A stretch of 64,000 nucleotides of DNA from Octopus sinensis (lineage: Eukaryota): the NCBI RefSeq assembly GCF_006345805.1, contig NC_043001.1, positions 6,324,001-6,388,000 on the forward strand, in the 5' to 3' direction. Below the pieces are notes generated by a model. The model had not been told where the DNA came from and made no database searches. It worked only from the letters and a program-made list of their open reading frames with translations. This document shows positions 1 to 64,000 of the stretch, in pieces. Positions within the stretch are counted from its first letter, which is position 1, and each line of letters starts with the position of its first letter. Both the position numbers and the translations under genes were made by a program.

Positions 1-175
1 GACGGTGACCGGTAATAAAGTCACAATTTTGGCTAAAGAGAAATTCACAATCAATATATGAAATCTGGACAAAACCCCCTCGAACAACCCCACCCGGACG
101 AACCGCCTGTGACATTTTTCCTGTTACTTTTTTCCCGAGGTATTTTTTCCTGTGGCTTTTTTTACCTGGATTCGT
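1..175. mobile_element. Short MITE-like element with imperfect terminal inverted repeats (may be cut by the window edge)
   Basis: Left ACGGTGACCGGTAATAAAGTCAC resembles the reverse complement of right GTGGCTTTTTTTACCTGGATTCGT; subterminal TGTGACATTTTTCC-like repeats at ~108-168. Confidence 0.4.
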
Positions 176-219
176 GGGGACAGGTCGTCTATCATAATTA
201 ATAAAAAGAATATATGTTT

Positions 220-606
220 CTTTTATCTTCTACTTGATTCAGTCTTTATAGAGCGGCCATGTTATGGCACCACCTTCAAAGTAATTTAGTCGAATAAATT
301 GACCTTTGCCGAAACGCTATGTTATGAGTACTTAAACAAGAACTGGTGGGCATACAAAAGCATAAACCACTCGGAAACACACACGCACGCACACACACGC
401 ATACGTACGCACACACACGCATATATACGCACACACAATCACAACACACACATGCACACACAGTCGCACGTTACTTTCCATCAAACAAATCTCATTTTAA
501 GGGTTTGTCGACCGAGGTTATGGTAGATGACACTTGCTCCCGGTTGTACGCTGTGGGACTGAACCCGGACGCATGTGGTCTGGAGACAAATTTCTTACCA
601 CGCAGA
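220..606 (-). mobile_element. Diverged tRNA-derived SINE, family 1
   Basis: Colinear with the reverse complement of the full copy at 35409-35812 (GTGGGACTGAACCC B-box complement, internal CA microsatellite). Confidence 0.8.
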
Positions 607-864
607 TACCATTAAAACACTATTTAGCATTTTTAGGATTATGATTTGGATTACTAATTGTATTTCATTAATAATTAGTTTCCAACTTTATTCAGAATGC
701 TTTTATCATCATGCAGTGGAGGTTGCCAGCCAACCTAAAAGTGAAAGTTAAAGTGAGACTGCGTGGCCAGGAAAACCGTGCGCTAAAACAGTACCAAATG
801 TTTGATAAAGTATTCTATGAACAATTGGATGAAACGAAAAAATAAATAATTTGCTCTTCTGACT

Positions 865-1300
865 GTAGGCTCAAAGCCTGAAATATTGATAGAGGATTCA
901 AGTGGATTTCATCGACCGAGAGCTTACCTTGTATTTATTTCATAGGCCCCGAAAGGCAAAGTCCATCTAGCAACAATTTGAAGTTCGAACTTTGAACCCA
1001 AACGTAGACAAAATTCTGCTAAACATTTTGTCCGGCGTGCAAACGATTGAGCCAGGCCTTGCCAAAAGGAATAATGATAACGACTTCAAATTTTAGCACA
1101 AAGCCACCAATTTCGGTGCAGAGGAGAAGTCGATTACATCGACCATAGTACTGAACTGGTACATAATTTATCGACCCTGAATGAATAAACGGCAACGCCG
1201 ACCTCTTCAGAATTTGAACTCAGAACATAAAAACTGACGGAATGTCACTCATCATTTCGGTTGCGTACTAATGATTCTGCTAGCTCACTGCGTAGGCTAA
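865..1300 (-). mobile_element. Two diverged tandem copies of SINE family 2
   Basis: AATTTGAACTCAGAAC and TTTATCGACCC motifs are the reverse complement of the 44204-44436 copy. Confidence 0.7.
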
Positions 1301-1307
1301 ATGGAAT

Positions 1308-1308
1308 G

Positions 1309-1402
<94 letters not shown>

Positions 1403-1462
1403 CAATAATAATGATGATAATAATAATCATAATCATCATAATAATAATAATGATAATAATAA
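1308..1462. repeat. (TAA)n microsatellite
   Basis: Directly visible. Confidence 0.98.
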
Positions 1463-1464
1463 AG

Positions 1465-2302
1465 TACGAGTGGGTTTCAAAAGTTTCCTGGACTAATTAT
1501 GTTTAAGTTTTAACAACATCTCTTTCAAAATAGTCACCGTGCGCAACAATACACCGGTTCCAGCTCTCCTGCCACTTTGCAATCCGGCCAGGACGTCGTT
1601 TTCCGTAAGCGAATCGAAGACCTTCTGCGATTCGCTCTGGATCTTAACAACGGTGTTACAATGGCGACGTTTAAGCAGCATTTTCATCTTGTAAAAGTGA
1701 TGAAAGTCCGCCGGTGCAAAATCTGACGAAAACGATACGATTGTTGTTTTTGTCGGAAAACTCACGTCTTAGAAGACGTCAGTAACAGATTGCACTGTCG
1801 TCCTGAAGAATTCCCTTCTCGCGCTCCGAACACCCGGTCACTTTTGCCGCATGTCCTCCTCCGAAAGCCTCAAAACGAAGTAGCAGAACTCTGAGTTGAT
1901 GGTCTGGCCCTGGGGGACAGATTCTGGATTCACAATACCACGTCTCCGGGGTTGAAGTACGTGGTAGGTTTTACAGATCATTCTTTGTCTTCCAGGGAAC
2001 TTCTTATGTTTTGAAGTGGCCATGCCACTCGAAACATTGTGCACAACCCATTCCTTCGCCACCGTAAGCTTGCCAAAGCAAGATCAAACACTCTTGAACG
2101 CAGAATTTCACGTCGGCTCTTTGTTCCTGAACATGGTAACAAAAACACAAATTCTTCAACTTGCAAAGTAAACCAAGCAATGTCATTAAGCGCACTGCCT
2201 CATAAGTGTCCCTGCTATCTCTAACTGCGCACGCAAACGTGTGCTGCCATATGTTGGCGCGTTACATTACTAGACCAGGATCTTTTTGGTGTTCCCACCA
2301 TA
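1465..2302 (-). mobile_element. Decayed, internally deleted mariner transposon
   Basis: Minus-strand remnants EQRADVKFCV (mariner N-terminus) and ESVPQGQTINSEFC; TA-flanked imperfect TIRs TACGAGTGGGTTTCAAAAGTTTCCTGGACTA / TAGACCAGGATCTTTTTGGTGTTCCCACCATA. Confidence 0.8.
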
Positions 2303-2427
2303 TTTGTATACTTTCGTGTTTACGTATGCTTTTAGGGTACAGGTGCGCTTACAGAAAGGCACACACTCATACACAGGTATAATCACCTAACTAACATTAT
2401 TCACAGATGTATGTATACATATCCGAT

Positions 2428-2469
2428 TATACATACATACATACATACATACATACATACATACATACA

Positions 2470-2503
<34 letters not shown>

Positions 2504-2518
2504 CATACATACATACAT
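2428..2518. repeat. (CATA)n microsatellite
   Basis: Directly visible. Confidence 0.97.
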
Positions 2519-2958
2519 TGAAGAATGAGAATTGATATTTCTTTGTTTCTTTTACTGCATCAACATCGTAGGCTGCGATTTCGAAAGAACTACAACAATT
2601 AAAATCTTGTCCTAGAATCAGAGATAAATTCAATACAATACAAAATTTAAATAAATGCAAGAATATTCACGAACTTCGTAATGTTTACGCATGCGCTCCA
2701 ATTCTATGTACCTGTCGGATTTCTTTTCAGCAAGTTCTTTCATTTAGTCTCAACGCTATTGGTATCTGGTTTCCTTTGTAAAATCAATCGAAAGTAATGG
2801 AGTACTTCTAGCTGCTGGGAGACGATCTGAGGTTAAACTGGAAGAGAAAAAAGAAGCAGAACAATTTATTTAAAAATTAGAAATTGTACAGACATACCAA
2901 ATAAATGCACGGTTAACTAGCTGGGTATGAACTTGAAGAAAACATTTTTGTTACCTAT

Positions 2959-2994
<36 letters not shown>

Positions 2995-2995
<1 letters not shown>

Positions 2996-3460
2996 ATTAG
3001 GGCTTAGTAAAATAAATTACTTTGCCACATACTGAACTTACTAGAATTAGCAGCCAAAAAAAGCTTTTTAGCCATTTCTACTACTTAAAGAAAATTTCTC
3101 TCAGATAATGTTTACTCAAAATAACTCACGAAGGTATGGAGGTAAAAACAGAAAAATATCACAAGTACAAAGATCATGTGAGAACGTTAACGTTTCTAGA
3201 TTAGCCAAATAAACTCGTCAGCTCAACATTTCTTAATTTGGATTTGGAAACACTGAAAAGAAAGAACATACCTTTCGGCGACTTATCACCTCAGATGAAC
3301 CCGTTCAGACTGCCAGTGCTAACAAATTCAAAATGCGCAAATGAAGATTCCTGCTCTCCCCTTCCACCCACGTGGGTTATCTAGCAAACATTATATTTTA
3401 ACGGTGAGAACCGAGGCAATATGACAGAGAGAAATGAATTATAATATCAACAATTGTTGA
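2995..3460 (-). mobile_element. (TA)n-flanked non-coding element, probably a Penelope-like 3' end, with a degenerate hammerhead
   Basis: Bounded by TA tracts on both sides; contains a hammerhead-like motif at 3179-3225. Confidence 0.5.
3179..3225 (-). ncRNA. Degenerate minimal type I hammerhead ribozyme
   Basis: Minus strand reads UGAG-CUGACGA-[weak stem II]-GAAA-CGUUAACG-UU-CUCA; helix I UGAG/CUCA and palindromic helix III. Confidence 0.55.
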
Positions 3461-3474
3461 TATATATATATATA

Positions 3475-3534
<60 letters not shown>

Positions 3535-3569
3535 ATATATATATATGTATATATATACACACATAAATA

Positions 3570-4215
3570 TTAAGTTGTTTCACATGAAATGTCTTATTTG
3601 AAAGGTAAGAATAAAATATTTCAGAAGTGTTGGAGACCTGATTTATTTAATCAAAGTATGATCCATTTTCATTTACGAAGTTTTATCCAACGTTTCTCTA
3701 TGTCAAATATTCAATCTTTAAAAAGAAATTCATAGTTTGCTGTGATAAACTTTTTTCCGAATGTTTCACTTACCTCTTCTCTATTTAAGAATGTTTTATT
3801 GCTTATTAAAATCTGAAAACGTTTAAATAAGTGATGATCAGTAGGACAGATTTCAGGGGAATAGGGATGATGTTACGAAATCTCATAATTCAGCTTTGCG
3901 ACTTTTCGACCGTAGCTTGAGGAATGTGAAGACGTTCATTGTCGTGGAGCAAAATTGGGCCATCTCTATTCACTAGTCTGGGTTGCTTCTTTTTCAAGTT
4001 CTCATGCATACAATCAATTTCTTGGCAATACAATGTAACTGTTACAGCTTTTCCTTGTTACAAAAATGAATAAGGAATAATTCCCTTCGCAGGCCACTAT
4101 ACAGTGGCCACTAATATTTTAGGGTGTAATGGTGGGCTTTGGTAGTATTTACCTGATTCTCCTGCATCTACACACTGGCCTGTTCTCCTTCTGTTGTCAA
4201 AGGGTGTCTCTTTCT
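3570..4215 (-). mobile_element. Decayed mariner transposase, C-terminal half
   Basis: Minus-strand ILLHDNERLH and HHPYSPEICPTDHHLF, versus mariner HDNARPH and HPPYSPDLAPSDYHLF. Confidence 0.8.
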
Positions 4216-4224
4216 CATGAGGAC

Positions 4225-4512
4225 TTTATCTTTGTAAGCCTAATACTTAATCTATCGGGTATGTAAACACACCAACATCGGTTCTCAAATGGCGGTGGGC
4301 GTGGGAACAAACATCCACAAACATACACACACACATACACAAATACACACACATATGTACGACGAGGATCTTCCAGTTTGCGCCTGCTACGAGGCTTTGG
4401 TCGGCCCGAGGCTATAGAAGAAAACGCCTTCACAAGGTGCCACGCAGTGGGACTGAACCCAGGTCGATGTGGCTGTTAAGCATGCTACTCTACCACACAG
4501 CCACTCCTGCTC
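4225..4512 (-). mobile_element. SINE family 1, 3'-truncated
   Basis: CCACGCAGTGGGACTGAACCC...CCACACAGCCACTCCTGC head. Confidence 0.85.
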
Positions 4513-4520
4513 ATATATAT

Positions 4521-4553
<33 letters not shown>

Positions 4554-4559
4554 TGTATG

Positions 4560-4875
4560 GCATTTGTCTGGCATTCAGAATCAAGATATGTAAACCACCT
4601 GAAGAATGACTGTAACTCGAAAATTTTAAGAATTGAACAGCGATGAAACGATCGTAGTGTTATAATAATTATCTTTTTTAATAATTTTGATATATATTTA
4701 AATAATATAAATTAATTAATCTTATGTATTGGCTTAAGTTTTTCATTGTATGATTTGCCTAATAGTGGTTTTATCTCTAATTTAATATAATATAATAATT
4801 TACTATAAAATTAGATTCAATCCTAAATCTGATTTTTCCCTGTAAGTTTGGATTTATTCCCTAATATTTTATTAT
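4560..4875 (+). mobile_element. Hammerhead-bearing non-coding element ending in (TA)n (family B, Penelope-like 3' end)
   Basis: Homologous to 21533-21643 (+) and 21697-22020 (-); hammerhead at 4593-4661. Confidence 0.7.
4593..4661 (+). ncRNA. Type I hammerhead ribozyme with long helix II
   Basis: CAC-CUGAAGA-AUGACUGU...ACAGCGAU-GAAA-CGAUCG-UA-GUG; intact core, palindromic helix III, GUA triplet. Confidence 0.7.
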
Positions 4876-4982
4876 ATATATATATATATTAATCAATTTA
4901 GGGTAGCAAAAAATTCAATAGAAATTTATCGCTACCAGCGGCCTAGTGGAAAAGAGAGAATAGTCAAAGACTAAATATATAA

Positions 4983-5074
4983 AATTAAACAATTTAGGAA
5001 TGGCCTTAACAGGCCATGAGTTATGGCTGCTCTCTCTGGTGGACGAATGGCCTGTTAAGGCCATTCCTAAATTG

Positions 5075-5081
<7 letters not shown>
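4983..5081. repeat. Perfect 35-bp inverted repeat with 29-nt spacer, next to a TA tract
   Basis: AATTAAACAATTTAGGAATGGCCTTAACAGGCCAT (4983-5017) and its exact reverse complement (5047-5081). Confidence 0.95.
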
Positions 5082-5118
<37 letters not shown>

Positions 5119-5710
5119 CATATGTGGGTAGAGGACGTCACAAACATTAAACTGCGTGGAATACATTGTTTCCTGTCTTACACAACAAATCTCTTTCAAT
5201 AGATTATATATTTGAATGTATATAAATTAAAGAATGTATGTATGAAGGTTCGTTATTCACTTTTATTTCAAGATTCCTTGCCAATAGAGGAAGAACCGGT
5301 TTCTAGCCTACATCCAAAGCTCCTTCACTGGAATTACAACATCAGCAACAGAGTATTTTTCTATGTATGCATGTATGTATGTGAGTATGTATGTATGTAT
5401 GTATGTATGTATGTATGTATGTATGTATGTATATATGTATGTATCTTTGTATGCATGTATGTATGTATGTATGTATGCATGTATGTATGTATGTGTATGC
5501 ATGTATGTATATGTGCAGATTTGTATGTTAAGTTTTATGCATTATTTTCTCATCCACATAGCTACATATGTAGACAAGCTCATATATATACATACATACA
5601 TACTTATATATATATAAATGTATGTATGTATATGGATTTGTATATATGTGTGTGTATATATATGTATGTATACGGATATGTTATGTATATATGTATGTAT
5701 GTATGTATGA

Positions 5711-5960
5711 TCAAATCATAAACTTCTGGAAACTTTTACAGACATTTACAGGTACAGCGATGGATCGGATCTGTAGTCTTCGAAATAGTTTTCTCCTTTC
5801 TGGTTTTGAGAAACCGAATTTCTCAAGACTGGTATTTAGGCAGTCTGTTATATATACCAGACCTTCCATAATTACAGGTATAAACCTGAACTTGTAATCT
5901 AGATAGTGCAACTGCAGATTGCTCATTAGTTCAGAGCAGGTATTCGCTTTTGAGAATACA
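5711..5960 (-). mobile_element. 3' end of an R4/Dong-like non-LTR retrotransposon (restriction-like endonuclease C-terminus)
   Basis: KANTCSELMSNLQLHYLDYKFRFIPVIMEGLVY...LEKFGF resembles the K..KY..L...VIPIIIGALG REL motif; embedded in (TATG)n. Confidence 0.7.
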
Positions 5961-7335
5961 TAGATACGTACGTACTTATATATGTATGTACGTATGTATC
6001 TATGTATGTATGTAAGTATGTATGTTTCAGTCAATAGACTGCGGCCATGCTGGTGCAGCGCCTGAAAAACTTTTTTGTCGAATGAATCGATACCAGAATT
6101 TATTCTTAAACCTGGTATTTATTTTCTCGCCGCTTGCAGATATGTTAATTATAGGCACACAACAAGCAGCGCTGATTAATATCGAGTTGTGTGTAATTTT
6201 AACAAGTTCTTTTACACTCAGTCATACAAAGACCTCAATTGTGAAAATCTTCCCAGGAGAGAAACAATGTTTTAGAAATCGTGCAGTTGTGTGAAAACAC
6301 CACTGCACTATGAAAGAGATTTGTACAGATCTCTATTACAATCATTGCTGCAATTAATTAATTCTAGAATGACAAAGGATTGAGCACATTTTCACACGTT
6401 CCATTTGCTGACTGAATATAAGACCAGTAGTTCTCAATGGGTTTCGAACGATGGTTTCGTTCTCCGTGTGTGATGAAGAGTAACGACGCGGTAAAAGAAG
6501 TCGTTTTACGGTTCGATGACCATTATTTGTAACCTAATATTTCCTTCTTTATACAGCTGTCTAGAAGGAGAAATTCTCCCCAGAGTAAACTTTCGCCGCA
6601 TAAATATTCATATATGTATGCGAGTATGAGTATGTATATGTAAATGCGTACATGTGTATTTGTGTGAAATCTAAGAAGCTGACTAATGACTAAGTCTTGA
6701 ATTCACGATACCCGACAATATGCATTACACGGCTATTCAAAATTGTGTTCCGTGCGGCACAATACTACCGCCGGGAACATGTTTATTACATTTCAATATC
6801 TGACCACTTTAATCACAGATCTTATATTATGCCTATTAATTACAATCTATGTTCTTTCATATTTCAAACGCTTTACATAGGCGTGATAATGTACAAAGCA
6901 ATGTATACGGTTCTTTGCATCTGCAATTATTTACAAACCATAAATCATAGTCAAAGCAGTGTTCGTCAGATATGTTAGTTCGGTGCTTCAAGCAAATAAG
7001 CAACGCGACCGGTAATTAGCTCCGCCCCATTATGTTATGAGTTTGCAATGGATCGCAGTTTCCCTTTCACTTTCAGATTTGTGTGGAGTAAGAAGTAAGA
7101 GGAGGACGTACGAAATTTATTAAGGTCGAATGTTGTATTCCAACGGTAGCAGAAATTATAAATGGCTACCCTCTGCTGGAGAGTTCTGTATATTCTTGTT
7201 TACTCGATGATCAGCCCGTAGTGGGAGCACTAACGAATACGGAAGCTGGTAGCATCCTTCTCTTCAGGCAAAAACAAGCATGCATATATATTGTATGTTT
7301 ATTTTTTTCATACATACATACACATATATGTACAC

Positions 7336-7396
7336 GCACACACACACACACACACACGTAAACATATACCTATGTGAGAAAGAGAGAGAAACAGAT

Positions 7397-7440
<44 letters not shown>
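7336..7440. repeat. (CA)n and (GA)n microsatellites
   Basis: Directly visible. Confidence 0.95.
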
Positions 7441-7445
<5 letters not shown>

Positions 7446-7929
7446 AGAGACAAATACAGAAAAGATAGTCAATGTTAAATAGTAAATAACTTTTAAATTT
7501 TCCTCTGTAATTTGATGGTAAGCAATGACATATATCACTGAATGAAGCGGAGGATAAGAGCGGAGAACTGATTCAACATTCACACCAACATGAAGAGAAT
7601 GCAATGCCGCGTTGACAACAGGCAATCGAAATATAAGTTGACACACTGGCTTAGAAACGAAATTCGCTTTGAGTCAGTGGAGGGAACTTGGTTTCACATC
7701 TTTCACCAACCAGGTGGATTTTTTCAATCTTAATATCAAAACAAATATTACATAAAATAAATGCTATCTTTCAGAGCCATGCCAGGCTCATAAGGGCCGG
7801 TTTCTCTGTTTCAGTGATCCAGGAATCGAAAACACTATCTTACGATCATGCCCCCAACAGCCTAACCACTGAGCTACGCGCTTCCACTATCAAAACAAAC
7901 AGAAGTGTAGTAATTATAATTGTTATTGC

Positions 7930-8505
7930 TATGAGGGTCGGCTGAAAAGAACTTCAGCGCTGGAGCATCCTCCTGATGAAACATGACCAACTTCAGTTTT
8001 GCTTGGCGTTTGGTCGTAGTAATCTTTCATAACTGCCTTAAATAGTTGGCATAGTACTCTCCTTTCATGGTGTGACCCTTATGAATAGAATGGAAGCACT
8101 CCGTCGGTTACGACGACGAGGGTTCCGGTTGATCCGTTCAACGGAACAGCCTGCTCGTGAAATTACCGTGTAAGTGGCTGAGCACTCCACAGACACGTGT
8201 ACCCTTAACGTAGTTCTCGGGGATATTCAGCGTGACACAGAGAGTGACAAGGCCGGCCCTTTGAAATACAGGTACAACAGAAACAGGAAGTAAGAGAGAG
8301 AGAGAGTTGTGGTGAAAGAGTACAGCAGGGATCACCACCATCCTCTGCCGGAGCCTCGTGGAGCTTTAGGTGTTTTCGCTCAATAAACACTCACAACGCC
8401 CGGTCTGGGAATCTAAACCGCAATCCTACGACCGCGAGTCCGCTGCCCTAACCACTGGGCCATTGCGCCTCCACACCCTTATGAATATGGTCAATGAACA
8501 CATGG
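7930..8505 (-). mobile_element. Mariner transposase fragment interrupted by a SINE
   Basis: VFIDHIHKG|HTMKGEYYANYLRQL...FHQEDAPA reads across the SINE insertion. Confidence 0.7.
8088..8474 (-). mobile_element. Full-length tRNA-derived SINE (family 4) with 13-bp target-site duplication
   Basis: Head GGCGCAATGGCCCAGTGGTTAGGGCAGCGG with A box and degenerate B box; TSD ACCCTTATGAATA at 8075-8087 and 8475-8487. Confidence 0.92.
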
Positions 8506-8539
8506 AATGAGAATCGGGCCGAAAGTTTGATAGAGACGG

Positions 8540-8985
8540 AGAAATGAAAGACTTAAGCGATGAAATGATAGACCGGACGTAACAAGGATAGAAAAGGAAA
8601 GGCGAATTTGCTTAGGAATGGTTGCATTGTGTTTATTTGATTACAGAAATGCAAAGAAAGAGGACGAAAAACACAAGGATTACAATTCCTTTAAATATGA
8701 AATTGCAAGAATTTGAGTAAACTTTTACCAATGACAATTGGTGTATTGGGAACTGTAGCCGGAGATAAAGCCAAACGGTTGAAGGAGATAGGATGAGATT
8801 GTCCTGTACAGCTTCCACAAAAGGTTAGCCTCTTAGGTACTGGAAAGATTATCAAGAGTGTTCTATGCTCTTCAAATACTCTTGAAAGTTAATGGACACC
8901 TTAGGCTACAGGCCGTAACGTGTAATCTACCCGAGTCCCATAAGGAATATGACCGAACCTGAGGCAGATCGATAATAGTAATAAG
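8540..8985 (+). mobile_element. Decayed R4/Dong-like REL domain and 3' UTR
   Basis: RPDV...KKEDEKHKDYNSFKYEIARI...LPMTIGVLGTV...QKVSLLGTGKIIKSVL, with stops and frameshifts. Confidence 0.7.
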
Positions 8986-9403
8986 GAGAAGATAAAATGA
9001 TGATGATGATGATGATGAAGATGTAGGAGACGAAGACGGGGAAGAGGATAGGAGAGAATGGGGAGGAAAAAGGAAGTGGGAAGAAGGAGCAGGGGAGAGG
9101 AGAAGAAGGAAGAGAAGAACAAGAAGGAGGAAGAGTAAGAGGAGAAGGACGAGGAGGAGGAGGAGGAAGAGGAAGAGAAGATGACGAAGAAGGAAACGAA
9201 GAAGAAGAAGAAAAATAGGAGAAGAAAAAAGGAGGAGATGGGAAGGAGGGAGGAGGAAATGAGGAGAGGAGAAGGTGAGGGAGTAGTAGTAGTAGTAGTA
9301 GTAGAAGAAGAAGAAGAAGAAGAAGAAGAAGAAGAAGAAGAAGAAGAAGAAGAAGAAGAAGAAGAAGAAGAAGAAGAAGAAGAAGAAGAAGAAGAAGAAA
9401 GAA
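8985..9403. repeat. Purine-rich low-complexity tract ending in (GAA)n
   Basis: Directly visible. Confidence 0.95.
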
Positions 9404-10281
9404 GTGCATGTCTGCAGAATATGTTTTCATATTGTAACTTTAGTTTCCTCATGTTCTCAGTTCTCGAATTTACCAAATATTTTTGAGACCATTAGTATGA
9501 TATTCTGTTTGCGTTAACAATATTGTGCATTACTTTTCTTTGCTTCCATCGCTAAACGAGAAAAGTGTTGAACATACGCTTTCTTCAATTATAATCTCAT
9601 AAATTTCTAGGGATTCAGCGTTTTTAGGAAGTAAATTTACACAACAGGACCTCTGCTAGCTAATACAATTTCTACTTACTTTTTACAATGACTTTCCACA
9701 AGATAGTACATCTTTATCGATCGAGTTAACCTTGGCAAAAGCTGTTTCGTGACGAGCAGTTTTTGACCACCGGAAACAACATGAAGAAAAAATGGTGGAT
9801 TGAAAATCCCACAGTAATTATTTCTATTGAACTCATCTTTGCGTGAGGGCATTCGGTTCCTTCACCTGCAGCATCACTGATTCTCTCGTTGTGTTCCAGC
9901 TTGAATTTTCAAAGAATCGTAAATTCCTTTGAAAGAATAAAACGAATCAGATTTGACAGATTTAAAAGAAAAACATTTAGAAAGAAAATGAAGATTTTTC
10001 TTAGGATATAACAATGTGTGTACATTTTCATATTTATTGGTTTACAATAGAATTATATTCAGAGATGATATGTCAGTAGGTAACATTTATATTTTTGGAT
10101 ATCAATTCATTCTTAATTACGGCATTTTGAATTCAATTCAGCCTTAATTAGAAGGTTGCTTACGCGTAAAGTTTATATTAAATGCATTATATAAATCAAA
10201 TACACTCAAACAAGCATATCATACATATACACTCTCTCCCACACACACGCACACGTATATATACATGCATATATGCATATA

Positions 10282-10328
<47 letters not shown>

Positions 10329-10798
10329 ATATATATATATATTATATATATATGTATATATATAAATATTTAAATATACCTATGTATATATATGTATATA
10401 TGTATATACATATGTGTGTGTGTGTGTGTTTGTGATGGGGCCTGTGTGCGAAAAACCAAGGCAAGAAATTTCACACTACCTTGGATTTTCTTTAAGGTAT
10501 ATCATGTTCACACGCGACCGCGTTAGACTCCCCACTCGTACTATTATGGAACCGGGAGTCTAACAGCGGTTCTTCCGTAGCATTTATATAGCCTGACCTG
10601 CCTTTTCGTTCTTTTGGTTACCAAAAACCTGTCAAACTATGTGGGCGTCTTTTCAGAACATTGTCTGCTTTAAAAGGCCACTTTAGATGCTATGATAGGT
10701 CTAAGTTGTAGGCATAGGAGGTGGTCAAACTCTGCCTAAGTAGACATCCACTATATATATATATATATTATATATATATATATATAATATATGTATAT

Positions 10799-10873
<75 letters not shown>

Positions 10874-10989
10874 CACATATACACACAACTATATGTCTAC
10901 ATATTATGCTTTATAAATAATAAAACCTATTATTCCTTTCCAAAATATTTCAATTCATCTTTAAATAGTAGTAGTAATGCATGTTGATG

Positions 10990-11132
10990 TTATGTTCTGA
11001 GTTCAAATTCTACCGAGCTCGTCTTTGCCTTTCGTATTTTCGAGGACGTTAAATTAAGTACCAGTTGCATACTGGATCGATCTAACCGACTGGCCCCTTC
11101 TACCAAAATCTGAGATGTTGGGCTTAGATTAG
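10990..11132 (+). mobile_element. SINE family 2 fragment
   Basis: GTTCTGAGTTCAAATTC...TTTGCCTTTC...AAATTAAGTACCAG. Confidence 0.75.
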
Positions 11133-11745
11133 AAAAAAAGAAAGAATGTTCATTGAAGTTATTTTAAATTATTTTTCACGGTTTCTGACAACTCCCTACG
11201 GCTTCCGTCCTGGAGTTCAGGTAGCCTAAGATAAACTCGTGTCAGCTTATAAGGAGTATATATTTTTCAGCCTATCACAATTTACATAGTCTTGTTCCAT
11301 TGCGATGGGGCCCACTAGTTTCTAGGAATTTCCACCTGATGTTAAAGAGCGTATGATCGTCTTTTAAGCGCCATACGTATGCTGCGAATGTCGTTGCATA
11401 GCGACGTATTAATATTGATACAAACGCAAGAAAAAATGAAGACGAACGAAAGAAGCCTTATCTCCCTTTTTGTCATTGGCTGGGATCGAAGCTGTGTTCC
11501 AGTTGTTCGGGTCGGTGGTGTTTCCTTTGTCCTGTCAGGGATCACGGTTGTTTGTGGCCGTAGGCATTGACTCTGGCCCTCTTCGGTCACAGAGAGTTTA
11601 GGGAAGACATATTATTATTACATACACACGCACACACACACACACATACATACATGTATGTACGTATGTATATATGTATATCTATACCTGTGTGTAAGTG
11701 TGCGTGTGCATAACTGAATATATATATATATATGTATGTATATAT

Positions 11746-11783
<38 letters not shown>

Positions 11784-11825
11784 AATATATATAGATAATA
11801 CATACTTACAATTTATATAATCAAC

Positions 11826-12367
11826 CGCAGCGTGGAAGGTATTTATAAGCTATTTAAAAACAGCAAAACCGTTATCCTCACTTCAACATTTAAATTTAAT
11901 TTGCCAAAATATCTTCGTCGCTTTGAGACCGCGTCCAGTTCACTGATAAAATTCCGTGCTGCATCTGAGAAAGTAACATTTAGTTCATGATGTGTGTATG
12001 CATGTATGTATATATGTATATATGTATGTATGTATGTATGTATGGATGTATGTATGTGCGTATGTAATATATATGTACCTGTGTGTAGATGTATGTGTGT
12101 AGATGTGCCTGTGTGTGTCTACATGTATATGTACATAATCATACGTTCACATGTACACACACAGACACGTCTACACTCTTACCTAAATACTCATACATAC
12201 ATGTGTATAATCATGCACGCATACATGCAAATGTACACATATGAATTTACACATATACATACACTTACATACATATGACATACATACTTACATACGTATG
12301 TACATACATACATGTATACATACATACATATATACATACATACATACATACATATATACATACATAT

Positions 12368-12406
<39 letters not shown>

Positions 12407-12536
12407 TTTACGAATAAGAGTTTTTACTGCTATTTCAAGCAGGTAGACATACTTAGTATGTCCTTTGATTAATTTTAATTATATATATATATAATATATA
12501 TAATATATATATATATTAATATATATATATAGATAT

Positions 12537-12585
<49 letters not shown>

Positions 12586-12785
12586 GTACGTACGTACATA
12601 CATGTGTACATATATATCATGAACTAACTGTTATTTACTCAGATGCAGCACGGAGTTTTGTCAGTGAACAGGTCGCGGTCTCAAAGCGAAAATACTTTGG
12701 TAAATCAAATTCAAATGTTGAAGTAAATCTAACGGTTTTTGTGCGTTTTTTTTAAATAGCTTATAAACACCTTCCACGCTGCAAT
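11826..12785. repeat. Inverted pair of a ~165-bp element around compound microsatellites
   Basis: 11826-11990 is a diverged reverse complement of 12618-12785. Confidence 0.85.
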
Positions 12786-13189
12786 TGTTCATGTTTCAGC
12801 ACACGCTCTCAGATCAGGATACTTTCTATGCATGTACATATCCGTAATATATAGTATGTATAACATATGATATTTCGCGTGTATTTCTGTATTAATAGCC
12901 TATATAAATACGCATATATTGACTTGAGATGGAAGATGACATGTCTTTGCTCCCGTTCATGATGTCACCTATGATTATATAAAGCGTGATCTCATGAAAA
13001 AGAATGAACATTTGGATATATGGACACAATTTCCTGTTATTGTCTTATCTTGTACCGCTGCTTCCCCGGAGAATGTTTATTTGTTTAAAAACTGGAAAAG
13101 ACGTCACATAATGAAATACTTTATATGAACAAAAATGAGATACGTTAATATTGTATACAACTGATACGCTAATATTGATATACGCTTCT

Positions 13190-13608
13190 CCCGCATGTCC
13201 GACACTCGCATCCCAAAACAGCTCTACGGTGAACTCGGCCAGGGCAAACGCAAAATCGAAGGGCAGAAGAAGCGCTTCAAGGACAGTCTCAAAGTCTCTC
13301 TCAAAGACTTCTCCATCGGCACAGAGACTTGGGAGACACTTGCTGCCGACCGCTCATCCTGGCGCAGCGCAATCACCACAGGAGCAAAGACATCCGAGGA
13401 GAGACGGATTCAGTCAGCAGAACAGAAACGCCAGATGCGGAAAGCCAGAGCCACCTGCACCAATAGCACAGCCCCTACCCACTTCTGCCCCACCTGTGGG
13501 AGGGGCTTTCTTGCCCGGATTGGCCTCACCAGCCACCTCCGGTCTCATAGCAGCAATTCCACCAAATGATGTCAATGGTCATCTTCGAACCCGAAGGACG
13601 AACATTAT
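13190..13608 (+). mobile_element. 5'-truncated RTE (BovB-like) LINE 3' end with C-terminal C2H2 finger
   Basis: ORF 13195-13569: RIPKQLYGEL...KRFKDSLK...DRSSWR...CPTCGRGFLARIGLTSHLRSH; TATACAACTGA repeated at 13154 and 13609 (candidate TSD). Confidence 0.9.
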
Positions 13609-14523
13609 TATACAACTGACATAAGTAAATTTAAACCAGTTTTCAGCTATTTCTTCAAAAACGCGCAACGAATATGAAAGGATACGGGAAACATATTAGA
13701 TAAATGTTTTTACTGATATCTCTCTAAGATGTAATACCATGAGGAATATGAGAGAGGAATCGTGAGGGAGTATGTAAAGAGGGAACAATGATCATCTCTC
13801 ATAGTGAAAAACATGTTCTCACAAAGATATGTCGCTTAAAAATCAGATTTAGGTAAAAATATATTCAAATATAATAATTTTTAAATAATTTAGACAGTTT
13901 AGACTTTAATAAATGCTTTCTTCTAGTAAAAGCTACATATTTCAATCGACTCGGTAACCCAGAATTTTATTTTAGTAGAAATGAGACGTTAGCAAGATCA
14001 GGGGCGAAACAAAAGCAGCCAGTGTGAATATTTGAAATGAAAGCTAAACAGACGGGTTTGTTTTCCAGTAAAAGAAACAAGACATATCATGGTTACTTAC
14101 CTGCCGGAAACAAATCTCTGCATGATCCCAATGTAAAGGAGAAAGCAGGGATACTGATGCAGAACAAAAATGGAAACTCTGAATGCTTTGTAGTTGGGCA
14201 ATTATGTCGTCTGTTGATTGCAGGATAAAGGTCTTCTCTTGTTCTTTTTCTCCAACTCAATTTGTTGCGATGCGTTGTGGCATATTTTACGCCACGCTGA
14301 TCAATCTCCAATATATGCAGTCACCTCGTTTCTGTTCCTTCAAAGTTTGAGATAGACCTCTCTCTAATTCAAAAGTTGAGGTTCACAGAAAGAATTCTAT
14401 AAGTTTGCTGGAACTTTGAGATGGACAAAGATTTCTATATTTTCTCTTCGCTGAACTATTTATAGATAGATTTCTTATTGTTTTGCTAAAACTTTATATC
14501 TTAGCTATCTTCTGACAAGAATG

Positions 14524-14540
14524 ACGATGATGATGATGAT

Positions 14541-14594
<54 letters not shown>

Positions 14595-14745
14595 TAATAA
14601 CAATAATAATCATAATAATAATAATAATAATAATAATAATTAATTATTATTATTATTATTGTTGTTATTATTATTATTATTAATATTATTATTATTATTG
14701 TTATTTTTATTATTATTATTATTATTATTATCATTATTATTACTA
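14524..14745. repeat. (TAA)n then (TTA)n microsatellites in inverted arrangement
   Basis: Strand switch at ~14641. Confidence 0.95.
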
Positions 14746-14975
14746 TATTTGCTTTTTCTGCAAGTGCTCCACCCTTATTATATTTGTTCCACATACTTGT
14801 CGAGATTTTTACTCATTGTTCTCAGGGTTTTGACAATTATTGGTACTACTGCTACCTTTTCATCGAGCACAACTGCTTAAGTTCCCAAGCTAACCTGTCC
14901 CATCTCTCGACTTTACTTTCTTCTTCATCGCATACCTTGTTGTCAAATGGGCAGGCTATATCTATGATCCAGAAT
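14745..14975 (-). mobile_element. R4/Dong-like REL endonuclease 3' end abutting (TAA)n
   Basis: Minus strand WIIDIACPFDNKVCDEEESKVERWDRLAWELKQL...VAVVPIIV...VEHLQK. Confidence 0.8.
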
Positions 14976-14989
14976 AGTTCCAACGCTGG

Positions 14990-16375
14990 AGATGTACTAC
15001 AGTGTCACCTCATCACTACCAGCAGTTTAATGCATTGATCAATGGAGAAGATGAAATGCCTGGCTGGTTGACAAAAGGACGAACAATATTGTGTCCGAAG
15101 GATGCATGAAAGGGAAATGCTACTACAGATCTATTTCTGATTCCAATTAATGTGGAAGTTATTGTCAAGAGGAATTGCAGAAGAAATGTATAAATTCCTG
15201 AATGAGAACTATATATCAACACCCGAACAAAAAGGCTGTAGAAGAAGATGCAGATGTATAAAAGATAAATTATTGATAGACAAAATGGTAATGCATGGTT
15301 GTAAACGAAGGAGAACAAATTTCGGAATGGTCTGATTTGAATATCGCCAAGCTTTTGATTTGATTCCATATGCGTGGATCCTATGATCGAACTAATATCT
15401 CTTTATATAAGAACTGTTTTGAATTGCAAGGAATGTATCGTGTTTCCTGAAGAGAAGCATGGTGGAATAGAAAACGTAACTGACATCTTAAGGAAAAGCC
15501 TGGGACAACCTGGGAATCAGAAAAGGGGTTTTCCAGGGAGATTGCTTATCTCAATTACTTTTTGTTCACTGCATGATATCCCTGATTTTCGTATTAAGGA
15601 AAATGAACCTGGTGTACCAGCTAAAGGGAAAATCTCAAACAATCAAACACCTTCTCTTCATGGATGATTTGAAACTCTACGGCAAGGATGAGAAAGACGT
15701 GAATTCCTTGGGAAATAAAATCCACTATTTTAGTGCTGATATTAGGAGGGAATTCGGACTCAAAGTGTGTGGAATAATCTACCTAAAAAGGTGCGAGGTA
15801 CAGTCCCTAACAGGAAAGGAACTACCGAATAGAGAATTGATTTAACAAATTGAACGGAATGCTGCAAGAACCGTGGTGTACTAGAGTTAGCAGAGATAAT
15901 GGGGAAAGAAATGAAAGAGCAACTGAGTATGGAATATTTCCAAAGATATAGGTTAGTGTTACACTCAAAATTGACCGGATGGAATAAAATGCAAGATGGT
16001 AATACATGGGTGATAGCATGGACAAAAAGACAAGAAAGAAGGTGACAGAAGGCGCAGCTTTCCACACTAAGAGTGACACCGATATAATGTCCTTGTCCAG
16101 AAGAAAGGTTGGGAGGCGTTCGATCAGTTGCCAGGGCTGTAGAAAAGCAGAAGAAAACAGCTTAGGGTGGTATGTAAAATGTACCGTGGATCCATTCTTG
16201 AAACACACGAAGAAGTTTGTCGTCATCAGAACTGAGAATTGTGTAATGAAAGAAAAATTTAAAGAAGAAATGATCACAAAGATAGAAACAACATGGAAAG
16301 AGAAAAATGCATGGAAAATTTGCAAGCGATTCAAATGCCAAGACAGATAAAGGAGACTGGGGGCTATGGATTTCA
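14990..16375 (+). pseudogene. Decayed R4/Dong-like reverse transcriptase region
   Basis: [23 protein letters not shown]...[35 protein letters not shown]; multiple stops and frameshifts. Confidence 0.9.
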
Positions 16376-16384
16376 ATCAGTTCT

Positions 16385-16593
16385 GGTTGTTGTTTTTATT
16401 GTTGTTGTTGTTGTTGTTGTTGTTGCTCTTCTTCTTCTTCTTCTTCTTCTTCTTCTTCTTCTTCTTCTTCTTCTTCTTCTTCTTCTTCTTCTTCTTCTTC
16501 TTCTAGATTGATAGATAGAAAGTTATATAGATAGATAGATAGTTATTTAGATTGTTAGTTAGTTAGTTAGATAGATATATAGATAGATAGATC

Positions 16594-16629
<36 letters not shown>

Positions 16630-16658
16630 TATCGATAAATTGATAGATAGATAGATAA

Positions 16659-16754
<96 letters not shown>

Positions 16755-16765
16755 CAGATAGATAT
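16385..16765. repeat. (GTT)n/(CTT)n then (GATA)n microsatellites
   Basis: Directly visible. Confidence 0.97.
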
Positions 16766-17816
16766 AGTGATGTTCACGGGTGGCGTTGTCTGTTAGTTCT
16801 CTACTTTGAAACTTTGCCATATTGGCTGGCACATTACACAGTAAATACACCAATCAATGTGTTTCTATAAAATCTAGTGAAGCATCTTGCGAACATTTCC
16901 ATATAAAACGTCATCCGAATAACAAATATATTGTGAATTGTCTCCATTTAGTAACATATTGTCTCTGAAAAGAAATTATATTTGTGAGGACAGGATGGTT
17001 GGATTCAGCCATGTGTATGATGCCATTATTTCGATACGTCATGAACAGTAAGTTTATCTGCTATTATACGTTTGTATAAACTGAAATAGTCATCTGTTTG
17101 CCAAAGGCAATGTTAAATTTAACAAATATGATAAAAACAAAGCGATGACAAGATGGAATACAGAGAATTGCTCCATTTTCATTCTCTATCTACTTGGAAG
17201 CGATTTGAATAGCGAGGAAAAATCCGGAATTTTAAAATGTGCTTCATGTAAGGATATATTTCATAAAAATGTTCATAAACAAATGAGCACAAAAAGTAAA
17301 AATAAAATAAAATAAAATAAAATAAAATAAACTGAATGAAATATATTAACATCACATAGAAATGATAAAAATATAAACATGTTCATATTATATGCAGTTC
17401 AGAATTTATTTTAATATAGCAATGTTACTGGAAAGTTATAATTCATAAATCCATTCCCATTTTAGATCGGAAGGAAGTTGATAAAGAAATTATCGAACAA
17501 ATTCAATTGATATAAAGAGACACAAGGGATTTCTTCATTACAAGTATATTTAATATTTCGAATCTAATGAAATTATATATTGAGTCTACTTATATATAAG
17601 GATATTAGTTAGAATTTTAATATATTGATACGTAAAAACAATATGCGACTGCATAAAGTGTGCTTTATCAATGGCGTATAGTGTGTGTGAACATAAAGTA
17701 AGAAGATATAGGAGTGTAGTAAGAAGGATTTGTGTAAACATCGCATTGGCATATAATCTCTCTTATTCTTACATACATACACACACACACGCACACACAC
17801 ATATATATATACATAC

Positions 17817-17854
<38 letters not shown>

Positions 17855-18750
17855 TATATATATTATATATATATATACATATACACACATACAAATATAT
17901 CTACGTTAGGATGCATCCTCACACTCACATACATATATATGCATGTAATGAAGGTATGTATGTATATAATATTGGGAATTTGATAGGAATCGATAGAATT
18001 TGATTTTGATCATATATAGATATTTATCGTATGAAATTATGATATCTAAAATAAATAAGGAAAATATTAATGAATATAAATAAGGAGATATATAAATAAG
18101 GAAACATAGGAATTGCTAAGGAAATTGAAACATGTCCATAAGTGGAATCAAAGGAATTACGATGAAGGAAGGAATATTTAAAAAAAAAAGGTAGGAATGT
18201 ATAAATTTGGTTTTGTAGCATCAAGAGATGAGAAAATATGACATTCTAACCTGGTGAAAAAAAAAAACAGATCAGAGATATTTGATCGGAATAAATTGAA
18301 ATACATCGACTTTAAATGAAAGAAAATACAATATCAGAAGTAATTTACCAAACTTAGGTAACGCCTACACATAAATAATCATATTGCGATTTGTTAATAA
18401 GAAGCAGGCGCATGCGTATTCTTGAGTCTACAAGCTATGTTATGAGTGTGACGTGTATGAGTGAGTGTATACACACATACACACACACAAAAACACACAT
18501 ATATTCATGTATATATATATATATATATACATATATACATGTATATGCATTAACATGCACACGCACATATATATGTATACACATAATATACACGTACCCA
18601 TTCATACACGTATACACACACCCATCTATACAATTACTTATGAAAAACAGTCCCTACGCACGCAGTGCAAATCAATTTGAATTTCGGTGTATTATGTCTA
18701 TGTCTCTCCTATTACGAGAGAATTTCTTTGCTTATTACAATAAACAAGGG

Positions 18751-18864
18751 CCATCCCTCTCGTGCAGTTACATCGATCCTGGAGTGGCTTGTCTGAAGGA
18801 AAACAACAACGTTGAACCTGTGGAGCGGGCCCTTACATGAAGTAATTGCATGAGATGGGAACGG
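18751..18864. repeat. Small element with ~27-bp imperfect inverted ends
   Basis: CCATCCCTCTCGTGCAGTTACATC versus GAAGTAATTGCATGAGATGGGAACGG. Confidence 0.5.
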
Positions 18865-18929
<65 letters not shown>

Positions 18930-19071
18930 TTACCTATTTATATATATATATATACCTATTATATATTATATATTATATATATATATTCATATATATATAT
19001 ATACTTATATATATATATGTATATATACATACATATTTATATTTAAATATACGCCTGTATATGTATTTATG

Positions 19072-19108
<37 letters not shown>

Positions 19109-20238
19109 ATACATATATATATTCACATATCTATGTGTGTGTGTGTATACATATCAATGTGTGTATGTGTTTGTGTCTGTGCTTGTCATTCCCCCACTCT
19201 TATAACTGCTTGGTTGCCGGTGTTGTTGTGTTGAAGCTCCCGTATCCTTAGCGGTTCGGCAAAGCGATCGCTAGACTATATATTACGTTTAAGAAAAGTG
19301 TCGTCTGAAAGAAGTAGAAGAAGAAATGAAAATCACGTTACTAATTTAATATATATATTATAGAAATGAAATGTGTTTACGTAAGTAATGGTAATTGAGG
19401 TTCAATTATTTCTATTATCTGAAATTATTGAAGTTTAGGTTAAGTACTATACTAAAATTACAAAAATATTATGTATGTATTTTGTATGACTCAACTTCCT
19501 ATCAGCAAAATAATTCCGCCTTATAGAACTGTGCGATGAACGTCTACAAGTGAACAGTTGTGAGAAATTTATAAAGCCTGAATATTACTAATTATACGTT
19601 GGAAGAGCTAAGTTTATTTCAGTTACCATCTTAAAGTGTGGAGGAAGAACAGGTAACAAACGTAGTTTTTCTTGAACCTTGACAAAGACACAAAATGGCG
19701 ACAGTTAATCCCATTCAAAATTATGATTAATTTCCTTGCAATAAAGTGTTGTTTAGCATTATTTATAGTAGGTAGGTTATATACATACAAATATGTTTGT
19801 CTTGTAATATAATTTAAAATTGTATTAATTTTAAAGAAAGCTGTAAAATTTGCAAATAAAGGAGGAAAGATTATAGAAAACACCTGGGAAACGAAGTTGT
19901 TAATATATTATGTTTCGTTGATGTGTGAAGTTATTTATTATTCAGCGTTAATTCTGAAAATCCGTATCAGGTGTTGAAGAATACTTCCATTACCTTGGCA
20001 ACTACACAGAATTTCAAATACAGAACTGTATTAAGCGTATTGATATACAAATTCGATTTTAATATGATAATAAAAAGGAACATAGGTGTCAAATTATTAT
20101 GCATATCTAATGGCTCCGACTTTGGAAATAATGCATATCGATCATAGCACAAGACATATGTAATTCGATTTTCATATTTAACGTTAAATGTATATGCATA
20201 CGTAGTTATATACTTACATATCTCTGTGCTGTGCTTGT

Positions 20239-20295
<57 letters not shown>

Positions 20296-20301
20296 GTATA
20301 A

Positions 20302-20893
20302 TTATTCTCGAGATTTCTCAAAAGTAGCTGTCTTCTCATACACAAGCCTTCTCCACCTGCTACGGTCAATAAATATGCCCTCCAATGTTTCAGGAGAGAT
20401 GCTTGCATCGCTTAAGGAAGCCGTCAGAAATTCTTCATACCACTTTTTTGGGGTGGGTTTATGTGGAGATCGATCTCCTTTCGTTAACTCTCCATAAAAG
20501 AGTTGTTTTAGCATCCTTGAATCTTTCATCCTGACCAGATGACCACTCTATCTGAGCTTTTGCTTAAACAAAAGGGTTTCTATACTTCCACACCGAGAGC
20601 TTTCCAATACCTCAAGAATTCTGATGCGGTTCACCCACTTAATGGCATAGATCCGGCTGAGACACATCTTATGGAAACGTTCCAGTTGCTTAAGGTGGTA
20701 TCGATATTTAATATTAGTTGGTTTGCTGCAAAAGCAAAGGTACTTACCTCCAGCATAAGCGACATTTTGTATGCAGAAGATTGTGATCTATTAGCACACA
20801 CATAGATTGATATGCAATACATTTTGAATGCATTCTTTGATGCTTGTACTGCATAAGGATTGACAGTCAGGCTCAAGGAACCTGCTGTCATGT
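20302..20893. mobile_element. Decayed RTE LINE with inverted 5' part
   Basis: Minus 20302-20692: LERFHKMCLSRI...GHLVRMKDSRMLKQLFYGEL...DRSRWR; plus 20693-20893: ISDILYAEDCDLLAH (LYADD motif). Confidence 0.8.
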
Positions 20894-20943
20894 ATCGATA
20901 TATATATTTATATATGTATGTATTAATATCATACAAATAATTA

Positions 20944-21188
20944 TTGGCTTTCAAGTGTGAGATTTTCTCCACGCGTATTTTTTTCGAAATTCTGGTACAT
21001 GATATTTGGATCTCCTTGTCATAAGCATGAGTGGCTGTGCAGTATGTAGATTCCTTACTAACCACATAGTTACAGGTTCAGTCCCACTGCATAGAAACTT
21101 GGGTAAGTGTTGTATTGCTACAGCAAACCCAAACCTTTGATTGGATTTGGTAGGCGGAAATTGAAAGACGCGCGTTGTATGTATACAT

Positions 21189-21262
<74 letters not shown>

Positions 21263-21536
21263 ATATGTATATATGTATGTATGTATGTATATGTATATAT
21301 ACAACGCGCGTCTTTCAATTTCCGCCTACCAAATCCAATCAAAAGTTTGGGTTAGCTGTAGCAAACAACACTTGCCCAAGTTTCTATGCTGTGGGACTGA
21401 ACCTGTAACTATGTGGTTAGTAAGGAATCTACATACCGCACAACCACTCATGCTTATGACAAGGAGATCCAAATATCATGTACCAGAATTTCGACAAAAA
21501 TACGCGTGGAGAAAATCTCACACTTTAAAGCCAATA
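20944..21536. repeat. ~240-bp inverted repeat (unique flank plus SINE1 5' half) around a TA/TATG tract
   Basis: 20944-21185 is a close reverse complement of 21297-21536. Confidence 0.92.
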
Positions 21537-21637
21537 GTGGTTTTATCTCTAATTTAATATATAATATTTTACTATAAAATTGGATTCAATCCTAAATCTG
21601 ATTTTTCCCTGTAAGTTTGGATTTATTCCCTAATATT

Positions 21638-21685
<48 letters not shown>

Positions 21686-22020
21686 ATGTATGTATATAAT
21701 AAAATATTAGGTAATAAATCCAAACTTAGAGGAAAAATCAGATTTAGGATTGAATCCAATTTTATAGTAAAATATTATATTATATTAAATTAGAGATAAA
21801 ACCACTATTAGGCAAATCAAACAATGAAAAACTTAAGCCAATACATAAAATTAATTAATTTATATTATTTTAAATATATATCAAAAGTATTAAAAGTTTA
21901 ATAAAAGATAATGAGCAAAACACTACGATCGTTTCATGGCTGTCCAATCCGTAATAATTCGAGTTATGGTTACAGTCAATCTTCAGGTAATTGAAATATT
22001 TATCTTAGCGAGGTTTAGCA
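21533..22020. mobile_element. Tail-to-tail pair of family B elements meeting at (TA)n
   Basis: 21533-21643 is the reverse complement of 21697-21810; both match 4760-4875. Confidence 0.85.
21918..21992 (-). ncRNA. Type I hammerhead ribozyme, second family B copy
   Basis: Minus strand UAC-CUGAAGA-UUGACUGU...ACAGCCAU-GAAA-CGAUCG-UA-GUG. Confidence 0.7.
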
Positions 22021-22023
22021 ATA

Positions 22024-22073
<50 letters not shown>

Positions 22074-22080
22074 ATATATA

Positions 22081-22113
<33 letters not shown>

Positions 22114-22612
22114 GTGTGTGTGTGTGTGTGGTGTATATATATGTAGATATGTGTATGTATATATATATACACACACACACATATATGTTCGTATATCTGT
22201 GTTTGTTCCCGCACCATTGCCTGACAACCGATCTTAGTGTGTTTATGTCCTCGTAAATTAGCGGTTCGACAAAAGTACCTAACAAAATAGGTACTACGCT
22301 TGCAAAGAAGAACTCCTGACGACGAACCGTTCGACTAAAGCGGTGATCCATCATGGCGACAGTAAGTGAATAAAACAATACATGCTTAATGTAGTTCACT
22401 GCGAGATGACGATGAAATTCACATAACATGTAGCAGAATTTCGAGAAATACAGAGAATTAGACAACATAAGTTGGCATGGAGAAAATCCCGCCGTTTAAA
22501 TAAAGCCAACAAGTTTTGTACGAAATTAATATACATCTATACATACACAAACACACAAACACACACATGCACACACACTTACACACACTCACACGCTCAC
22601 ACACACACATAT

Positions 22613-23026
22613 ACTCTTTTACTCTTTTACTCTTTTACTTGTTTCAGTCATTTGACTGCGGCAATGCTGGAGCACCGCCTTTAATCGAGCAACTCGACCC
22701 CGGGACTTATTCTTTTGTAAGCCCAGTACTTATTCTATCGGTCGCTTTTGCCGAACCGCTAAGTAACGGGGACATAGGCATTCCAGCATCGGTTGTCAAG
22801 CAATGCTGGGGGGACATATACAGACATACAAACACACACACGCACATATATATATACGTATATACGACGGGCTTCTTTCAGTTTCCGTCTACCAAATCCA
22901 CTCACAAGGCTTTGGTCGGCCCGAGGCTATAGTAGAAGACACTTGCCCAAGGTGCCACGCATTGGACTGAAGCCGGAACCATGTGGTTGGTAAACAAGCT
23001 ACTTACCACACAGCCACTCCTGTGCC
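22613..23026 (-). mobile_element. Full-length SINE family 1
   Basis: Colinear with 35409-35812, including the (TAAAAGAG)n tail. Confidence 0.92.
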
Positions 23027-23032
23027 TATATG

Positions 23033-23545
23033 TCTATATATATAAAACTGTAGTTGTGTGAGTGTCTGTCCCCTTCGATTTAGATTCCTAACTACTCCCA
23101 CATTTTGCGGTGCAGTTTAACCAAATTCGGGTATCTTATAGTCGTGATTCATATCAAGCCCGTCTGAGTATTAGCGCGCGTCTATGATGAGTCTACGATT
23201 TTAAAAATAATTTAATATCATTTTTTATTCCATTTTAATGCATAATTTTTCGTGTGTCGATGGCGGCGGAGTTGGCGTCAATGGTCACACCTGCACCTGT
23301 TTTCTTCTCCCTCTTCTTCCCTCCCTCGGGAAGCTGTGGAGAAGGGAGTGTAAGGAAATCAACGTCGTAAAGCGTTGTCAAGGAAACCAGCGTTCTTTTA
23401 GAACAACGACTTCATGGCTTGAAGACACCAAAACAGAAATGGCTAAGAAAGCCCGAATTGGCATATATAAGGGAAGTAACTCTCTAAAAATGCTTATATA
23501 GTTATTTCCCTTACAAACCCGAGCAACGCCGGGCGATACTGCTAG
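23033..23545 (+). mobile_element. Non-autonomous Helitron
   Basis: Starts TCTATATATATAAAACTG; ends with hairpin CCCGAGCAACGCCGGG, then CTAG followed by T. Confidence 0.8.
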
Positions 23546-23876
23546 TATATATATATATATAATATCATTGAAATAAAGATTTCCGAAAATAAATTGTAAC
23601 ACGTCTTCAAGGTGATTCAAAATTTGTTTAATCCAAAGTGAACATAGGAATGATTTCTAGTACGCAAAGGCAGTACTAGAAATATTTCCTTGGTTCATTT
23701 TGGATTTAGTTAATTTTGGATAACCTTGAAAGCATTAGGTTAACATTTATTTTCGGAAAATTTAATTACAATATTTTTTATATATCTAAATACGCTAATA
23801 CAACAGAAACAATTGTTGGCTTTGTAAGATGAATTCTAAAATTTAAAATTTGACTTCTCGCTCTCTCTATCACTCT

Positions 23877-23915
<39 letters not shown>

Positions 23916-23918
<3 letters not shown>

Positions 23919-24249
23919 CAGATTTACAGAAAACAAAAGACGAAGGCAGGTGTAAGAACAATCAGTTGTATTAGTTCAACGCTCGGGGGCACAATATGTA
24001 TATAGGTATATGCGTGTGAGTTTGTATATGTCATGTAGCAGAATGATTTTAAATGCATTCTTCTACTCAATCATGTTTAAAAATATATACACACACACAT
24101 GCATACAATCACACACAGACATACAATCACACACATACACACAAACTCACACGCAGATACGTGCATGGATATTCTTCCCCGAGCGTTAAACCAACACACC
24201 TGCTTGTTCCTTCACCTGCCTTCGTCTTTTGTTTTCTGTAAATCTGAAC
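23916..24249. repeat. TA-flanked fold-back with ~60-110-bp arms
   Basis: GTTCAGATTTACAGAAAACAAAAGACGAAGGCAGGTG at the left end and its exact reverse complement at the right end. Confidence 0.88.
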
Positions 24250-24250
24250 G

Positions 24251-24308
<58 letters not shown>

Positions 24309-24335
24309 TACATATGCGTGTGTATGTATGTGTAT

Positions 24336-24381
<46 letters not shown>

Positions 24382-24604
24382 TATATATATACATATATAT
24401 ATGTATATATATATACATACATATATATATGTATATATATATACCTATATATATATATACATACATACATACATATGTGTGTGTGTTAATTTCACACAAA
24501 CAACTGTTGGCTTTATAAGGTGTGATTTTCTGTTTACATATTTTTGTTGTGTAAAACTTTCAATTTCTCGAAATTCTGCTACGTGATATTTGGATTTCCC
24601 TATA

Positions 24605-24765
24605 GACAGGAGTGGCTGTGTGTTGTGTAGCTTCCTTACCAATCGCCTGATTCCAGCTTCAATCCCACTGCACGGCAACTTGGATGAATGTCTCGTGCTA
24701 TAGCCTCAGGGCAACCAAAGCCTCGTGAGTGGATTTCATAGGTGGAAACTGAAAGAAGCCGATTG
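24605..24765 (+). mobile_element. SINE family 1, 5' half
   Basis: CAGGAGTGGCTGTGTG...TCCCACTGC...GGAAACTGAAAGAAGCC. Confidence 0.8.
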
Positions 24766-24789
24766 TATATATATATATATATATATATA

Positions 24790-25468
24790 CTATTATAGGA
24801 TGAAGCTTTTTTAGAGAGAAAAAATTCCATCAAAAAATGTCGCAGCATATTAAAATACCTTTAAGGTTAACATTATAAACAACTTATAAATAAGGGCTAA
24901 AGAAAATTATTTCAATGCCAATATGCTGATAACAGACTTTTAAATCGTCAATTTCCAGATATTATTTACTCGCTACAGAAAAAAACACGAAGATCTTAAA
25001 TCTGGGAAAGCCGGCCAATAGAATTTTTTTAAAAGTTCGTTATTTCTATATTGAATCAATTTCGGAATTAATCTCATAATAGATTTTTTCCTTTTCAGTA
25101 GAAAATACGAAAGGATATAAATAAGATACTTATATGAGCCCATGGAAAAAAGCCGAAGCAAAAATCACGTGTACATATAAGTACATATAAAATTCTTTGG
25201 TCAGCCTCAGCTCACGTTTGAACTGTTCTCCACTACATATTGGCATTGAAATAATTTTCTTTAGCACTTTTTTATAAGTTGTTTATAATTTTAACCTTAA
25301 AGGTATTTTATAATGTTGCCACATTTTTTTATGGAATTTTTTTCCGTAAAAATCTTCATCTTATAATAGTAGTAGGCTTATTACTACTCGCTGTAGGGAT
25401 TGGTAACCACTATAAGCTGTAGTGGAGAACAGTTCACACGTATGCTGAGGCTGACCAAAGAATTTTAT
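24790..25468. mobile_element. Head-to-head pair of a circularly permuted hammerhead-bearing unit (family C)
   Basis: Interleaved inverted repeats A (24790-24924)/A' (25237-25369) and B (25189-25237)/B' (25419-25468); hammerhead at 25043-25104. Confidence 0.75.
25043..25104 (-). ncRNA. Type I hammerhead ribozyme with G8-to-A change
   Basis: UUUCUA-CUGAAAA-GGAA..AAUCU/AGAUU..UUCC-GAAA-UUG(AUU)CAA-UA-UAGAAA; all three helices pair. Confidence 0.7.
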
Positions 25469-25719
25469 TTTTAGATATATCTGGAGTACTTATATACTTG
25501 CATTTGAATGGACTCTTTATTAATAAACATTATAAATATTCATTCTGCACGGGAAATGAAGCTTTAACTTCTCTAAAATCCCAATGAATGATTAGCTACT
25601 TTCGCCCGGTCAAGTTTTCTCTTGCAGCATCCCTTTCTTACAGTTTACTCTTCACCAATACTAAGCTTCGTCAGGAGATTAGTACCAGCTGATGAAGGAA
25701 ATGGAAGTGTTTGAGGATT

Positions 25720-26350
25720 AGGATTACAGTTTAATTCAAGTAACACTTCGATCATCAAACACCTCCAAGAACTAGAAAAATAGTCAAAGCTGGGTCATGA
25801 GTTCTGATCTGATTCAGTCTAATCTTATCAAAACGGATGCTCTCTGCTCATGATTGCAAGGAAAATTGAGTTTTCGATAATCATATCGAACGAATATGAT
25901 ACAGGTTAAGATTAAATAAATTAGGAAATCATTCATACCCTTGTATAAACCCGCAAAATGTTATGCTATACATTTGAAAGGATCTACCTATTATGAACAG
26001 TTAAACCAAAACGAAACAGTTAATGCGGAGAAGTATTGCCGCCAATAAGTAGTAATGCACAAAGATTTACATCAAGCCATTTGTCGTAAAGGAATATTGC
26101 CCTTACATGATGATGTAAGACCGCATATAGTACAAGTCACCCCTGAAAAAATCGGGACAATAAATATTGAAAGTATGCTTCTTCTACCCTGTTCGCCTGA
26201 TTTGGTTCCATGTCACACTCCTCGTTTCAGATCGTTGCAACACTATATTATAATAATTGTGATGATATTAAAAATGATATTGAAAGTTTCTCTACTTCGA
26301 AACCTGAAGCATTAAGTTGCCCGAGGTATCAAGAACTAGCCAAGAAAGTG
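25720..26350 (+). mobile_element. Decayed mariner transposase
   Basis: RKGILPLHDDVRPH and PCSPDLVP...FRSLQH motifs (ORF 26055-26315). Confidence 0.8.
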
Positions 26351-26848
26351 CTAAAATGTGACAAAAATTCATTTTCAAATTAATATATCAGTCGTTAAGA
26401 AGGAATATTTCTGTGAAAGACAATTCCATCGTCGTTTTCGTCTAATAACACACAAAACGGACAGCATATTTCTATGAATACAAGAGCATCCCTAATTTAT
26501 TATCACATGGGTTTCGATATATATTTGTACAACGAAGGCAAATATTTTAAGAAAATTCTCGTAACAGTACAAATCCAAATGGAATGAAATCAAGAGGAAA
26601 ATATTCTAATTTGAATTGTGATTATTGTAGAGAGATTATTACACAGATTAACAAAATGACATTCCTTGACAAACGTCATCAACAGCTTTCAGCTAAGTAC
26701 CAAATGAAACTACTTGCAATTATATATTAATTATTCATTGATATTTGCTTCGCATAGAGACAATCTCTCACGTATGTAAACACTAATACATGCGTTTATA
26801 AAGACGCTATATATATATATGTGTGTGTGCGCGTATGTATGTATGTAT

Positions 26849-26891
<43 letters not shown>

Positions 26892-26989
26892 AATATACAT
26901 ATACATACGTAAATGTCGAACGATAAAATATGTGCTCAACACCGAACTTGTGGACACAAATAAATAATATATGTATATACATACACACA

Positions 26990-27091
<102 letters not shown>

Positions 27092-27719
27092 ATATATTTA
27101 TATACACATACATGCATATATACATACATACATATATTTGAAGTATTCTATAGATATTTTCATAAACCTATTCTATATCGATTTATCACAATTATGATAT
27201 GAATAAAACACTTTTTAAACTTGAAGTGGGCTTGAAACTTTGTATAGAAAACAGAAAGAAAATATAAACATTCTGTTAATGAAAGCGTTAATATTTCGTA
27301 CATATTTATTTCAAAAGTAAAAACGAAACAAAAGGAAAATTAGATAAAGAATTTTTCTTTTGCGACAGCAGCTACAATTATTACACGTCATATTGAAACA
27401 GATATTTTAATGTATCTAATATACAAATAAAATATGTTGTGTTTGGGCAGACCCACTCTGTTATAATGCATTATTAGTTAACACACTCACCGGTTCGATA
27501 TCCATTCATTTAAATATTCGAATTTTCTGAGAAAAATAGTGGAAATCGAACTGTTGAGCCTGTTAATTAGTAAGGCATTAAACATAATGACTCTCCTCTG
27601 ACACAATAAAATATGCTTCAACACACGAATTCACATAAAGAATCTTGCAAACAAAATTCGAAAATGAAACAAAAAAGATAGTTATGCGATAATAAAAACA
27701 CAGTGTATATGTATGCATG

Positions 27720-28220
27720 TATTGGGTCATCCCAAAGATAGTGTGGGTTCTTTTTTATTTTCAGTTACATGAACTAAAAGAGCAATGGGATAAACTACCT
27801 GCAACAGCATGCTATAAAAGTAAGTAGTAATTTTCCTTTTTCCCTATTCTTAGAGCAAGCTTTGAAGAGTGCAGTTCGATTTCAACAGTTGTTTTTTCAA
27901 AGCTATAATGGAAGTCACAAAGGTGCATATTCGGCATCTTTTGCTGTAGGAGTTCAATAAAAGTAACAACGCAACGGTAAGTTAGGGGGGAATACCAACA
28001 TACAGTAAATGGGGCTCAACCAATAAGTGTAATCAAGTGTCAAAGGTGCTTCCAGAAATTCCGAACCGGAAAGTACAGTCTAGAAGACGAGATACGTCAT
28101 GGAAGATCTGTAGAGCCCGATGAGGACGTCCTGAAAACCCTGGTGGAATAAAAACCCATCGTAACTGTTGAGAAACTAGCAGAGGAGCTTGGATTTGGCC
28201 ATTCAGTCAGTCATTCAAGT
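27720..28220 (+). mobile_element. Mariner 5' end (TIR and HTH region)
   Basis: TATTGGGTCATCCCA TIR-like start; MEVTKVHIRHLLL*EFNKSNNAT and SLEDEIRHGR. Confidence 0.8.
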
Positions 28221-28589
28221 CGGTGCTAGGAGAAAAACGATCGTCTTTGGTTTCATGTCCAAAGATATCTTGTCCAAAGTATCTTGTCAGGCTTTAAACA
28301 TTCAGCTGTCCCAAGTACAACAAAATGAAAATTCTGGATTATAATATCAAATACTAAAAAAATTGTTATACAAATTGGGTAAAAATTGCTATGTAATTTC
28401 GGGAAATAAGTATGCAGTTTAAATTATAAAACGACTAATTCTCATAACATCGAGTTACAACAAAACCATGTTATTTGGTCTCTGCGATTTAATAAAGACA
28501 AAATTAAGCATGTATGCTGTAAGGTCAAGAAGTTAATATATTGAGCGAGAGAGTCTAGAAAGAATACAGAAGAAGGATTAAAAATTAAA

Positions 28590-28990
28590 ACGACATCAGG
28601 GTATCATCAGAGCAATGGATATGTCGGCCATGCTAGTTTTGAGAAATTCTGAACCGTTTCTGTTATGGACATATACAGAAATATATGAAGTAGAAAGCAA
28701 AAATACGAAGATGCTTATAAAGTATCGTCATGAATGTAATATTGACAGTCTCTCCTTACAAAGAAAGAAAGAATTGCTGAGGTTTCCTAAACATATGCAC
28801 TGAGATTATGGCTTTTAAAAGAATTTGATATGTGTAGTAAAGAAAAACTATCTGCGACCAGGAATATCGCAAAAATCAGTAAAAAAGTGGAAGAATTTAA
28901 GGACAGATTGTAGGTTGGTCTGAGACATAGATCAATCGGAAATTATTTAAACGTGCAGTTAATGTAATCAACCGGGAATGGTGGAAGTAA
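28590..28990 (+). mobile_element. Highly decayed R4/Dong-like post-RT fragment
   Basis: IIRAMDMSAMLVLRNS...WT..EI..VESKNTKML...IDSLSLQRK resembles I.AIN..A.PVLRYS...WT..EL..LDRKTRK...DRLYL.RK. Confidence 0.5.
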
Positions 28991-29079
28991 AAGTCACCTG
29001 TTTTCAAAGACAGAAAGAAAGCTAATAAGAACGCGTATCCTAGGTTACATTCATCCAAGAATCCTTTAGAATCAGTCTT

Positions 29080-29275
29080 AAGGTGGGCGAGCTAGCAGAG
29101 TATTTAGCACGCCGGGTGAAATGCCTTGTATTTCGTTTGTCTTCACGTTTTGCGTTCAAATGCTGCCAAGGTAATTTGCTTTTCATCCCTTCAGGATCGA
29201 TAAATTAAGTATCAGTTACGCACTGGGGTAGATGTAAGCGACTCAAATTTCAGGCCTTGTGCCTATAGTAGAAAA
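29080..29275 (+). mobile_element. SINE family 2
   Basis: GGCGAGCTAGCAGA...TTAGCACGCCGGG...TCGATAAATTAAGTA. Confidence 0.85.
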
Positions 29276-29943
29276 GAGCTAGTAATAGTCTTAAAATTGT
29301 TGTTGAAATGTTTGTTGAGGTGATAAATCCTGGGCAGCAGATCGAACTAAAACATAACTTATCAACCTCATCACCCAACGAATAATTTTCGTTGAATAAA
29401 ATGCATCACCGATATTAGTGTGTATTCTTTCTGATTTTATATTTTTTAGATATATAACCGACGTATTGTATTTCTTATAAAACTCATGCGTTATATAACT
29501 GAAACAAAAAATATATTCAAAATTGAATGTGACCCATTAAAAATCGAAATATTATCAGCGACATTATTACACTTCCATTCGAGCAAAAATTCAATTATCA
29601 TTTGTCTCTAGATAAAATTTAATTTAAACAATCATTTTATTATTTTAGGTCTTTCGATTCAGTAGAAAGCGCATTAAATTTTTATCATTGTAAAATATTT
29701 TGCCATATTTCAATAAAAACATGACATATACTATATAACACTAATGGCTTGCTTCAGCTACTTTTTTGAATAATGAGTTAAAATAATATAATGGGATATA
29801 TTTTTGACATAGGTAAAACTTTCTTTTGCAACGATTATTTCATATACAGTGTTTGAGAGAAAAATACTCCGTAACTTCAACGTCCATGGCTGTGATGCTA
29901 CTGATTGTTTGGTAGATGATAGTGTTTCCTTTGTGTAGCTAAT

Positions 29944-30305
29944 TAATACCTCCGCCTTTAATAAGGCGAAGGTATTGTTTTCAGTCATGTTTGCTTGTTT
30001 GTCCGTGGTCAAAATATCAAGAACCACTTGATGGATGCAAATGAAACTTTCAGGGATGTTTGGCCTTGTGGCTGGCACGAAGTAATTAGATTTTGGGATC
30101 TATCCGGTACCGGACAAGGTTTCTGGATTATTTTTCCTGACTTTCTTCTTTTTGAGAGCGGTTAGGCTTTTTTTTTTAGTATTCTTGTCTGTGAGATCAG
30201 TCGAGTTTATTTTAGATATTCTCCTTTTAAACATCATCTCTGGGTAATCATTGAGAGGACGTTGGTGTTGCCTTGGCAGAGGTTTGCTCTCTGAGTGCTC
30301 TTGTT
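29944..30305 (+). mobile_element. Helentron-associated (HINE/DINE-like) non-autonomous element
   Basis: 5' ACCTCCGCC...GGCGAAGGT hairpin, short TTTG/GTCC repeats, 3' CTTGGCAGAGGT sub-TIR plus GCTCTCTGAGTGC hairpin. Confidence 0.7.
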
Positions 30306-30664
30306 TTCATATTTATTTATTTCACTTTGCAGCATTTTTTTTTTTTTTGACTAGGCAACACAAGTCAAGATTACTGCTGAAATCGCTATGAAACAAAAAT
30401 AGAAAGAAGGTACAACGATTGTCAGAAGAGTAAATCATGACATATAAAGCTTAAGAACCAATATCTGTATAAAATGTTAATAACTTTATCACCCAATGTC
30501 TGCATGATATATACGATTCAATGAAATAATATAAATACCATTGATAAATACCATCGTAAACTACAGATTACGTGGTTATATCAGTTGGGATGATTTAAAT
30601 ACAAATACTTATGCATTCTTTATATTTACTTGTATAGTATAGAACATCAACTTGATGGTCATAT

Positions 30665-31062
30665 TGGTTTCAAACTGGCACAAGACCATCTATTTCGGGG
30701 TGGCGAATAAGTTTGATTATATCGATCCAATACTCAACTGGTAATTATTTTATCGGCATCGAAGTGATGAAAAGCAAAATCGACCTCGGCGGAATTTGGA
30801 ATTAGGCAGTAAAGAGGAACGAAATTCCGCTAGGCATTCTAATCGGGATGTAGACGATTCTGCCAGCTTGCCGCCTCAACGTTTCTGGTCGAATTTTGTT
30901 TCTAATTTTTGTTTAAAGCTGCAATTTTGGAAAGTGATTAAGTCAATTACATCGGCTCGAGTGTTCAGCTGGGGGTTGTTTATCAACTCAGAAATGGTGA
31001 AAAGCAAATTCAACCTCGCCAGAATTTGAACTCAGAACCTGAAGGCGGACGAAATGCTGGCA
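30665..31062 (-). mobile_element. Two diverged SINE family 2 copies
   Basis: CGACCTCGGCGGAATTTG and AATTTGAACTCAGAAC motifs. Confidence 0.75.
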
Positions 31063-32277
31063 ACATTTACGGTATTTTTTGCTCAATAGATTTCAGTGGA
31101 ATTTCTTAAAACTACATGTACTCTAATCTGTCATAATTAAAGTAGCATATAAAGAAAAGAATTCCCCATGCTGGTTTTCATGAAAGCAATTCGGATGATT
31201 AATGTTTCTTGAACATGTCTAGAATTATTCAATACATTCAACTAATTAAAATTTAATACTTCGATTTAATAATTTTCCTTTTAGACAATAAATTGAAAAC
31301 ATTTGAAAGACAATAATATATCAACAAACGGTTTCCGGTTTTAGCATTTTAGCTTTTGAAGATGTTAAAAAACATATTGATTAATAATATCGAATATCAA
31401 GCACAAGAGGAAGTGTAATTCAATTAGACAAATCATAACCTAAAATTAAACAATTAAGTTAATTGTTATCATTAGCGGAACTAAATATTTTCTAAAACGT
31501 TTTAAACCTCTCAGGTACATGCATGTGCAAAATATCAAATGCAAATGTCTTTCTTTAAACGAAAAACACCAAATGTCATTCATTCTTGTTCATTCAGTTG
31601 GCTACTCGCATGTATTCAATTAGTAATTATTCTTGGGGCAGTGAACACACACACACACGTGCACATGTATGAGAATGTGTGCGTGGATACTTTGGTGTGT
31701 TCATTTGGATGTCATTCTGTTGCGTAGGGAATTGTATTTCTCCCGGAATTCCTAATCACGCTGCAACTTTGCGGTGAAACATTCTTCGATTTTGTCCTCG
31801 AGACATGCGTTGAACATTAATACGAATTTGAACACCCAATTGTATTGATGCTTTCAGCGAATTATTTTCAAATAAATCAAACACTCAATGTCACCATATA
31901 TTAATGATTTCATAGCTGTTAAAATTTAATATTACACGTCCAATATTAAAAGAATCACTCGGAGGAAGGGAATTTCCTGTTTATGAAAATCAAATATATA
32001 TGTATCCTCACATAAATTTAACATATTCATAGAATACAAAAACATGACTTCAAACAGCAAATTATTAGTAACTTTTCTTCAGATTAATATTATTAATATA
32101 AATGTTGTACAGGGTGTTAAAATATCCCTTTTCAATATAAGTCCATTTTCAATGTACCCACCAAAAATGACACTATCACTAGGGCCTTAGAATAACACAC
32201 ACACACACACACATACACACACAAATATTAACTATGGAATATTCAGAACAGGCACTACCCATGAATTTATTCAGAAC

Positions 32278-32840
32278 AATTTCAATCACTACTATTACAA
32301 AGACAAGTCACTTTTAGGTCACTTGACCATTCAAGAGGCTTCCACCATCCTACAACTGTCATGCCACGCAAGCATTTTTATTAATGTTTCTCTTCTTTTC
32401 CTACTCCCATTTCTTCTTCTTCTCCTTTCTTCTTTCTCTTCCCTTCTTCTTCCTTCTTCTTCTTCTTCCTTCTCTTCTTCTTCTTCTTCTTTCTTCTTCT
32501 TTCTTCTTCTTTCTTCTTCTTCTCTTCTTCTTCCTTCTTCTTCAGCTACTACTGCTTTTTAACATCAAACCAAAAGCACTATCAGATTTAGGACTGCTAC
32601 TAACTGCTACCTGCTACAAAGCGCTCACATAGTAGAAAAGAGAGACGAAACAGACAGAAAACAAGGAAAATTCCCTTGCATTTGAAAAGTATGGAAATAC
32701 TTTTTTAAAAGTTCATCTCATTTAAGTTTCCACAATTTAATTTTTTTCATGTTTTACTCTAAGTTGAAAATGTCGCCAGTAATAAAATGCTCTTTATGAT
32801 GAAATTATTTTAGCATTTTCTACTTTGTCTGATTTTCCTC
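32278..32840 (+). repeat. Single arm of the (GAA/TTC)n-containing fold-back family
   Basis: Colinear with 60990-61370 (TTCAATCACTACTA...CACTTGACC...AAACAAGGAAAAT...TTTTAGCATTTTCTAC). Confidence 0.75.
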
Positions 32841-33029
32841 ATATATATAAATATAAATATAAATATAAATATAAATATATTCATTTCTATATGCAATGTG
32901 GTGCCCAAGAGAAACCTAAATTTTGTAATATTATATTCACTTAGTGTTACATGTTTTCCCTTTTATTGGCTTCTAAATATTTTCAATTTGAAACAGTGCA
33001 TCGATCCATACGCTTCGCTTTTCTACTGT

Positions 33030-33776
33030 TCGAAGCTGGAACTCTTGCAGAGTGATACTTTGAAGGACTGCGTCATTTTTGCCTTACCTCTTCCACATCT
33101 GCAAATTCTGTAGCATCAGCTGTCCTCAACAGTAATGACATACGAAAATCGATCCGGATCAATTTCCAAGTGATTTCTTTTTCAGTTCACGACCTTTATT
33201 TAGTCGTTACTTCTTGTGATCTTCCGTGGGCAAGCGTGGCACAAATTTTGTTGCAAGTCTTTCCATTCGCAATTCCTCGCTCAAAATTCGTTGGCATGAG
33301 CTCGAACACACTCCAGCCATATCAACAAGTTAGTCAGTTGTTCAGTGACGTTCCGCTAAGATCAGTTCCTAAATTTCCATCATGTTTTCCTTCGCTCGCC
33401 AGGATAACGTTCGCTCTGAAGGAAGTTGTTCTTCAAACGACAATTGACAATTCTTAAAGCATGGACTCCTCTCCTGAGCTTGTGTTTTGATAATGGCAGC
33501 GTCCTTGTAAGCTGTGTGAAGCCCGACGACTGTTTCGGCTGCCGTTTTCCCTAACAGAAAACAGAATTTCACATTGTTTCTTCGGAAAAATCAACGAATG
33601 CGGAAAAGTTCAGCAAAATAAAGATGCACCATGTGGCAGTGCGACTTCAGCAGACAACACCGGTCAGCAGACCGGTGCCTGCATTGGCATCAAGTGGCAA
33701 CTAGCGGCGGAAGCCTGAACTACAACGGGAATGTCTTACAAAGAACGTTTCCGGTTACTTTCAGATACCTCCTAGT
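33030..33776 (-). mobile_element. Decayed mariner, 5' part
   Basis: KFCFLLGKTAAETV..LHTAYKDAAI (ORF 33369-33572); TIR-like end at ~33745-33776. Confidence 0.8.
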
Positions 33777-33835
33777 ATATATTCACCCATACACATACAG
33801 ACACACACACACACACATTTCTACATATAAGCTAT

Positions 33836-34510
33836 ACCGTATTTTTGCCACAATAACATGGCTGTTCTATAAAGAACTATATTTCTACATTTTGACCCCA
33901 GGAAAATGACTTTTCCAGCTGGTTAATGATACATGACATGTGTCCAATATATTGTGAGTAAGGGAGCAAATCATTCCCCACCAGCTGGGCAGGACCAGTT
34001 GACCATGACGTCTGGGTCTTTAACCTTCATCGTTACTGGACACCTGTCTGCTAGATGGAAGCCATCAATTGTCCCTCCTTACAATATATAAAGAGAGAAG
34101 CGGCAGACATCGTTGATCTCGTAAGGAGTAAAATAGCTAGTTCTAAAATCTCTAAACGTGATATAAGGAGTAACAATACATGGCGGTAGCGTTTTTTTTT
34201 TCCCACTATAACTTGACTGTTCTATAAAGAGCTATGTTACTACATTTTAACCAAAGGAAAACATCTTTTGCAGCTGGTTTATGACTCACAATCTGTGTCC
34301 GATATATTGTAAGAAAGAGAATTGTTGTGGGTAGGAACGACTGTGAATACGAAGCGAATAAATTGTGAAGAGGACCGATTGACAGCCATCGCTAGCAAGC
34401 AGATGTTCAGTACCGATGAAGAGTTAAGACCCAGAAACCATGGTCTACTGGTCTTGCCAAGCTGGAGAGGAGTGATTCGCTCCCTTACTCTCAATATATC
34501 GGGCACTAAA
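33836..34510. repeat. Two diverged ~360-bp tandem copies of a MITE-like element
   Basis: CTGTTCTATAAAGA.CTAT.TT.CTACATTTT...CAGCTGGTT at ~33862 and ~34217; TACCGTATTTTT start. Confidence 0.55.
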
Positions 34511-34612
34511 GTATGCGAAGCCATTTACTTATCTTGGTAGTAAGTGAATTTGAGCGCTTCCCTTAACTCCGTCATTGCCTATGGCACGAAAAGGGCATAT
34601 GAGAGTGTATGA

Positions 34613-34668
<56 letters not shown>

Positions 34669-35408
34669 CTGTATGTGTGTGACTGTGTGTGTGTGCGTGA
34701 GAGAGAGAGAGAGATATCATGTGCACGATGTCTCGAGGTAATAAATGGTCTTCTTAAGAGTAATTTTAAAAGTACAGGATGATTACGAAAACAAGGTGCG
34801 TTCCTTTGCAAACTTGTTCCTCTACATAAGAGTTACCTTTCTATATTCTCGGGTTTCTATCATATTTGGTATTTATTTGCGCATTTTCCACATTCACAAA
34901 AGCCTCATAAATTACAACTAAAGATCTGTGGGTTTTTTTTTTTTTCGATTACATTGACTGCAGCGCACAATTCGTACTCGTTTTCTCGACTCGAAAAAGA
35001 GAAAAAGTTAAAGATGACTTTGATAGAATTTGAGCGCAGAGCCGGAAAAAAAAGTTAGCGAAATGTTTTGTCCCCAAAACTAATGATTCAGGCTGGTAGT
35101 AGCCTTAATTCTTATAACTAGCGGGAGCCGAGAATGGATCACGAACATAATAGTAAAACTGTTGCGTTATTCCTGAAAACTTTATCTAAAAATCCTGAAA
35201 GCGTAATTTCTGTTGTATGTGTATCAAAAGACAGTCGTTCATCTGCTATTCATTGAAAAGTGAAGGAAATTGGAATACGATGATTACTTAATGCACTTTC
35301 TAAATATACATTATATACTTAATGCACAATTTTATAAACTTAATACACAGCACTCATAAAATAAATATTCACTCGTATTTCTCCTTTTCTTACGCAGGAG
35401 TGGCTATA

Positions 35409-35812
35409 GGCGCAGGAGTGGCTGTGTGGTAAGTAGCTTGCTAACCAACCACATGGTTCTGGGTTCAGTCCCACTGCGTGGCATCTTAGGCAAGTGTCTT
35501 CTGCTATAGCCCCGGGCCGACCAAAGCCTTGTGAATGGATTTGGTAGACGGAAACTGAAAGAAGCCTGTCGTATATATGTATATATTTATGTGTGGTTGT
35601 GTGTCTGTGTTTGTCCACCTAGCATTGCTTGACAACCGATGCTGGTGTGTTTACGTCCCCGTCACTTAGCGGTTCGGCAAAAGAGAACGATAGAATAAGT
35701 ACTGGGCTTACAAAGAATAAGTCCCAGCGTCGATTTGCTCGACTAAAGGCGGTGCTCCAGCATGGCCGCAGTCAAATGACTGAAACAAGTAAAAGAGTAA
35801 AAGAGTAAAGAG
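35409..35812 (+). mobile_element. Full-length tRNA-derived SINE family 1 (reference copy)
   Basis: A box TGGCTGTGTGG, B box GGTTCAGTCCC, CORE-like CTTAGGCAAGTGTCTT, internal TA/TG repeat, (TAAAAGAG)n tail; 13-nt head duplication just upstream. Confidence 0.93.
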
Positions 35813-35961
35813 GAAAACATTAGATTTTAAAATTCACGTGATCACAATTTCATATCTCAAAAACAAAAGTATTATAGTAATATAAATTAACAATAATAAA
35901 TCACTGAGCAAGAACCGTGAAGAGTATATGCCGCCTAAATGTGATGGACCCATAGGGACGA

Positions 35962-36126
35962 TGCTATTGTTGTTTATAGCCTCAGGAAGAATCTCCTCCG
36001 GCTGGTTAACCAAACACTGTCTGTTTCCGATTAGTATTTGCGAAGGAAAAGGGGAATTGGACATAGACAATGTGTCGTTAGCCAGCTGGAGGAGATGTCT
36101 TCTTGGGGCTATAAACAGCATTAGTA
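35962..36126 (+). repeat. ~71-bp imperfect inverted repeat with ~22-nt loop
   Basis: Arms 35962-36032 and 36055-36126 aligned by hand. Confidence 0.9.
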
Positions 36127-37495
36127 AAATAAATTATTTCGTATGTAAAATATAGAGGTCACAATTTCACGGGGGTAAAAATTTAATGCAACAAGGCATA
36201 CTTTGAAACCCACATCGTTGGAAACTTATAAGCCTTTCGGTTCAATACTTCTTTACGGACTATGTTATTCGTCTAAGTTGTCCCTCTTCTTTTCCTTTGT
36301 TTGTCAGTGTTGATGACTTTAACTCTCTCATCAGATTATTTGCGAGCCCTTGGGAATGCAGCATACAGCTGAGTATGGCCGAATACAGGTTCAGGAAATA
36401 ACAACCCAACTTAATCAAAAGTCTCTGCTTATGACTTATTGGTATTTATTGCATATGACCGACAAACACGAAACTGGTTTCTTTCTAAAGTGAATAGTAA
36501 GTTTGAGATGCGCATGCGTTAAGTGGTAGGTGATATAAAAAAATTTAGTTCAATCAAAAGAAAAACAAAATAACTTCTCACTATGCTCTAACCATCGGCA
36601 GCTGCACAACCGCTACCATCTATACTGACACCACCACCACCACTACCACTATATACAAGGTGGCCCAGAAGTAAGTTTACATTTATCACGTAGATACTTT
36701 AAAAATCATTTTATTACGTTAAAGTTTTTGTCTTACACTCACATGGTTTATGCACATCTTATACAGACAATGTTCAATCTCCCAGACGCTGAAAATGTCC
36801 ATCTTTAAGCTTGTAACATTCTTCAAACCTCTTCAGAACACTCTGACACACAGTGCGGCACAAATGCCGATCTCCATCAATTTCAGTGAATGTCACAGAA
36901 ATGTAATCTTTTAATTCATTTACTGTTTCCGAATTCTTCTTATAAACCGTGTACTTTACAACGTACCTCAAAAAATAAATCCATTTGTGAACATGGTGGA
37001 CATTCAATGCTGCCCCGTTTTCCAAACCAACGCTGTGGAAAGGCTTGGTTCAGGGAGTCTCTTAACGACTAATGTGGAGATGCTCCATCTTGTTGAGTAA
37101 TCTATATATATATAAACTGAGGATGTGTGTGTGACTGTCTGTCTGTCTATCTATCTGTGTGAATCCCTAAAACTTAAGAACTACACAACCAATTTCATTC
37201 AACTTTTTTACATATGCATTGCATAGGGTCCAGGGAGTGTCATGGACCAAATTTATTTTTTAACTCTTTGCCTAGGGCGAGCCCACAGCAATATCATATC
37301 TTCTCCATTATGAATCCCTAAAACATGAGAACCACACAACAAATTTCATTCAAATTTTACACATGCCTTACTTAGAGATAATGTAGTGTCATGGGCAAAT
37401 AAATTTCTAACTTCATGACCAGTGAAAGCTCACAGCAATATCACGTCTTCTCCACAATTTCAGTATTACTTGTTTTGATAAACATGATAGACAGA

Positions 37496-40400
37496 ACGGT
37501 TCGCCAAACAAGATCTAAAAAATGAATTAGCGGTTCGCCAACCGTGTTCGATAAAATGCATCAGCCGTTCGCCAACAGTGATCGATAAAATGACTTAGCA
37601 GTTCGTCAAACTTGATGGCTAAAGTGAATTAGCGGTTCGCCGGACGACATCGATAAAATGACTTAGCGGTTCGTTGACCGTGATCGATAAAATGAATTAG
37701 CGGTTCGCCAACAGTAATCGATAAAATGATGTAGCGGTTCACCAATCGTGATCGATAAAATGACCTAGTTGTTCGCCAACTGATCGATAAAATGACTTAG
37801 CAGTTCGCAAAACAAGATCGATAAAATGATCTACCGTTCCACAACCTTGATCGATAAAATAACTTAGCGGTTCACCAAACGTATCGATAAACGTGATCGA
37901 TAAAATGACTTAGGGGTTCGCCAACAGTAATCGATAAAATGAACTAGCGGTTCGCTAAACGTATCGATAAAATGACTAGCGGTTCGCCAAAAGTGATCGA
38001 TAAAATGACTTATCGGTTCGCCAAACGAGATCGATAAGATGACTTAGCGGTTCGCCAAACGTATTTGATAAAATGACCAAGCGGTTCGCCAACCGTTTCG
38101 ATAAAATGACTTAACGGTTCGCAAAATGAGATCAATAAAATAACTTAGTGGTTCGCTAATCGTTATCCATTCGATGAAATGAATAGCGGTTGGCCAACTG
38201 TGATTGATTAAATAACTTAGCCGTTCGCCAAAACTGATCGATAAATGAATTAGCGATTCGCCAAACGAGATGGACAAAATGACTTAGCGGTTCGCCAAAC
38301 GTGATCTATAAAATGACCTAGCGTTTCACCAACCGTGATCGATATAAATGACATAGCGGTTCGCCAAACGATATCGATAAAATGATTTAGCGGTTCGCCA
38401 CATGAGATCGATAAAATGACTTAGCCGTTCGCCAAACGATATCGATAATATCCATAAAATGAGTTGCTGGTTCGCCAACCGTGTTCGATAAATTGACTAA
38501 GCAGTTCGCAAACCATGATCGATAAAAATGACGTAGCGGTTCGCCAAACGAGATCGATAAAATGAATTAGCGGTTCCCAACAGTGATCGATAAAAATGAC
38601 CTAGCGGTTCGCCAACCATGATCGATGAAATGACTTAGCAGTTTGCCAAACGAGATCGATACAGTGAACTAGAGGTTCGCCAAACGAAATGGATAAAATG
38701 AAATAGCGGTTCGCCACCAGTGATCGATAAAGTGACTTAGCGGATCGACAAACGAGATCGATAAAATGAATTAGCGTTTCGCTAATCGTGATCGATAAAA
38801 TGACTTCGCGATTCGCCAATCGTGATCGATAAAATGACAGCGGTTCGTCAACCGTGATCGATAAAATGACCTAGCGGTTCGCCAACCATGATCGATAAAA
38901 TGATTTAGAGGTTCGTCAACCGTTTTCGATAAAATGACCTAGCAGTTGGCCAACTGTGATCGATAAAATGAATTAGCTGCTCGCTAATCATGATCGATTA
39001 AATGACTTAGCGGTTCGCCACCTGTGATGGATAAAAATGATCTAACAGATCGCCAACAAGATCGATAAAAAGACCTAGCGGTTCGCCAAACCTAACCGAT
39101 AATATGACTTAGCGGGCTGCCAACTGTGAACGATAAAAATGACTTAGCTGTTCACCAAACGTTCTCGATAAAATGACTTTGCAGTTCATCAACGATGATC
39201 GATACAATTCTAGCAGTTCGCCAACCGTTATCGATAAAAAGTACTAGCGGTTCGCCAAAACGAGTTCGATAAATTAAAATAGCGATTCGCTAAACGTAAA
39301 CGATAAAATGACTTACTGGTTCGCCAACCGTGGTCGATAAAATGAACTATCGCTTCACCAACAGTGATCGATAAAATGATCTAGCATTTCGCCAAACATA
39401 ATCGATAAAATGAATTAGCGGTTCGTTTGTCATATTCGATGAAATGACATAGCGGTTCGCCACCATGATCGATAAAATGAATTAGCGGTTCACCAAACCT
39501 GATCGATAAAATGATTTAGCGGTTCGCCAAACGCCATCGATAAAATGACTTAGCGGTTCGCCAACCGTGATCGATAAAATGACATAGTGCTTGGCCAACA
39601 GTGATCGATAAAATGACCTAGCGCTTCGCCAAACGTAATCGATAAAATGAATTAGCGGTTCGTTTGTCATATTCGATAAAATGACTTAGCAGTTCGCCAA
39701 CCATGATCAATAAAATGAATTAGCGTTTCACCAAACCTGATCGATAAAATGATTTAGCGGTTCGCCAAACGATATCGATAAAATGAATTTGCGGTTCAAC
39801 ACTGGAGATCGATAAAATGACTTAGCCGTTCGACTAAAGATATCGATAAAATAAATTAGCGGTTTGCCAAACGAAATCGATGAAAAGACCTAGCGGTTCG
39901 CCAACCGTCAGCGATAAAATGAATTAGCGGTTGACCAACCGTCATCGATAAAAATGACCTAGCGATTGGCCCAGCGTTATCGATAATATGACATAGCGGT
40001 TCGCTAATCTTGATCGATAAAATGATTAGCAGTTGGCCAACTGTGATCGATTAAATGACTTAGCCGTTCGCCAAAACATGATCGCTAAAATGACCTAGCA
40101 GTTCCCCAAACGTGACCGATAAAATGACTTAGCGGTTCACCCACCATGATCGATGAAATGACATAGCGGTTCGCCAAGCGCTATCGATAAAATGACTTAG
40201 CTGCTCGCTAATCTTGATCGATAAAATGATTAGCGGTTGGCCAACTGTGATTGATTAAATGACTTAGCCGTTCGCCAAAACATGATCAACAAAATGACTT
40301 AGCAGTTTGCCAAACGAGATCGATACAATGACATAGCGGTTCGCCAAACAAGAAGGATCAAATGACCTAGCGGTACGTTGACCGTGATCGATAAAATGGC

Positions 40401-41810
40401 TTAGAGGTTCGCCAACCGTGAACGATAAAATGACATAGCTGTTCGCCACAGTGATCTATAAACTGAATTAGCGGTTCGCCATCGTGATCGAGAAAATGAA
40501 TTAGCGGTTCGCCAACCGCGGCCGATAAAATGACTTAACGGTTCGCCATCTTGATCGATAAAATAACTTAGCGGTTAGCCAAACGTATCGATATAATGAC
40601 TAGCGGTTCGCCAAATGTAATCGATAAAATGACTTGTGATGGCTGTCAGACTTAGATGTTCACCAAACGTGATGGATAAAATGATCTAGCGGTTCGGCAA
40701 GACTGATCGATACAATGACATTAGCGGTTCGCCCAACGTGATCGATAAAATGACCTGGCGGTTCACCAAAAGTAATCGATAAAATGAATTATCGGTACGC
40801 CAAACGTGATCGATAAAATGAACTAGCGGTTCGCCAAACGTGGTTGATAAAATGACCTAGCGGTTCGCCCACGAGTTCGATAAAATGAATTAGCGGTTCG
40901 CTAATCCTGATCGATAAAATGATTAGCGGTTGGCCTCTGTGATCGATAAAATGAATTAGCGGTTCGCTAATCGTGATCGATAAAATGATTGGCGGTTCGC
41001 CAACCGTGATCGATAAAATTAACTAGCAGTTCGTCATAAATAATCGATAAAATGACTTAGCTGTTCGCCAACAGTAATCGGTAAAATACTCTAGCGGTTC
41101 GCCATCCATGATCGAAAAAATGAAATAGCAGTTCACGAAACCTGATCGATAAAATGACTTAGCGGTTCGCCAAACGTTATCGATAAAATGACCTAGCGGT
41201 TCGCCAACCGTGATCGATAAAATGACCTAACGCTTCGCCAACAGTAATCGATAAAATGAACTAGCGCTTCGCCAAACGTAATCGATAAAATGAATTAGCG
41301 GTTCGCTAATCGTGATCGATAAAATGATTAGCGGTTCCCAACTGTGATCGATAAAAATGACCTAGCGGTTCGCCAACCATGATCGATAAAATGACTTAGC
41401 AGTTTGCCAAACGATATCTATAAAATGAATTAGCGGTTCGCCAAATAAGATCGATAAAATGACGTAGCGGTTCGGCAAACGTGATCGATAAAATGAATAG
41501 CGGTTTGCCAAACGAGATCTAAAAAATAACCAGCGGTTCGCCAACCATTACCGATAAAATGAATTAAAGTTTCGCCAAACATGTTCGATAAAATGAAGTA
41601 GCGGTTCGCCAAACGATATCTATAAAACGATCTAGCGGTTCGCCATACGTGATCGATAAAATGACCTAGCAGTTCGCCAACCATTCTCGATAAAATGAAT
41701 TAAAGTTTCGCCAAACATGTTCGATAAAATGACCTTGCGGTTCGCCAACAGTGATCGATAAAATAATATAGCAGTTTGCCAAACTTGATCGATAAAATGA
41801 CCTACCGGTT
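37496..41810. repeat. 34-bp minisatellite, roughly 125 copies
   Basis: Consensus GACTTAGCGGTTCGCCAAACGTGATCGATAAAAT; period counted at 38281-38314; copy number estimated as length/34. Confidence 0.97.
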
Positions 41811-42054
41811 CCTCAGGATATGCGGGATGCTAACATCATTACGCTTTACAAACACAAAGGTGACCGTGGTGATTGTAACGATGACCGTGGAATATCTCTT
41901 CCAAGCACCGTTGGAAAGGCCTCTGCTCGCCTTATCCTGTCCAGGCTGCAACTGCCTGCTTCTCGAATTTATCCAGAATCGCAGTGTGGCTTTAGAAGAA
42001 GCAGATCAGCTATTGACATGATATTCTCCATACGCCAACTGCAGGAGAAATCCA
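41807..42054 (+). pseudogene. RTE reverse transcriptase fragment (N-terminal RT motifs)
   Basis: VPQDMRDANIITLYKHKGDRGDCN..RGISL...PESQCGFRRSRSAIDMIFSIRQLQEK. Confidence 0.92.
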
Positions 42055-42310
42055 GATTCTGGATAAATTCGAGAAGCAGGCAGTTGCAGCCTGGACAGGA
42101 TAAGGCGAGCAGAGGCCTTTCCAACGGTGCTTGGAAGAGACATTCCACGGTCATTGTTACAATCACCACGGTCACCTTTGTGTTTGTAAAGCGTAATGAT
42201 GTTAGCATCCCGCATATCCTGAGGAACCGGTAGGTCATTTTATCGAACACGTTTGGCGAACCGTTAATTCATTTTATCGATTATGGTTGGCGAACTGCTA
42301 GGTCATTTTA
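42055..42310 (-). repeat. Inverted duplicate of the minisatellite/RTE junction
   Basis: 42055-42245 is a near-identical reverse complement of 41790-41980, followed by about two further inverted monomers. Confidence 0.95.
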
Positions 42311-42682
42311 TATATGGCTTTCATTGATCACACGATCACAATTTTTTCTTTTGGTGGGGGGGTGGTAAATAGGGAAATAACCCTCATCTGTAATTTTGAT
42401 GAAATTCGAAACAGATAATGCAGTTAGCGGTTCATTAGAGAAAATATAAGAGAAAAGTCTAATTCTTCAATTGTACGTAACACGGGTAACGCCGGGTATC
42501 TCTGCTCGTGGTTTCGTATTTTTATTTTGATAATTAGGATCTAAACAGTATATGAATGCAAAAGAATAACAGCAAACTTATTTATGGGTCACCCTCTATT
42601 ATATTATCTTACAGAGATTTTAAGTCGCATGGGTTCGAATCAAACTTTTCCAAATAATAATCCTCTCTCTCTCTCTCTGTAT

Positions 42683-43091
42683 TCTTTTATTCTTTTACTG
42701 GTTTCAGTTCTTGGACTATGGCCATGCAGGAGCACCGACTTTAGTTGAACAAAACGACCCCGGGACATATTCATTGTAAGTTTAGTGCTTATTCTATCGG
42801 TCTCTATTGCCGAACCGCTAGCATACGGGAACGTAAACACACCAACATTCTAGCGATGATGTGGGGGGGGGGCAAAAACAAACACACATACACAGACACA
42901 CACACAAACACACGTAAGTATATTATATAATGGGCTTCTTCTGTTTCTGTCTACCAAATTCACTCACAAGGTTTTGATCAGCCTGAGGCAACAGTAGAAC
43001 ACACACTTAACCAAGGTGCCACGCAGTGGGACTGAACCCGGGACCATGTGTTTGGTAAGTAAACTAATTATTACACAGCCACTCCTGCGCC
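42683..43091 (-). mobile_element. Full-length SINE family 1
   Basis: Colinear with the reference copy. Confidence 0.9.
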
Positions 43092-43214
43092 TATGTGTGT
43101 ATATATATATATATTATATATATACATATATACATATATATACATGTATATGTATATATACATATATATATATGTATATATAATATATATATATACATAA
43201 GTATATATACACAT

Positions 43215-43553
43215 CGGAGACCCCCTTCGGTCACGACGCAGACCATGGGATTGCACCTAGAAAGTTACCCTCCTAGACACAAGTTCGGGCGAGGTTGTTT
43301 ATGGAAGACCAGCAGTCGCCCATGCATACCAGCCTCTCCTCTCCATGCCACTGATATTATCCAAGGGAAAGACAAAGGTCGATACAGCTTGGCACCAGTG
43401 ACGTCGCAACTCATTTCTACAGCTGAGTGAACTGGAGCAACGTGAAATAAAGTGTTTTGCTCAAGAACACAACACGCAGCCCGGTCCGGGATTCGAGCTC
43501 ACAACCTCACGATCGTAAGCTCGACGCTCTAACCACTGAGCCATGCGCCTTCA
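43215..43553 (-). mobile_element. Full-length tRNA-derived CORE-like SINE (family 3)
   Basis: Head GGCGCATGGCTCAGTGGTTAGAGCG...GCTCGAATCCC then CTTGAGCAAAACACTT CORE-like motif. Confidence 0.88.
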
Positions 43554-43633
43554 CATATACACATATACACACATATATTATTCATATATATACACAAATA
43601 TGTATCTCTATCTATCTCTCTTTCTCTGTCTTC

Positions 43634-43666
<33 letters not shown>

Positions 43667-44203
43667 TCATACAAACATATATATATATATATATATGTCT
43701 ATATACACACATATATATAAATGCTTTTGTATGTGTATTCGGGTGTGTTTTAAATACACACGCCCTTGTACGCCCAAAGTGAAACTGCGAAATTTACTTG
43801 CATTTGATATTGAAGAGTTAGCCTAACTTATTGAAATGAACCAGCATGGACTCATGTCATTCGTTAATTTTTAGACCCTCCAGAATTATTTATCGTATCA
43901 CCGTAGCAACATTATTAACAAGAGCTGTGCAGGGAATCATATGAGGAATATAATTAAGGAAAAAAATAATTCCGAGATCATTAATTCGAGTCCCCCACAA
44001 CGCAACGCCGAACCAACTATAACAACTGCGCACCTGTGATTTTGTTTTCGTACACATTTAAATGATTTCAAGAGATGATGTATCTTTGTACTAATTTCCT
44101 CTTACCTGCTTCTCATGCGGCATTCCCAGCTGCACTGTGTAATTAAATATACTTGAAATATACACTGACAGCTGTTGCACGTTTATTATTGTGGAGGTAG
44201 TCA

Positions 44204-44700
44204 GGCGGCGAACTGGCAGAATGGTTAGCACGCCGGGCGAAATGCGTAGCCGTATTTCGTCTGACGCTACGTTCTGAGTTCAAATTCCGCCGAGGTCGAC
44301 TTTGCCTTTCATCCTTTCAGGGTCGATAAATTAAGTACTATTTACGCACTGGGGTCGATATAATACACTTAATCCGTCTGTCTATCCTTGTTTATCCTCT
44401 CTGTGTTTAGCCCCTTGAGGGCAGTAAAGAGATAGGTATTTCGTCTGGCGCTACGTTCTGACTTCAAATTCCACCGAGGTCGTCTTTGCCTTTCATCCTT
44501 TCGGGGTCGATTAAATAAGTACCAGTTTCGCACTGGGGTCGATATAATCGGCTTAATTCGTTTGTCTGTCCTTGTTTGTCCCTTTTGTGTTTAGCCCCTT
44601 GTGGGTAATAAAGAAATAGGTATTTCGTCTTTTTTAACATTCTGAGTTCAAATTGCACAGAGTTGGACTTCGCCTTTCGTCCTTTCGTATTTTATTTCGG
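44204..44700 (+). mobile_element. SINE family 2, one full copy plus two headless tandem copies
   Basis: GTATTTCGTCT...TTCTGAGTTCAAATT restarts at ~44252, ~44435 and ~44620. Confidence 0.88.
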
Positions 44701-44808
44701 TTAACTTGTAGCAGCATATAAAGCACTGAATATTTTTACACAGAAAACACACGCACGCCCAAATGTAAAGACAGCCACGAACAAACACACTGAGGAAATC
44801 AGTTGTAC

Positions 44809-44855
<47 letters not shown>

Positions 44856-44899
44856 TACACACACATATATACACACACATACACACACACACATTTACA

Positions 44900-45735
44900 C
44901 ACAGGGTTCGATGGGTAAATTCTCACCATTTTATATTTTTAATTTAGCGCATATGCATTGTTTGTTTTTGATTTTGTCGACTACACAGTATGGTAGGGTC
45001 AGTTGGGCATCTCTGTGTGAAAAACGGTATTATGACGCAATTCATTCCGCTGGGTGTTTGGAAATGACATGATGTACTGACATACGAACATTTCTGAGCA
45101 TTTGGGTGTCAACCTGAGAACTGTGCAATCTGAGAACATGTACCGAGCGTGATGAAATTCAAACATCCAGTCATCATTGTGTTTCGAGTGATCACTAGTG
45201 ATGTCGACGTTAAACCACTAATCAACTTACCAAACGACCACAGACTCAACACAGAGGCCTGGAGGAGTTAATGCCACCTTGGGTGAAGAAGGTAACTGCT
45301 GGTAGACCCTATGTCTACCAAGAAGAACCTGCACCATGCTACACAAACAGGAGAAACCAGTGATGGGTGTCAGACAATTTCTGCGACCACACTACGCTAA
45401 CATCTGGTCACCTAACTGCAAAGCCCTTGATTCTTTTGCGTGGGGTGCAGGTGAGCGAGAGATCAACAAAACGCCTTATTACACCAAAGGTGAACTGAAG
45501 GCAAGGATTATGGCAGTATTAAGCAACTTAAAGAAGGAAACCATCCGGATGAGTTGCAAGAGATTCTGAAGTCGTCTGGAGGCTGTGGATGAAGCCAATA
45601 GCGATTTTATTGAATAAATTTACTCTTTAGTATTTCAAGATATGTTTATGTAATTTTGGTAAATATATATGTTAAAATGGGATGTCAGTGGTATTTTCAT
45701 TTTTGCGTAAATTAGACGACAATATATTCACCGTG
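44900..45735 (+). mobile_element. Decayed Tc1/mariner-superfamily (DD37D/maT-like) transposon
   Basis: GRPYVYQEEPAPCYT and NIWSPNCKALDSFAWG...TKGELKARI; imperfect inverted ends; inserted in CA/TG repeats. Confidence 0.75.
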
Positions 45736-47082
45736 TGTGTGATTGTGTGTGTTCGCGTGTGTGTGTGAGAGAGAGAGTGTGTGTATGTGTGTGTGTGTAT
45801 GTCACGGTGTCAGTGTCTGTGGTTGTGTGTCTCTGAGTCTGTTTGTCCTCAATTGAACTTAACCATTGTTGGTTTCTTTACGTCCCGTAACCTAGTCGTT
45901 CGGCAAATAATAGCGATATAATAAACATCATTTTTTAAAAAGAAAAATACTTGCTCTCGTGAATTGGTTCTACTTCCGGCTCTTGTTCTAGGATGACTGC
46001 ATTCTAATGACTAATACATATATTTTATTATTTCATTGTTTCATTCATTAATTTGCGGCCATGCTGCAGCACCGCCCTGAACAATTTTAGTCGAACGAAC
46101 GAACCCCCCAATGTATTTACTTTACATATCTGGAACATATTTTATCCTTACCTTTTGTCGCACCGCTACTACGTTACGGGCATGTAAATACGGACTTCTT
46201 TCGGTTTTCGTTTACCAAAGCCTTCTGAATGCGGGACCCTTGGTTGCGAAGCAATATTCTTTCCAAACAGCGAAAAATGCAAGTAGAACATCTGGGGCGG
46301 ATATATATTTTAAGAAGAATTAATATTTTAAGAGATGTATTTGTTCAAAGGTCACGTTATAAATCGTTTACGAATGCTATGCATCCATACGAGGTTATTG
46401 GCAGGATCCCCACTGTAGCTGGCCCTGATTTATTGGAGGATACATTTATGTGAGATAAAAATAGGAAAGATTTGCTGACAAGAATAGCACTAAGCAATCA
46501 TTGTTTATATGCAGTGATAAACGAGACCTACTGCCCTTTTGGTGAACAAAAAAAAAAAAAAAAAAAACAAAAGGAAAAAGAAAAAAAAAAGTCAGTTGAA
46601 TTAATCATTATATCGTCTTTCCAACTTGAAAGACATAAGCAATCACTTAACTAATTGCTGCAATGATTAATAGAGTAAGTTGATAAATCTATTCTGATAT
46701 ATTTAGTGGAACACTGAAGTGGCAGAAAACCATTCGAAACAGCCAATTTCCCACGTCTTTTAATGCAACGCTATTTTTCCCGAGACGTAGATATTCAATC
46801 CCTCACACACGTACTCACTCACATACAAGCACGCACAAACACACATATATATATACATATATACATTTAAACACACCGACACAGACAATCCCATATACGT
46901 AGACCCATACACCTCCCCCACACACACACACGTATACATATAAATGTAGATAACCTCCGTCAGTTATTGAATATATGAGAACGCTATCCGTCATTTCTTG
47001 GCAAATTTCATACACATGGACGTTCCATTTACAGGCACTCGTTCAAACAAATATTAATAATACAGATTCCTATAAATGTATG

Positions 47083-47084
<2 letters not shown>

Positions 47085-47130
<46 letters not shown>

Positions 47131-47531
47131 AGTGTGTGTGAGTGAGTGTGTGTGTGTGTGTGAGTGTGTGTGTGTATGTCTGCGTGTGACTGAGTGTGTG
47201 TGTGTGTGAGTGTGTGTGTGTGTGTGTCTGTGTGTGTGTGTGTGTGTGTCTGTGTCTGTGTGTGTATGTGTGTGTGTATATGTGTGTGTATGTGTGTGTG
47301 TGACTGAGTGTGTGTGTGTGAGTGTGTGTGTGTGAGTGTGTGTGTGAGTGTGTGTCTGTGTCTGTGTCTGTGTGTGAGTGTGTGTGAGTGTGAGTGTGTG
47401 TGTGTGTGTGTCTGTGTGTGTGTGTCTGTCTGTGTGTGTGTGTGAGTGTGTGTGTGAGTGTGTGTGTTTGTGTGTGTATGTGTGTGTGTCTGTGTGTGTG
47501 TGTCTGTGTGTGTGTGTGTGTCTGTGTGTGT

Positions 47532-47576
<45 letters not shown>

Positions 47577-47601
47577 GTGTGAGTGTGTGTATGTGTGTGT
47601 G
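47085..47601. repeat. Long degenerate (TG)n tract
   Basis: Directly visible. Confidence 0.97.
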
Positions 47602-48220
47602 TTGCCTTAATCTCCATCGGTTAAAAACGACCAGTGCTGCAGATGATACGATCAACGGAAGTGCCTGGTCCTGCAATTAACGTGCAAACACTCCACACAC
47701 ACACACACGCACTCTCGTGTGTATTTCTCAGCGAGATTCAGCATGTCATAGAATGTGACAAGTCTCGCCCTGTGAATTGATCATTACTCATTTTGCCAGC
47801 ATAGTGAAGCAATGTGATGGTAAGTTTCTTTCTCAACGACTGACGTTGCTCTGACATTCTAATATAACATGTATCTCCTACAAGATCTGTCACTTCTCAA
47901 AGCGGAGAATTAATGGCTGCATCGAAGAGACTCTAGCTTCTTTCTTATATACGCACCTAATTGCGTAACATTATATAGCAACCCTTTGAATAAACACAAT
48001 TACACTTGTAATTGTTTTCTTTATATCCTCTTGGTCGCCCTCAATCTGTGTTTCAGGATCACATACTAAGTTTCGCAGAAATCCTACTTGGAGATAACGT
48101 GTTGGTATCTGATCTATATCCTAGGTTTTAATAGGATTTCGATATTGGCATCTCATAGCACCAGCGCAAGCAAGTTTTGCATCGAAATCTGTATACTGAA
48201 ACCTCTTATTTTTGAAAAGC

Positions 48221-48613
48221 ACTCTTTTTACTCTTTTACTTGTTTCAGTTATTTGACTGCGGCCATGCTGGAGCACCGCCTTTAATCGAGCAAATCGACC
48301 CCGGGCCTTATTCTTTTGTAAGCTCAGTACTTATTATATCGGTCTCTTTTACCGAACCGCTAAGTAACGGGGACATAAACACAGCAGCATCGGTTGTCAG
48401 GCAATGCTAGGGGGACAAACACAGACACAGAAACACACACACACACACACACACATCCATATACATATATACGACAGGCTTCTTTCAGTTTCCGTCTATC
48501 AAATCCACTCACAAGGCATAGCAGAAGACACTTGCCCAAGATGAAAAGTGGGACTGAACCCAGAACCATGTGGTTGGTTAGCAAGCTACTTACCACACAG
48601 CCACTCCTGCGCC
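48221..48613 (-). mobile_element. SINE family 1
   Basis: Colinear with the reference copy, small internal deletion. Confidence 0.9.
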
Positions 48614-49180
48614 TATTTCATTTTCATGTGTTTCGTATATTAAAACTCAACAGATTGAATTTCTGAAGATAAAATTATTTTAGATTTCTATCTCGCGTTT
48701 TTCCGCCAACAGCCAAAGTTTGGATTGCCTTCTGAATGAAGGTTTCTCGAGATACTTCTATGGATACTGATCTAACACCCGCTTTTTGTGTACTACACTA
48801 TAATACCGAACTTGCACATGTCCCTCAAGTTCGTCATCATAATGAAAATGGTAGGTGAGAAGATGAAGACAATTGTCCCTTACGAGTTGAGAATTTAAAA
48901 ATTGTAAAGTTCATGGAACAATGCTGAAGGGATTTTGTTTATAAGTCAAAAGGAAAGTAAATTATATATTGCTTAATAAGTAAAAATGATGACACTAATT
49001 GTTTATATTTGCTTTTTTTTTTACCTTAATTGAATCTGCACTCTTTACAAACCTAATTAGATTTGACCTTATGTTTTACACATAGGCCATTACCGGTGGG
49101 ATGAGTATTGTTTATGAAGCACACTTAGACGAAAATCTCCGGACCAGGTCTCGGATGAAGACGCTATACTTAGAGAGCAA

Positions 49181-49390
49181 GGCGACGAGCTGGAAGAGAC
49201 GTTAGCACGCCGAGCGAAATGCTTTGTGGTACTTTGCCTGTCTTTACGTTCTGAGTTCAAATTCCGCCGAGGTCGACTTTGCCTTTCATCATTTCGGGGT
49301 CGATAAATTAAGTTCCAGTTGTGTATTGGGGTCGATCTAATAGACTTCCCCCTGCCTCCAAATTTTGGGCTTCGTCCCTAGAGTAGAAAA
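49181..49390 (+). mobile_element. SINE family 2
   Basis: GGCGACGAGCTGG...CCGCCGAGGTCGACTTTGCCTTTCATC. Confidence 0.88.
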
Positions 49391-50279
49391 ACCTATACTA
49401 ACAGAGCTGCATTTTAATTTAACAACGTGGTAGTGTTTATTTGTACTAAAAATCTTCCAATACCACAAAGCGGATGGTCCTTAATCCTGGAGTGTATAGT
49501 TCTTGCTCTTTCTAATCTTCAAATACACCTAATCTAATCGTGTATGTATATAAAAATAATGATCTGAAAGAAAGAGTATTGATAGTATAGAGAAATCAGG
49601 TTCCCGGTTGATATTTTACTCCCAGAATATAAAACGGTATAAGCATATAGTAATATCGACTTTGATATATTTTGAACCTGTAATCTCACTTCGCATTATG
49701 TAAAAATATTGAAATATTCGTACAAAGGAAAAAATACATATTTTCCACTCATATTAAGTGAACATGTATCTTAGAATTTAACATATTTAATACAGATTAT
49801 TACAAATAATAATGATGCATGCGTAAATCTGGAGAAAAATATATCACCTAGAGGAAACGTAATATAATAATTTCAAATAATATATTAATTTATTTTCTCC
49901 AAAAATAATAAAGAAAAGTTAATGAAATTAAATACCAGTTATGCAGAATAAAAAAAAATAGTAATCATTTTGTGGAGCTTAATTGAAAAGTAGAATTCAG
50001 GAAAGAAAAAAAAAGGAAAGTATATACATCAAGAAGAATTTTTTGTCTTTAAATTTCTGACATTTCAATCAATATTAAGAAAATCCTGGCAAAGATATTA
50101 TATTTCCAGTTCAACATTTATAAGATTGATAAATAAACAAATCAATACTTTAACACACATACATGGGAACGAAGCGAAATCATCAAACGCAGAGAAGCAT
50201 ATGTACTTCACATACAGAAATGCACATACGCATATGACACACACACACATACACATACACACACAAACATATATAAACG

Positions 50280-50375
<96 letters not shown>

Positions 50376-50848
50376 ATGTATATATATATATATATATATA
50401 TAAATACTAACGCACACCCACACACACATACGAATATACACACATATGCGTGTGTATGTTTGCTTGTGTGTATGCTAGAATGAGATTTTTTTTCATAAAA
50501 CAGAAAACCAAGATGCGTTACAAGAAGATAAAAAAAAATATGTCAAAGAACCAATAACGATAGATGATGTCTTATTGATCATCATCGACCAACTTTATTT
50601 GTAATATAACGAGGATGAAATTTGAGAAATTACTTAAATTTTAAAGAACATCATAACTAATTTTCAAGGCGGAAGTGATTCTTTTTTTACCTTTTGTTTT
50701 CTTTTTTTAATTATAGAAGACAAACTAAAAGAGAAATATGAAATCATTAACGATTCTCCAATAATTTTAAAGCTCACGCACATCTTGATATAAGTACTAA
50801 CTTACATACGCTCTCCAAAAACTCATTTCGCAATATATACACCCGTAG

Positions 50849-50893
<45 letters not shown>

Positions 50894-50911
50894 ATATAGA
50901 TATATATATAA

Positions 50912-51305
50912 GCTTTTCATTATATTTTGCCTGTTTCCATCAAAAGATTGCGACAATGCTGGAGCAACAACTTGAAAAATATTTAGCAGAACTTATTTTT
51001 AAGCGTAGTACTTATTCTAACGTTAACTTTTTATAAACCACTAAGTTACGGGAATGTAAGCGCACCAACACCGGTTATCAAACATTGTCGGTGGACAAAC
51101 AGATGAACACACACACACAGAAACACAGGCACATACACACACACGACGGACTCTTGCAGTTTCGGTTTAACAGATCCACTCATAAAGGTTTCATCGAGCG
51201 GAAGCTATAGTAGAAAATACTTGCCGAAGATGCCACGCAGTGGGAATGAACCTGGAACTCTGTGGCTGTGAAGCAAGCTTCTTACGACTCAGTAATGTCT
51301 GCGCC
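50912..51305 (-). mobile_element. Diverged SINE family 1
   Basis: TGCCACGCAGTGGGAATGAACC and ATGCTGGAGCA motifs. Confidence 0.8.
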
Positions 51306-52959
51306 TCTGATGTATAGCATACATAAAATTGTTGTATGTCTCTAGTCGAATAACTATAGAAATATATATGATGTAACCAGTTGAACAAATTCAGTTCCGT
51401 AACGAAAAAGAAATGTCCTTAAATATTATGAACACTTAGTAGTATATTCATAAAGCCACTTCCTGTTTAATGACATTCGCTGCACTTTCAGTAAATCTAG
51501 ATCTTCAGGTTACCCAGAACTGGCTCTGAGCTTTGCAGAAATTCAATAAAGGCGATGATGTCCTTCTCAACTTGCAATTATATCTGTTATGTTTAATTCC
51601 CTTACGAAATAATCTCCCATTAGATTCAATCAGACTTTCACCTCTTGGAACTCTAACTTAAATTCACAACGTCGTTTTGTCTCTTATTTTCACGGAACGC
51701 ATTCTATACCACATTGTGTTAAGTCCCGCTTTACCCTTTGTTCGTTTCTGTTCAACTGTCGAGAAAATACAAACAGCACACATCTCACGAAAAGAACAAC
51801 CTGTTAATAACGAACAGCTCACAACTAAATCTCACACGTTTGCTACACTTGTTAGATTTTATTCAAAAACGAAGATCTCCTTTAGCAAATGCATATTCTT
51901 TAACATAGCAAGGATAACATCTCAACAATAGACTTGTCCTTTTAAGGCTCAAAGATACTTTGTGCCACCAAAGGCATCGAATCTGTACAGCTTCAAGTCG
52001 ATCCACACAAAGGCTTATTTGCTCCGCATCTGAGGCGATGCTGAAGCTGCACAAAAAGACATCTTTCGATCCAGAATTGGATCGCAAATAAAATAACTCG
52101 TAGACAGCGCATGACATATGACCCCAAGCACGCTGTCTCCATTTTTCTGCCTTTCATCTTTAACACTAATGTCTAATTTCTGCTTGCCAGAGATTGCTAA
52201 ATCAATGCAACATTCCGTCAATCATTCCCCACCCCTTTACCGAGACCTCTACTCTAATAATTTTTGCTGTACCGAACAAAATCTAAACACCACACTGATC
52301 AATACAGCAGGTCCTTCTTTTGCACAACGTTGGTTATCTGGGTTTCCAATCTTGCAGGTGTACTTTGAAAAATTTCAAAATACAAGAACCATAATGGCAC
52401 CATATTCTACAATATAAGAAGATCTACAATGGCCGTGGCTCCTGCACCTTCTTCAGATCCATAGGTTAAAAAAGAAATAGATATAATAATTCACATATTT
52501 CCTTGAGTTTTAGGTAATAATTTATCGGCAGTTTAATGTCCATAAATTCTATTTCATTGGCTGGACACCATATTAAGTAGCAACCAGAAAACATTGGCGT
52601 GGTTTAAACAATCGACATTAAAAAGTATATTTTGGCACATTCTTTAAACTTTGGAACAATTCACAAGTAGCGTGATTTCCAAAGATTATCCAACGTGAAG
52701 GCAATAAAGCTGCTAGTTAATAAGTATATTAGATCATTCCATTGGAACGTTGTAAATAACTCATATGATGCATTCCAGTGACCTTCCTTGTACAATGCAT
52801 GAGTGATCTCTCGTAACTAACAATGTTTCAGAAACCATAATTCTTGCAACATAAGAACGGTTCCGTTGTGTCTGGCAGAACATATTGACAAACATGTCTA
52901 GACAAATTGTGGAATAAATTATAGTAACAATTTGATCTGGATCCTGTACATATAATGTT

Positions 52960-53004
<45 letters not shown>

Positions 53005-53013
53005 ACACATATA

Positions 53014-53046
<33 letters not shown>

Positions 53047-53051
<5 letters not shown>

Positions 53052-54127
53052 GAGAGAGTGGGGGAGCACGGTTTATTCGTGATCAGAGTTAATACTGTGA
53101 TCAGAGATAACACTATATTTCGATGAAAACTACAAAAGTTTCCTAATCAAAATACTACAATTAAACGATTCTAATATGTTGATTTGTTTTATAACATGTA
53201 TTTAGTGATTAGTTTTGTTTTATCTAAGTATAAATCATAGTTTCCGTGCTGTGAATATATGAATAATAAGTTTATTTTTTCTTTGTCATATACGTCTGAA
53301 ATAAACTATTTACATAGTAAATTATTGTATTAAAATCAATCTTTCTAAATCGTTTATTAGTCGTATTGTTAGGATAAAAGGTAGTCATATAATCATATCA
53401 AAGGGAAAGGGTATCAATTATTGATTTTCCTAGAATCTATATTCCATATTTTGATAATATAACATATGTTGTAACAGTTCGAAACAACCAGTTTGAAATC
53501 CTCTCTTCAAAATATTATATTCCCTGACAGTTTAAACCATGCATCAAGATTAGATACACAAATGCAATAGATAACATACACAATATTTCATGTTCCATTT
53601 CGTCTGGTAGAAATTTGATATTGAAAATTATATCAAATATTTGAAATTAGCAAAAAAAAAAATCATTAATCCACTGTATTATTAATTAAACATTATATTA
53701 TTAAATTAAATCCATAAAACATGCAAACATAATATTTCATATATTATCGATGCGAACAGACTTCAAATATAACATAACATATATTAATATTTAAATATAA
53801 TATGACATGTATAAACATCATGCGTAAACTAACAACATAAAACAAATTATTTTGAAAGTGTTAATGTAAATGGAAACTAATATTATTTAATTAGACGGAA
53901 GGAATGTAAGTATAGATAGATATATACAAATATATATATATATGTGTGTGTGTGTATATATATATATGTGTGGGTGGGTGAGAGAGAGATTAAGCCCATA
54001 ACATACACAATGTTAAATGAAATATATTATAAAGTTGATATATACAAATATAAGCATATTTAATTCCCTCTATGTGAGATGCGCATACATACACACACAC
54101 ACAGATATTTGTATATAATACAGACAC

Positions 54128-54193
<66 letters not shown>

Positions 54194-55080
54194 CAGAGAG
54201 AGAGTGGGGGAGCACGGTTTATTCGTGATCAGAGTTAATACTGTGATCAGAGATAACACTATATTTCGATGAAAACTACAAAAGTTTCCTAATCAAAATA
54301 CTACAATTAAACGATTCTAATATGTTGATTTGTTTTATAACATGTATTTAGTGATTAGTTTTGTTTTATCTAAGTATAAATCATAGTTTCCGTGCTGTGA
54401 ATATATGAATAATAAGTTTATTTTTTCTTTGTCATATACGTCTGAAATAAACTATTTACATAGTAAATTATTGTATTAAAATCAATCTTTCTAAATCGTT
54501 TATTAGTCGTATTGTTAGGATAAAAGGTAGTCATATAATCATATCAAAGGGAAAGGGTATCAATTATTGATTTTCCTAGAATCTATATTCCATATTTTGA
54601 TAATATAACATATGTTGTAACAGTTCGAAACAACCAGTTTGAAATCCTCTCTTCAAAATATTATATTCCCTGACAGTTTAAACCATGCATCAAGATTAGA
54701 TACACAAATGCAATAGATAACATACACAATATTTCATGTTCCATTTCGTCTGGTAGAAATTTGATATTTGAAAATTATATCAAATATTTGAAATTAGCAA
54801 AAAAAAAAAATCATTAATCCACTGTATTATTAAATTAAACATTATATTATTAAATTAAATCCATAAAACATGCAAACATAATATTTCATATATTATCGAT
54901 GCGAACAGACTTCAAATATAACATAACATATATTAAATATTTAAATATAATATGACATGTATAAAACATCATGCGTAAACTAACAACATAAAACAAATTA
55001 TTTTGAAAGTGTTAATGTAAATGGAAACTAATATTATTTAATTAGACGGAAGGAATGTATGTATAGATAGATATATACAA

Positions 55081-55112
<32 letters not shown>

Positions 55113-55285
55113 ATATATATATATGTGTGGGTGGGTGAGAGAGAGATTAAGCCCATAACATACACAAAGTTAAATGAAATATATTATAAAGTTGATATAT
55201 ACAAATATAAGCATATTTAATTCCCTCTATGTGAGATGCGCATACATACACACACACACAGATATTTGTATATAAATACAGACAC

Positions 55286-55336
<51 letters not shown>

Positions 55337-55340
55337 ATAT
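53047..55340. repeat. Near-identical tandem duplication, unit ~1146 bp, TA-bounded
   Basis: CAGAGAGAGAGTGGGGGAGCACGG begins at 53047 and 54193. Confidence 0.95.
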
Positions 55341-55515
55341 ACACAAAATAATAGTTATCGCCATACTAATATGGCATTCTTATAAAAATAAGAAAAAGCT
55401 GTCCGCTTATTAGCTCCATGAGGCCATCGCCTTAAGTTAGCTATTTGATACACAAACTGTATCCATATAACCTTCGAACAAGGGAGGTCAGTCGCTCCAC
55501 ACTACTTGACTGGCA

Positions 55516-55557
55516 GCTACAGACGCGTTTCGGAGTATTGCCCCTTTTCAATGCAGC
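55516..55557 (-). ncRNA. Minimal type I hammerhead ribozyme, U3-A8 core variant
   Basis: GCUGCA-UUGAAAA-GGGG(CAAUA)CUCC-GAAA-CGCG-UC-UGUAGC. Confidence 0.8.
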
Positions 55558-56047
55558 GTAGCCAGCCAGTAGGTGTCGCTTCCGACAATCTCTGTTCGAT
55601 GGTTTTATTTACCTAGTTTCGGTGGAATACATCCACTTGTTTTCAATAATAGAAATATTAAAATAACTAAGTCTCTCTAAAAGAGAACAGCGGCAGCGTT
55701 CCCGGAAAATAATAGTTATCGCCATACTAATATGGCATTCTTATAAAAATAAGAAAAAAGCTTGTTCGAAGGTTATATGGATACAGTTTGTGTATCAAAT
55801 AGCTAACTTAAGGCGATGGCCTCATGGAGCTAATAAGCGGACAGCTTTTTTCTTATTTTTATAAGAATGCCATATTAGTATGGCGATAACTATTATTTTC
55901 CGGGAACGCTGCCGCTGTTCTCTTTTAGAGAGACTTAGTTATTCTAATATTTCTATTATTGAAAACAAGTGGATGTATTCCACCGAAACTAGGTAAATAA
56001 AACCATCGAACAGAGATTGTCGGAAGCGACACCTACTGGCTGGCTAC

Positions 56048-56089
56048 GCTGCATTGAAAAGGGGCAATACTCCGAAGCGCGTCTGTAGC
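56048..56089 (+). ncRNA. Same hammerhead with A15.1-to-G change
   Basis: Reads GAAG-CGCG-UC instead of GAAA-CGCG-UC. Confidence 0.7.
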
Positions 56090-56409
56090 TGCCGGTCAAG
56101 TAGTGTGGAGCGACTGACCTCCCTTGTTCGAAGGTTATATGGATACAGTTTGTGTATCAAATAGCTAACTTAAGGCGATGGCCTCATGGAGCTAATAAGC
56201 GGACAGCTTTTTTCTTATTTTTATAAGAATGCCATATTAGTATGGCGATAACTATTATTTTCCGGGAACGCTGCCGCTGTTCTCTTTTAGAGAGACTTAG
56301 TTATTCTAATATTTCTATTATTGAAAACAAGTGGATGTATTCCACCGAAACTAGGTAAATAAAACCATCGAACAGAGATTGTCGGAAGCGACACCTACTG
56401 GCTGGCTAC

Positions 56410-56451
56410 GCTGCATTGAAAAGGGGCAATACTCCGAAGCGCGTCTGTAGC
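56410..56451 (+). ncRNA. Same hammerhead with A15.1-to-G change
   Basis: Identical to 56048-56089. Confidence 0.7.
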
Positions 56452-56693
56452 TGCCGGTCAAGTAGTGTGGAGCGACTGACCTCCCTTGTTCGAAGGTTAT
56501 ATGGATACAGTTTGTGTATCAAATAGCTAACTTAAGGCGATGGCCTCATGGAGCTAATAAGCGGACAGCTTTTTTCTTATTTTTATAAGAATGCCATATT
56601 AGTATGGCGATAACTATTATTTTCCGGGAACGCTGCCGCTGTTCTCTTTTAGAGAGACTTAGTTATTTTAATATTTCTATTATATATACACAC

Positions 56694-56719
<26 letters not shown>

Positions 56720-56724
<5 letters not shown>

Positions 56725-58295
56725 GTATATAGATATATACAATTATATATATACGTATATATGTATGTATCGTGTACGCATTCATGCCTATGTAGACACA
56801 TATTGCACATATTTTGGCCGAATTAATATAAAAGTTGTTCAGAATTATAATTTTCAGTCATCATAAAAGCGATGACATAATGCATTTGTAGATTTTCCTA
56901 TTAATTTCCCGCCAAAGAGACATTGAAATATACCTTCACGCTTCGGGCTGAGGAACTTCACCAGCAGCAAAAGCAAACAATAAACACGAATAAAGTAATT
57001 ATTAAGAAGTTTCACACCATGCCCCCCTCCATAACACCGTTCCGAATCAGCAGGTTTTTGAAAGAATAAAATCGGTGAGCAGATTCCATTTAGAATGGTC
57101 CACGACTTCTGTGTTAGAGTTATCTCTTTTGGAAAACGACATACAGGAAGGGTGAACTCTGCTAACACTTAGACTTCTTGTATGTCGATTTCCAAAAGCT
57201 CCTACAATTTCTTGATGAACAAATCTTCTGGACCAAATACTACTGGAAACCAAACTCTATGACACAATTTCTGCCTAAAACTGAAATATCACTTTAGCTA
57301 TGAAGTTAGTGCAGACTTCATTCAGTTCGACATATGTAATCAAAAAGACAATGCATCCAGTGTTGCGTTTTTGTAATACTTATAGCTTATTGCTTCATTC
57401 GAGACTATAGTATTTATGTGATCTGATAGTCTTTAAATAATAAATGGGTGTTTGTTGAACAATGGTATAGATGTTAACCGTTGTTTAGAGAAGTATAACA
57501 CCAGATTTTAAGTGTTTCCACACTGAAATCATGAACTAAGAGACTCCTTAATCGAAAAGGAATAATCCTTCTATGATAACCTTTAAAACACTTGTGTATC
57601 TGTGTCCGGATTTAGTTTTCACAGTGTTGCTGCATTTGAACACCTATTTCATGCTTTACCCATTATTTTTTCTGAAAACTATATCTATTTTCGAAATGAT
57701 AATAACATTTCTCTTCTAGTTTATCTTTCCCATTATTGTCTTGCCTAGTTAAATATGTTTAGCAAAAAGACTGACTCTTTCTGATAAGAATTAGATATTT
57801 TTCTTTCCAAATAATCTTTCGAGTGTAAATTCTAATTTGAATCAATCAGTTACAATTTAAGTGGGACAAAAAAGATTGGCACATCTCCATTTATGTATTC
57901 ACACATAGGAGATAGAATATTTTTTGCGCAGAATAATATTTTCATGTCTCTTTTGATTTTTGCAAGATTATATTCAATTATACCCTGTTATTCTGTTCCA
58001 AAATTAAATTTCCTAAGTATGGTTTTATGGTATAATATGTTTTCAGAAATGCATATCTCACAAAACAATATATGTTGTTTATTTCAAGAAAAATAAAACG
58101 TGTCTGTTTTCAGAAAACAGAGAGCAATTAGCGAAAGTCGAAGATTTTAACATACTATCGGTGACTACATTTTATCTGCAAACATAAAAAATAGGGAAAA
58201 ATCAAAATGTAGTATCTATATATTTTACTCATAAGTAAATTTATCTGCAACAAATTTTATATTCGTCTACAGATGCAAATCATTTGAGAAGTGTC

Positions 58296-58337
<42 letters not shown>

Positions 58338-59909
58338 AGTATATAGATATATACAATTATATATATACGTATATATGTATGTATCGTGTACGCATTCATG
58401 CCTATGTAGACACATATTGCACATATTTTGGCCGAATTAATATAAAAGTTGTTCAGAATTATAATTTTCAGTCATCATAAAAGCGATGACATAATGCATT
58501 TGTAGATTTTCCTATTAATTTCCCGCCAAAGAGACATTGAAATATACCTTCACGCTTCGGGCTGAGGAACTTCACCAGCAGCAAAAGCAAACAATAAACA
58601 CGAATAAAGTAATTATTAAGAAGTTTCACACCATGCCCCCCTCCATAACACCGTTCCGAATCAGCAGGTTTTTGAAAGAATAAAATCGGTGAGCAGATTC
58701 CATTTAGAATGGTCCACGACTTCTGTGTTAGAGTTATCTCTTTTGGAAAACGACATACAGGAAGGGTGAACTCTGCTAACACTTAGACTTCTTGTATGTC
58801 GATTTCCAAAAGCTCCTACAATTTCTTGATGAACAAATCTTCTGGACCAAATACTACTGGAAACCAAACTCTATGACACAATTTCTGCCTAAAACTGAAA
58901 TATCACTTTAGCTATGAAGTTAGTGCAGACTTCATTCAGTTCGACATATGTAATCAAAAAGACAATGCATCCAGTGTTGCGTTTTTGTAATACTTAGAGC
59001 TTATTGCTTCATTCGAGACTATAGTATTTATGTGATCTGATAGTCTTTAAATAATAAATGGGTGTTTGTTGAACAATGGTATAGATGTTAACCGTTGTTT
59101 AGAGAAGTATAACACCAGATTTTAAGGGTTTCCACACTGAAATCATGAACTAAGAGACTCCTTAATCGAAAAGGAATAATCCTTCTATGATAACCTTTAA
59201 AACACTTGTGTATCTGTGTCCGGATTTAGTTTTCACAGTGTTGCTGCATTTGAACACCTATTTCATGCTTTACCCATTATTTTTTCTGAAAACTATATCT
59301 ATTTTCGAAATGATAATAACATTTCTCTTCTAGTTTATCTTTCCCATTATTGTCTTGCCTAGTTAAATATGTTTAGCAAAAAGACTGACTCTTTCTGATA
59401 AGAATTAGATATTTTTCTTTCCAAATAATCTTTCGAGTGTAAATTCTAATTTGAATCAATCAGTTACAATTTAAGTGGGACAAAAAAGATTGGCACATCT
59501 CCATTTATGTATTCACACATAGGAGATAGAATATTTTTTGCGCAGAATAATATTTTCATGTCTCTTTTGATTTTTGCAAGATTATATTCAATTATACCCT
59601 GTTATTCTGTTCCAAAATTAAATTTCCTAAGTATGGTTTTATGGTATAATATGTTTTCAGAAATGCATATCTCACAAAACAATATATGTTGTTTATTTCA
59701 AGAAAAATAAAACGTGTCTGTTTTCAGAAAACAGAGAGCAATTAGCGAAAGTCGAAGATTTTAACATACTATCGGTGACTACATTTTATCTGCAAACATA
59801 AAAAATAGGGAAAAATCAAAATGTAGTATCTATATATTTTACTCATAAGTAAATTTATCTGCAACAAATTTTATATTCGTCTACAGATGCAAATCATTTG
59901 AGAAGTGTC

Positions 59910-59915
<6 letters not shown>
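56720..59915. repeat. Near-identical tandem duplication, unit 1614 bp, TA-bounded
   Basis: Identical ORFs offset by 1614 bp (56854/58468, 57893/59507). Confidence 0.96.
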
Positions 59916-59995
<80 letters not shown>

Positions 59996-60307
59996 TGTGT
60001 GTGTGTATGTGTGTGTGGGAGGGCGAGAGAGTGTATTTATGTACGATTGCATATATCTATATATCTATCTCTCTAACGGCCCCTTTCTATATTTCTCTCT
60101 TTCTCTTTCTCGATATATATATATATCATGTTTAAAATGGTTTAACGAAAGCGTTCACATACTAGTAAAAAATACCTCCCAAGAAATGTTAGTAACATCC
60201 GCACTTCAGATTACATCTCATAAATAAAATACCTTTTTTAAAAGATCACCTTTACACTTCAAAACTGTATCAAGTAATCCACATAGACTTTTTATATATA
60301 TATACAT

Positions 60308-60408
<101 letters not shown>

Positions 60409-60427
60409 TGTACGTATGTATGTATGT

Positions 60428-61370
60428 GGAAAATGTCAAAATAGAAGATACTAAAATAATTTTATTAAAAATATTCCAGTTCCGATTACAGTTATTGAGA
60501 TTTTTCAACTATAAGTATGGAAAATAATTAAATTTTGGATTTAAAGATTTTAAAAGAATATTTGAATAGTATTCAAATACAAGTGGCATTTTCCTTGTTT
60601 CTGCCTGTTTCTGTCTCTCTTGTCAACACTTGTGGGTTCGAGGTCGTTGTGAATTCCTGGCAGGGAAGAAGAAGAAGAAGAGAAGAAGAAGAAGAGAAGA
60701 AGAAGAAGAGAAGAAGAAGAAGAAGAAGAAGAAGAAGAAAAAGAAGAAGAAGAAAAAGAAGAAGAAGAAAAAGAAGAAGAAGAAGAAGAAGAAGAAGAAG
60801 ATGAAGAAGAAAAAGAAGAAGAAGAAGAAGAAGGAGGAGGAGTAGGAGGAGAAGACGAAGAATGCGGGAGTGCCATGATAATAGTAGGATTTTAAATGGT
60901 CAAGTGCCCTGAAAGTGATCTGTTGTGGATGATGGTAATGATTGAATGCAAATTTTATAAACAAAGCATTCAAAAGAGATGTTTCAGGAATTCAATCACT
61001 ACTACCATCCACAACAAGGCATTTTTAAGGCACTTGACCTTTTAATATCCTACTACTATCATGGCACACCTGCATTCTTATTCTCCTCCTCCCCCTTCTT
61101 TTTCTTCTTCCTCTTCTTCCCTGCGAAGAATTCACAATGACCTCGAAACGACAAGAAAATAAACAAGAGAGACAGAGGCAGGCAGAAACAAGGAAAATGC
61201 CCCTTGTATTTGAAAACTATACAAATATTCTTTTAAAAAACTTTTCTTTCATTTTTTCCAAAATTTAATTGTTTTCCATACTTACAGTTGAAAAACTCTC
61301 AATGACTGAAACCGGTACCGAAATGATTTTTATAAAATCATTTTAGCATTTTCTACCTTGAATTTTTCCA
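60428..61370. mobile_element. ~940-bp fold-back (MITE/Foldback-like) with (GAA)n in its arms
   Basis: 60428-60947 is a diverged reverse complement of 60990-61370; ends GGAAAA / TTTTCC. Confidence 0.85.
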
Positions 61371-61578
61371 TATATATCAACTCGTGTGTTCCTTTCCAGC
61401 CTTCTACACACACACACACATACACACACACACACACCACACACACACACACATATATATACATGCATACATACATTCATGTTTCATACTCAATTATATT
61501 AATATTCTTCGTGATAGGGAAACTTTCCTATAGTATTCTTCTCCATATAATATTTCCCGCTGACGCGATCTGCAAAAG

Positions 61579-61580
<2 letters not shown>

Positions 61581-61619
<39 letters not shown>

Positions 61620-61970
61620 TAATAATAACAATAATAACAACAACAACAACAACATCAATAACAATAACAGTAACAATAACAATAACAATAAAAATACTAC
61701 TACTACTACTACTACTACTAATAATAATAATAATAATAATAATAAAATAATAATAATAATAATAATAATAACAACAACTACAACAACAACAACAACAACA
61801 ACAACAAGGAGAAGAAGAAGAAGAAGTAGAAGAAGAAGAAGAAGAAGAAGAAGAAGATGAAGAAGAAGATGAAGAAGAAGATGAAGAAGAAGATAAAGAA
61901 GAAGAAGAAGAAGAAGAAGAAGAAGAAGAAGAAGAAGAAGAAGAGAAGAAGAAGAAGAAGAAGAAGAAGA
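61581..61970. repeat. Compound (TAA)/(CAA)/(CTA)/(GAA) microsatellite
   Basis: Directly visible. Confidence 0.97.
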
Positions 61971-62459
61971 ATATGTATATATCGGATGGAGATGGCACTC
62001 ACCATTGCTGCGGTATGTGAAAATGTAAGATTCATTTGTGCCTCATTGGACGTTTCGCATTGGACGTTTCGCCTTCATCAGTTATCCTGGGGAAATTTCC
62101 TACCTGAGTTCTCATTCCTGAGGCATTTTTTAGATATTATTATTATTATTATTATTAATATGTTTATCATTATTCAGGTCACTGCCTGAATCGCAATCGG
62201 AATCTTAGTGTTAGCATCCCGCTCCCTTAACCACTACGCCATACTTTGTTTAAGTTTGGTGATTAGATTTCTTATAGTCTGCCCAAAATGCCACATTTCA
62301 TGATGCCTTTTGTCCTTTTCATCACGATCCTACCACTGAAATTCTTCGAAACTAATTACTCGATGGAAGTGAAAACAGCGGACGTGCAAACCCAATGCCT
62401 CACAATCACACACATACAAGTATATATATATATATAATATATATATTATATATATATAT

Positions 62460-62558
<99 letters not shown>

Positions 62559-63424
62559 GTGTGACTAGATGTGTATACCATTTTGAGTCAAAGTATGTGT
62601 GTACGTATTTAAAATTCTCCTTGATTGAAGCACTCGTTTGAAGCAGTATGATAACTTCGTTTTACTTATCTCTTTATTCTCGTTCTGCGTTTGAACCTAA
62701 AGCATGCTTTATCTCTCATTTTTAATGCGATATAATTGCTTTCATAATTATGATTGCAGTACGTGTTTTTTAAAACAGTTTATTAGGAAGATGAACTTCA
62801 TGGTTTTCATCTAATGCCAGATTCGTGAAGCTTCTCTGTATCATACAGTAGGGAGTTGTAGTGAGTCATATGCAAAGATGTAAAATCTATGAATTTAAAT
62901 GGCATTGAATACAAGAACAGACACGTTCCAATAAATTTGTGATAGACACGAAATACAGTTATAGAATGTTGAGATATATACGCATTTGTTTGTGTGTCTG
63001 TTATGTGTGTACATGCGTTTGTGTGTAAAATTGGGGAAAAGGACTCTATTCACATTTCATACTGTCTATTATAGTTATTGAAGTTGTACTACAGCTATCA
63101 TACACTGAACTGTTTCCGAAATATTTATACGGCTGCGGCCTGTTATTCATAGAAGCTGTCGGTAAATTCAATTATATATTATGTTGTAAATCTAGAGGAA
63201 AAAAAAAGTATGATGGCGTTGATAGACATGCGCAACTACATAACACAAAGTACGTTAATATTCAGTCCTGTAGAGACGAAGGTAATAAAATAGAAGCAAA
63301 TTACGCTGAATATGAAGTGGATGCTAGTAGCAAAAGGAATATCAAATATATTGTGATACGCACCACGTCTGGGAAGCCAGTTATCTGCTAAGCGAAATAT
63401 ATAATGATATTAGTGAGCTGTAGA

Positions 63425-63786
63425 AGGCGGTAAGCTAGCAGAATCGTCAGTACGGTGCTTACTGTGCTTAGCGGCATTTCATCCTTGTGTTCACATTGAG
63501 TTCCCATTCTGCTGAGGATTTGCATTTAAAAGATTCGTGGTTGATAATAAATACCTATTTCTTTACTACCCACAAGGGGCTAAACAGAGAGGGGACAAAC
63601 AAAGACAGACAAACGGAAAAAGTCGATTACATCAACTCCAGTGCGTAACTGGTACTTAATTTATCGACCCCTAAAGGATGAAAGGCAAAGTCGAGCTCGG
63701 TGGAATTTGAACTCAGAGCGTAACGGCAGGCGAAATACCGCTGAGCATTTCGCCCGGCGTGCTGACGTTTCTACCAGCTCACCGCC
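63425..63786. mobile_element. Two convergent SINE family 2 copies (+ 63425-63550, - 63550-63786)
   Basis: GGCGGTAAGCTAGCAGAATCG head on the plus strand; full reverse-complement copy on the minus strand. Confidence 0.85.
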
Positions 63787-64000
63787 TTATGGCTGATAAT
63801 AAATACCAATTGAGCACTCACTAACCCGAAATTGCTGACATTGTTCCCGAATTTCAAAGCGATGTTGCCGAGCTGTTTCTATGGTTACGATGTGCCATTT
63901 ATATTTGTCTGATTCAGAGCGATATTGTAGTCAGTGTTGTTTTATACAAAGATGAATTCTGGTTTCCACAATTTGTTCTGAAAAAAAAGCGAGCTTTCTA

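Follow-up and report, generated by a model that had tools for sequence, protein, structure and literature searches.

The stretch of DNA analysed here (the window) comprises 64,000 nt of the Octopus sinensis contig NC_043001.1, positions 6,324,001 to 6,388,000 of the forward strand. It is repeat-rich animal DNA, with a GC content of 0.28-0.42, 115 rows of tandem repeats and fragments of SINE-like, LINE and mariner elements. Close to 25 kb, a TA tract is followed by a structure of interleaved inverted repeats whose two arms meet head-to-head, and whose left arm carries a hammerhead ribozyme motif (table 1). A young hammerhead family at 55 kb serves as a comparison throughout.

Table 1. Features of the 25-kb element and of the comparison element (positions are those of the window)
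Feature	Position	Strand	Basis or remark
Left arm, outward B - middle with hammerhead - A, about 0.9 unit	24792..25237	-	Alignments; 3' end abuts TA tract, 4 nt common with target
Segment A, left copy	24788..24925	-	124/138 vs 25236-25371
Segment B, left copy	25175..25237	-	48/51 over 25187-25237; 56/63 ungapped to 25175
Head-to-head junction, 2-nt overlap of arm 5' ends	25236..25237	.	
Right arm, A - x - B plus short extension, about 0.5 unit	25236..25490	+	Alignments
Segment x, right arm only, closes cycle A-x-B	25372..25417	+	Sole copy in window
Right-arm end: 15-nt indel vs left arm (predicted small hairpin), then 10 nt homology, last 5 common with target	25469..25490	+	1/154 controls
Candidate 8-bp target-site duplication, left copy TATATACT, end of (TA)n tract	24784..24791	+	17/1043 controls equal
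Candidate target-site duplication, right copy	25491..25498	+	
Type I hammerhead motif	25037..25110 (read 25110-25037)	-	Relaxed descriptor and fold prediction
Hammerhead helix I	25104-25099/25048-25043, 6 bp; outer 4-bp stem 25110-25107/25040-25037	-	
Hammerhead core CUGAAAA	25098-25092; C3 at 25098, A8 at 25093	-	
Hammerhead helix II	25091-25064, 4 bp + 5 bp	-	
Hammerhead GAA	25063-25061	-	
Hammerhead helix III, palindromic	25060-25050, 4 bp by canonical geometry	-	
Predicted hammerhead cleavage	between 25049 and 25048	-	
Comparison element, young 362-nt hammerhead family (U3-A8 core), head-to-head	55345..56683	.	Junction overlap 2 nt at 55761-55762

Self-BLAST recovers two pairs of inverted copies. 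The copies of A match at E 5e-47 and those of B at E 1e-17, the right copy of B spanning 25418-25480 (its secure part is 25418-25468). Their order along the forward strand is A...B A'...B', which bears out what an earlier note, made from the letters alone, had seen. From the junction outward, the segments run B-middle-A in the left arm and A-x-B in the right. At the junction itself, which had earlier been placed near 25237, the arms overlap by 2 nt at their 5' ends, with zero added bases. Segment x (46 nt) and the middle of the left arm each occur once in the window, and no further copy of any part of the unit was found in the 64 kb. All four adjacencies (A-x, x-B, B-middle and middle-A) can be read directly from the two arms and, because all four are visible, the source must have been tandem or cyclic. 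The earlier note had proposed just such a template, A-x-B-hammerhead-A, of about 500 nt; the reconstituted cycle is 494-496 nt, or about 510 nt if a 15-nt indel near the right end is included. Neither arm of this element is longer than one unit, and the tandem is a deduction from both arms taken together. A single locus is without the power to separate a circle from a linear tandem transcript as the source.

The two segments are equally diverged (12 substitutions in 136 positions of A and 3 in 51 of B, Fisher p 0.76), as one event predicts, and this fits a single insertion event. The differences between the arms (A and the secure part of B) are 3 transitions and 12 transversions, and nine other repeat pairs together show 91 transitions and 71 transversions (Fisher p 0.013 against the 25-kb arms, post hoc). 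Many of the arm differences lengthen T runs in the right arm.

Immediately outside the two arms there is a direct repeat of 8 nt, TATATACT, which encloses A, x and B together. It was absent from the earlier note and is an addition of the present analysis. The boundary of this candidate target-site duplication was chosen after inspection and the repeat lies partly within the TA repeat, and we therefore read the control frequency as moderate support: when the 13 candidate left ends were compared with 1043 control stretches, 17 of these (1.6%) gave a match of the same length. A direct repeat round the whole structure points to one insertion, 24792-25490 (699 bp), into a TA tract, and on the sequence the 25-kb feature is most likely a complete single insertion with these limits. 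The right end had been placed at 25468. It is probably at 25490, where homology with the left arm, interrupted by the 15-nt indel, has continued for 10 nt more; the anchored extension score at this end was equalled by 1 of 154 controls. The tips of the insertion match the target over 4 nt (left) and 5 nt (right). By arithmetic on the alignments, the right arm has a tail that reaches 123 nt farther than the end of the left arm.

Both flanks are themselves repeats. On the left, the TA tract follows the head of a SINE-like repeat that is frequent in the window. This family has a central microsatellite and is represented at 24480-24784, 22640-23030, 35406-35787, 42701-43094, 48241-48616 and 50993-51335; the copy to the left of the insertion is without its 3' half, and some of the copies are accompanied by a recurrent upstream segment of 120 nt. 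On the right lies a decayed mariner transposase (about 25640-26450, with stops and frameshifts) that matches SETMAR (E 2e-11, over 25974-26246), Mos1 (E 7e-6) and Pfam Transposase_1 (E 0.003). The 5' terminal repeat of this relic was not found within 24000-25800 (best 19/36), and two further frames of the relic had no PDB match.

The neighbouring mariner relic, the abundance of inverted pairs in the window and the TA that bounds the A pair on both sides would all suit a linear miniature inverted-repeat DNA transposon (MITE), with A as its 136-bp terminal repeats and a TA duplication, together with an unrelated later inverted duplication of B, the hammerhead being there by chance. We regard this as very improbable. 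The end of B lies no more than 2 nt from the inner end of A, which would happen in about 1.6% of cases if the two were independent. A and B are equally diverged, and A has no other copy in the window. Moreover, x-B lies outside the A pair and is enclosed with it by the 8-bp repeat, which is not the layout of a Tc1/mariner-type MITE, and the hammerhead is unmatched in 40 shuffles (below). Such a history would have to combine two coincidences, and it accounts for neither the 8-bp repeat nor the hammerhead. Less probable still, to the point of being negligible, is an assembly or read fold-back artefact. Near-identical tandem duplications do occur elsewhere in the window (56771-58295 / 58385-59909, 99.9%), but the arms at 25 kb are about 10% diverged, each has sequence absent from the other, and the target duplication flanks them.

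The motif in the middle of the left arm was matched with a relaxed hammerhead descriptor, written with the motif in view, that allows either pyrimidine (C, U) at position 3 and either purine (G, A) at position 8. This descriptor has four matches in 128 kb (both strands), namely the 25-kb motif and three copies of the 55-kb family. In 40 local dinucleotide shuffles the mean was 0.2 relaxed matches, and 0/40 gave one equally good. The canonical CUGANGA descriptor has no match on either strand of the window. A search of Rfam with the whole window returned no hammerhead among the best 150 of 185 weak matches; the 24.8-25.5 kb region had five matches and the 55-kb region seven, none of them a hammerhead. 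Because the intact-core copy at 55 kb was missed too, the negative at 25 kb is uninformative.

The motif agrees with the consensus of metazoan hammerheads from Penelope-like elements (PLEs) in its U-rich 5' flank, its G10.1-C11.1 and its palindrome. Helices I and II form in the predicted ensemble with a pair probability of about 0.6. In the monomer helix III is predicted not to pair (0.01), and the minimum is 2.4 kcal/mol more stable than the active-type fold. The 11-nt near-palindrome of helix III is unstable as a monomer hairpin and pairs with a second copy at -6.7 kcal/mol; this self-pairing resembles the dimer design of metazoan tandem hammerheads (PMC4209133, PMC3088659). The earlier description of a hammerhead with three paired helices and a C3/A8 mismatch thus holds for the mismatch and for three helices that can pair, but not for helix III in the predicted monomer. 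Likewise, 'circularly permuted hammerhead unit' is apt for the unit, which is permuted, but the hammerhead itself is of the ordinary type I.

Positions 3 and 8 are paired in active hammerheads, as C-G or as the natural U-A (PMC4209133), and in a PLE hammerhead single changes at position 3 or 8 abolish cleavage (PMC11167929). The 25-kb core is without this pair, for which reason the present copy is probably inactive. At a drift of 4-5% per arm, the chance of at least one change in a 13-15-nt core is 41-54%, so decay of the 3-8 pair needs no special explanation. Decay is thus a plausible reading of the mismatch, and ancestors with C-G or U-A are both compatible with it. In the hammerhead literature consulted (including PMC4209133) no description of C3/A8 as a natural active core was found, and we think it most improbable that C3/A8 is family-wide, with the ribozyme switched off or rescued by a protein.

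As in retrozymes, the unit is short, non-coding and without LTRs; its GC content is 0.30-0.31. Rebuilt as a circle, it has a predicted fold of -115.5 kcal/mol (z -4.2, with 0/60 shuffles as low), and with the right-arm copies the circular fold has z -4.3. The antisense circle also folds well (z -2.6 and -3.1). Of 22 background windows, out of 49 candidates, one had a fold as low as z -4; it holds a known hairpin. The natural left arm alone has a significant fold (0/60 shuffles) and the right arm alone does not (11/150). Over 12 bp, x is complementary to the segment that follows the ribozyme. We considered this pairing as evidence for the cycle and set it aside, as 84/224 controls pair with x too and the circular ensemble gives it a probability of about 0.

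Nothing in the element suggests a protein. Pfam identified no family in the six hammerhead-sense frames of the two arms, nor in three frames of the 55-kb neighbour, and a search of 1.84 billion proteins found no relative of the unit at E 0.001. Protein-level searches for other copies, or for the start of a PLE ORF, gave none at E 0.01. The longest stop-free frame that overlaps the insertion is 74 aa and lies mostly outside it. Neither arm holds the ORF of an autonomous PLE, with RT and GIY-YIG endonuclease, and by eye no autonomous Penelope ORF was recognised in the ORF list of the window. A 34-codon frame at 25077-24973 (minus strand) has its ATG in loop II of the hammerhead, within a 63-codon stop-free stretch, and has no protein relatives.

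This frame bears on an explanation in which the locus is the remnant of an autonomous PLE. A-x-B, at 233-255 nt, would then correspond in size to a pseudo-LTR. The short cycle would come from an internal deletion that only this copy or its parent carries, and no retrozyme family would be involved. PLE pseudo-LTRs of 181-218 bp, with an inverted copy and 8-10-bp duplications, have been published (PMC3846280), and the ORF of an Anolis element likewise begins within its hammerhead (PMC11167929). The frame in loop II closes after 34 codons, however, and no protein relative was found; only 46 nt separate A from B, and the young family at 55 kb shows that short cyclic units exist in this genome. We therefore consider a PLE remnant unlikely.

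The 55-kb element provides the closest comparison within the window. The two units are unrelated in sequence (best E 0.3) and alike in anatomy, as the earlier note had recognised, and the likeness extends to the 2-nt junction overlap, the one-sided tail, the direct repeat and the TA target. The arms at 55 kb are 418 and 923 nt long, head-to-head, with a tail of 60 nt, and a 12-nt direct repeat in TA tracts (55334-55345 / 56681-56692) flanks the element and is a likely target-site duplication. Both arms are longer than one unit even without an extra turn, and so display a tandem or cyclic template directly. As a circle, the 55-kb unit is predicted to fold with z -5.1 (antisense -5.0). The arms differ by 3 substitutions and 1 indel. 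The claim that the 25-kb element is the older of the two accords with its arm identity of about 90%, against 99% at 55 kb, although the gap could partly reflect two different template molecules.

Within the right arm at 55 kb, turns 1 and 2 share all three substitutions relative to the left arm, one of them at core position 15.1 (GAAG for GAAA). The third turn keeps the left-arm base at the only comparable site, 56668, and this weakens a rolling-circle reading. The substitution pattern fits a later one-unit duplication better, and we rejected the array as evidence of rolling-circle copying: from its sequence it looks like such a duplication, biological or of the assembly. Tandem duplications also lie beside this element (53048-53906 / 54194-55057, 97%, and the 99.9% pair given above). 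The flanking duplicated regions (53048-55285 and 56771-59909) are TA-bounded and could be microsatellite-mediated duplications or assembly redundancy.

Taken with the type of unit, this anatomy leads us to the reading that we hold to be the most likely. On this reading a single insertion at 25 kb brought in a retroelement that is not autonomous and depends on Penelope machinery (a non-LTR retrozyme), and its ribozyme has probably been disabled since then. The sequence itself shows two arms in cyclic order, with a junction overlap, the hammerhead motif, a flanking repeat and a target rich in TA; the steps of insertion are drawn from the literature. PLEs form partial tandems with an inverted 5'-truncated copy and a one-sided tail of 30-40 bp, and are biased towards TA microsatellites (PMC8557442). 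Their insertions are mostly head-to-head, with 8-10-bp duplications or microhomology junctions (PMC3846280), and a PLE protein, once purified, was found to cut AT-rich DNA on both strands and to extend both, starting at internal sites of the RNA (PMC11167929). The 25-kb element shows the same inverted, 5'-truncated, head-to-head copy and an 8-bp duplication in AT/TA-rich DNA; its tail of 123 nt, like that of 60 nt at 55 kb, is longer than the published 30-40 bp.

Insertion may accordingly be pictured as follows. A tandem source locus would be transcribed and, in an active family, the palindromic helix III would allow two tandem hammerheads to fold as a dimer and excise monomers. The GIY-YIG endonuclease of an autonomous PLE would cut AT-rich DNA once on each strand, with a stagger of about 8 nt. 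Each 3' end could then prime reverse transcription at an internal site of the RNA, with target matches of 4 and 5 nt; matches of this length could be due to chance in AT-rich DNA, and PMC11167929 reports initiation without homology to the cut DNA. The two cDNAs would end prematurely and be joined via the 2-nt microhomology, and fill-in would give the duplication. Because the left arm crosses the ribozyme cleavage site, its template would have been either uncleaved tandem RNA or a religated circle, and we give these roughly even odds. The main substrate of the PLE protein is RNA uncut by its hammerhead (PMC11167929).

Self-priming of a single cDNA (fold-back) is the published explanation of head-to-head Penelope repeats (PMC3846280), and could have produced an element of the same family here if the asymmetry arose later, either because a right arm of 1.5 units collapsed by one unit between direct repeats or because the left arm lost its tail. 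One-unit changes do occur, as the gain indicated at 55 kb suggests. Moreover, if one unit is taken from the right arm at 55 kb, leaving 561 nt, and then the 82-nt offset and the 60-nt tail, the result agrees with the 418 nt of the left arm to within the junction overlap, but this fit is partly forced by periodicity. The 25-kb junction lacks palindromic symmetry, the starting points of its arms lie 182 nt (or 312 nt) from each other on the unit, and fold-back needs an additional event without a trace. Overall, fold-back is a possibility that we would not favour, and the route through two templates is somewhat more likely.

The nearest described systems supply the parts separately. Animal non-LTR retrozymes (Cervera and de la Pena 2020, PMC7229834; Li et al. 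2026, bioRxiv 10.64898/2026.07.22.740005) have in common with the 25-kb unit a non-coding unit of a few hundred nt with GC below 50% (here 0.31), one type I hammerhead per unit with a weak palindromic helix III, a predicted self-paired circle and a target duplication of more than 4 bp. They are described as head-to-tail arrays, whereas the 25-kb element has less than one unit per arm, head-to-head. At about 495-510 nt its unit exceeds the 150-450 bp of Cervera 2020 and falls within the 51-972 bp of Li 2026. Its core is mismatched, and the 'active' definition of Li 2026 (two consecutive complete units) would keep it out of the active class. In corals, mussels and axolotl, circular RNAs are expressed from short non-coding hammerhead repeats, and PLEs have been proposed as their helper (PMC7229834); such repeats also match PLE pseudo-LTRs in Xenopus (bioRxiv 10.64898/2026.07.22.740005). 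Both papers treat retrozymes as derived from PLEs.

Insertions of endonuclease-containing PLEs (Arkhipova 2013, PMC3846280; Craig 2021, PMC8557442; Frangieh 2024, PMC11167929) share the inverted, 5'-truncated, head-to-head copy with its one-sided tail, as well as the 8-10-bp duplication, the AT/TA-rich target, the microhomology junction and a hammerhead copied across its cleavage site. The 25-kb element differs in having no RT or GIY-YIG coding sequence, a cycle of about 0.5 kb instead of 3 kb and a longer tail. Hammerhead pairs on opposite strands, 100-700 bp apart, have already been reported (PMC4209133). With the minimal hammerheads of PLEs (Cervera and de la Pena 2014, PMC4209133) the 25-kb motif has in common the type I topology, the U-rich 5' flank, a long helix II, G10.1-C11.1 and the palindromic helix III; it has longer helices I and III, the C3/A8 mismatch and no unpaired base after A9. 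The U3-A8 core described for these minimal hammerheads is that of the 55-kb family. The Chlamys non-autonomous elements, e.g. MRC1 (Craig 2021, PMC8557442), are likewise non-autonomous PLE passengers that form pseudo-LTRs and tandem insertions, but they belong to green algae and resemble the 3' end of their partner, and the N-terminal-endonuclease PLEs (Naiad, Chlamys) are described there as being without canonical hammerheads.

The type of unit is known and the scar is known; we did not find the two described together. The main texts of PMC7229834 and bioRxiv 10.64898/2026.07.22.740005 describe no inverted insertions. We found no report of head-to-head retrozyme insertions with a Penelope scar, although subscription journals and repeat databases may hold such families. 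So far, the partnership between retrozymes and PLEs has been argued in those two papers from shared hammerheads, co-occurrence and pseudo-LTR similarity, and integration scars are not among the arguments that their main texts use. At 25 and 55 kb, the Penelope scar (head-to-head truncated arms, a tail, an 8-12-bp duplication and a TA target) is found on short non-coding hammerhead cycles, which makes both the partnership and the question of circle versus tandem testable with one genome. It is conceivable, if doubtful, that the retrozymes here were inserted from both broken ends by borrowed Penelope enzymes copying ribozyme-made RNA circles. If this were true, junctions, tails and arm variants across the genome would be the first direct sequence proof of the retrozyme mobiliser and of the form of its template. 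Searches for retrozymes that are based on tandem repeats would overlook sub-unit inverted insertions of the 25-kb kind. The single decayed copy at 25 kb is probably without a function of its own. In the related Octopus vulgaris, PLEs are reported to have been recently active (31 families, 336 insertions; PMC13282606).

Other repeats of the window are recorded here as side observations. Local inverted pairs lie at 20942-21536, 21568-21771, 23916-24249, 11865-12739, 4984-5080, 23567-23772, 35964-36124 and 60428-61369, several of them centred on microsatellites. One of these (20942-21177 / 21302-21536) is a 96% identical fold-back of the SINE-like head round a TA tract. A 4.3-kb satellite with a 34-nt unit occupies 37497-41811, and by eye its consensus resembles part of the SINE-like 3' half. 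LINE-like coding fragments were recognised by eye at 13165-13569, 15492-16350 and 41796-42233. For the RTE-like fragment at 13165-13566, the searches gave 51 relatives at E <=1e-15, the named ones being from gastropod (69%), crab, coral and sea urchin.

Follow-up and report, generated by a model that had tools for sequence, protein, structure and literature searches.

Helitron-borne tandem arrays and SINE-derived satellites are each known separately; the DINE-TR1 unit of Drosophila is 150 bp long. In the available parts of two reports on Crassostrea gigas, oyster Helitron/Helentron satellites (Cg_HINE, Helitron-N) are described with an end box, a GTCY-type microsatellite, an about 150-bp module, a central tandem array and a 3' stem-loop (PMC7492417, PMC8268682), all of which have counterparts at the octopus locus described here, the stem-loop as a decayed hairpin. 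In the same excerpts, these elements sometimes hold two consecutive unrelated arrays (PMC7492417), and the main oyster satellite forms arrays of at most 89 units when associated with an element (PMC8268682). The squamate sSat satellites, as excerpted, are incompletely homogenised tandem arrays of an internal SINE segment (PMC10702118), while PcH-Sat of Patella caerulea is, in the portion consulted, a mollusc satellite derived from a tRNA-SINE (PMC11121367); the array analysed here shares both traits. We found no report in the literature joining Helitron carriage with a SINE-derived satellite.

The locus lies in a 64,000-nt stretch of Octopus sinensis DNA, termed the window. It is a dead accumulation of decayed mobile elements: four repeat types are stacked at 36654..42598 (Table 1), and none of this sequence encodes a working protein. 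A preliminary description had proposed a nested stack, i.e., a Tc1/mariner element enclosing a Helitron that in turn holds a satellite and a LINE fragment. Every layer was found where it had been placed, with its identity borne out, but the nesting is unclean, as mariner codons were lost at the Helitron and the right edge of the array is secondary. That description overlooked a 257-bp inverted duplication, a repeat of 2 x 150 bp and the loss of the transposase middle. Rfam searches of 35000-44000 returned sub-threshold matches only, all in microsatellites, and ARAGORN detected no tRNA.

Table 1. Positions of the stacked elements and of related sequences in the window (a slash within a motif marks the element boundary).
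Feature	Position	Strand	Remark
TA target and left TIR (3' TIR of rosa-like element)	36654..36685	-	best match in window is the right TIR
DD41D-like transposase remnant, C-terminal, residues about 241-355	36774..37100	-	tblastn homology
Helitron-type 5' end: A/TC and (TA)n box, then GT/GTCT microsatellite	37101..37160	+	
Tandem pair of repeats, each about 150 bp, Helitron 5' part	37160..37454	+	76% identical
Satellite array, 126 SINE-derived 34-bp units	37497..41811	+	left edge eroded from about 37475
RTE-like LINE reverse-transcriptase fragment	41812..42056	+	residues about 520-602 of 1,045-aa ORF
Fold-back: inverted copy of LINE piece and about 2.5 satellite units	42055..42311	-	
Helitron-type 3' part	42312..42508	+	decayed hairpin 42482-42496, CTCG/T terminus
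58 bp without coding similarity to transposase, then right TIR (42567-42596) and TA	42509..42598	-	
Comparison Helitron-type element, 513 bp	23033..23545	+	G/TC ... CTAG/T, unrelated body
tRNA-SINE segment homologous to monomer	35664..35697	+	28/34
Other monomer-homologous SINE copies	22731-22764, 48332-48365, 42789-42822	all -	

The outermost layer is a rosa-like (DD41D) Tc1/mariner element. Its TA-flanked TIRs, 5.9 kb apart as proposed, agree at 22 of 30 bases (36656-36685 versus 42567-42596), or 24 of 32 when the flanking TA is counted, and the right TIR is the unique best match to the left one in the window, the runner-up on either strand reaching 20/32. Rosa TIRs measure 28-32 bp (PMC5490172, in part), a range that accommodates those of the remnant, and its TA target agrees as well. 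The TIRs date the mariner to a Jukes-Cantor (JC) distance of 0.165 per TIR (95% CI 0.07-0.36), an estimate resting on 30 bp. What survives of the transposase is the C-terminal third, damaged by one stop, one frameshift and three small deletions; Pfam did not recognise it, giving three weak unrelated matches, and the identification was made by homology search instead. With the nearest full-length homologue, tblastn gave two minus-strand alignments, 37095-36949 at E 2e-9 and 36977-36777 at E 1e-21, so that homology ends 5 bp before the A/TC junction (37100/37101) at which the remnant had been said to stop. The spacing between the second and third Asp is 41 in that homologue and in 52 of the 124 proteins examined (74 scorable); the remnant itself shows 35 residues plus six codons of alignment gaps. 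Scans of GTDB with the transposase and with the satellite monomer were both empty, which, for a prokaryotic collection, is uninformative on the host.

Beside the Helitron, about 240 transposase codons (at least 720 bp) are gone from the mariner. Because the gap lies exactly there, joining the flanks does not recreate an intact transposase, with only 0-2 of 20 residues matching across eight homologues. An apparent resumption of the transposase beyond the Helitron, read from matching 'TKP' residues where the right flank begins, was rejected (p 0.16, 400 shuffles), with profile scores there also at null level. The internal sequence of a TIR element has been replaced rather than interrupted, as would follow if a break in the mariner had been filled by Pack-TIR-like template switching onto a Helitron-satellite block, the filler taking the place of the transposase middle. 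Such gap filling has been described in animal TIR elements (PMC8277862, in the part available), but both junctions are Helitron termini at A/T, which filler DNA is not expected to respect, and we consider this origin very improbable.

At the 5' junction the TC terminus is preceded by A, and the window has two instances of the motif TC(TA)nA1-4CTG, one here (37101) and one at 23033. The 3' motif likewise occurs twice (23519 and 42482) against 0.05 expected, a count that is partly circular because the search pattern was idealised from those two sites. The preliminary description had seen at 42481-42509 a Helitron-type hairpin and a CTCG/T terminus, mirroring the 513-bp Helitron. The motif is indeed homologous to that of the 513-bp element, and both the 5' and 3' ends align with their counterparts there, each outscoring all 300 shuffles; however, the bodies are unrelated, the 513-bp element starts at G/TC instead of A/TC, the hairpin (42478-42508) folds no better than shuffles (z -1.06), and CTCG departs from the CTRR rule, differing from CTAG by one base. 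We read this terminus as decay or a deletion junction, and file the element as a Helitron-type remnant only. HINE/Helentron hallmarks were not found, there being no significant subterminal inverted repeats and an insertion site of AT rather than TT, and no target-site duplication was seen. The element's about 150-bp tandem units are unrelated to the 34-mer. Inverted similarity between 37160-37490 and the 3' part was considered and rejected (p 0.39). Within the window, neither the Helitron body nor the array is present a second time.

Since at least 720 bp of mariner was lost at the Helitron and the adjoining array boundary was made by a fold-back, it is unsafe to pair the 3' end with the 5' end. 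Two Helitrons may instead have entered the mariner, one at about codon 241 and the other in its 5' untranslated region, and been fused by a deletion that may have been the fold-back event, in which case no single Helitron ever covered 37101-42508. This single event would account for the lost LINE 3' half, array end and mariner middle, and the 5' and 3' parts share no similarity (p 0.89 and 0.39). A clean insertion within about 5 bp of a prior deletion junction would have a chance of only a few percent, given 47 AT sites in 533 bp. Such a fusion would nonetheless require two independent same-orientation insertions in an element of about 1.3 kb, in a genome of which Helitrons make up about 1%, and the 5' and 3' ends each have their counterpart in one and the same 513-bp element, as a single element predicts; we regard it as unlikely.

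The units of the satellite array average 86% identity to their consensus. In two copies of the local tRNA-SINE, 28 of 34 bases of the 3' body match the monomer, in agreement with the SINE origin proposed at the outset, and a monomer profile run over the window gave seven top non-array matches scoring 21.6-34.6 against a null maximum of 21.5, five of them inside aligned SINE copies. A short resemblance to the monomer within the Helitron 3' part (11 bp, at 42424) was rejected (score 4.7, null mean 3.2). At JC 0.155 to consensus the array is about as deep as the mariner is old, in keeping with a repeat that had begun to diversify before it arrived. There is no fixed higher-order repeat, mean distance being flat (0.21-0.22) over lags 1-15; block duplication has slender support, as the single best segment (lag 7 units, 186/203) alone passes the 99th percentile of 300 permutations and falls below their maximum. 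With 126 units against the oyster maximum, much of the growth was probably local.

Alternatively, the Helitron might be a mere bystander that was already resident when a SINE truncated at its 5' end, or a stray piece of array, entered it, the 34-mer then expanding in place through unequal exchange and slippage. Such an origin accords with the Helitron's own repeat of 2 x 150 bp, with the position of the monomer in the SINE 3' half together with SINE copies running from mid-body onward at 19150 and 22150, with the suggested local multi-unit duplications, and with the erasure by the fold-back of the array's right end, the place expected for a SINE tail. Neither array edge aligns with SINE flank, the right one being secondary; the terminal unit running to the SINE end, usual though not universal in SINE-derived satellites, is absent; and at six monomer positions the array is almost uniform for a base other than that of the local SINE, whose state occurs in 0-26 of 126 units. 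A chance landing in 1% of the genome would also be improbable, and we give in situ origin little credence. The missing SINE flank and the six near-fixed positions suggest rather that the tandem repeat was likely born elsewhere or in an older SINE subfamily.

Carriage of the array by the Helitron, which the preliminary description had taken for the vehicle or incubator of the satellite, is plausible and is our best guess. The layout fits the oyster pattern: 5' box, GTCT-type microsatellite, about 150-bp module, array and 3' box all lie on one strand. Helitrons constitute 1.02% of the genome in O. vulgaris, so it would be rare for an array to reach one independently. Counted against carriage are the Helitron's own 150-bp repeat, the non-canonical 3' end, the weak hairpin and the dissimilar 5' and 3' parts.

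The LINE fragment, also anticipated, proved to be RTE-like reverse transcriptase: it is 76-80% identical to proteins of 1,040-1,060 aa carrying PF03372 and PF00078, the closest named matches being from Octopus, and was identified by homology search, RVT_1 remaining below the Pfam cutoff. We assign it tentatively to the RTE clade from the single-ORF layout (reverse transcriptase with apurinic-type endonuclease) of about 1,045 aa. Homology ends at residue 602, ahead of the FADD motif at 733; the 3' half is gone, and there is neither an intact LINE 3' end nor a target-site duplication. The fold-back has arms of 257 bp each (41724-41980 and 42055-42311), an unduplicated spacer (41981-42054) and 2-bp inverted microhomology; it is young, and replaced the LINE 3' half and the right edge of the array. 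Its arms differ at 2 of 169 bp in the LINE part and at 5 of 80 in the satellite part (Fisher p 0.037), an excess for which a single fold-back is insufficient without later conversion. Against the Octopus homologues, the LINE arms have six amino-acid changes in common and one private change each, which orders the late events. A read artefact was rejected, as each arm retains the ancestral residue at one site and unique DNA resumes beyond, and twin priming by reasoning, as it would neither duplicate the satellite-LINE junction nor drop the LINE 3' end. At the centre lies a 7-bp stem with a 1-nt loop, and a possible variant is a hairpin-capped break followed by deletion between the 7-bp repeats.

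Taken together, it is moderately probable that a non-autonomous Helitron brought the SINE-derived 34-bp repeat into an old rosa-like mariner, with later breaks reshaping the right half. The likely order is mariner, Helitron with array, LINE and fold-back, as follows: (i) a DD41D-like transposon inserted at a TA, a step directly visible in the sequence; (ii) a 34-bp stretch of tRNA-SINE body, recognisable by homology, would have turned tandem; (iii) the Helitron would have entered transposase codon about 241 at A/T, leaving the observed left junction, and presumably held the repeat at its central-repeat position; (iv) the observed loss of at least 720 bp of mariner next to the Helitron 3' end came about, likely by deletion anchored at that end or by recombination between two Helitron copies; (v) the array likely kept growing in situ via multi-unit duplications; (vi) the RTE-like LINE whose sequence is present would have entered the array; and (vii) a break within the LINE likely folded back at the 2-bp microhomology and, after some 257 bp had been copied, was resealed within the Helitron 3' part, at the cost of the LINE 3' half and array right edge.

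Should carriage hold, two known satellite routes, from SINE fragment to array and by Helitron dispersal, would meet in one element. More tentatively, and with some doubt, an octopus Helitron family may have a SINE fragment as its central repeat, spreading a dispersed satellite while its ends seed target deletions; sequence would then have passed from a retroposon into a tandem repeat and on, relay-fashion, into a rolling-circle transposon. The TIRs, the array and the LINE arms supply internal clocks that order the events. The locus has no evident function and, alone, is a modestly interesting fossil pile-up.

Compared with the oyster elements as excerpted, the ends here are of TC...CT(R)R type at A/T, with no subterminal inverted repeats found, whereas oyster HINE is TT-inserted, and the monomer is a 34-bp SINE fragment known from one locus (PMC7492417, PMC8268682). 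Most squamate sSat arrays in the excerpted account retain a longer terminal unit to the SINE end, while this one has none and lies between Helitron ends (PMC10702118). PcH-Sat differs in its 179-bp unit, its pericentromeric position and its share of up to about 10% of the genome, the available text describing no Helitron link (PMC11121367). In Drosophila DINE-TR1, Helitron central tandem repeats also feed satellite arrays, the unit, unlike here, not being described as SINE-derived in the part available (PMC9659126). Fold-back inverted duplications, as partly consulted, share the inverted copy, unduplicated spacer, 2-bp inverted microhomology and adjacent loss (PMC3907307); the present one is interstitial, and far smaller, its arms measuring 257 bp and its spacer 74 bp, where the published spacers are at least 766 bp. 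Finally, rosa (DD41D) elements and their deletion derivatives, as excerpted, share the TA target, TIRs of about 30 bp, the internal deletion and the DD41D spacing, matched in the remnant's close homologues (PMC5490172), whereas here the deletion junction coincides with a Helitron.

The outermost layer of the stack is a Tc1/mariner remnant, and the TA-flanked pair of terminal inverted repeats (TIRs) recognized in the preliminary description stood up to comparison, the runner-up match to the left TIR in the window being 20/32. Between them, the transposase remnant aligns in two frames, 63% and 51% identical, with a 355-aa homologue; it contains a single stop, and the alignment has three gaps (2, 4, and 2 codons). 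The second and third Asp residues of that homologue lie 41 residues apart. The distance could be scored in 74 of the 124 proteins examined, and 52 of these likewise have 41 residues (40 in 17, 42 in 4, and 148 in 1). Judged by sequence, this spacing and the short TIRs point to a putative rosa/DD41D element, for which the available text of PMC5490172 provides the reference.

Coordinates of mapped features
Feature	Position	Strand	Description
TIRs of outer element	36656-36685 and 42567-42596		TA-flanked; 22/30 bases identical
Transposase remnant	36774-37095	minus	residues 244-355 of 355-aa homologue
LINE piece	41812-42056		residues ~520-602 of RTE-like ORF; joined to satellite at common GTTC
Fold-back inverted copy	42055-42311		copy of 41724-41980; 74-bp spacer

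The transposase had been described as stopping exactly at A|TC (37101), where a Helitron begins. The left breakpoint does lie no more than 5 bp from the Helitron 5' end, but the reading frame is not merely interrupted: a simple insertion predicts that codons 240, 239, and so on resume at 42509, where only 0-2/20 residues match in comparisons with 8 close homologues, and a profile of 25 homologues gives a null-level score for transposase signal in the right-hand 88 bp. At least 720 bp of mariner is thus missing, and the Helitron empty site is not clean. Given 47 AT sites in the 533-bp joined mariner remnant, chance Helitron insertion at a pre-existing deletion junction would have a probability of a few percent. 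We think that the loss was tied to the Helitron: two Helitron copies may have recombined, or a deletion may have been anchored at the element's 3' end, in which case the terminal CTCG instead of CTAG might be accounted for as well.

The ends at 37101 and 42508 are Helitron-type, albeit decayed. Across the window, the 5' motif occurs only at 23033 and 37101 (an exact-length version of the pattern matched 23033 alone) and the 3' motif only at 23519 and 42482, the other copy of each belonging to a 513-bp Helitron-type element (23033-23545). Alignment of the two elements' ends is better than in 300/300 shuffles, 5' and 3' alike, and their 3' parts show weak similarity over ~110 bp (p 0.037). The likeness originally noted therefore holds for the ends but not for the bodies, which are unrelated; the 513-bp element begins G|TC, 3-4 bp from a SINE head on the opposite strand (23029-23033). 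This G|TC start counts against a Helitron reading, as do the terminal CTCG and the suggested hairpin, whose fold (-3.3 kcal/mol) is equalled by 30/200 shuffles. Directly after the 5' box lies a GTCT-type microsatellite, resembling the (CTGT)n placed there in insect Hel-2 (PMC4344730, available text), followed by two ~150-bp units, 76% identical. We infer that both ends are part of one element; that they are chimeric, drawn from two Helitrons, seems unlikely.

The array within (37497-41811) comprises 126 units of 34 bp, with a mean identity to consensus of 86%, a mean pairwise distance of 0.217, and no higher-order period found. Its proposed derivation from a SINE was confirmed: the best SINE copies match the monomer at 28/34 bases, and, with the array itself set aside, a unit profile picked out seven matches in the window, scoring 21.6-34.6 vs a null maximum of 21.5 (20 shuffles), five of which occupy the same position within aligned copies of a SINE with a tRNA-like head (by eye) and simple-repeat tail. 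At the six differing positions, the SINE state occurs in 2, 16, 26, 4, 0, and 8 of the 126 units, a rarity implying that the founder had diverged, or belonged to an older subfamily, before amplification. TAA-like words bracket the unit within the SINE, and slippage could have duplicated it via these. The unit profile detected no monomer in the unique parts of the Helitron. A 6-unit duplication (39345-39547 / 39582-39785; 186/203) exceeds the 99th percentile of permutations, though not their maximum; other block duplications in the array fall below that percentile. The first unit (37491-37524) and 41496-41527 near the far end have two rare variants in common. Transitions across 37491-41799 amount to 8.6% at CpG vs 7.9% at other C/G positions; this absence of CpG hypermutability suggests little germline methylation of the array. 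GTDB (prokaryotic) scans with monomer and transposase returned no matches.

The LINE fragment of the preliminary description is likewise real; among the 120 matches listed, its top identity is to an Octopus bimaculoides protein (83%), with three further named O. bimaculoides matches at 79-82%, which makes an octopus the likely host. A retrotransposed LINE is expected to retain its 3' end, and the absent half would thus have been lost later. The LINE parts of the fold-back arms differ at 2/169 bases and, against four Octopus homologues, the arms have 6 common amino-acid changes and one private change each; the duplication is thus genuine, and the LINE insertion far older. For the satellite portion of the inverted arm, the closest match is 41656-41735, displaced by two units (5/80 differences); this excess over the LINE part (p 0.037) needs later conversion, or unit gain/loss. 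The junction displays a 7-bp stem and 2 bp of inverted microhomology, as do 7/13 junctions for the latter in the available text of PMC3907307. As RNA, 41790-42250 is predicted to form a near-perfect ~190-bp hairpin of LINE and satellite sequence (-406.9 kcal/mol), a possible small-RNA source if transcribed. Other RTE-like fragments lie at 20305-20892 and 13189-13581; at ~20705, two RTE-like pieces abut in opposite orientation, resembling a 5'-inverted insertion.

Ages, as JC divergence per lineage, are 0.165 (0.07-0.36) for the TIRs, 0.155 for the array (to consensus), 0.049 for a local SINE pair, 0.044 for the best block duplication, and 0.006-0.033 for the fold-back. These fit an order of mariner, Helitron with array, LINE, then fold-back, without separating the first two. 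The layer identities by themselves are very probably correct. As to how the array arrived, we lean modestly toward Helitron carriage, in which it would have entered as the element's central repeat and then grown in place. This is favoured by an array position corresponding to that of central repeats in oyster Helitrons (PMC8268682, PMC7492417, available text), an array as old as its host element, and the rarity of the class (1.02% of the O. vulgaris genome; PMC13282606 supplement). SINE flanks align at neither edge of the array, which also favours carriage; local origin from a truncated SINE is improbable, and gap-repair capture far more so.

The surrounding window is microsatellite-rich animal DNA with numerous SINE copies, and inspection of ORFs ≥130 aa revealed no intact gene or RepHel. 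A second SINE-like family stands in tandem at 44252-44687 (2.4 copies x 184 bp, 84%), possibly an incipient SINE satellite. Three adjoining near-perfect tandem duplications at 53009-59976 (periods ~1.15 kb, 362 bp, and 1.6 kb; identity up to 100%) are either very young or assembly artefacts. A weak match to a Tc1/mariner C-terminus (45363-45581; E 0.044) is probably a second decayed element.

For a SINE-derived array within a Helitron, no report was found, from octopus or otherwise, in literature including the available part of a review (PMC9659126), Repbase/Dfam and most subscription papers lying outside this scope; an element of this kind may thus be on record already. Helitron-borne arrays (PMC8268682, PMC7492417), SINE-derived satellites (PMC10702118, PMC11121367), and SINE tandems in bivalves (PMC11481361) have been described, to judge from the available texts, as have nested repeats. 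Ultimately, this single locus combines kinds already described, and would be more notable if a family of such Helitrons exists.

What the first reader, a model, noticed from the sequence alone, without database searches (positions are those of the whole stretch)
37496..41810. 4.3-kb minisatellite apparently born from an internal SINE segment
Seen: monomer variant ACTTAGCGGTTCGCCAAACGAGATCGATAAAATG matches SINE family 1 at 35664-35697 (ACTTAGCGGTTCGGCAAAAGAGAACGATAGAATA) at 29 of 34 positions by hand alignment. It is CpG-rich in an AT-rich context, with frequent CG-to-CA/TG variants. Inference: one SINE module was amplified about 125-fold, giving a potential small-RNA source, decoy or protein-binding array aimed at an abundant SINE. 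The reverse direction (the SINE captured a monomer) cannot be excluded.
Basis: partly seen in the sequence, partly recalled or inferred. Interest (0 to 1): 0.75.

Follow-up and report, generated by a model that had tools for sequence, protein, structure and literature searches.

The report
SINE-derived minisatellite inside a Helitron
In what appears to be an octopus genome, a 34-base piece of a common jumping gene was copied about 127 times in a row inside a second, rolling-circle jumping gene; both processes are known separately, and nothing in the sequence suggests the array has a function.

Summary
The array is real: about 127 copies of a 34-bp unit at 37491-41812, 79% pairwise identity. 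Its consensus matches an internal segment of the window's commonest tRNA-type SINE at 28/34, far above chance. Three first-stage claims need correcting. The quoted 29/34 monomer is not literally present (best real monomer 28). CpG decay in the array is no higher than background. The donor was not the neighbouring copy but an older or sister SINE: the monomer keeps the state of a second, homologous SINE family at 3-4 of 6 differing sites. The array fills a non-autonomous Helitron-type element (37101-42508), whose ends match a second element in the window and which splits a Tc1/mariner fossil at an A|T site. Its right end is fused to a LINE reverse-transcriptase fragment (best named matches Octopus) and a recent fold-back inversion. 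Best reading: a neutral, transposon-born, transposon-housed minisatellite. A SINE-silencing or decoy role is unsupported: no array 21-mer is within two mismatches of the four best SINE copies. SINE-derived satellites and Helitron-borne repeats are each published; my searches did not find the combination. New variant of a known kind, modest interest.

The parts
36653..36686 (.). Left terminal inverted repeat of a decayed Tc1/mariner-type element (host site)
   Evidence: Its best partner among 2550 window tiles is 42566-42599 in inverted orientation (score 36, next 26); BLAST 76% over 34 bp, E=0.026
36777..37098 (-). Broken transposase remnant, cut off at the Helitron's 5' end
   Evidence: 63% identity over 74% of the 90-aa query to a 355-aa protein carrying PF16087+PF13358 (DDE_3), E=5e-18 (2 hits among 16 candidates). 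A QQDGA-type motif starts at 37095 in another frame (motif label recalled). Pfam alone found nothing relevant
37101..37157 (+). Helitron-type 5' end (TC after an A) and short GTCT-type microsatellite
   Evidence: Best match among 2123 tiles to the 5' end of the element at 23033 (score 51, next 38; 32 of 39 aligned columns identical); only 2 such ends in the window
37160..37454 (+). Older internal tandem duplication, 2 x ~151 bp, 76% identical
37491..41812 (+). 34-bp minisatellite, 126 full monomers plus remnants; 123 of 126 are unique
   Evidence: no exact internal repeat of 50 bp or more
41808..42052 (+). Decayed fragment from the start of the RT domain of an APE+RT LINE (RTE-like, clade inferred), joined to the last monomer through a short GTTC microhomology (inferred)
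   Evidence: 80-aa open frame; RVT_1 E=4e-4, below cut-off; 79-83% identity to four named Octopus bimaculoides proteins among 120 listed of 2633 hits; the homologues have V-P (3 of 4) just upstream; tblastn
42055..42311 (-). Fold-back inversion: inverted copy of the LINE fragment, the junction and 2.6 monomers
   Evidence: Arms 41724-41980 / 42055-42311, 94%; 2 mismatches in the 191 bp next to the centre; folds as a long hairpin, z=-49.6
42481..42508 (+). Helitron-type 3' end: imperfect 16-nt palindrome, 12 nt, then CTCG (one change from CTRR) followed by T
   Evidence: 22 of 31 identical to the 3' end of the element at 23033-23545; second-best of 2123 tiles (26; the best, 30, lies at 63701 in a SINE family 2 copy); only 2 such palindromes in the window
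42566..42599 (.). Right terminal inverted repeat of the interrupted Tc1/mariner-type element
35664..35697 (+). Homologous 34-bp module in a copy of SINE family 1 (element 35405-35812); a relative of the donor, not the donor
   Evidence: 28/34 to the array consensus; about 11 module-region copies in the window, about one per 5.4 kb, so a copy within 2 kb is expected
23033..23545 (+). Second, array-free Helitron-type element sharing both termini (5' TC, palindrome, CTAG then T)
   Evidence: its interior shows no similarity to the array-bearing element

Best explanation
A neutral, selfishly expanding minisatellite made from a SINE part and housed in a rolling-circle transposon. Steps: (1) SHOWN: the 34-bp unit is homologous to one module of a central domain shared by two tRNA-type SINE families. 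(2) INFERRED: it came from an older or sister SINE, not today's dominant family. It was first duplicated by slippage or template switching, plausibly at a TAA microhomology lying exactly 34 bp apart in the SINE. (3) SHOWN: the array is the central filler of a non-autonomous Helitron-type element that interrupts a mariner fossil at A|T. INFERRED: the Helitron took up the module, or a short SINE-born array, as filler DNA and carried it here. (4) INFERRED: unequal exchange, slippage and patchy conversion grew it to 127 units and shuffled variants, probably immobilising the element. (5) SHOWN structure, INFERRED order: a LINE RT fragment was joined to the last monomer, decayed, and a recent fold-back copied the LINE piece, the junction and 2.6 monomers in reverse. 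No host function is needed.
For: SINE homology. Shared SINE domain extending beyond the monomer. Outgroup states at 3-4 of 6 sites for 7 of the 8 best gap placements chosen on family 1 alone (2 of 6 for the eighth); simulated p=0.003-0.03. TA precedes the module in 4 of 8 SINE segments listed and TAA follows at 34 bp in 6 of 8; 8 of 127 monomers keep the SINE base at the junction. Helitron termini and sister element. Split mariner. Patchwork variants, 123 unique of 126, linked variant pairs, small block duplications. Inverted monomers differ from their best match by 5/76 plus a 2-monomer offset, against 2/169 in the LINE arm (p=0.03), consistent with continuing array turnover. Precedents: PMC10702118, PMC11121367, PMC7492417.
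Against: Only one array-bearing element was available, so mobility of the array with the Helitron is not shown. The SINE piece could have inserted into a resident Helitron and lost its flanks. The 3' terminus is CTCG, not CTRR, and is only the second-best tile match. The outgroup test rests on 6 sites and on consensuses of 8-10 local copies. Variability along the monomer is patchy (2-50% per site, autocorrelation p=0.017), and the CpGs are retained; shared ancestry and conversion can explain both, but selection was not excluded.
Confidence: 0.65

Rival explanations
1. In-situ SINE satellite: a whole SINE inserted into an already resident Helitron fossil, its module expanded locally, and the SINE's head and tail were later deleted. 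The Helitron is a bystander.
For: This is the usual route for squamate SINE-derived satellites (PMC10702118). The right end was rearranged (LINE fragment, fold-back), which could have removed the SINE tail. The sister element at 23033 has no array.
Against: No SINE sequence flanks the array. The left-flank hit is only (TA/TG) microsatellite, and the right flank scores p=0.175 and p=1.0. The left edge shows no rearrangement, yet no SINE head is there.
Confidence: 0.17
2. One reading: the array is a small-RNA source, decoy or protein-binding platform directed at the abundant SINE.
For: Real homology to the SINE module; CpGs kept at 2x expectation; conserved and variable blocks in the monomer. 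The fold-back would give a long dsRNA if transcribed. Satellites are relatively more methylated than transposons in O. bimaculoides (PMC9476566, passages).
Against: 0 of 4302 21-mers within 2 mismatches of the 4 best SINE copies, and 28-mers have at least 4 mismatches. The array has no intrinsic structure (z=+0.77). The hairpin is mostly LINE, not SINE. No Rfam or tRNA hit in the window. There is no transcription evidence. The setting is nested transposon debris.
Confidence: 0.07
3. Reverse direction: an ancient satellite donated a monomer to the SINE ancestor.
For: The monomer looks more ancestral than SINE family 1 at 3-4 sites. It aligns weakly twice in succession to family 2 (p=0.003-0.027) and to the region downstream of the module in family 1 (p=0.03-0.16).
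Against: The module sits within a longer domain shared by two SINE families whose modules are only 20/34 identical, while monomers are 86% identical to their own consensus; the array is therefore much younger than the domain. The weak double alignments were not corrected for multiple tests.
Confidence: 0.05
4. The array was born from the neighbouring SINE copy at 35664, or from the current family 1 master.
For: Proximity (1.8 kb); 28/34 identity.
Against: The copy at 22764 matches equally well (28/34), and edge monomers are no closer to the SINE than central ones. Spacing makes proximity expected. The outgroup states are unlikely from random drift off family 1. A mariner half and the Helitron 5' end lie in between.
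Confidence: 0.04
5. Assembly or long-read artefact (error-inflated monomer diversity, chimeric fold-back read).
For: Fold-backs are a known chimera type (recalled). Near-identical tandem duplications occur at 53-60 kb.
Against: Variants are mostly substitutions, recur, and are linked. The arms differ by 2 substitutions and a 2-monomer offset. Sequence resumes into a proper Helitron end and the matching mariner repeat.
Confidence: 0.03

Closest known systems
SINE-derived satellites (sSat1-3) of squamates, Vassetzky et al. 2023, PMC10702118 (read parts 1-4 of 5)
   Same: Tandem units cut from an internal part of a tRNA-derived SINE; loci of up to hundreds of units; heterogeneous variants
   Different: Units there are ~67-290 nt (here 34). 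Long loci there are 89-94% homogeneous (here 79%). Most keep a terminal unit running to a SINE end (none here). No Helitron host was described in the parts read.
PcH-sat of the limpet Patella caerulea, Petraccioli et al. 2024, PMC11121367 (read parts 1-2 of 6)
   Same: A mollusc satellite derived from part of a tRNA SINE (Nin-SINE)
   Different: 179-bp monomer, 92-99.8% homogeneous, pericentromeric, ~10% of the genome, from the SINE 3' part; here a short heterogeneous unit from a central module inside a transposon
Cg_HINE elements of Crassostrea gigas and DINE-1-like elements, PMC7492417 (passages; Discussion part 1 of 2) and PMC4067079 (passages)
   Same: Non-autonomous rolling-circle element with a GTCY-type microsatellite near the left end, central tandem repeats and a 3' palindrome. 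Two different arrays can share one element, as here (2 x 151 bp, then 127 x 34 bp).
   Different: Those are Helentron-type (subterminal repeats, TT target) with 140-180-bp units and at most 29 copies. Here the ends are canonical Helitron-type (TC ... CTRR-like, A|T target), the unit is 34 bp and SINE-derived, and there are 127 copies.
Octopus tRNA-derived SINEs (OR1, OR2, OK; Ohshima and Okada 1994, seen only as a citation; the name OK is recalled)
   Same: Window SINE families 1 and 2 are probably among these; SINEs are ~40% of octopus transposon content (PMC8967140, passages)
   Different: I could not assign either family or their shared domain to a named family or domain. Motif searches of three supplements found nothing (one file unsearched in each of two papers), and the SINEBase supplement was unavailable.

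Membership tests
SINE-derived satellite (sSat, PMC10702118) | Tandem unit homologous to a portion of a SINE family in the same genome, shorter than the SINE | tested here: met
   28/34 to the family 1 module, p=0.001 by shuffle
SINE-derived satellite (sSat, PMC10702118) | At least four internal units in head-to-tail array | tested here: met
   126 full monomers
SINE-derived satellite (sSat, PMC10702118) | Extended terminal unit running to a SINE terminus (major variants; minor variants lack it) | tested here: not met
   No SINE similarity in either flank beyond microsatellite; fits only the paper's minor class
SINE-derived satellite (sSat, PMC10702118) | Multiple loci, subtelomeric bias, homogenisation of long loci | not testable with these tools
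   No eukaryotic genome collection available; local homogeneity is low (79%)
tRNA-derived SINE (window family 1) | Interspersed <1 kb repeat with tRNA-like head, body and simple-repeat tail | tested here: inconclusive
   About 410 bp, at least 14 dispersed copies or fragments, short tandem tail. The tRNA-like head was judged by eye only; ARAGORN and Rfam at default thresholds found nothing
Canonical Helitron (definition in PMC4067079) | 5' TC terminus | tested here: met
   TC at 37101; end shared with the element at 23033
Canonical Helitron (definition in PMC4067079) | 3' CTRR terminus | tested here: inconclusive
   CTCG here (one change); CTAG in the sister element with a homologous end
Canonical Helitron (definition in PMC4067079) | 16-20-nt palindrome about 11 bp from the 3' end | tested here: met
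   Imperfect 16-nt palindrome at 42481-42496, 12 nt from the end; weak hairpin of -3.3 kcal/mol
Canonical Helitron (definition in PMC4067079) | Insertion between A and T without target duplication | tested here: met
   A at 37100, T at 42509; the flanks are two halves of one mariner-type element. The sister element has G, not A, at its 5' side
Canonical Helitron (definition in PMC4067079) | Dispersed family copies, empty sites, autonomous Rep/Helicase partner | not testable with these tools
   One sister element shares the termini only; no genome-wide search was possible
Helentron-type HINE / DINE-1 | Insertion into TT / T-rich target | tested here: not met
   Target is A|T
Helentron-type HINE / DINE-1 | Subterminal inverted repeats | not tested
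   No dedicated search was run
RTE-clade LINE | RT phylogeny groups with RTE | not tested
   No tree built. Full-length homologues are single ~1040-1130-aa APE+RT proteins, like the 1109-aa RTE-2_OV (PMC9115989, passages); the clade label is inferred

The most novel reading that the evidence does not exclude
A three-step relay (SINE domain, then Helitron filler, then satellite) has spread this 34-mer as a dispersed octopus satellite family. At this locus the added fold-back makes a ~190-260-bp near-perfect dsRNA that is diced or A-to-I edited and targets both an RTE-like LINE and the SINE-born satellite, so nested transposon debris would have built a silencing locus. The dispersed-family half alone I put near 0.4; the functional half is much less likely.
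Probability: 0.06. Interest if true: 0.72.

Novelty: new variant of a known kind. Interest (0 to 1): 0.33.

Why it matters
It links two known routes of satellite birth in one locus: a SINE supplies the unit and a rolling-circle transposon supplies the housing and possibly the dispersal. It extends SINE-derived satellites to a cephalopod and to a very short unit; the authors of PMC10702118 left open whether such satellites occur outside squamates, though a limpet case has since appeared. The monomer may preserve an older state of an octopus SINE domain. The fold-back offers an internal clock: the LINE arms have diverged about 1% while the duplicated monomers differ several-fold more, which makes minisatellite turnover measurable. 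None of this implies a function for the host.

Tried and rejected
CpG hypermutation in the array: rejected, with SINE copies as a positive control. Higher-order repeat: none; lag identities are flat at 0.77-0.79. SINE head or tail flanking the array: none. Origin from the Helitron's own 3' interior: a 10-bp word shared with the monomer lies near 42425-42434, but 5.7% of 1114 control tiles score as well, so it was not used. Intrinsic RNA structure of the array: none. Rfam, ARAGORN, a phage DNA search and a bacterial promoter scan (not meaningful for this genome) gave nothing. Copy-level SINE1-SINE2 alignments were not significant (p=0.06-0.2); only the consensus-level test was. Naming the SINE domain: I first recalled it as Nin, but passages of PMC4758252, PMC5804259, PMC4824008, PMC11481361 and PMC3531059 and motif searches of three supplements did not confirm this, so no name is claimed; unseen supplement files may hold the answer. 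Literature searches for an octopus case or a SINE-in-Helitron satellite listed no such paper; the library lacks most subscription papers and Repbase/Dfam.
Full report
Observation. Tandem Repeats Finder reports a period-34 array at 37497-41811, about 127 units. Wrap-around alignment resolved 126 full monomers plus remnants. They average 86% identity to the consensus and 79% to each other; 123 of 126 are unique, none equals the consensus, there is no higher-order period, and no exact internal repeat reaches 50 bp. The consensus matches the SINE copy at 35664-35697 at 28 of 34 positions. That is far above chance: 33.3 bits against a null maximum of 16.0 in 30 resampled windows, and p=0.001 in 1000 shuffles. 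All 8 profile hits outside the array and its inverted tail lie in copies of the same SINE.

CpG. The array is CpG-rich (observed/expected 1.98). Transitions at CpG sites (85/1003) are no more frequent than at other C/G sites (71/869; p=0.87). Ten SINE copies, as a positive control, do show CpG decay (43/262 against 103/1130; p=0.001). The implied methylation signature is therefore absent. Counts across monomers are not independent, so this is indicative only.

Organism. The 80-residue frame right after the array is a LINE reverse-transcriptase fragment. Among the 120 listed of 2633 homologues, the highest identities are to named Octopus bimaculoides proteins (83% and 82%; two more at 80% and 79%), with unnamed records reaching 80%. 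With the SINE- and microsatellite-rich landscape, an octopus genome is inferred; the species was not determined.

Donor and direction. The window has a second SINE family. Consensuses of 10 copies of each family align collinearly over about 100 bp that include the module and continue past its 3' end (p=0.0005-0.001; the part beyond the monomer alone p=0.004-0.03). Single-copy comparisons had not been significant. The module is thus part of an older shared SINE domain, and the monomer boundaries cut inside it, which favours SINE-to-satellite. At the 6 sites where the monomer differs from family 1, it has the family 2 base at 3-4 for 7 of the 8 gap placements that best fit family 1 (2 for the eighth); family 1 shares the family 2 base at only 1. 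Random drift from family 1 gives this with p=0.003-0.03. The donor was therefore probably an older or sister SINE. The copy at 35664 is no better a match than the one at 22764, and module-bearing copies occur about every 5.4 kb, so its proximity means nothing. I could not attach a published name to either family or to the domain.

The array lies between a 5' end beginning TC at 37101 and a 3' palindrome plus CTCG ending at 42508, flanked by A and T. A separate 513-bp element at 23033-23545 has homologous ends with a perfect CTAG. Its 5' end finds 37101 as the best of 2123 tiles (51 against 38); its 3' end finds this locus as second best (26; the best, 30, is in a SINE family 2 copy). These are the terminal features of canonical Helitrons as defined in PMC4067079 (passages), with one terminal mismatch. 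Independent support comes from the flanks. A transposase remnant (63% identity to a DDE_3 protein) is cut exactly at 37100, and its terminal repeat at 36653-36686 finds its inverted partner at 42566-42599, the best of 2550 tiles. So the 5.4-kb unit is nested in a mariner-type fossil. Inside the 5' end are a GTCT-type microsatellite and a 2 x 151-bp duplication. This layout closely parallels the repeat-carrying Cg_HINE elements of oyster (PMC7492417), although those have Helentron-type ends and much shorter arrays.

The right end. The last monomer runs into the LINE fragment through a short microhomology (inferred from homologues). After 240 bp the sequence folds back, repeating the LINE piece, the junction and 2.6 monomers in reverse. 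The 191 bp nearest the centre differ at 2 sites. The inverted monomers have no exact match in the array; their best match differs at 5 of 76 sites and is offset by two monomers (p=0.03 against the LINE arm). This suggests the array has kept changing since a recent inversion; a template switch or arm-to-arm conversion could also explain it. If transcribed, this segment would form a long hairpin (z=-49.6), but it is mostly LINE sequence and nothing shows transcription.

Function. A role against the SINE is poorly supported. None of 4302 array 21-mers is within two mismatches of any of the four best SINE copies, and the longest shared word is 15 nt. A 311-nt array stretch has no special structure. 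Against pure neutrality, site variability is patchy (p=0.017) and CpGs persist, and PMC9476566 (passages) reports relatively higher methylation on octopus satellites than on transposons. Shared ancestry of variants is evident from linked pairs and may explain the patchiness, but I did not simulate this.

Mechanism, committed. A module of an older SINE was tandemised and became the filler of a non-autonomous Helitron, which inserted into a mariner fossil. The array grew by unequal exchange and slippage, then gained a LINE fragment and a fold-back. Homology, nesting and the inversion are shown. Capture by the Helitron, the order of events and neutrality are inferred (confidence 0.65). The main rival is local expansion from a SINE that landed in a resident Helitron (0.17).

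Comparison and novelty. SINE-derived satellites are established in squamates (PMC10702118, parts 1-4 of 5 read) and reported in a limpet (PMC11121367, parts 1-2 of 6). Rolling-circle elements with central repeats are established in molluscs and flies. This locus meets the core definition of a SINE-derived satellite, though not the usual extended terminal unit, and most terminal criteria of a Helitron; it fails the Helentron target-site criterion. Searches listed no octopus case and no SINE-derived array inside a Helitron, within an open-access library only. Verdict: real, a new variant of a known kind, probably without function; interest 0.33. Whether it is a dispersed family could not be checked, because no eukaryotic genome collection was available.

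Noticed in passing
window 44203-44687: SINE family 2 copy with a 184-bp internal tandem of 2.4 units (84% alike): a short, nascent SINE-derived tandem of the kind proposed as a satellite seed
   Followed up: partly
window 23033-23545: Compact non-autonomous Helitron-type element with clean ends, abutting the head of a SINE family 1 copy
   Followed up: yes
window 53009-59953: Cluster of very young duplications: 1190 bp at 98.3%, 362-bp tandem at 99.8%, 1658 bp at 99.5%, and an inverted 563-bp pair (55241-55762 / 56205-56767, 88%); recent segmental events or assembly redundancy
   Followed up: no
window 13165-13569, 15492-15842, 20305-20892: Further decayed LINE fragments (RVT_1 at 15492, E=1e-4; weak tblastn hits to an octopus LINE protein at the other two)
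   Followed up: partly
window 33200-33500 (-): Sequence that by eye resembles a mariner transposase N-terminal region; not confirmed by any tool (printed)
   Followed up: no
window 4513-4886 / 21685-22067; 11827-12077 / 12530-12782; 60420-60707 / 61075-61377; 33940-34089 / 34358-34506: Other dispersed or inverted repeat pairs (77-83%), probably DNA transposons or MITE ends
   Followed up: no
window 42416-42434: A 10-bp exact word of the monomer in the Helitron's 3' interior, possibly an old array remnant; 5.7% of control tiles score as well
   Followed up: yes
whole window: No host protein-coding exon was evident among 104 frames of 90 or more residues; the window is dominated by microsatellites and transposon relics. 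Short exons were not searched for.
   Followed up: no

Follow-up and report, generated by a model that had tools for sequence, protein, structure and literature searches.

The stretch of DNA analysed here, a window of 64,000 nucleotides from Octopus sinensis (contig NC_043001.1), carries a single insertion of a non-coding, 362-bp, hammerhead-bearing retrozyme. The reverse transcriptase (RT) and endonuclease of a Penelope-like element (PLE) are the likely agents that copied its RNA into a (TA)n tract; the probability of this reading is put at roughly 0.83. Taken alone, the array of the window is an ordinary non-LTR retrozyme and belongs to a known class. The more novel part is a lineage of site-specific LINEs for which units of this family serve as targets, a role that was missed in the preliminary description of the window.

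The array in the window and its hammerhead

The array consists of two arms placed head to head, and unit positions (U) are numbered on window positions 56123-56484. The initial estimate of about 2.5 plus-strand and 1.15 minus-strand copies of a 362-bp unit agrees with the measured arms, as do the 2-nt CT overlap at their junction and the non-coding nature of the unit, in which the longest stop-free frame on either strand has 55 codons (Table 1). Unit length and the GC content of 0.38 in the 1-kb bin of the array lie within the range used for non-LTR retrozymes (about 170-400 nt, GC under 50%). Both outer ends had been placed in TA tracts; this holds for the right end, whereas the left end lies 3 nt off its tract.

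Sequence differences between copies had also been taken as an argument against mis-assembly. The arms do differ, by three substitutions and one indel, and a single substitution separates the second and third plus units, but the two full plus units show 0 differences, and a local duplication or an assembly error is therefore still compatible with the extra unit. These two units carry both private changes of the array, and the third, partial unit has the ancestral state at U184, a pattern that fits an original arm of 1.55 units expanded later by duplication or in assembly. The extra identical plus unit is most likely a later local duplication. Other tandem repeats occur in the window: a 1.15-kb, TA-bounded duplication (53009-54185 and 54154-55341, 98.3% identical), either real or a product of assembly, that stops right at the insertion, a 4.3-kb array of 34-bp units with higher-order periods of 68 and 102 bp (37497-41811), and 2.4 copies of a 184-bp repeat (44252-44687), with a similar short tandem at L236.

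Table 1. Positions of the array and associated features in the window.
Feature	Position	Strand	Remarks
Left (TA)n tract	55286..55341		
Minus arm	55345..55762	-	U83-362, then U1-139; 418 bp, 1.15 units
Hammerhead, intact core (U3:A8, GAAA, palindromic helix III)	55516..55557	-	Minimal type I; predicted cut between 55522/55521
Empty LINE target site U262-278	55567..55583	-	
Plus arm	55761..56683	+	U1 (or U3)-362, U1-362, U1-199; 923 bp, 2.55 units
Empty LINE target site U262-278	56022..56038	+	
Hammerhead copy, A15.1-to-G at 56077	56048..56089	+	Private change; likely impaired
Empty LINE target site U262-278	56384..56400	+	
Hammerhead copy, same A15.1-to-G at 56439	56410..56451	+	Unit identical to the preceding one
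60-nt tail between the fixed 3' ends (U140-199)	56624..56683	+	Inferred spacing of two RT start sites
Right (TA)n-rich tract	56681..56770		

The motif comprises a 6-bp helix I, a UUGAAAA core (U3:A8), a 4-bp helix II, GAAA, a palindromic 2-bp helix III and GUC at U321-323. One minimal type I hammerhead had been assigned to each unit; the type was correct, but the motif is complete in three units only, and the two of the plus arm have GAAG at the conserved A15.1. This GAAA/GAAG difference had been read as copy-to-copy variation; the mutation of both plus-arm ribozymes at a core position was overlooked. The core is UUGAAAA and not CUGAnGA: the expression CTGA.GA had no match in the window, and an Rfam scan of the window gave no match to a hammerhead model, while its miRNA-type hits were rejected as artefacts of the inverted repeat and the TA tracts. 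Among 12 loci scanned, three of nine sister-family loci matched Rfam HH9 below the gathering score (best E 4.6e-6).

Comparison of homologous motifs supports the predicted type I fold and core. Across families (23 motif rows), pairing holds in 92.7% of cells, and 11 of 14 pairs vary on both sides, a level reached in 1 of 500 shuffles; within the U lineage alone (18 distinct rows), 90% of cells pair and both-side changes, found at 4 of 25 pairs, are not above shuffles (287 of 500), and since motif rows are related these figures are not probabilities. The 3:8 core pair of the 23 homologous motifs is CG in 10, UA in 10, UG in two and another combination in one. GAAA is present in most of 156 motif copies and GAAG in two, both from the plus arm of the window; GAAG did not appear in the contig depth of four sequencing runs. 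In cofolding, a dimeric helix III was predicted for the GAAA copy only, and a shifted pairing for the GAAG copy. A second hammerhead-like string (U199-237) was discarded, as the old subfamily retains neither its GAAA nor its triplet. U3:A8 cores and dimer-dependent minimal hammerheads have been described for PLEs (PMC4209133), and among predicted Xenopus retrozyme dimers only one of nine showed cleavage (bioRxiv 10.64898/2026.07.22.740005). The octopus ribozyme would be expected to cut slowly, and as a dimer only.

Insertion ends, template and the Penelope-like partner

In the 2.7-Gb genome, the 23-nt ribozyme motif has 1,359 exact matches against none for its reversed control, and the family is thus not a product of chance. 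Identity to the unit is 97-100% in 40 scored copies of 774 candidates. The family is young and dispersed, and the initial view of a young retrozyme-like family is supported. For an older subfamily, at 81% identity to U, the candidates number 2,783, and families B and C share about 290 nt of homology with the unit (z 10.9 and 10.5 against 200 shuffles). These further hammerhead retrozyme families (L100:5509-5565, L194-L212, L234-L238) have cores of both C3:G8 and U3:A8 type. The unit was also found in sequencing runs from 11 studies. Two runs of different studies (X1 and X9, guessed to be RNA) have a contig in common in which a copy begins at U3, preceded by one and the same unique flank, and depth is high; this may be read-through from one expressed locus. 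As for contigs with a back-joint at 362, which come from runs not on record as RNA, a circle and a tandem predict them equally.

Insertion ends were analysed at 64 loci with 117 arms, including the locus of the window. Forty-two loci came from 47 stretches that cover the first 100 motif matches, with five LINE-bearing stretches set aside, and 22 from 30 scored loci after removal of seven duplicates and one edge-cut locus. Mapping the start and end phases, as had been suggested, gave variable 5' ends and two fixed 3' ends: 58 arms stop at U192-204, 50 at U130-141 and nine are broken, which places 108/117 in two classes 60 nt apart. The plus arm of the window has the long end and its minus arm, at 55345, the short one. 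Head-to-head pairs follow a strict rule, as 40 of 47 combine a short with a long end, none is short with short or long with long, and seven have a broken end. The unbiased subset repeats this pattern (31 pairs: 26 short with long, none like-ended, five broken), and 40 mixed pairs would arise by chance with a probability of about 7e-13. Seven short-with-long and three broken pairs were seen at 20 loci of the old subfamily, and two family B loci (L235, L238) obey the same end rule with a tail of about 43 nt. Of 334 polymorphic sites, paired arms carry the same allele at 329, where 236 would be expected, and they diverge by 0.6%, compared with 1.8% between loci. The pairing of all 40 intact pairs as short with long, together with the alleles common to both arms, speaks against the two independent priming events originally proposed and indicates that each insertion is one coupled event. 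For PLE-driven, coupled priming at two sites, this evidence is unusually clean.

Inverted 5'-truncated copies and TA flanks, both typical of PLEs, recur across the 64 loci, and target site duplications (TSDs) of about 8-20 bp were found at three less repetitive sites (L008, L074, L091). The two-end tail, the inverted copies and the TA targets sustain the earlier attribution of mobility to Penelope-like machinery, since a tail, an inverted copy and a (TA)n bias are PLE hallmarks (PMC8557442, PMC11167929). In vitro, RT has been reported to start at two internal sites, with the protein cutting both strands and ribozyme cleavage not being needed (PMC11167929). In the mechanism proposed here, a PLE enzyme, probably a Neptune-type dimer, would nick both strands of the target; one cDNA would start at about U139 and the other at about U199, both templated by a single RNA or by sister RNAs of common origin, and these truncated cDNAs would then join by microhomology (CT in the window).

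A Neptune-type PLE is the likely partner, because the CX4CXXC linker, a Neptune-type feature, is present in all three PLE ORFs checked in this genome, and several of its PLE families carry minimal hammerheads with a U3:A8 core and a palindromic helix III. Of 5,029 GIY-YIG candidates in the genome, 28 loci were fetched; BLAST of the unit against these 28 gave no tied match, only a separate old-subfamily insertion in L104, and similarity of the unit to 16 PLE downstream regions was not significant (best z 2.6). In a young Neptune-like family (L093-L097, L101-L103), an RT-GIY-YIG frame of 781 codons is intact and preceded by a frame of 479 codons, and there is a U3:A8 hammerhead; this family was rejected as the partner (L093) for lack of a sequence match and for its tail of about 38 nt against 60 nt. 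It is very unlikely that the family consists of nothing but 5'-truncated pLTRs left behind by an autonomous PLE. The full PLE insertion signature is present, and PLE fragments lie within 3 kb in L059, L062, L090, L104 and L127. However, the preliminary description had itself named abutment on a Penelope RT/GIY-YIG ORF as a point to check, and none of the 117 arms has a PLE ORF on its 5' side, nor do the unit arrays hold an RT and GIY-YIG ORF within the element, as an autonomous PLE does. Moreover, the fragments in L059, L062 and L090 are separated by TA tracts and have no sequence in common with the unit, and arrays reach about ten complete units (L076).

Other explanations concern how the inversion and the multimers arose. 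L1-type twin priming by a LINE is a highly improbable source of the inversion: the junction is inverted and shows microhomology, and the genome has active LINEs, but twin priming yields one fixed end and non-overlapping pieces, while here both arms have fixed 3' ends and overlapping sequence without poly(A), and the rule of short with long ends contradicts it. Hardly credible is an assembly artefact behind the whole structure of the window. The identity of the two full plus units, with two private changes in common, and the adjoining 1.15-kb, 98% tandem duplication would suit such an error; nevertheless, dozens of loci spread over many contigs show the same geometry, runs of 11 studies contain the unit, and the doubt is limited to the extra plus unit at most. 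A stronger contender, though still doubtful, is a rolling circle in which the ribozyme frees a monomer, the monomer closes into a circle, and RT rounding this 362-nt circle supplies all of the multimer length. It would account for arms that repeatedly cross the cut site, for private alleles in all units of some arrays (G19C in 10/10 covering units of L076; L025; L027) and for the strong fold of the unit (z -6.8), and mussel retrozymes of 350-390 nt do form circles (PMC7229834). Against it stand variants of internal units that are absent from the outermost unit (L065, L092 and the window) and the four-unit higher-order repeat of L076, which together indicate duplication at the DNA level, and a weak 5'-end cluster at U360-7 (9/77 arms, scan p 0.02) that suggests a linear start or an RT stop.

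Because cDNAs extend across the ribozyme site, the template of the coupled PLE-type insertion favoured here was likely either circular or a multimer that had not been cleaved. 5' ends are not in excess at the ribozyme cut (4/77 unbiased arms, p 0.13; 7/117 overall, p 0.03 uncorrected). Genome-wide junction matches numbered 15 at the cut and 18 at a control site, a rough comparison given that the patterns differ in capture rate, with four of five and two of three fetched matches, respectively, being true. Junctions at U3 gave 50 genome-wide matches over several subfamilies, all nine that were fetched being true, and the plus arm of the window begins at this cluster. The U3/U360-7 cluster may mark where transcription begins, or a point below the long extended helix I at which RT stops. 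The distribution of variants is mixed: some alleles extend through whole arrays, others are limited to internal units or occur in higher-order repeats, and later local duplication seems to account for part of the multimer length.

A LINE nested upstream of the ribozyme

At three loci of the unbiased sample, the unit contains a 5.36-kb LINE flanked by a duplication of U262-278. The insertion lies 32 nt upstream of the hammerhead core, and the TSD is 17 bp long. The copy at L108 has an ORF1 of 512 codons (CCHC), an ORF2 of 1,140 codons (APE, RT and zf-RVT in Pfam) and an AATAAA signal without poly(A). Structures of L1 EN are nearest to its endonuclease, and the best named homolog of the LINE, at 63% identity, is from Argonauta hians. 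The element is called Tx1-like on account of this architecture and of its site-specific insertion with a TSD, a placement made by architecture and behaviour, not RT phylogeny.

LINE 3' ends were located with a 23-nt 3'-end pattern, and 53 of its 59 matches lie just upstream of a hammerhead in the U family and its relatives. Thirty-five are at the U site, 17 are in families B or C at 25-29 nt upstream of the hammerhead core, and the rest comprise one LINE-TSD-LINE tandem (family B type), one copy at the 5' end of a U1 snRNA gene and five elsewhere. A separate pattern gave 18 matches to LINE-type ends at the corresponding site in the old subfamily, against 0 for its control. Some 35 of about 1,360 young units are occupied. 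In a tree of 44 DNA rows, with incompletely converged bootstrap, the U-site copies cluster together with a copy whose 3' flank is unclear (99/99). Family B LINEs make up a separate group (100/100), their ORF2 being about 80% identical, and neither the off-target copies nor those at U1 belong to the U-site group.

Independent LINE insertion is shown by 5'-truncated copies with TSDs at the same site (L169, L158 and, in family B, L238), by LINE-TSD-LINE tandems (L163, L168, L205) and by at least five recurrent target haplotypes among 25 LINE insertions. These same observations make it unlikely that the LINE lacks site specificity and landed only once, a composite of LINE and unit then being spread by PLE machinery or DNA duplication. 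Such spread would fit the largely full-length copies (32 exact 5' junctions against 35 3' junctions) with identical junctions, the single haplotype that makes up 8/25 insertions, and tandem runs of LINE plus unit (4+1 copies, C3:72.50-72.53 Mb). Yet head-to-head junctions fall within retrozyme sequence and not within the LINE, opposite arms pass empty sites, and distinct LINE clades reside in distinct retrozyme families.

Some individual loci add to this picture. In one head-to-head insertion (L159-L161 and L111, G000:C3:72.50-72.53 Mb), all five intact sites are LINE-filled with full-length copies, four of them in tandem with a 5.7-kb period, which may reflect either serial insertion or local duplication. 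A sister LINE subfamily occurs at the first bases of a U1 snRNA gene (L214, G000:C15:29053000-29053400) and at other sites beginning ATAC(T/A) (L199, L213, L215, L216, L136). This subfamily possibly has a weak U1-type target preference, with ACCTGG common to some family B targets.

For site-specific insertion, the LINE would make its first nick at U262, and sister LINEs likewise insert into sister retrozyme families. The LINE might be transcribed by read-through and trimmed at its 3' side by the host ribozyme 62 nt downstream. Joined together, these elements would form a chain of three tiers, in which Neptune-type PLEs move retrozymes while co-diversified Tx1-like LINEs target them and use host transcription and the hammerhead; the chain as a whole is offered tentatively, with the odds somewhat against it. 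Each LINE family would then have a retrozyme family of its own as target, entering it just before the ribozyme, and LINE RNA would be cut out by host transcription and hammerhead, as with R2 in rDNA except that the ribozyme would be borrowed. Were the three tiers real, the short-with-long pairing would show a PLE dimer priming two strands at two fixed RNA sites in one reaction.

The movement of animal retrozymes and the formation of the tail and inverted copies of PLEs are open questions. A young family without an ORF offers hundreds of near-identical insertions, and its rule of short with long ends from the same source constrains any PLE mechanism and can be tested in the published in vitro system. 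Moreover, the site-specific LINE adds a target class, a ribozyme-bearing retroelement, that did not appear in the literature covered, and the matched LINE-target pairs are suited to studying how endonuclease specificity evolves.

Comparison with known systems

Animal retrozymes have already been proposed to be non-autonomous PLE derivatives (bioRxiv 10.64898/2026.07.22.740005), and mollusc retrozymes are known from mussel (PMC7229834); the word 'ribozyme' is absent from the main text of two cephalopod repeat papers (PMC13282606, PMC8967140). Like metazoan non-LTR retrozymes, the family of the window is built of non-coding units, a few hundred bp long and in tandem, and has low GC, long TSDs and a type I hammerhead (PMC7229834; 10.64898/2026.07.22.740005). 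To these its insertion ends add direct PLE signatures, namely two fixed ends and the strict pairing of short with long, an analysis not found in the available parts of those reports. It differs further in its U3:A8 core and in the lack of a homologous pLTR among the 28 GIY-YIG loci, its ribozyme being predicted from sequence.

With Neptune/Poseidon PLEs and non-autonomous PLEs such as MRC1, the family shares the two-start tail, the inverted 5'-truncated copy, microsatellite targets, and the minimal hammerhead with a palindromic helix III and the U3:A8 variant (PMC8557442, PMC11167929, PMC4209133). In contrast to PLEs, it has no ORF, forms whole-unit tandems and has a 60-nt tail, where the published tails measure 30-40 nt.

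The nested LINE resembles Tx1-clade LINEs (Tx1L in Tx1D, Tx1-Mar in Mariner-N4, Keno in U2) in its ORF2 of APE, RT and zinc finger, its CCHC ORF1, its fixed site in a multicopy repeat, its TSD and its tandem insertion (PMC4494074, PMC4640811). Targets given for Tx1 elements in the available text of these two papers are DNA and LTR transposons, snRNA, 5S, tRNA, microsatellites and unspecified 'satellites'. No link of Tx1 to retrozymes or hammerheads was found in the literature covered, Repbase, Dfam and Kojima and Fujiwara (2004) being outside its scope, and a site-specific LINE parasite of retrozymes seemingly has no earlier description. What sets the octopus LINE apart from these Tx1 elements is its target, a hammerhead retrozyme entered upstream of the core, and the manner in which distinct LINE lineages track distinct retrozyme families.
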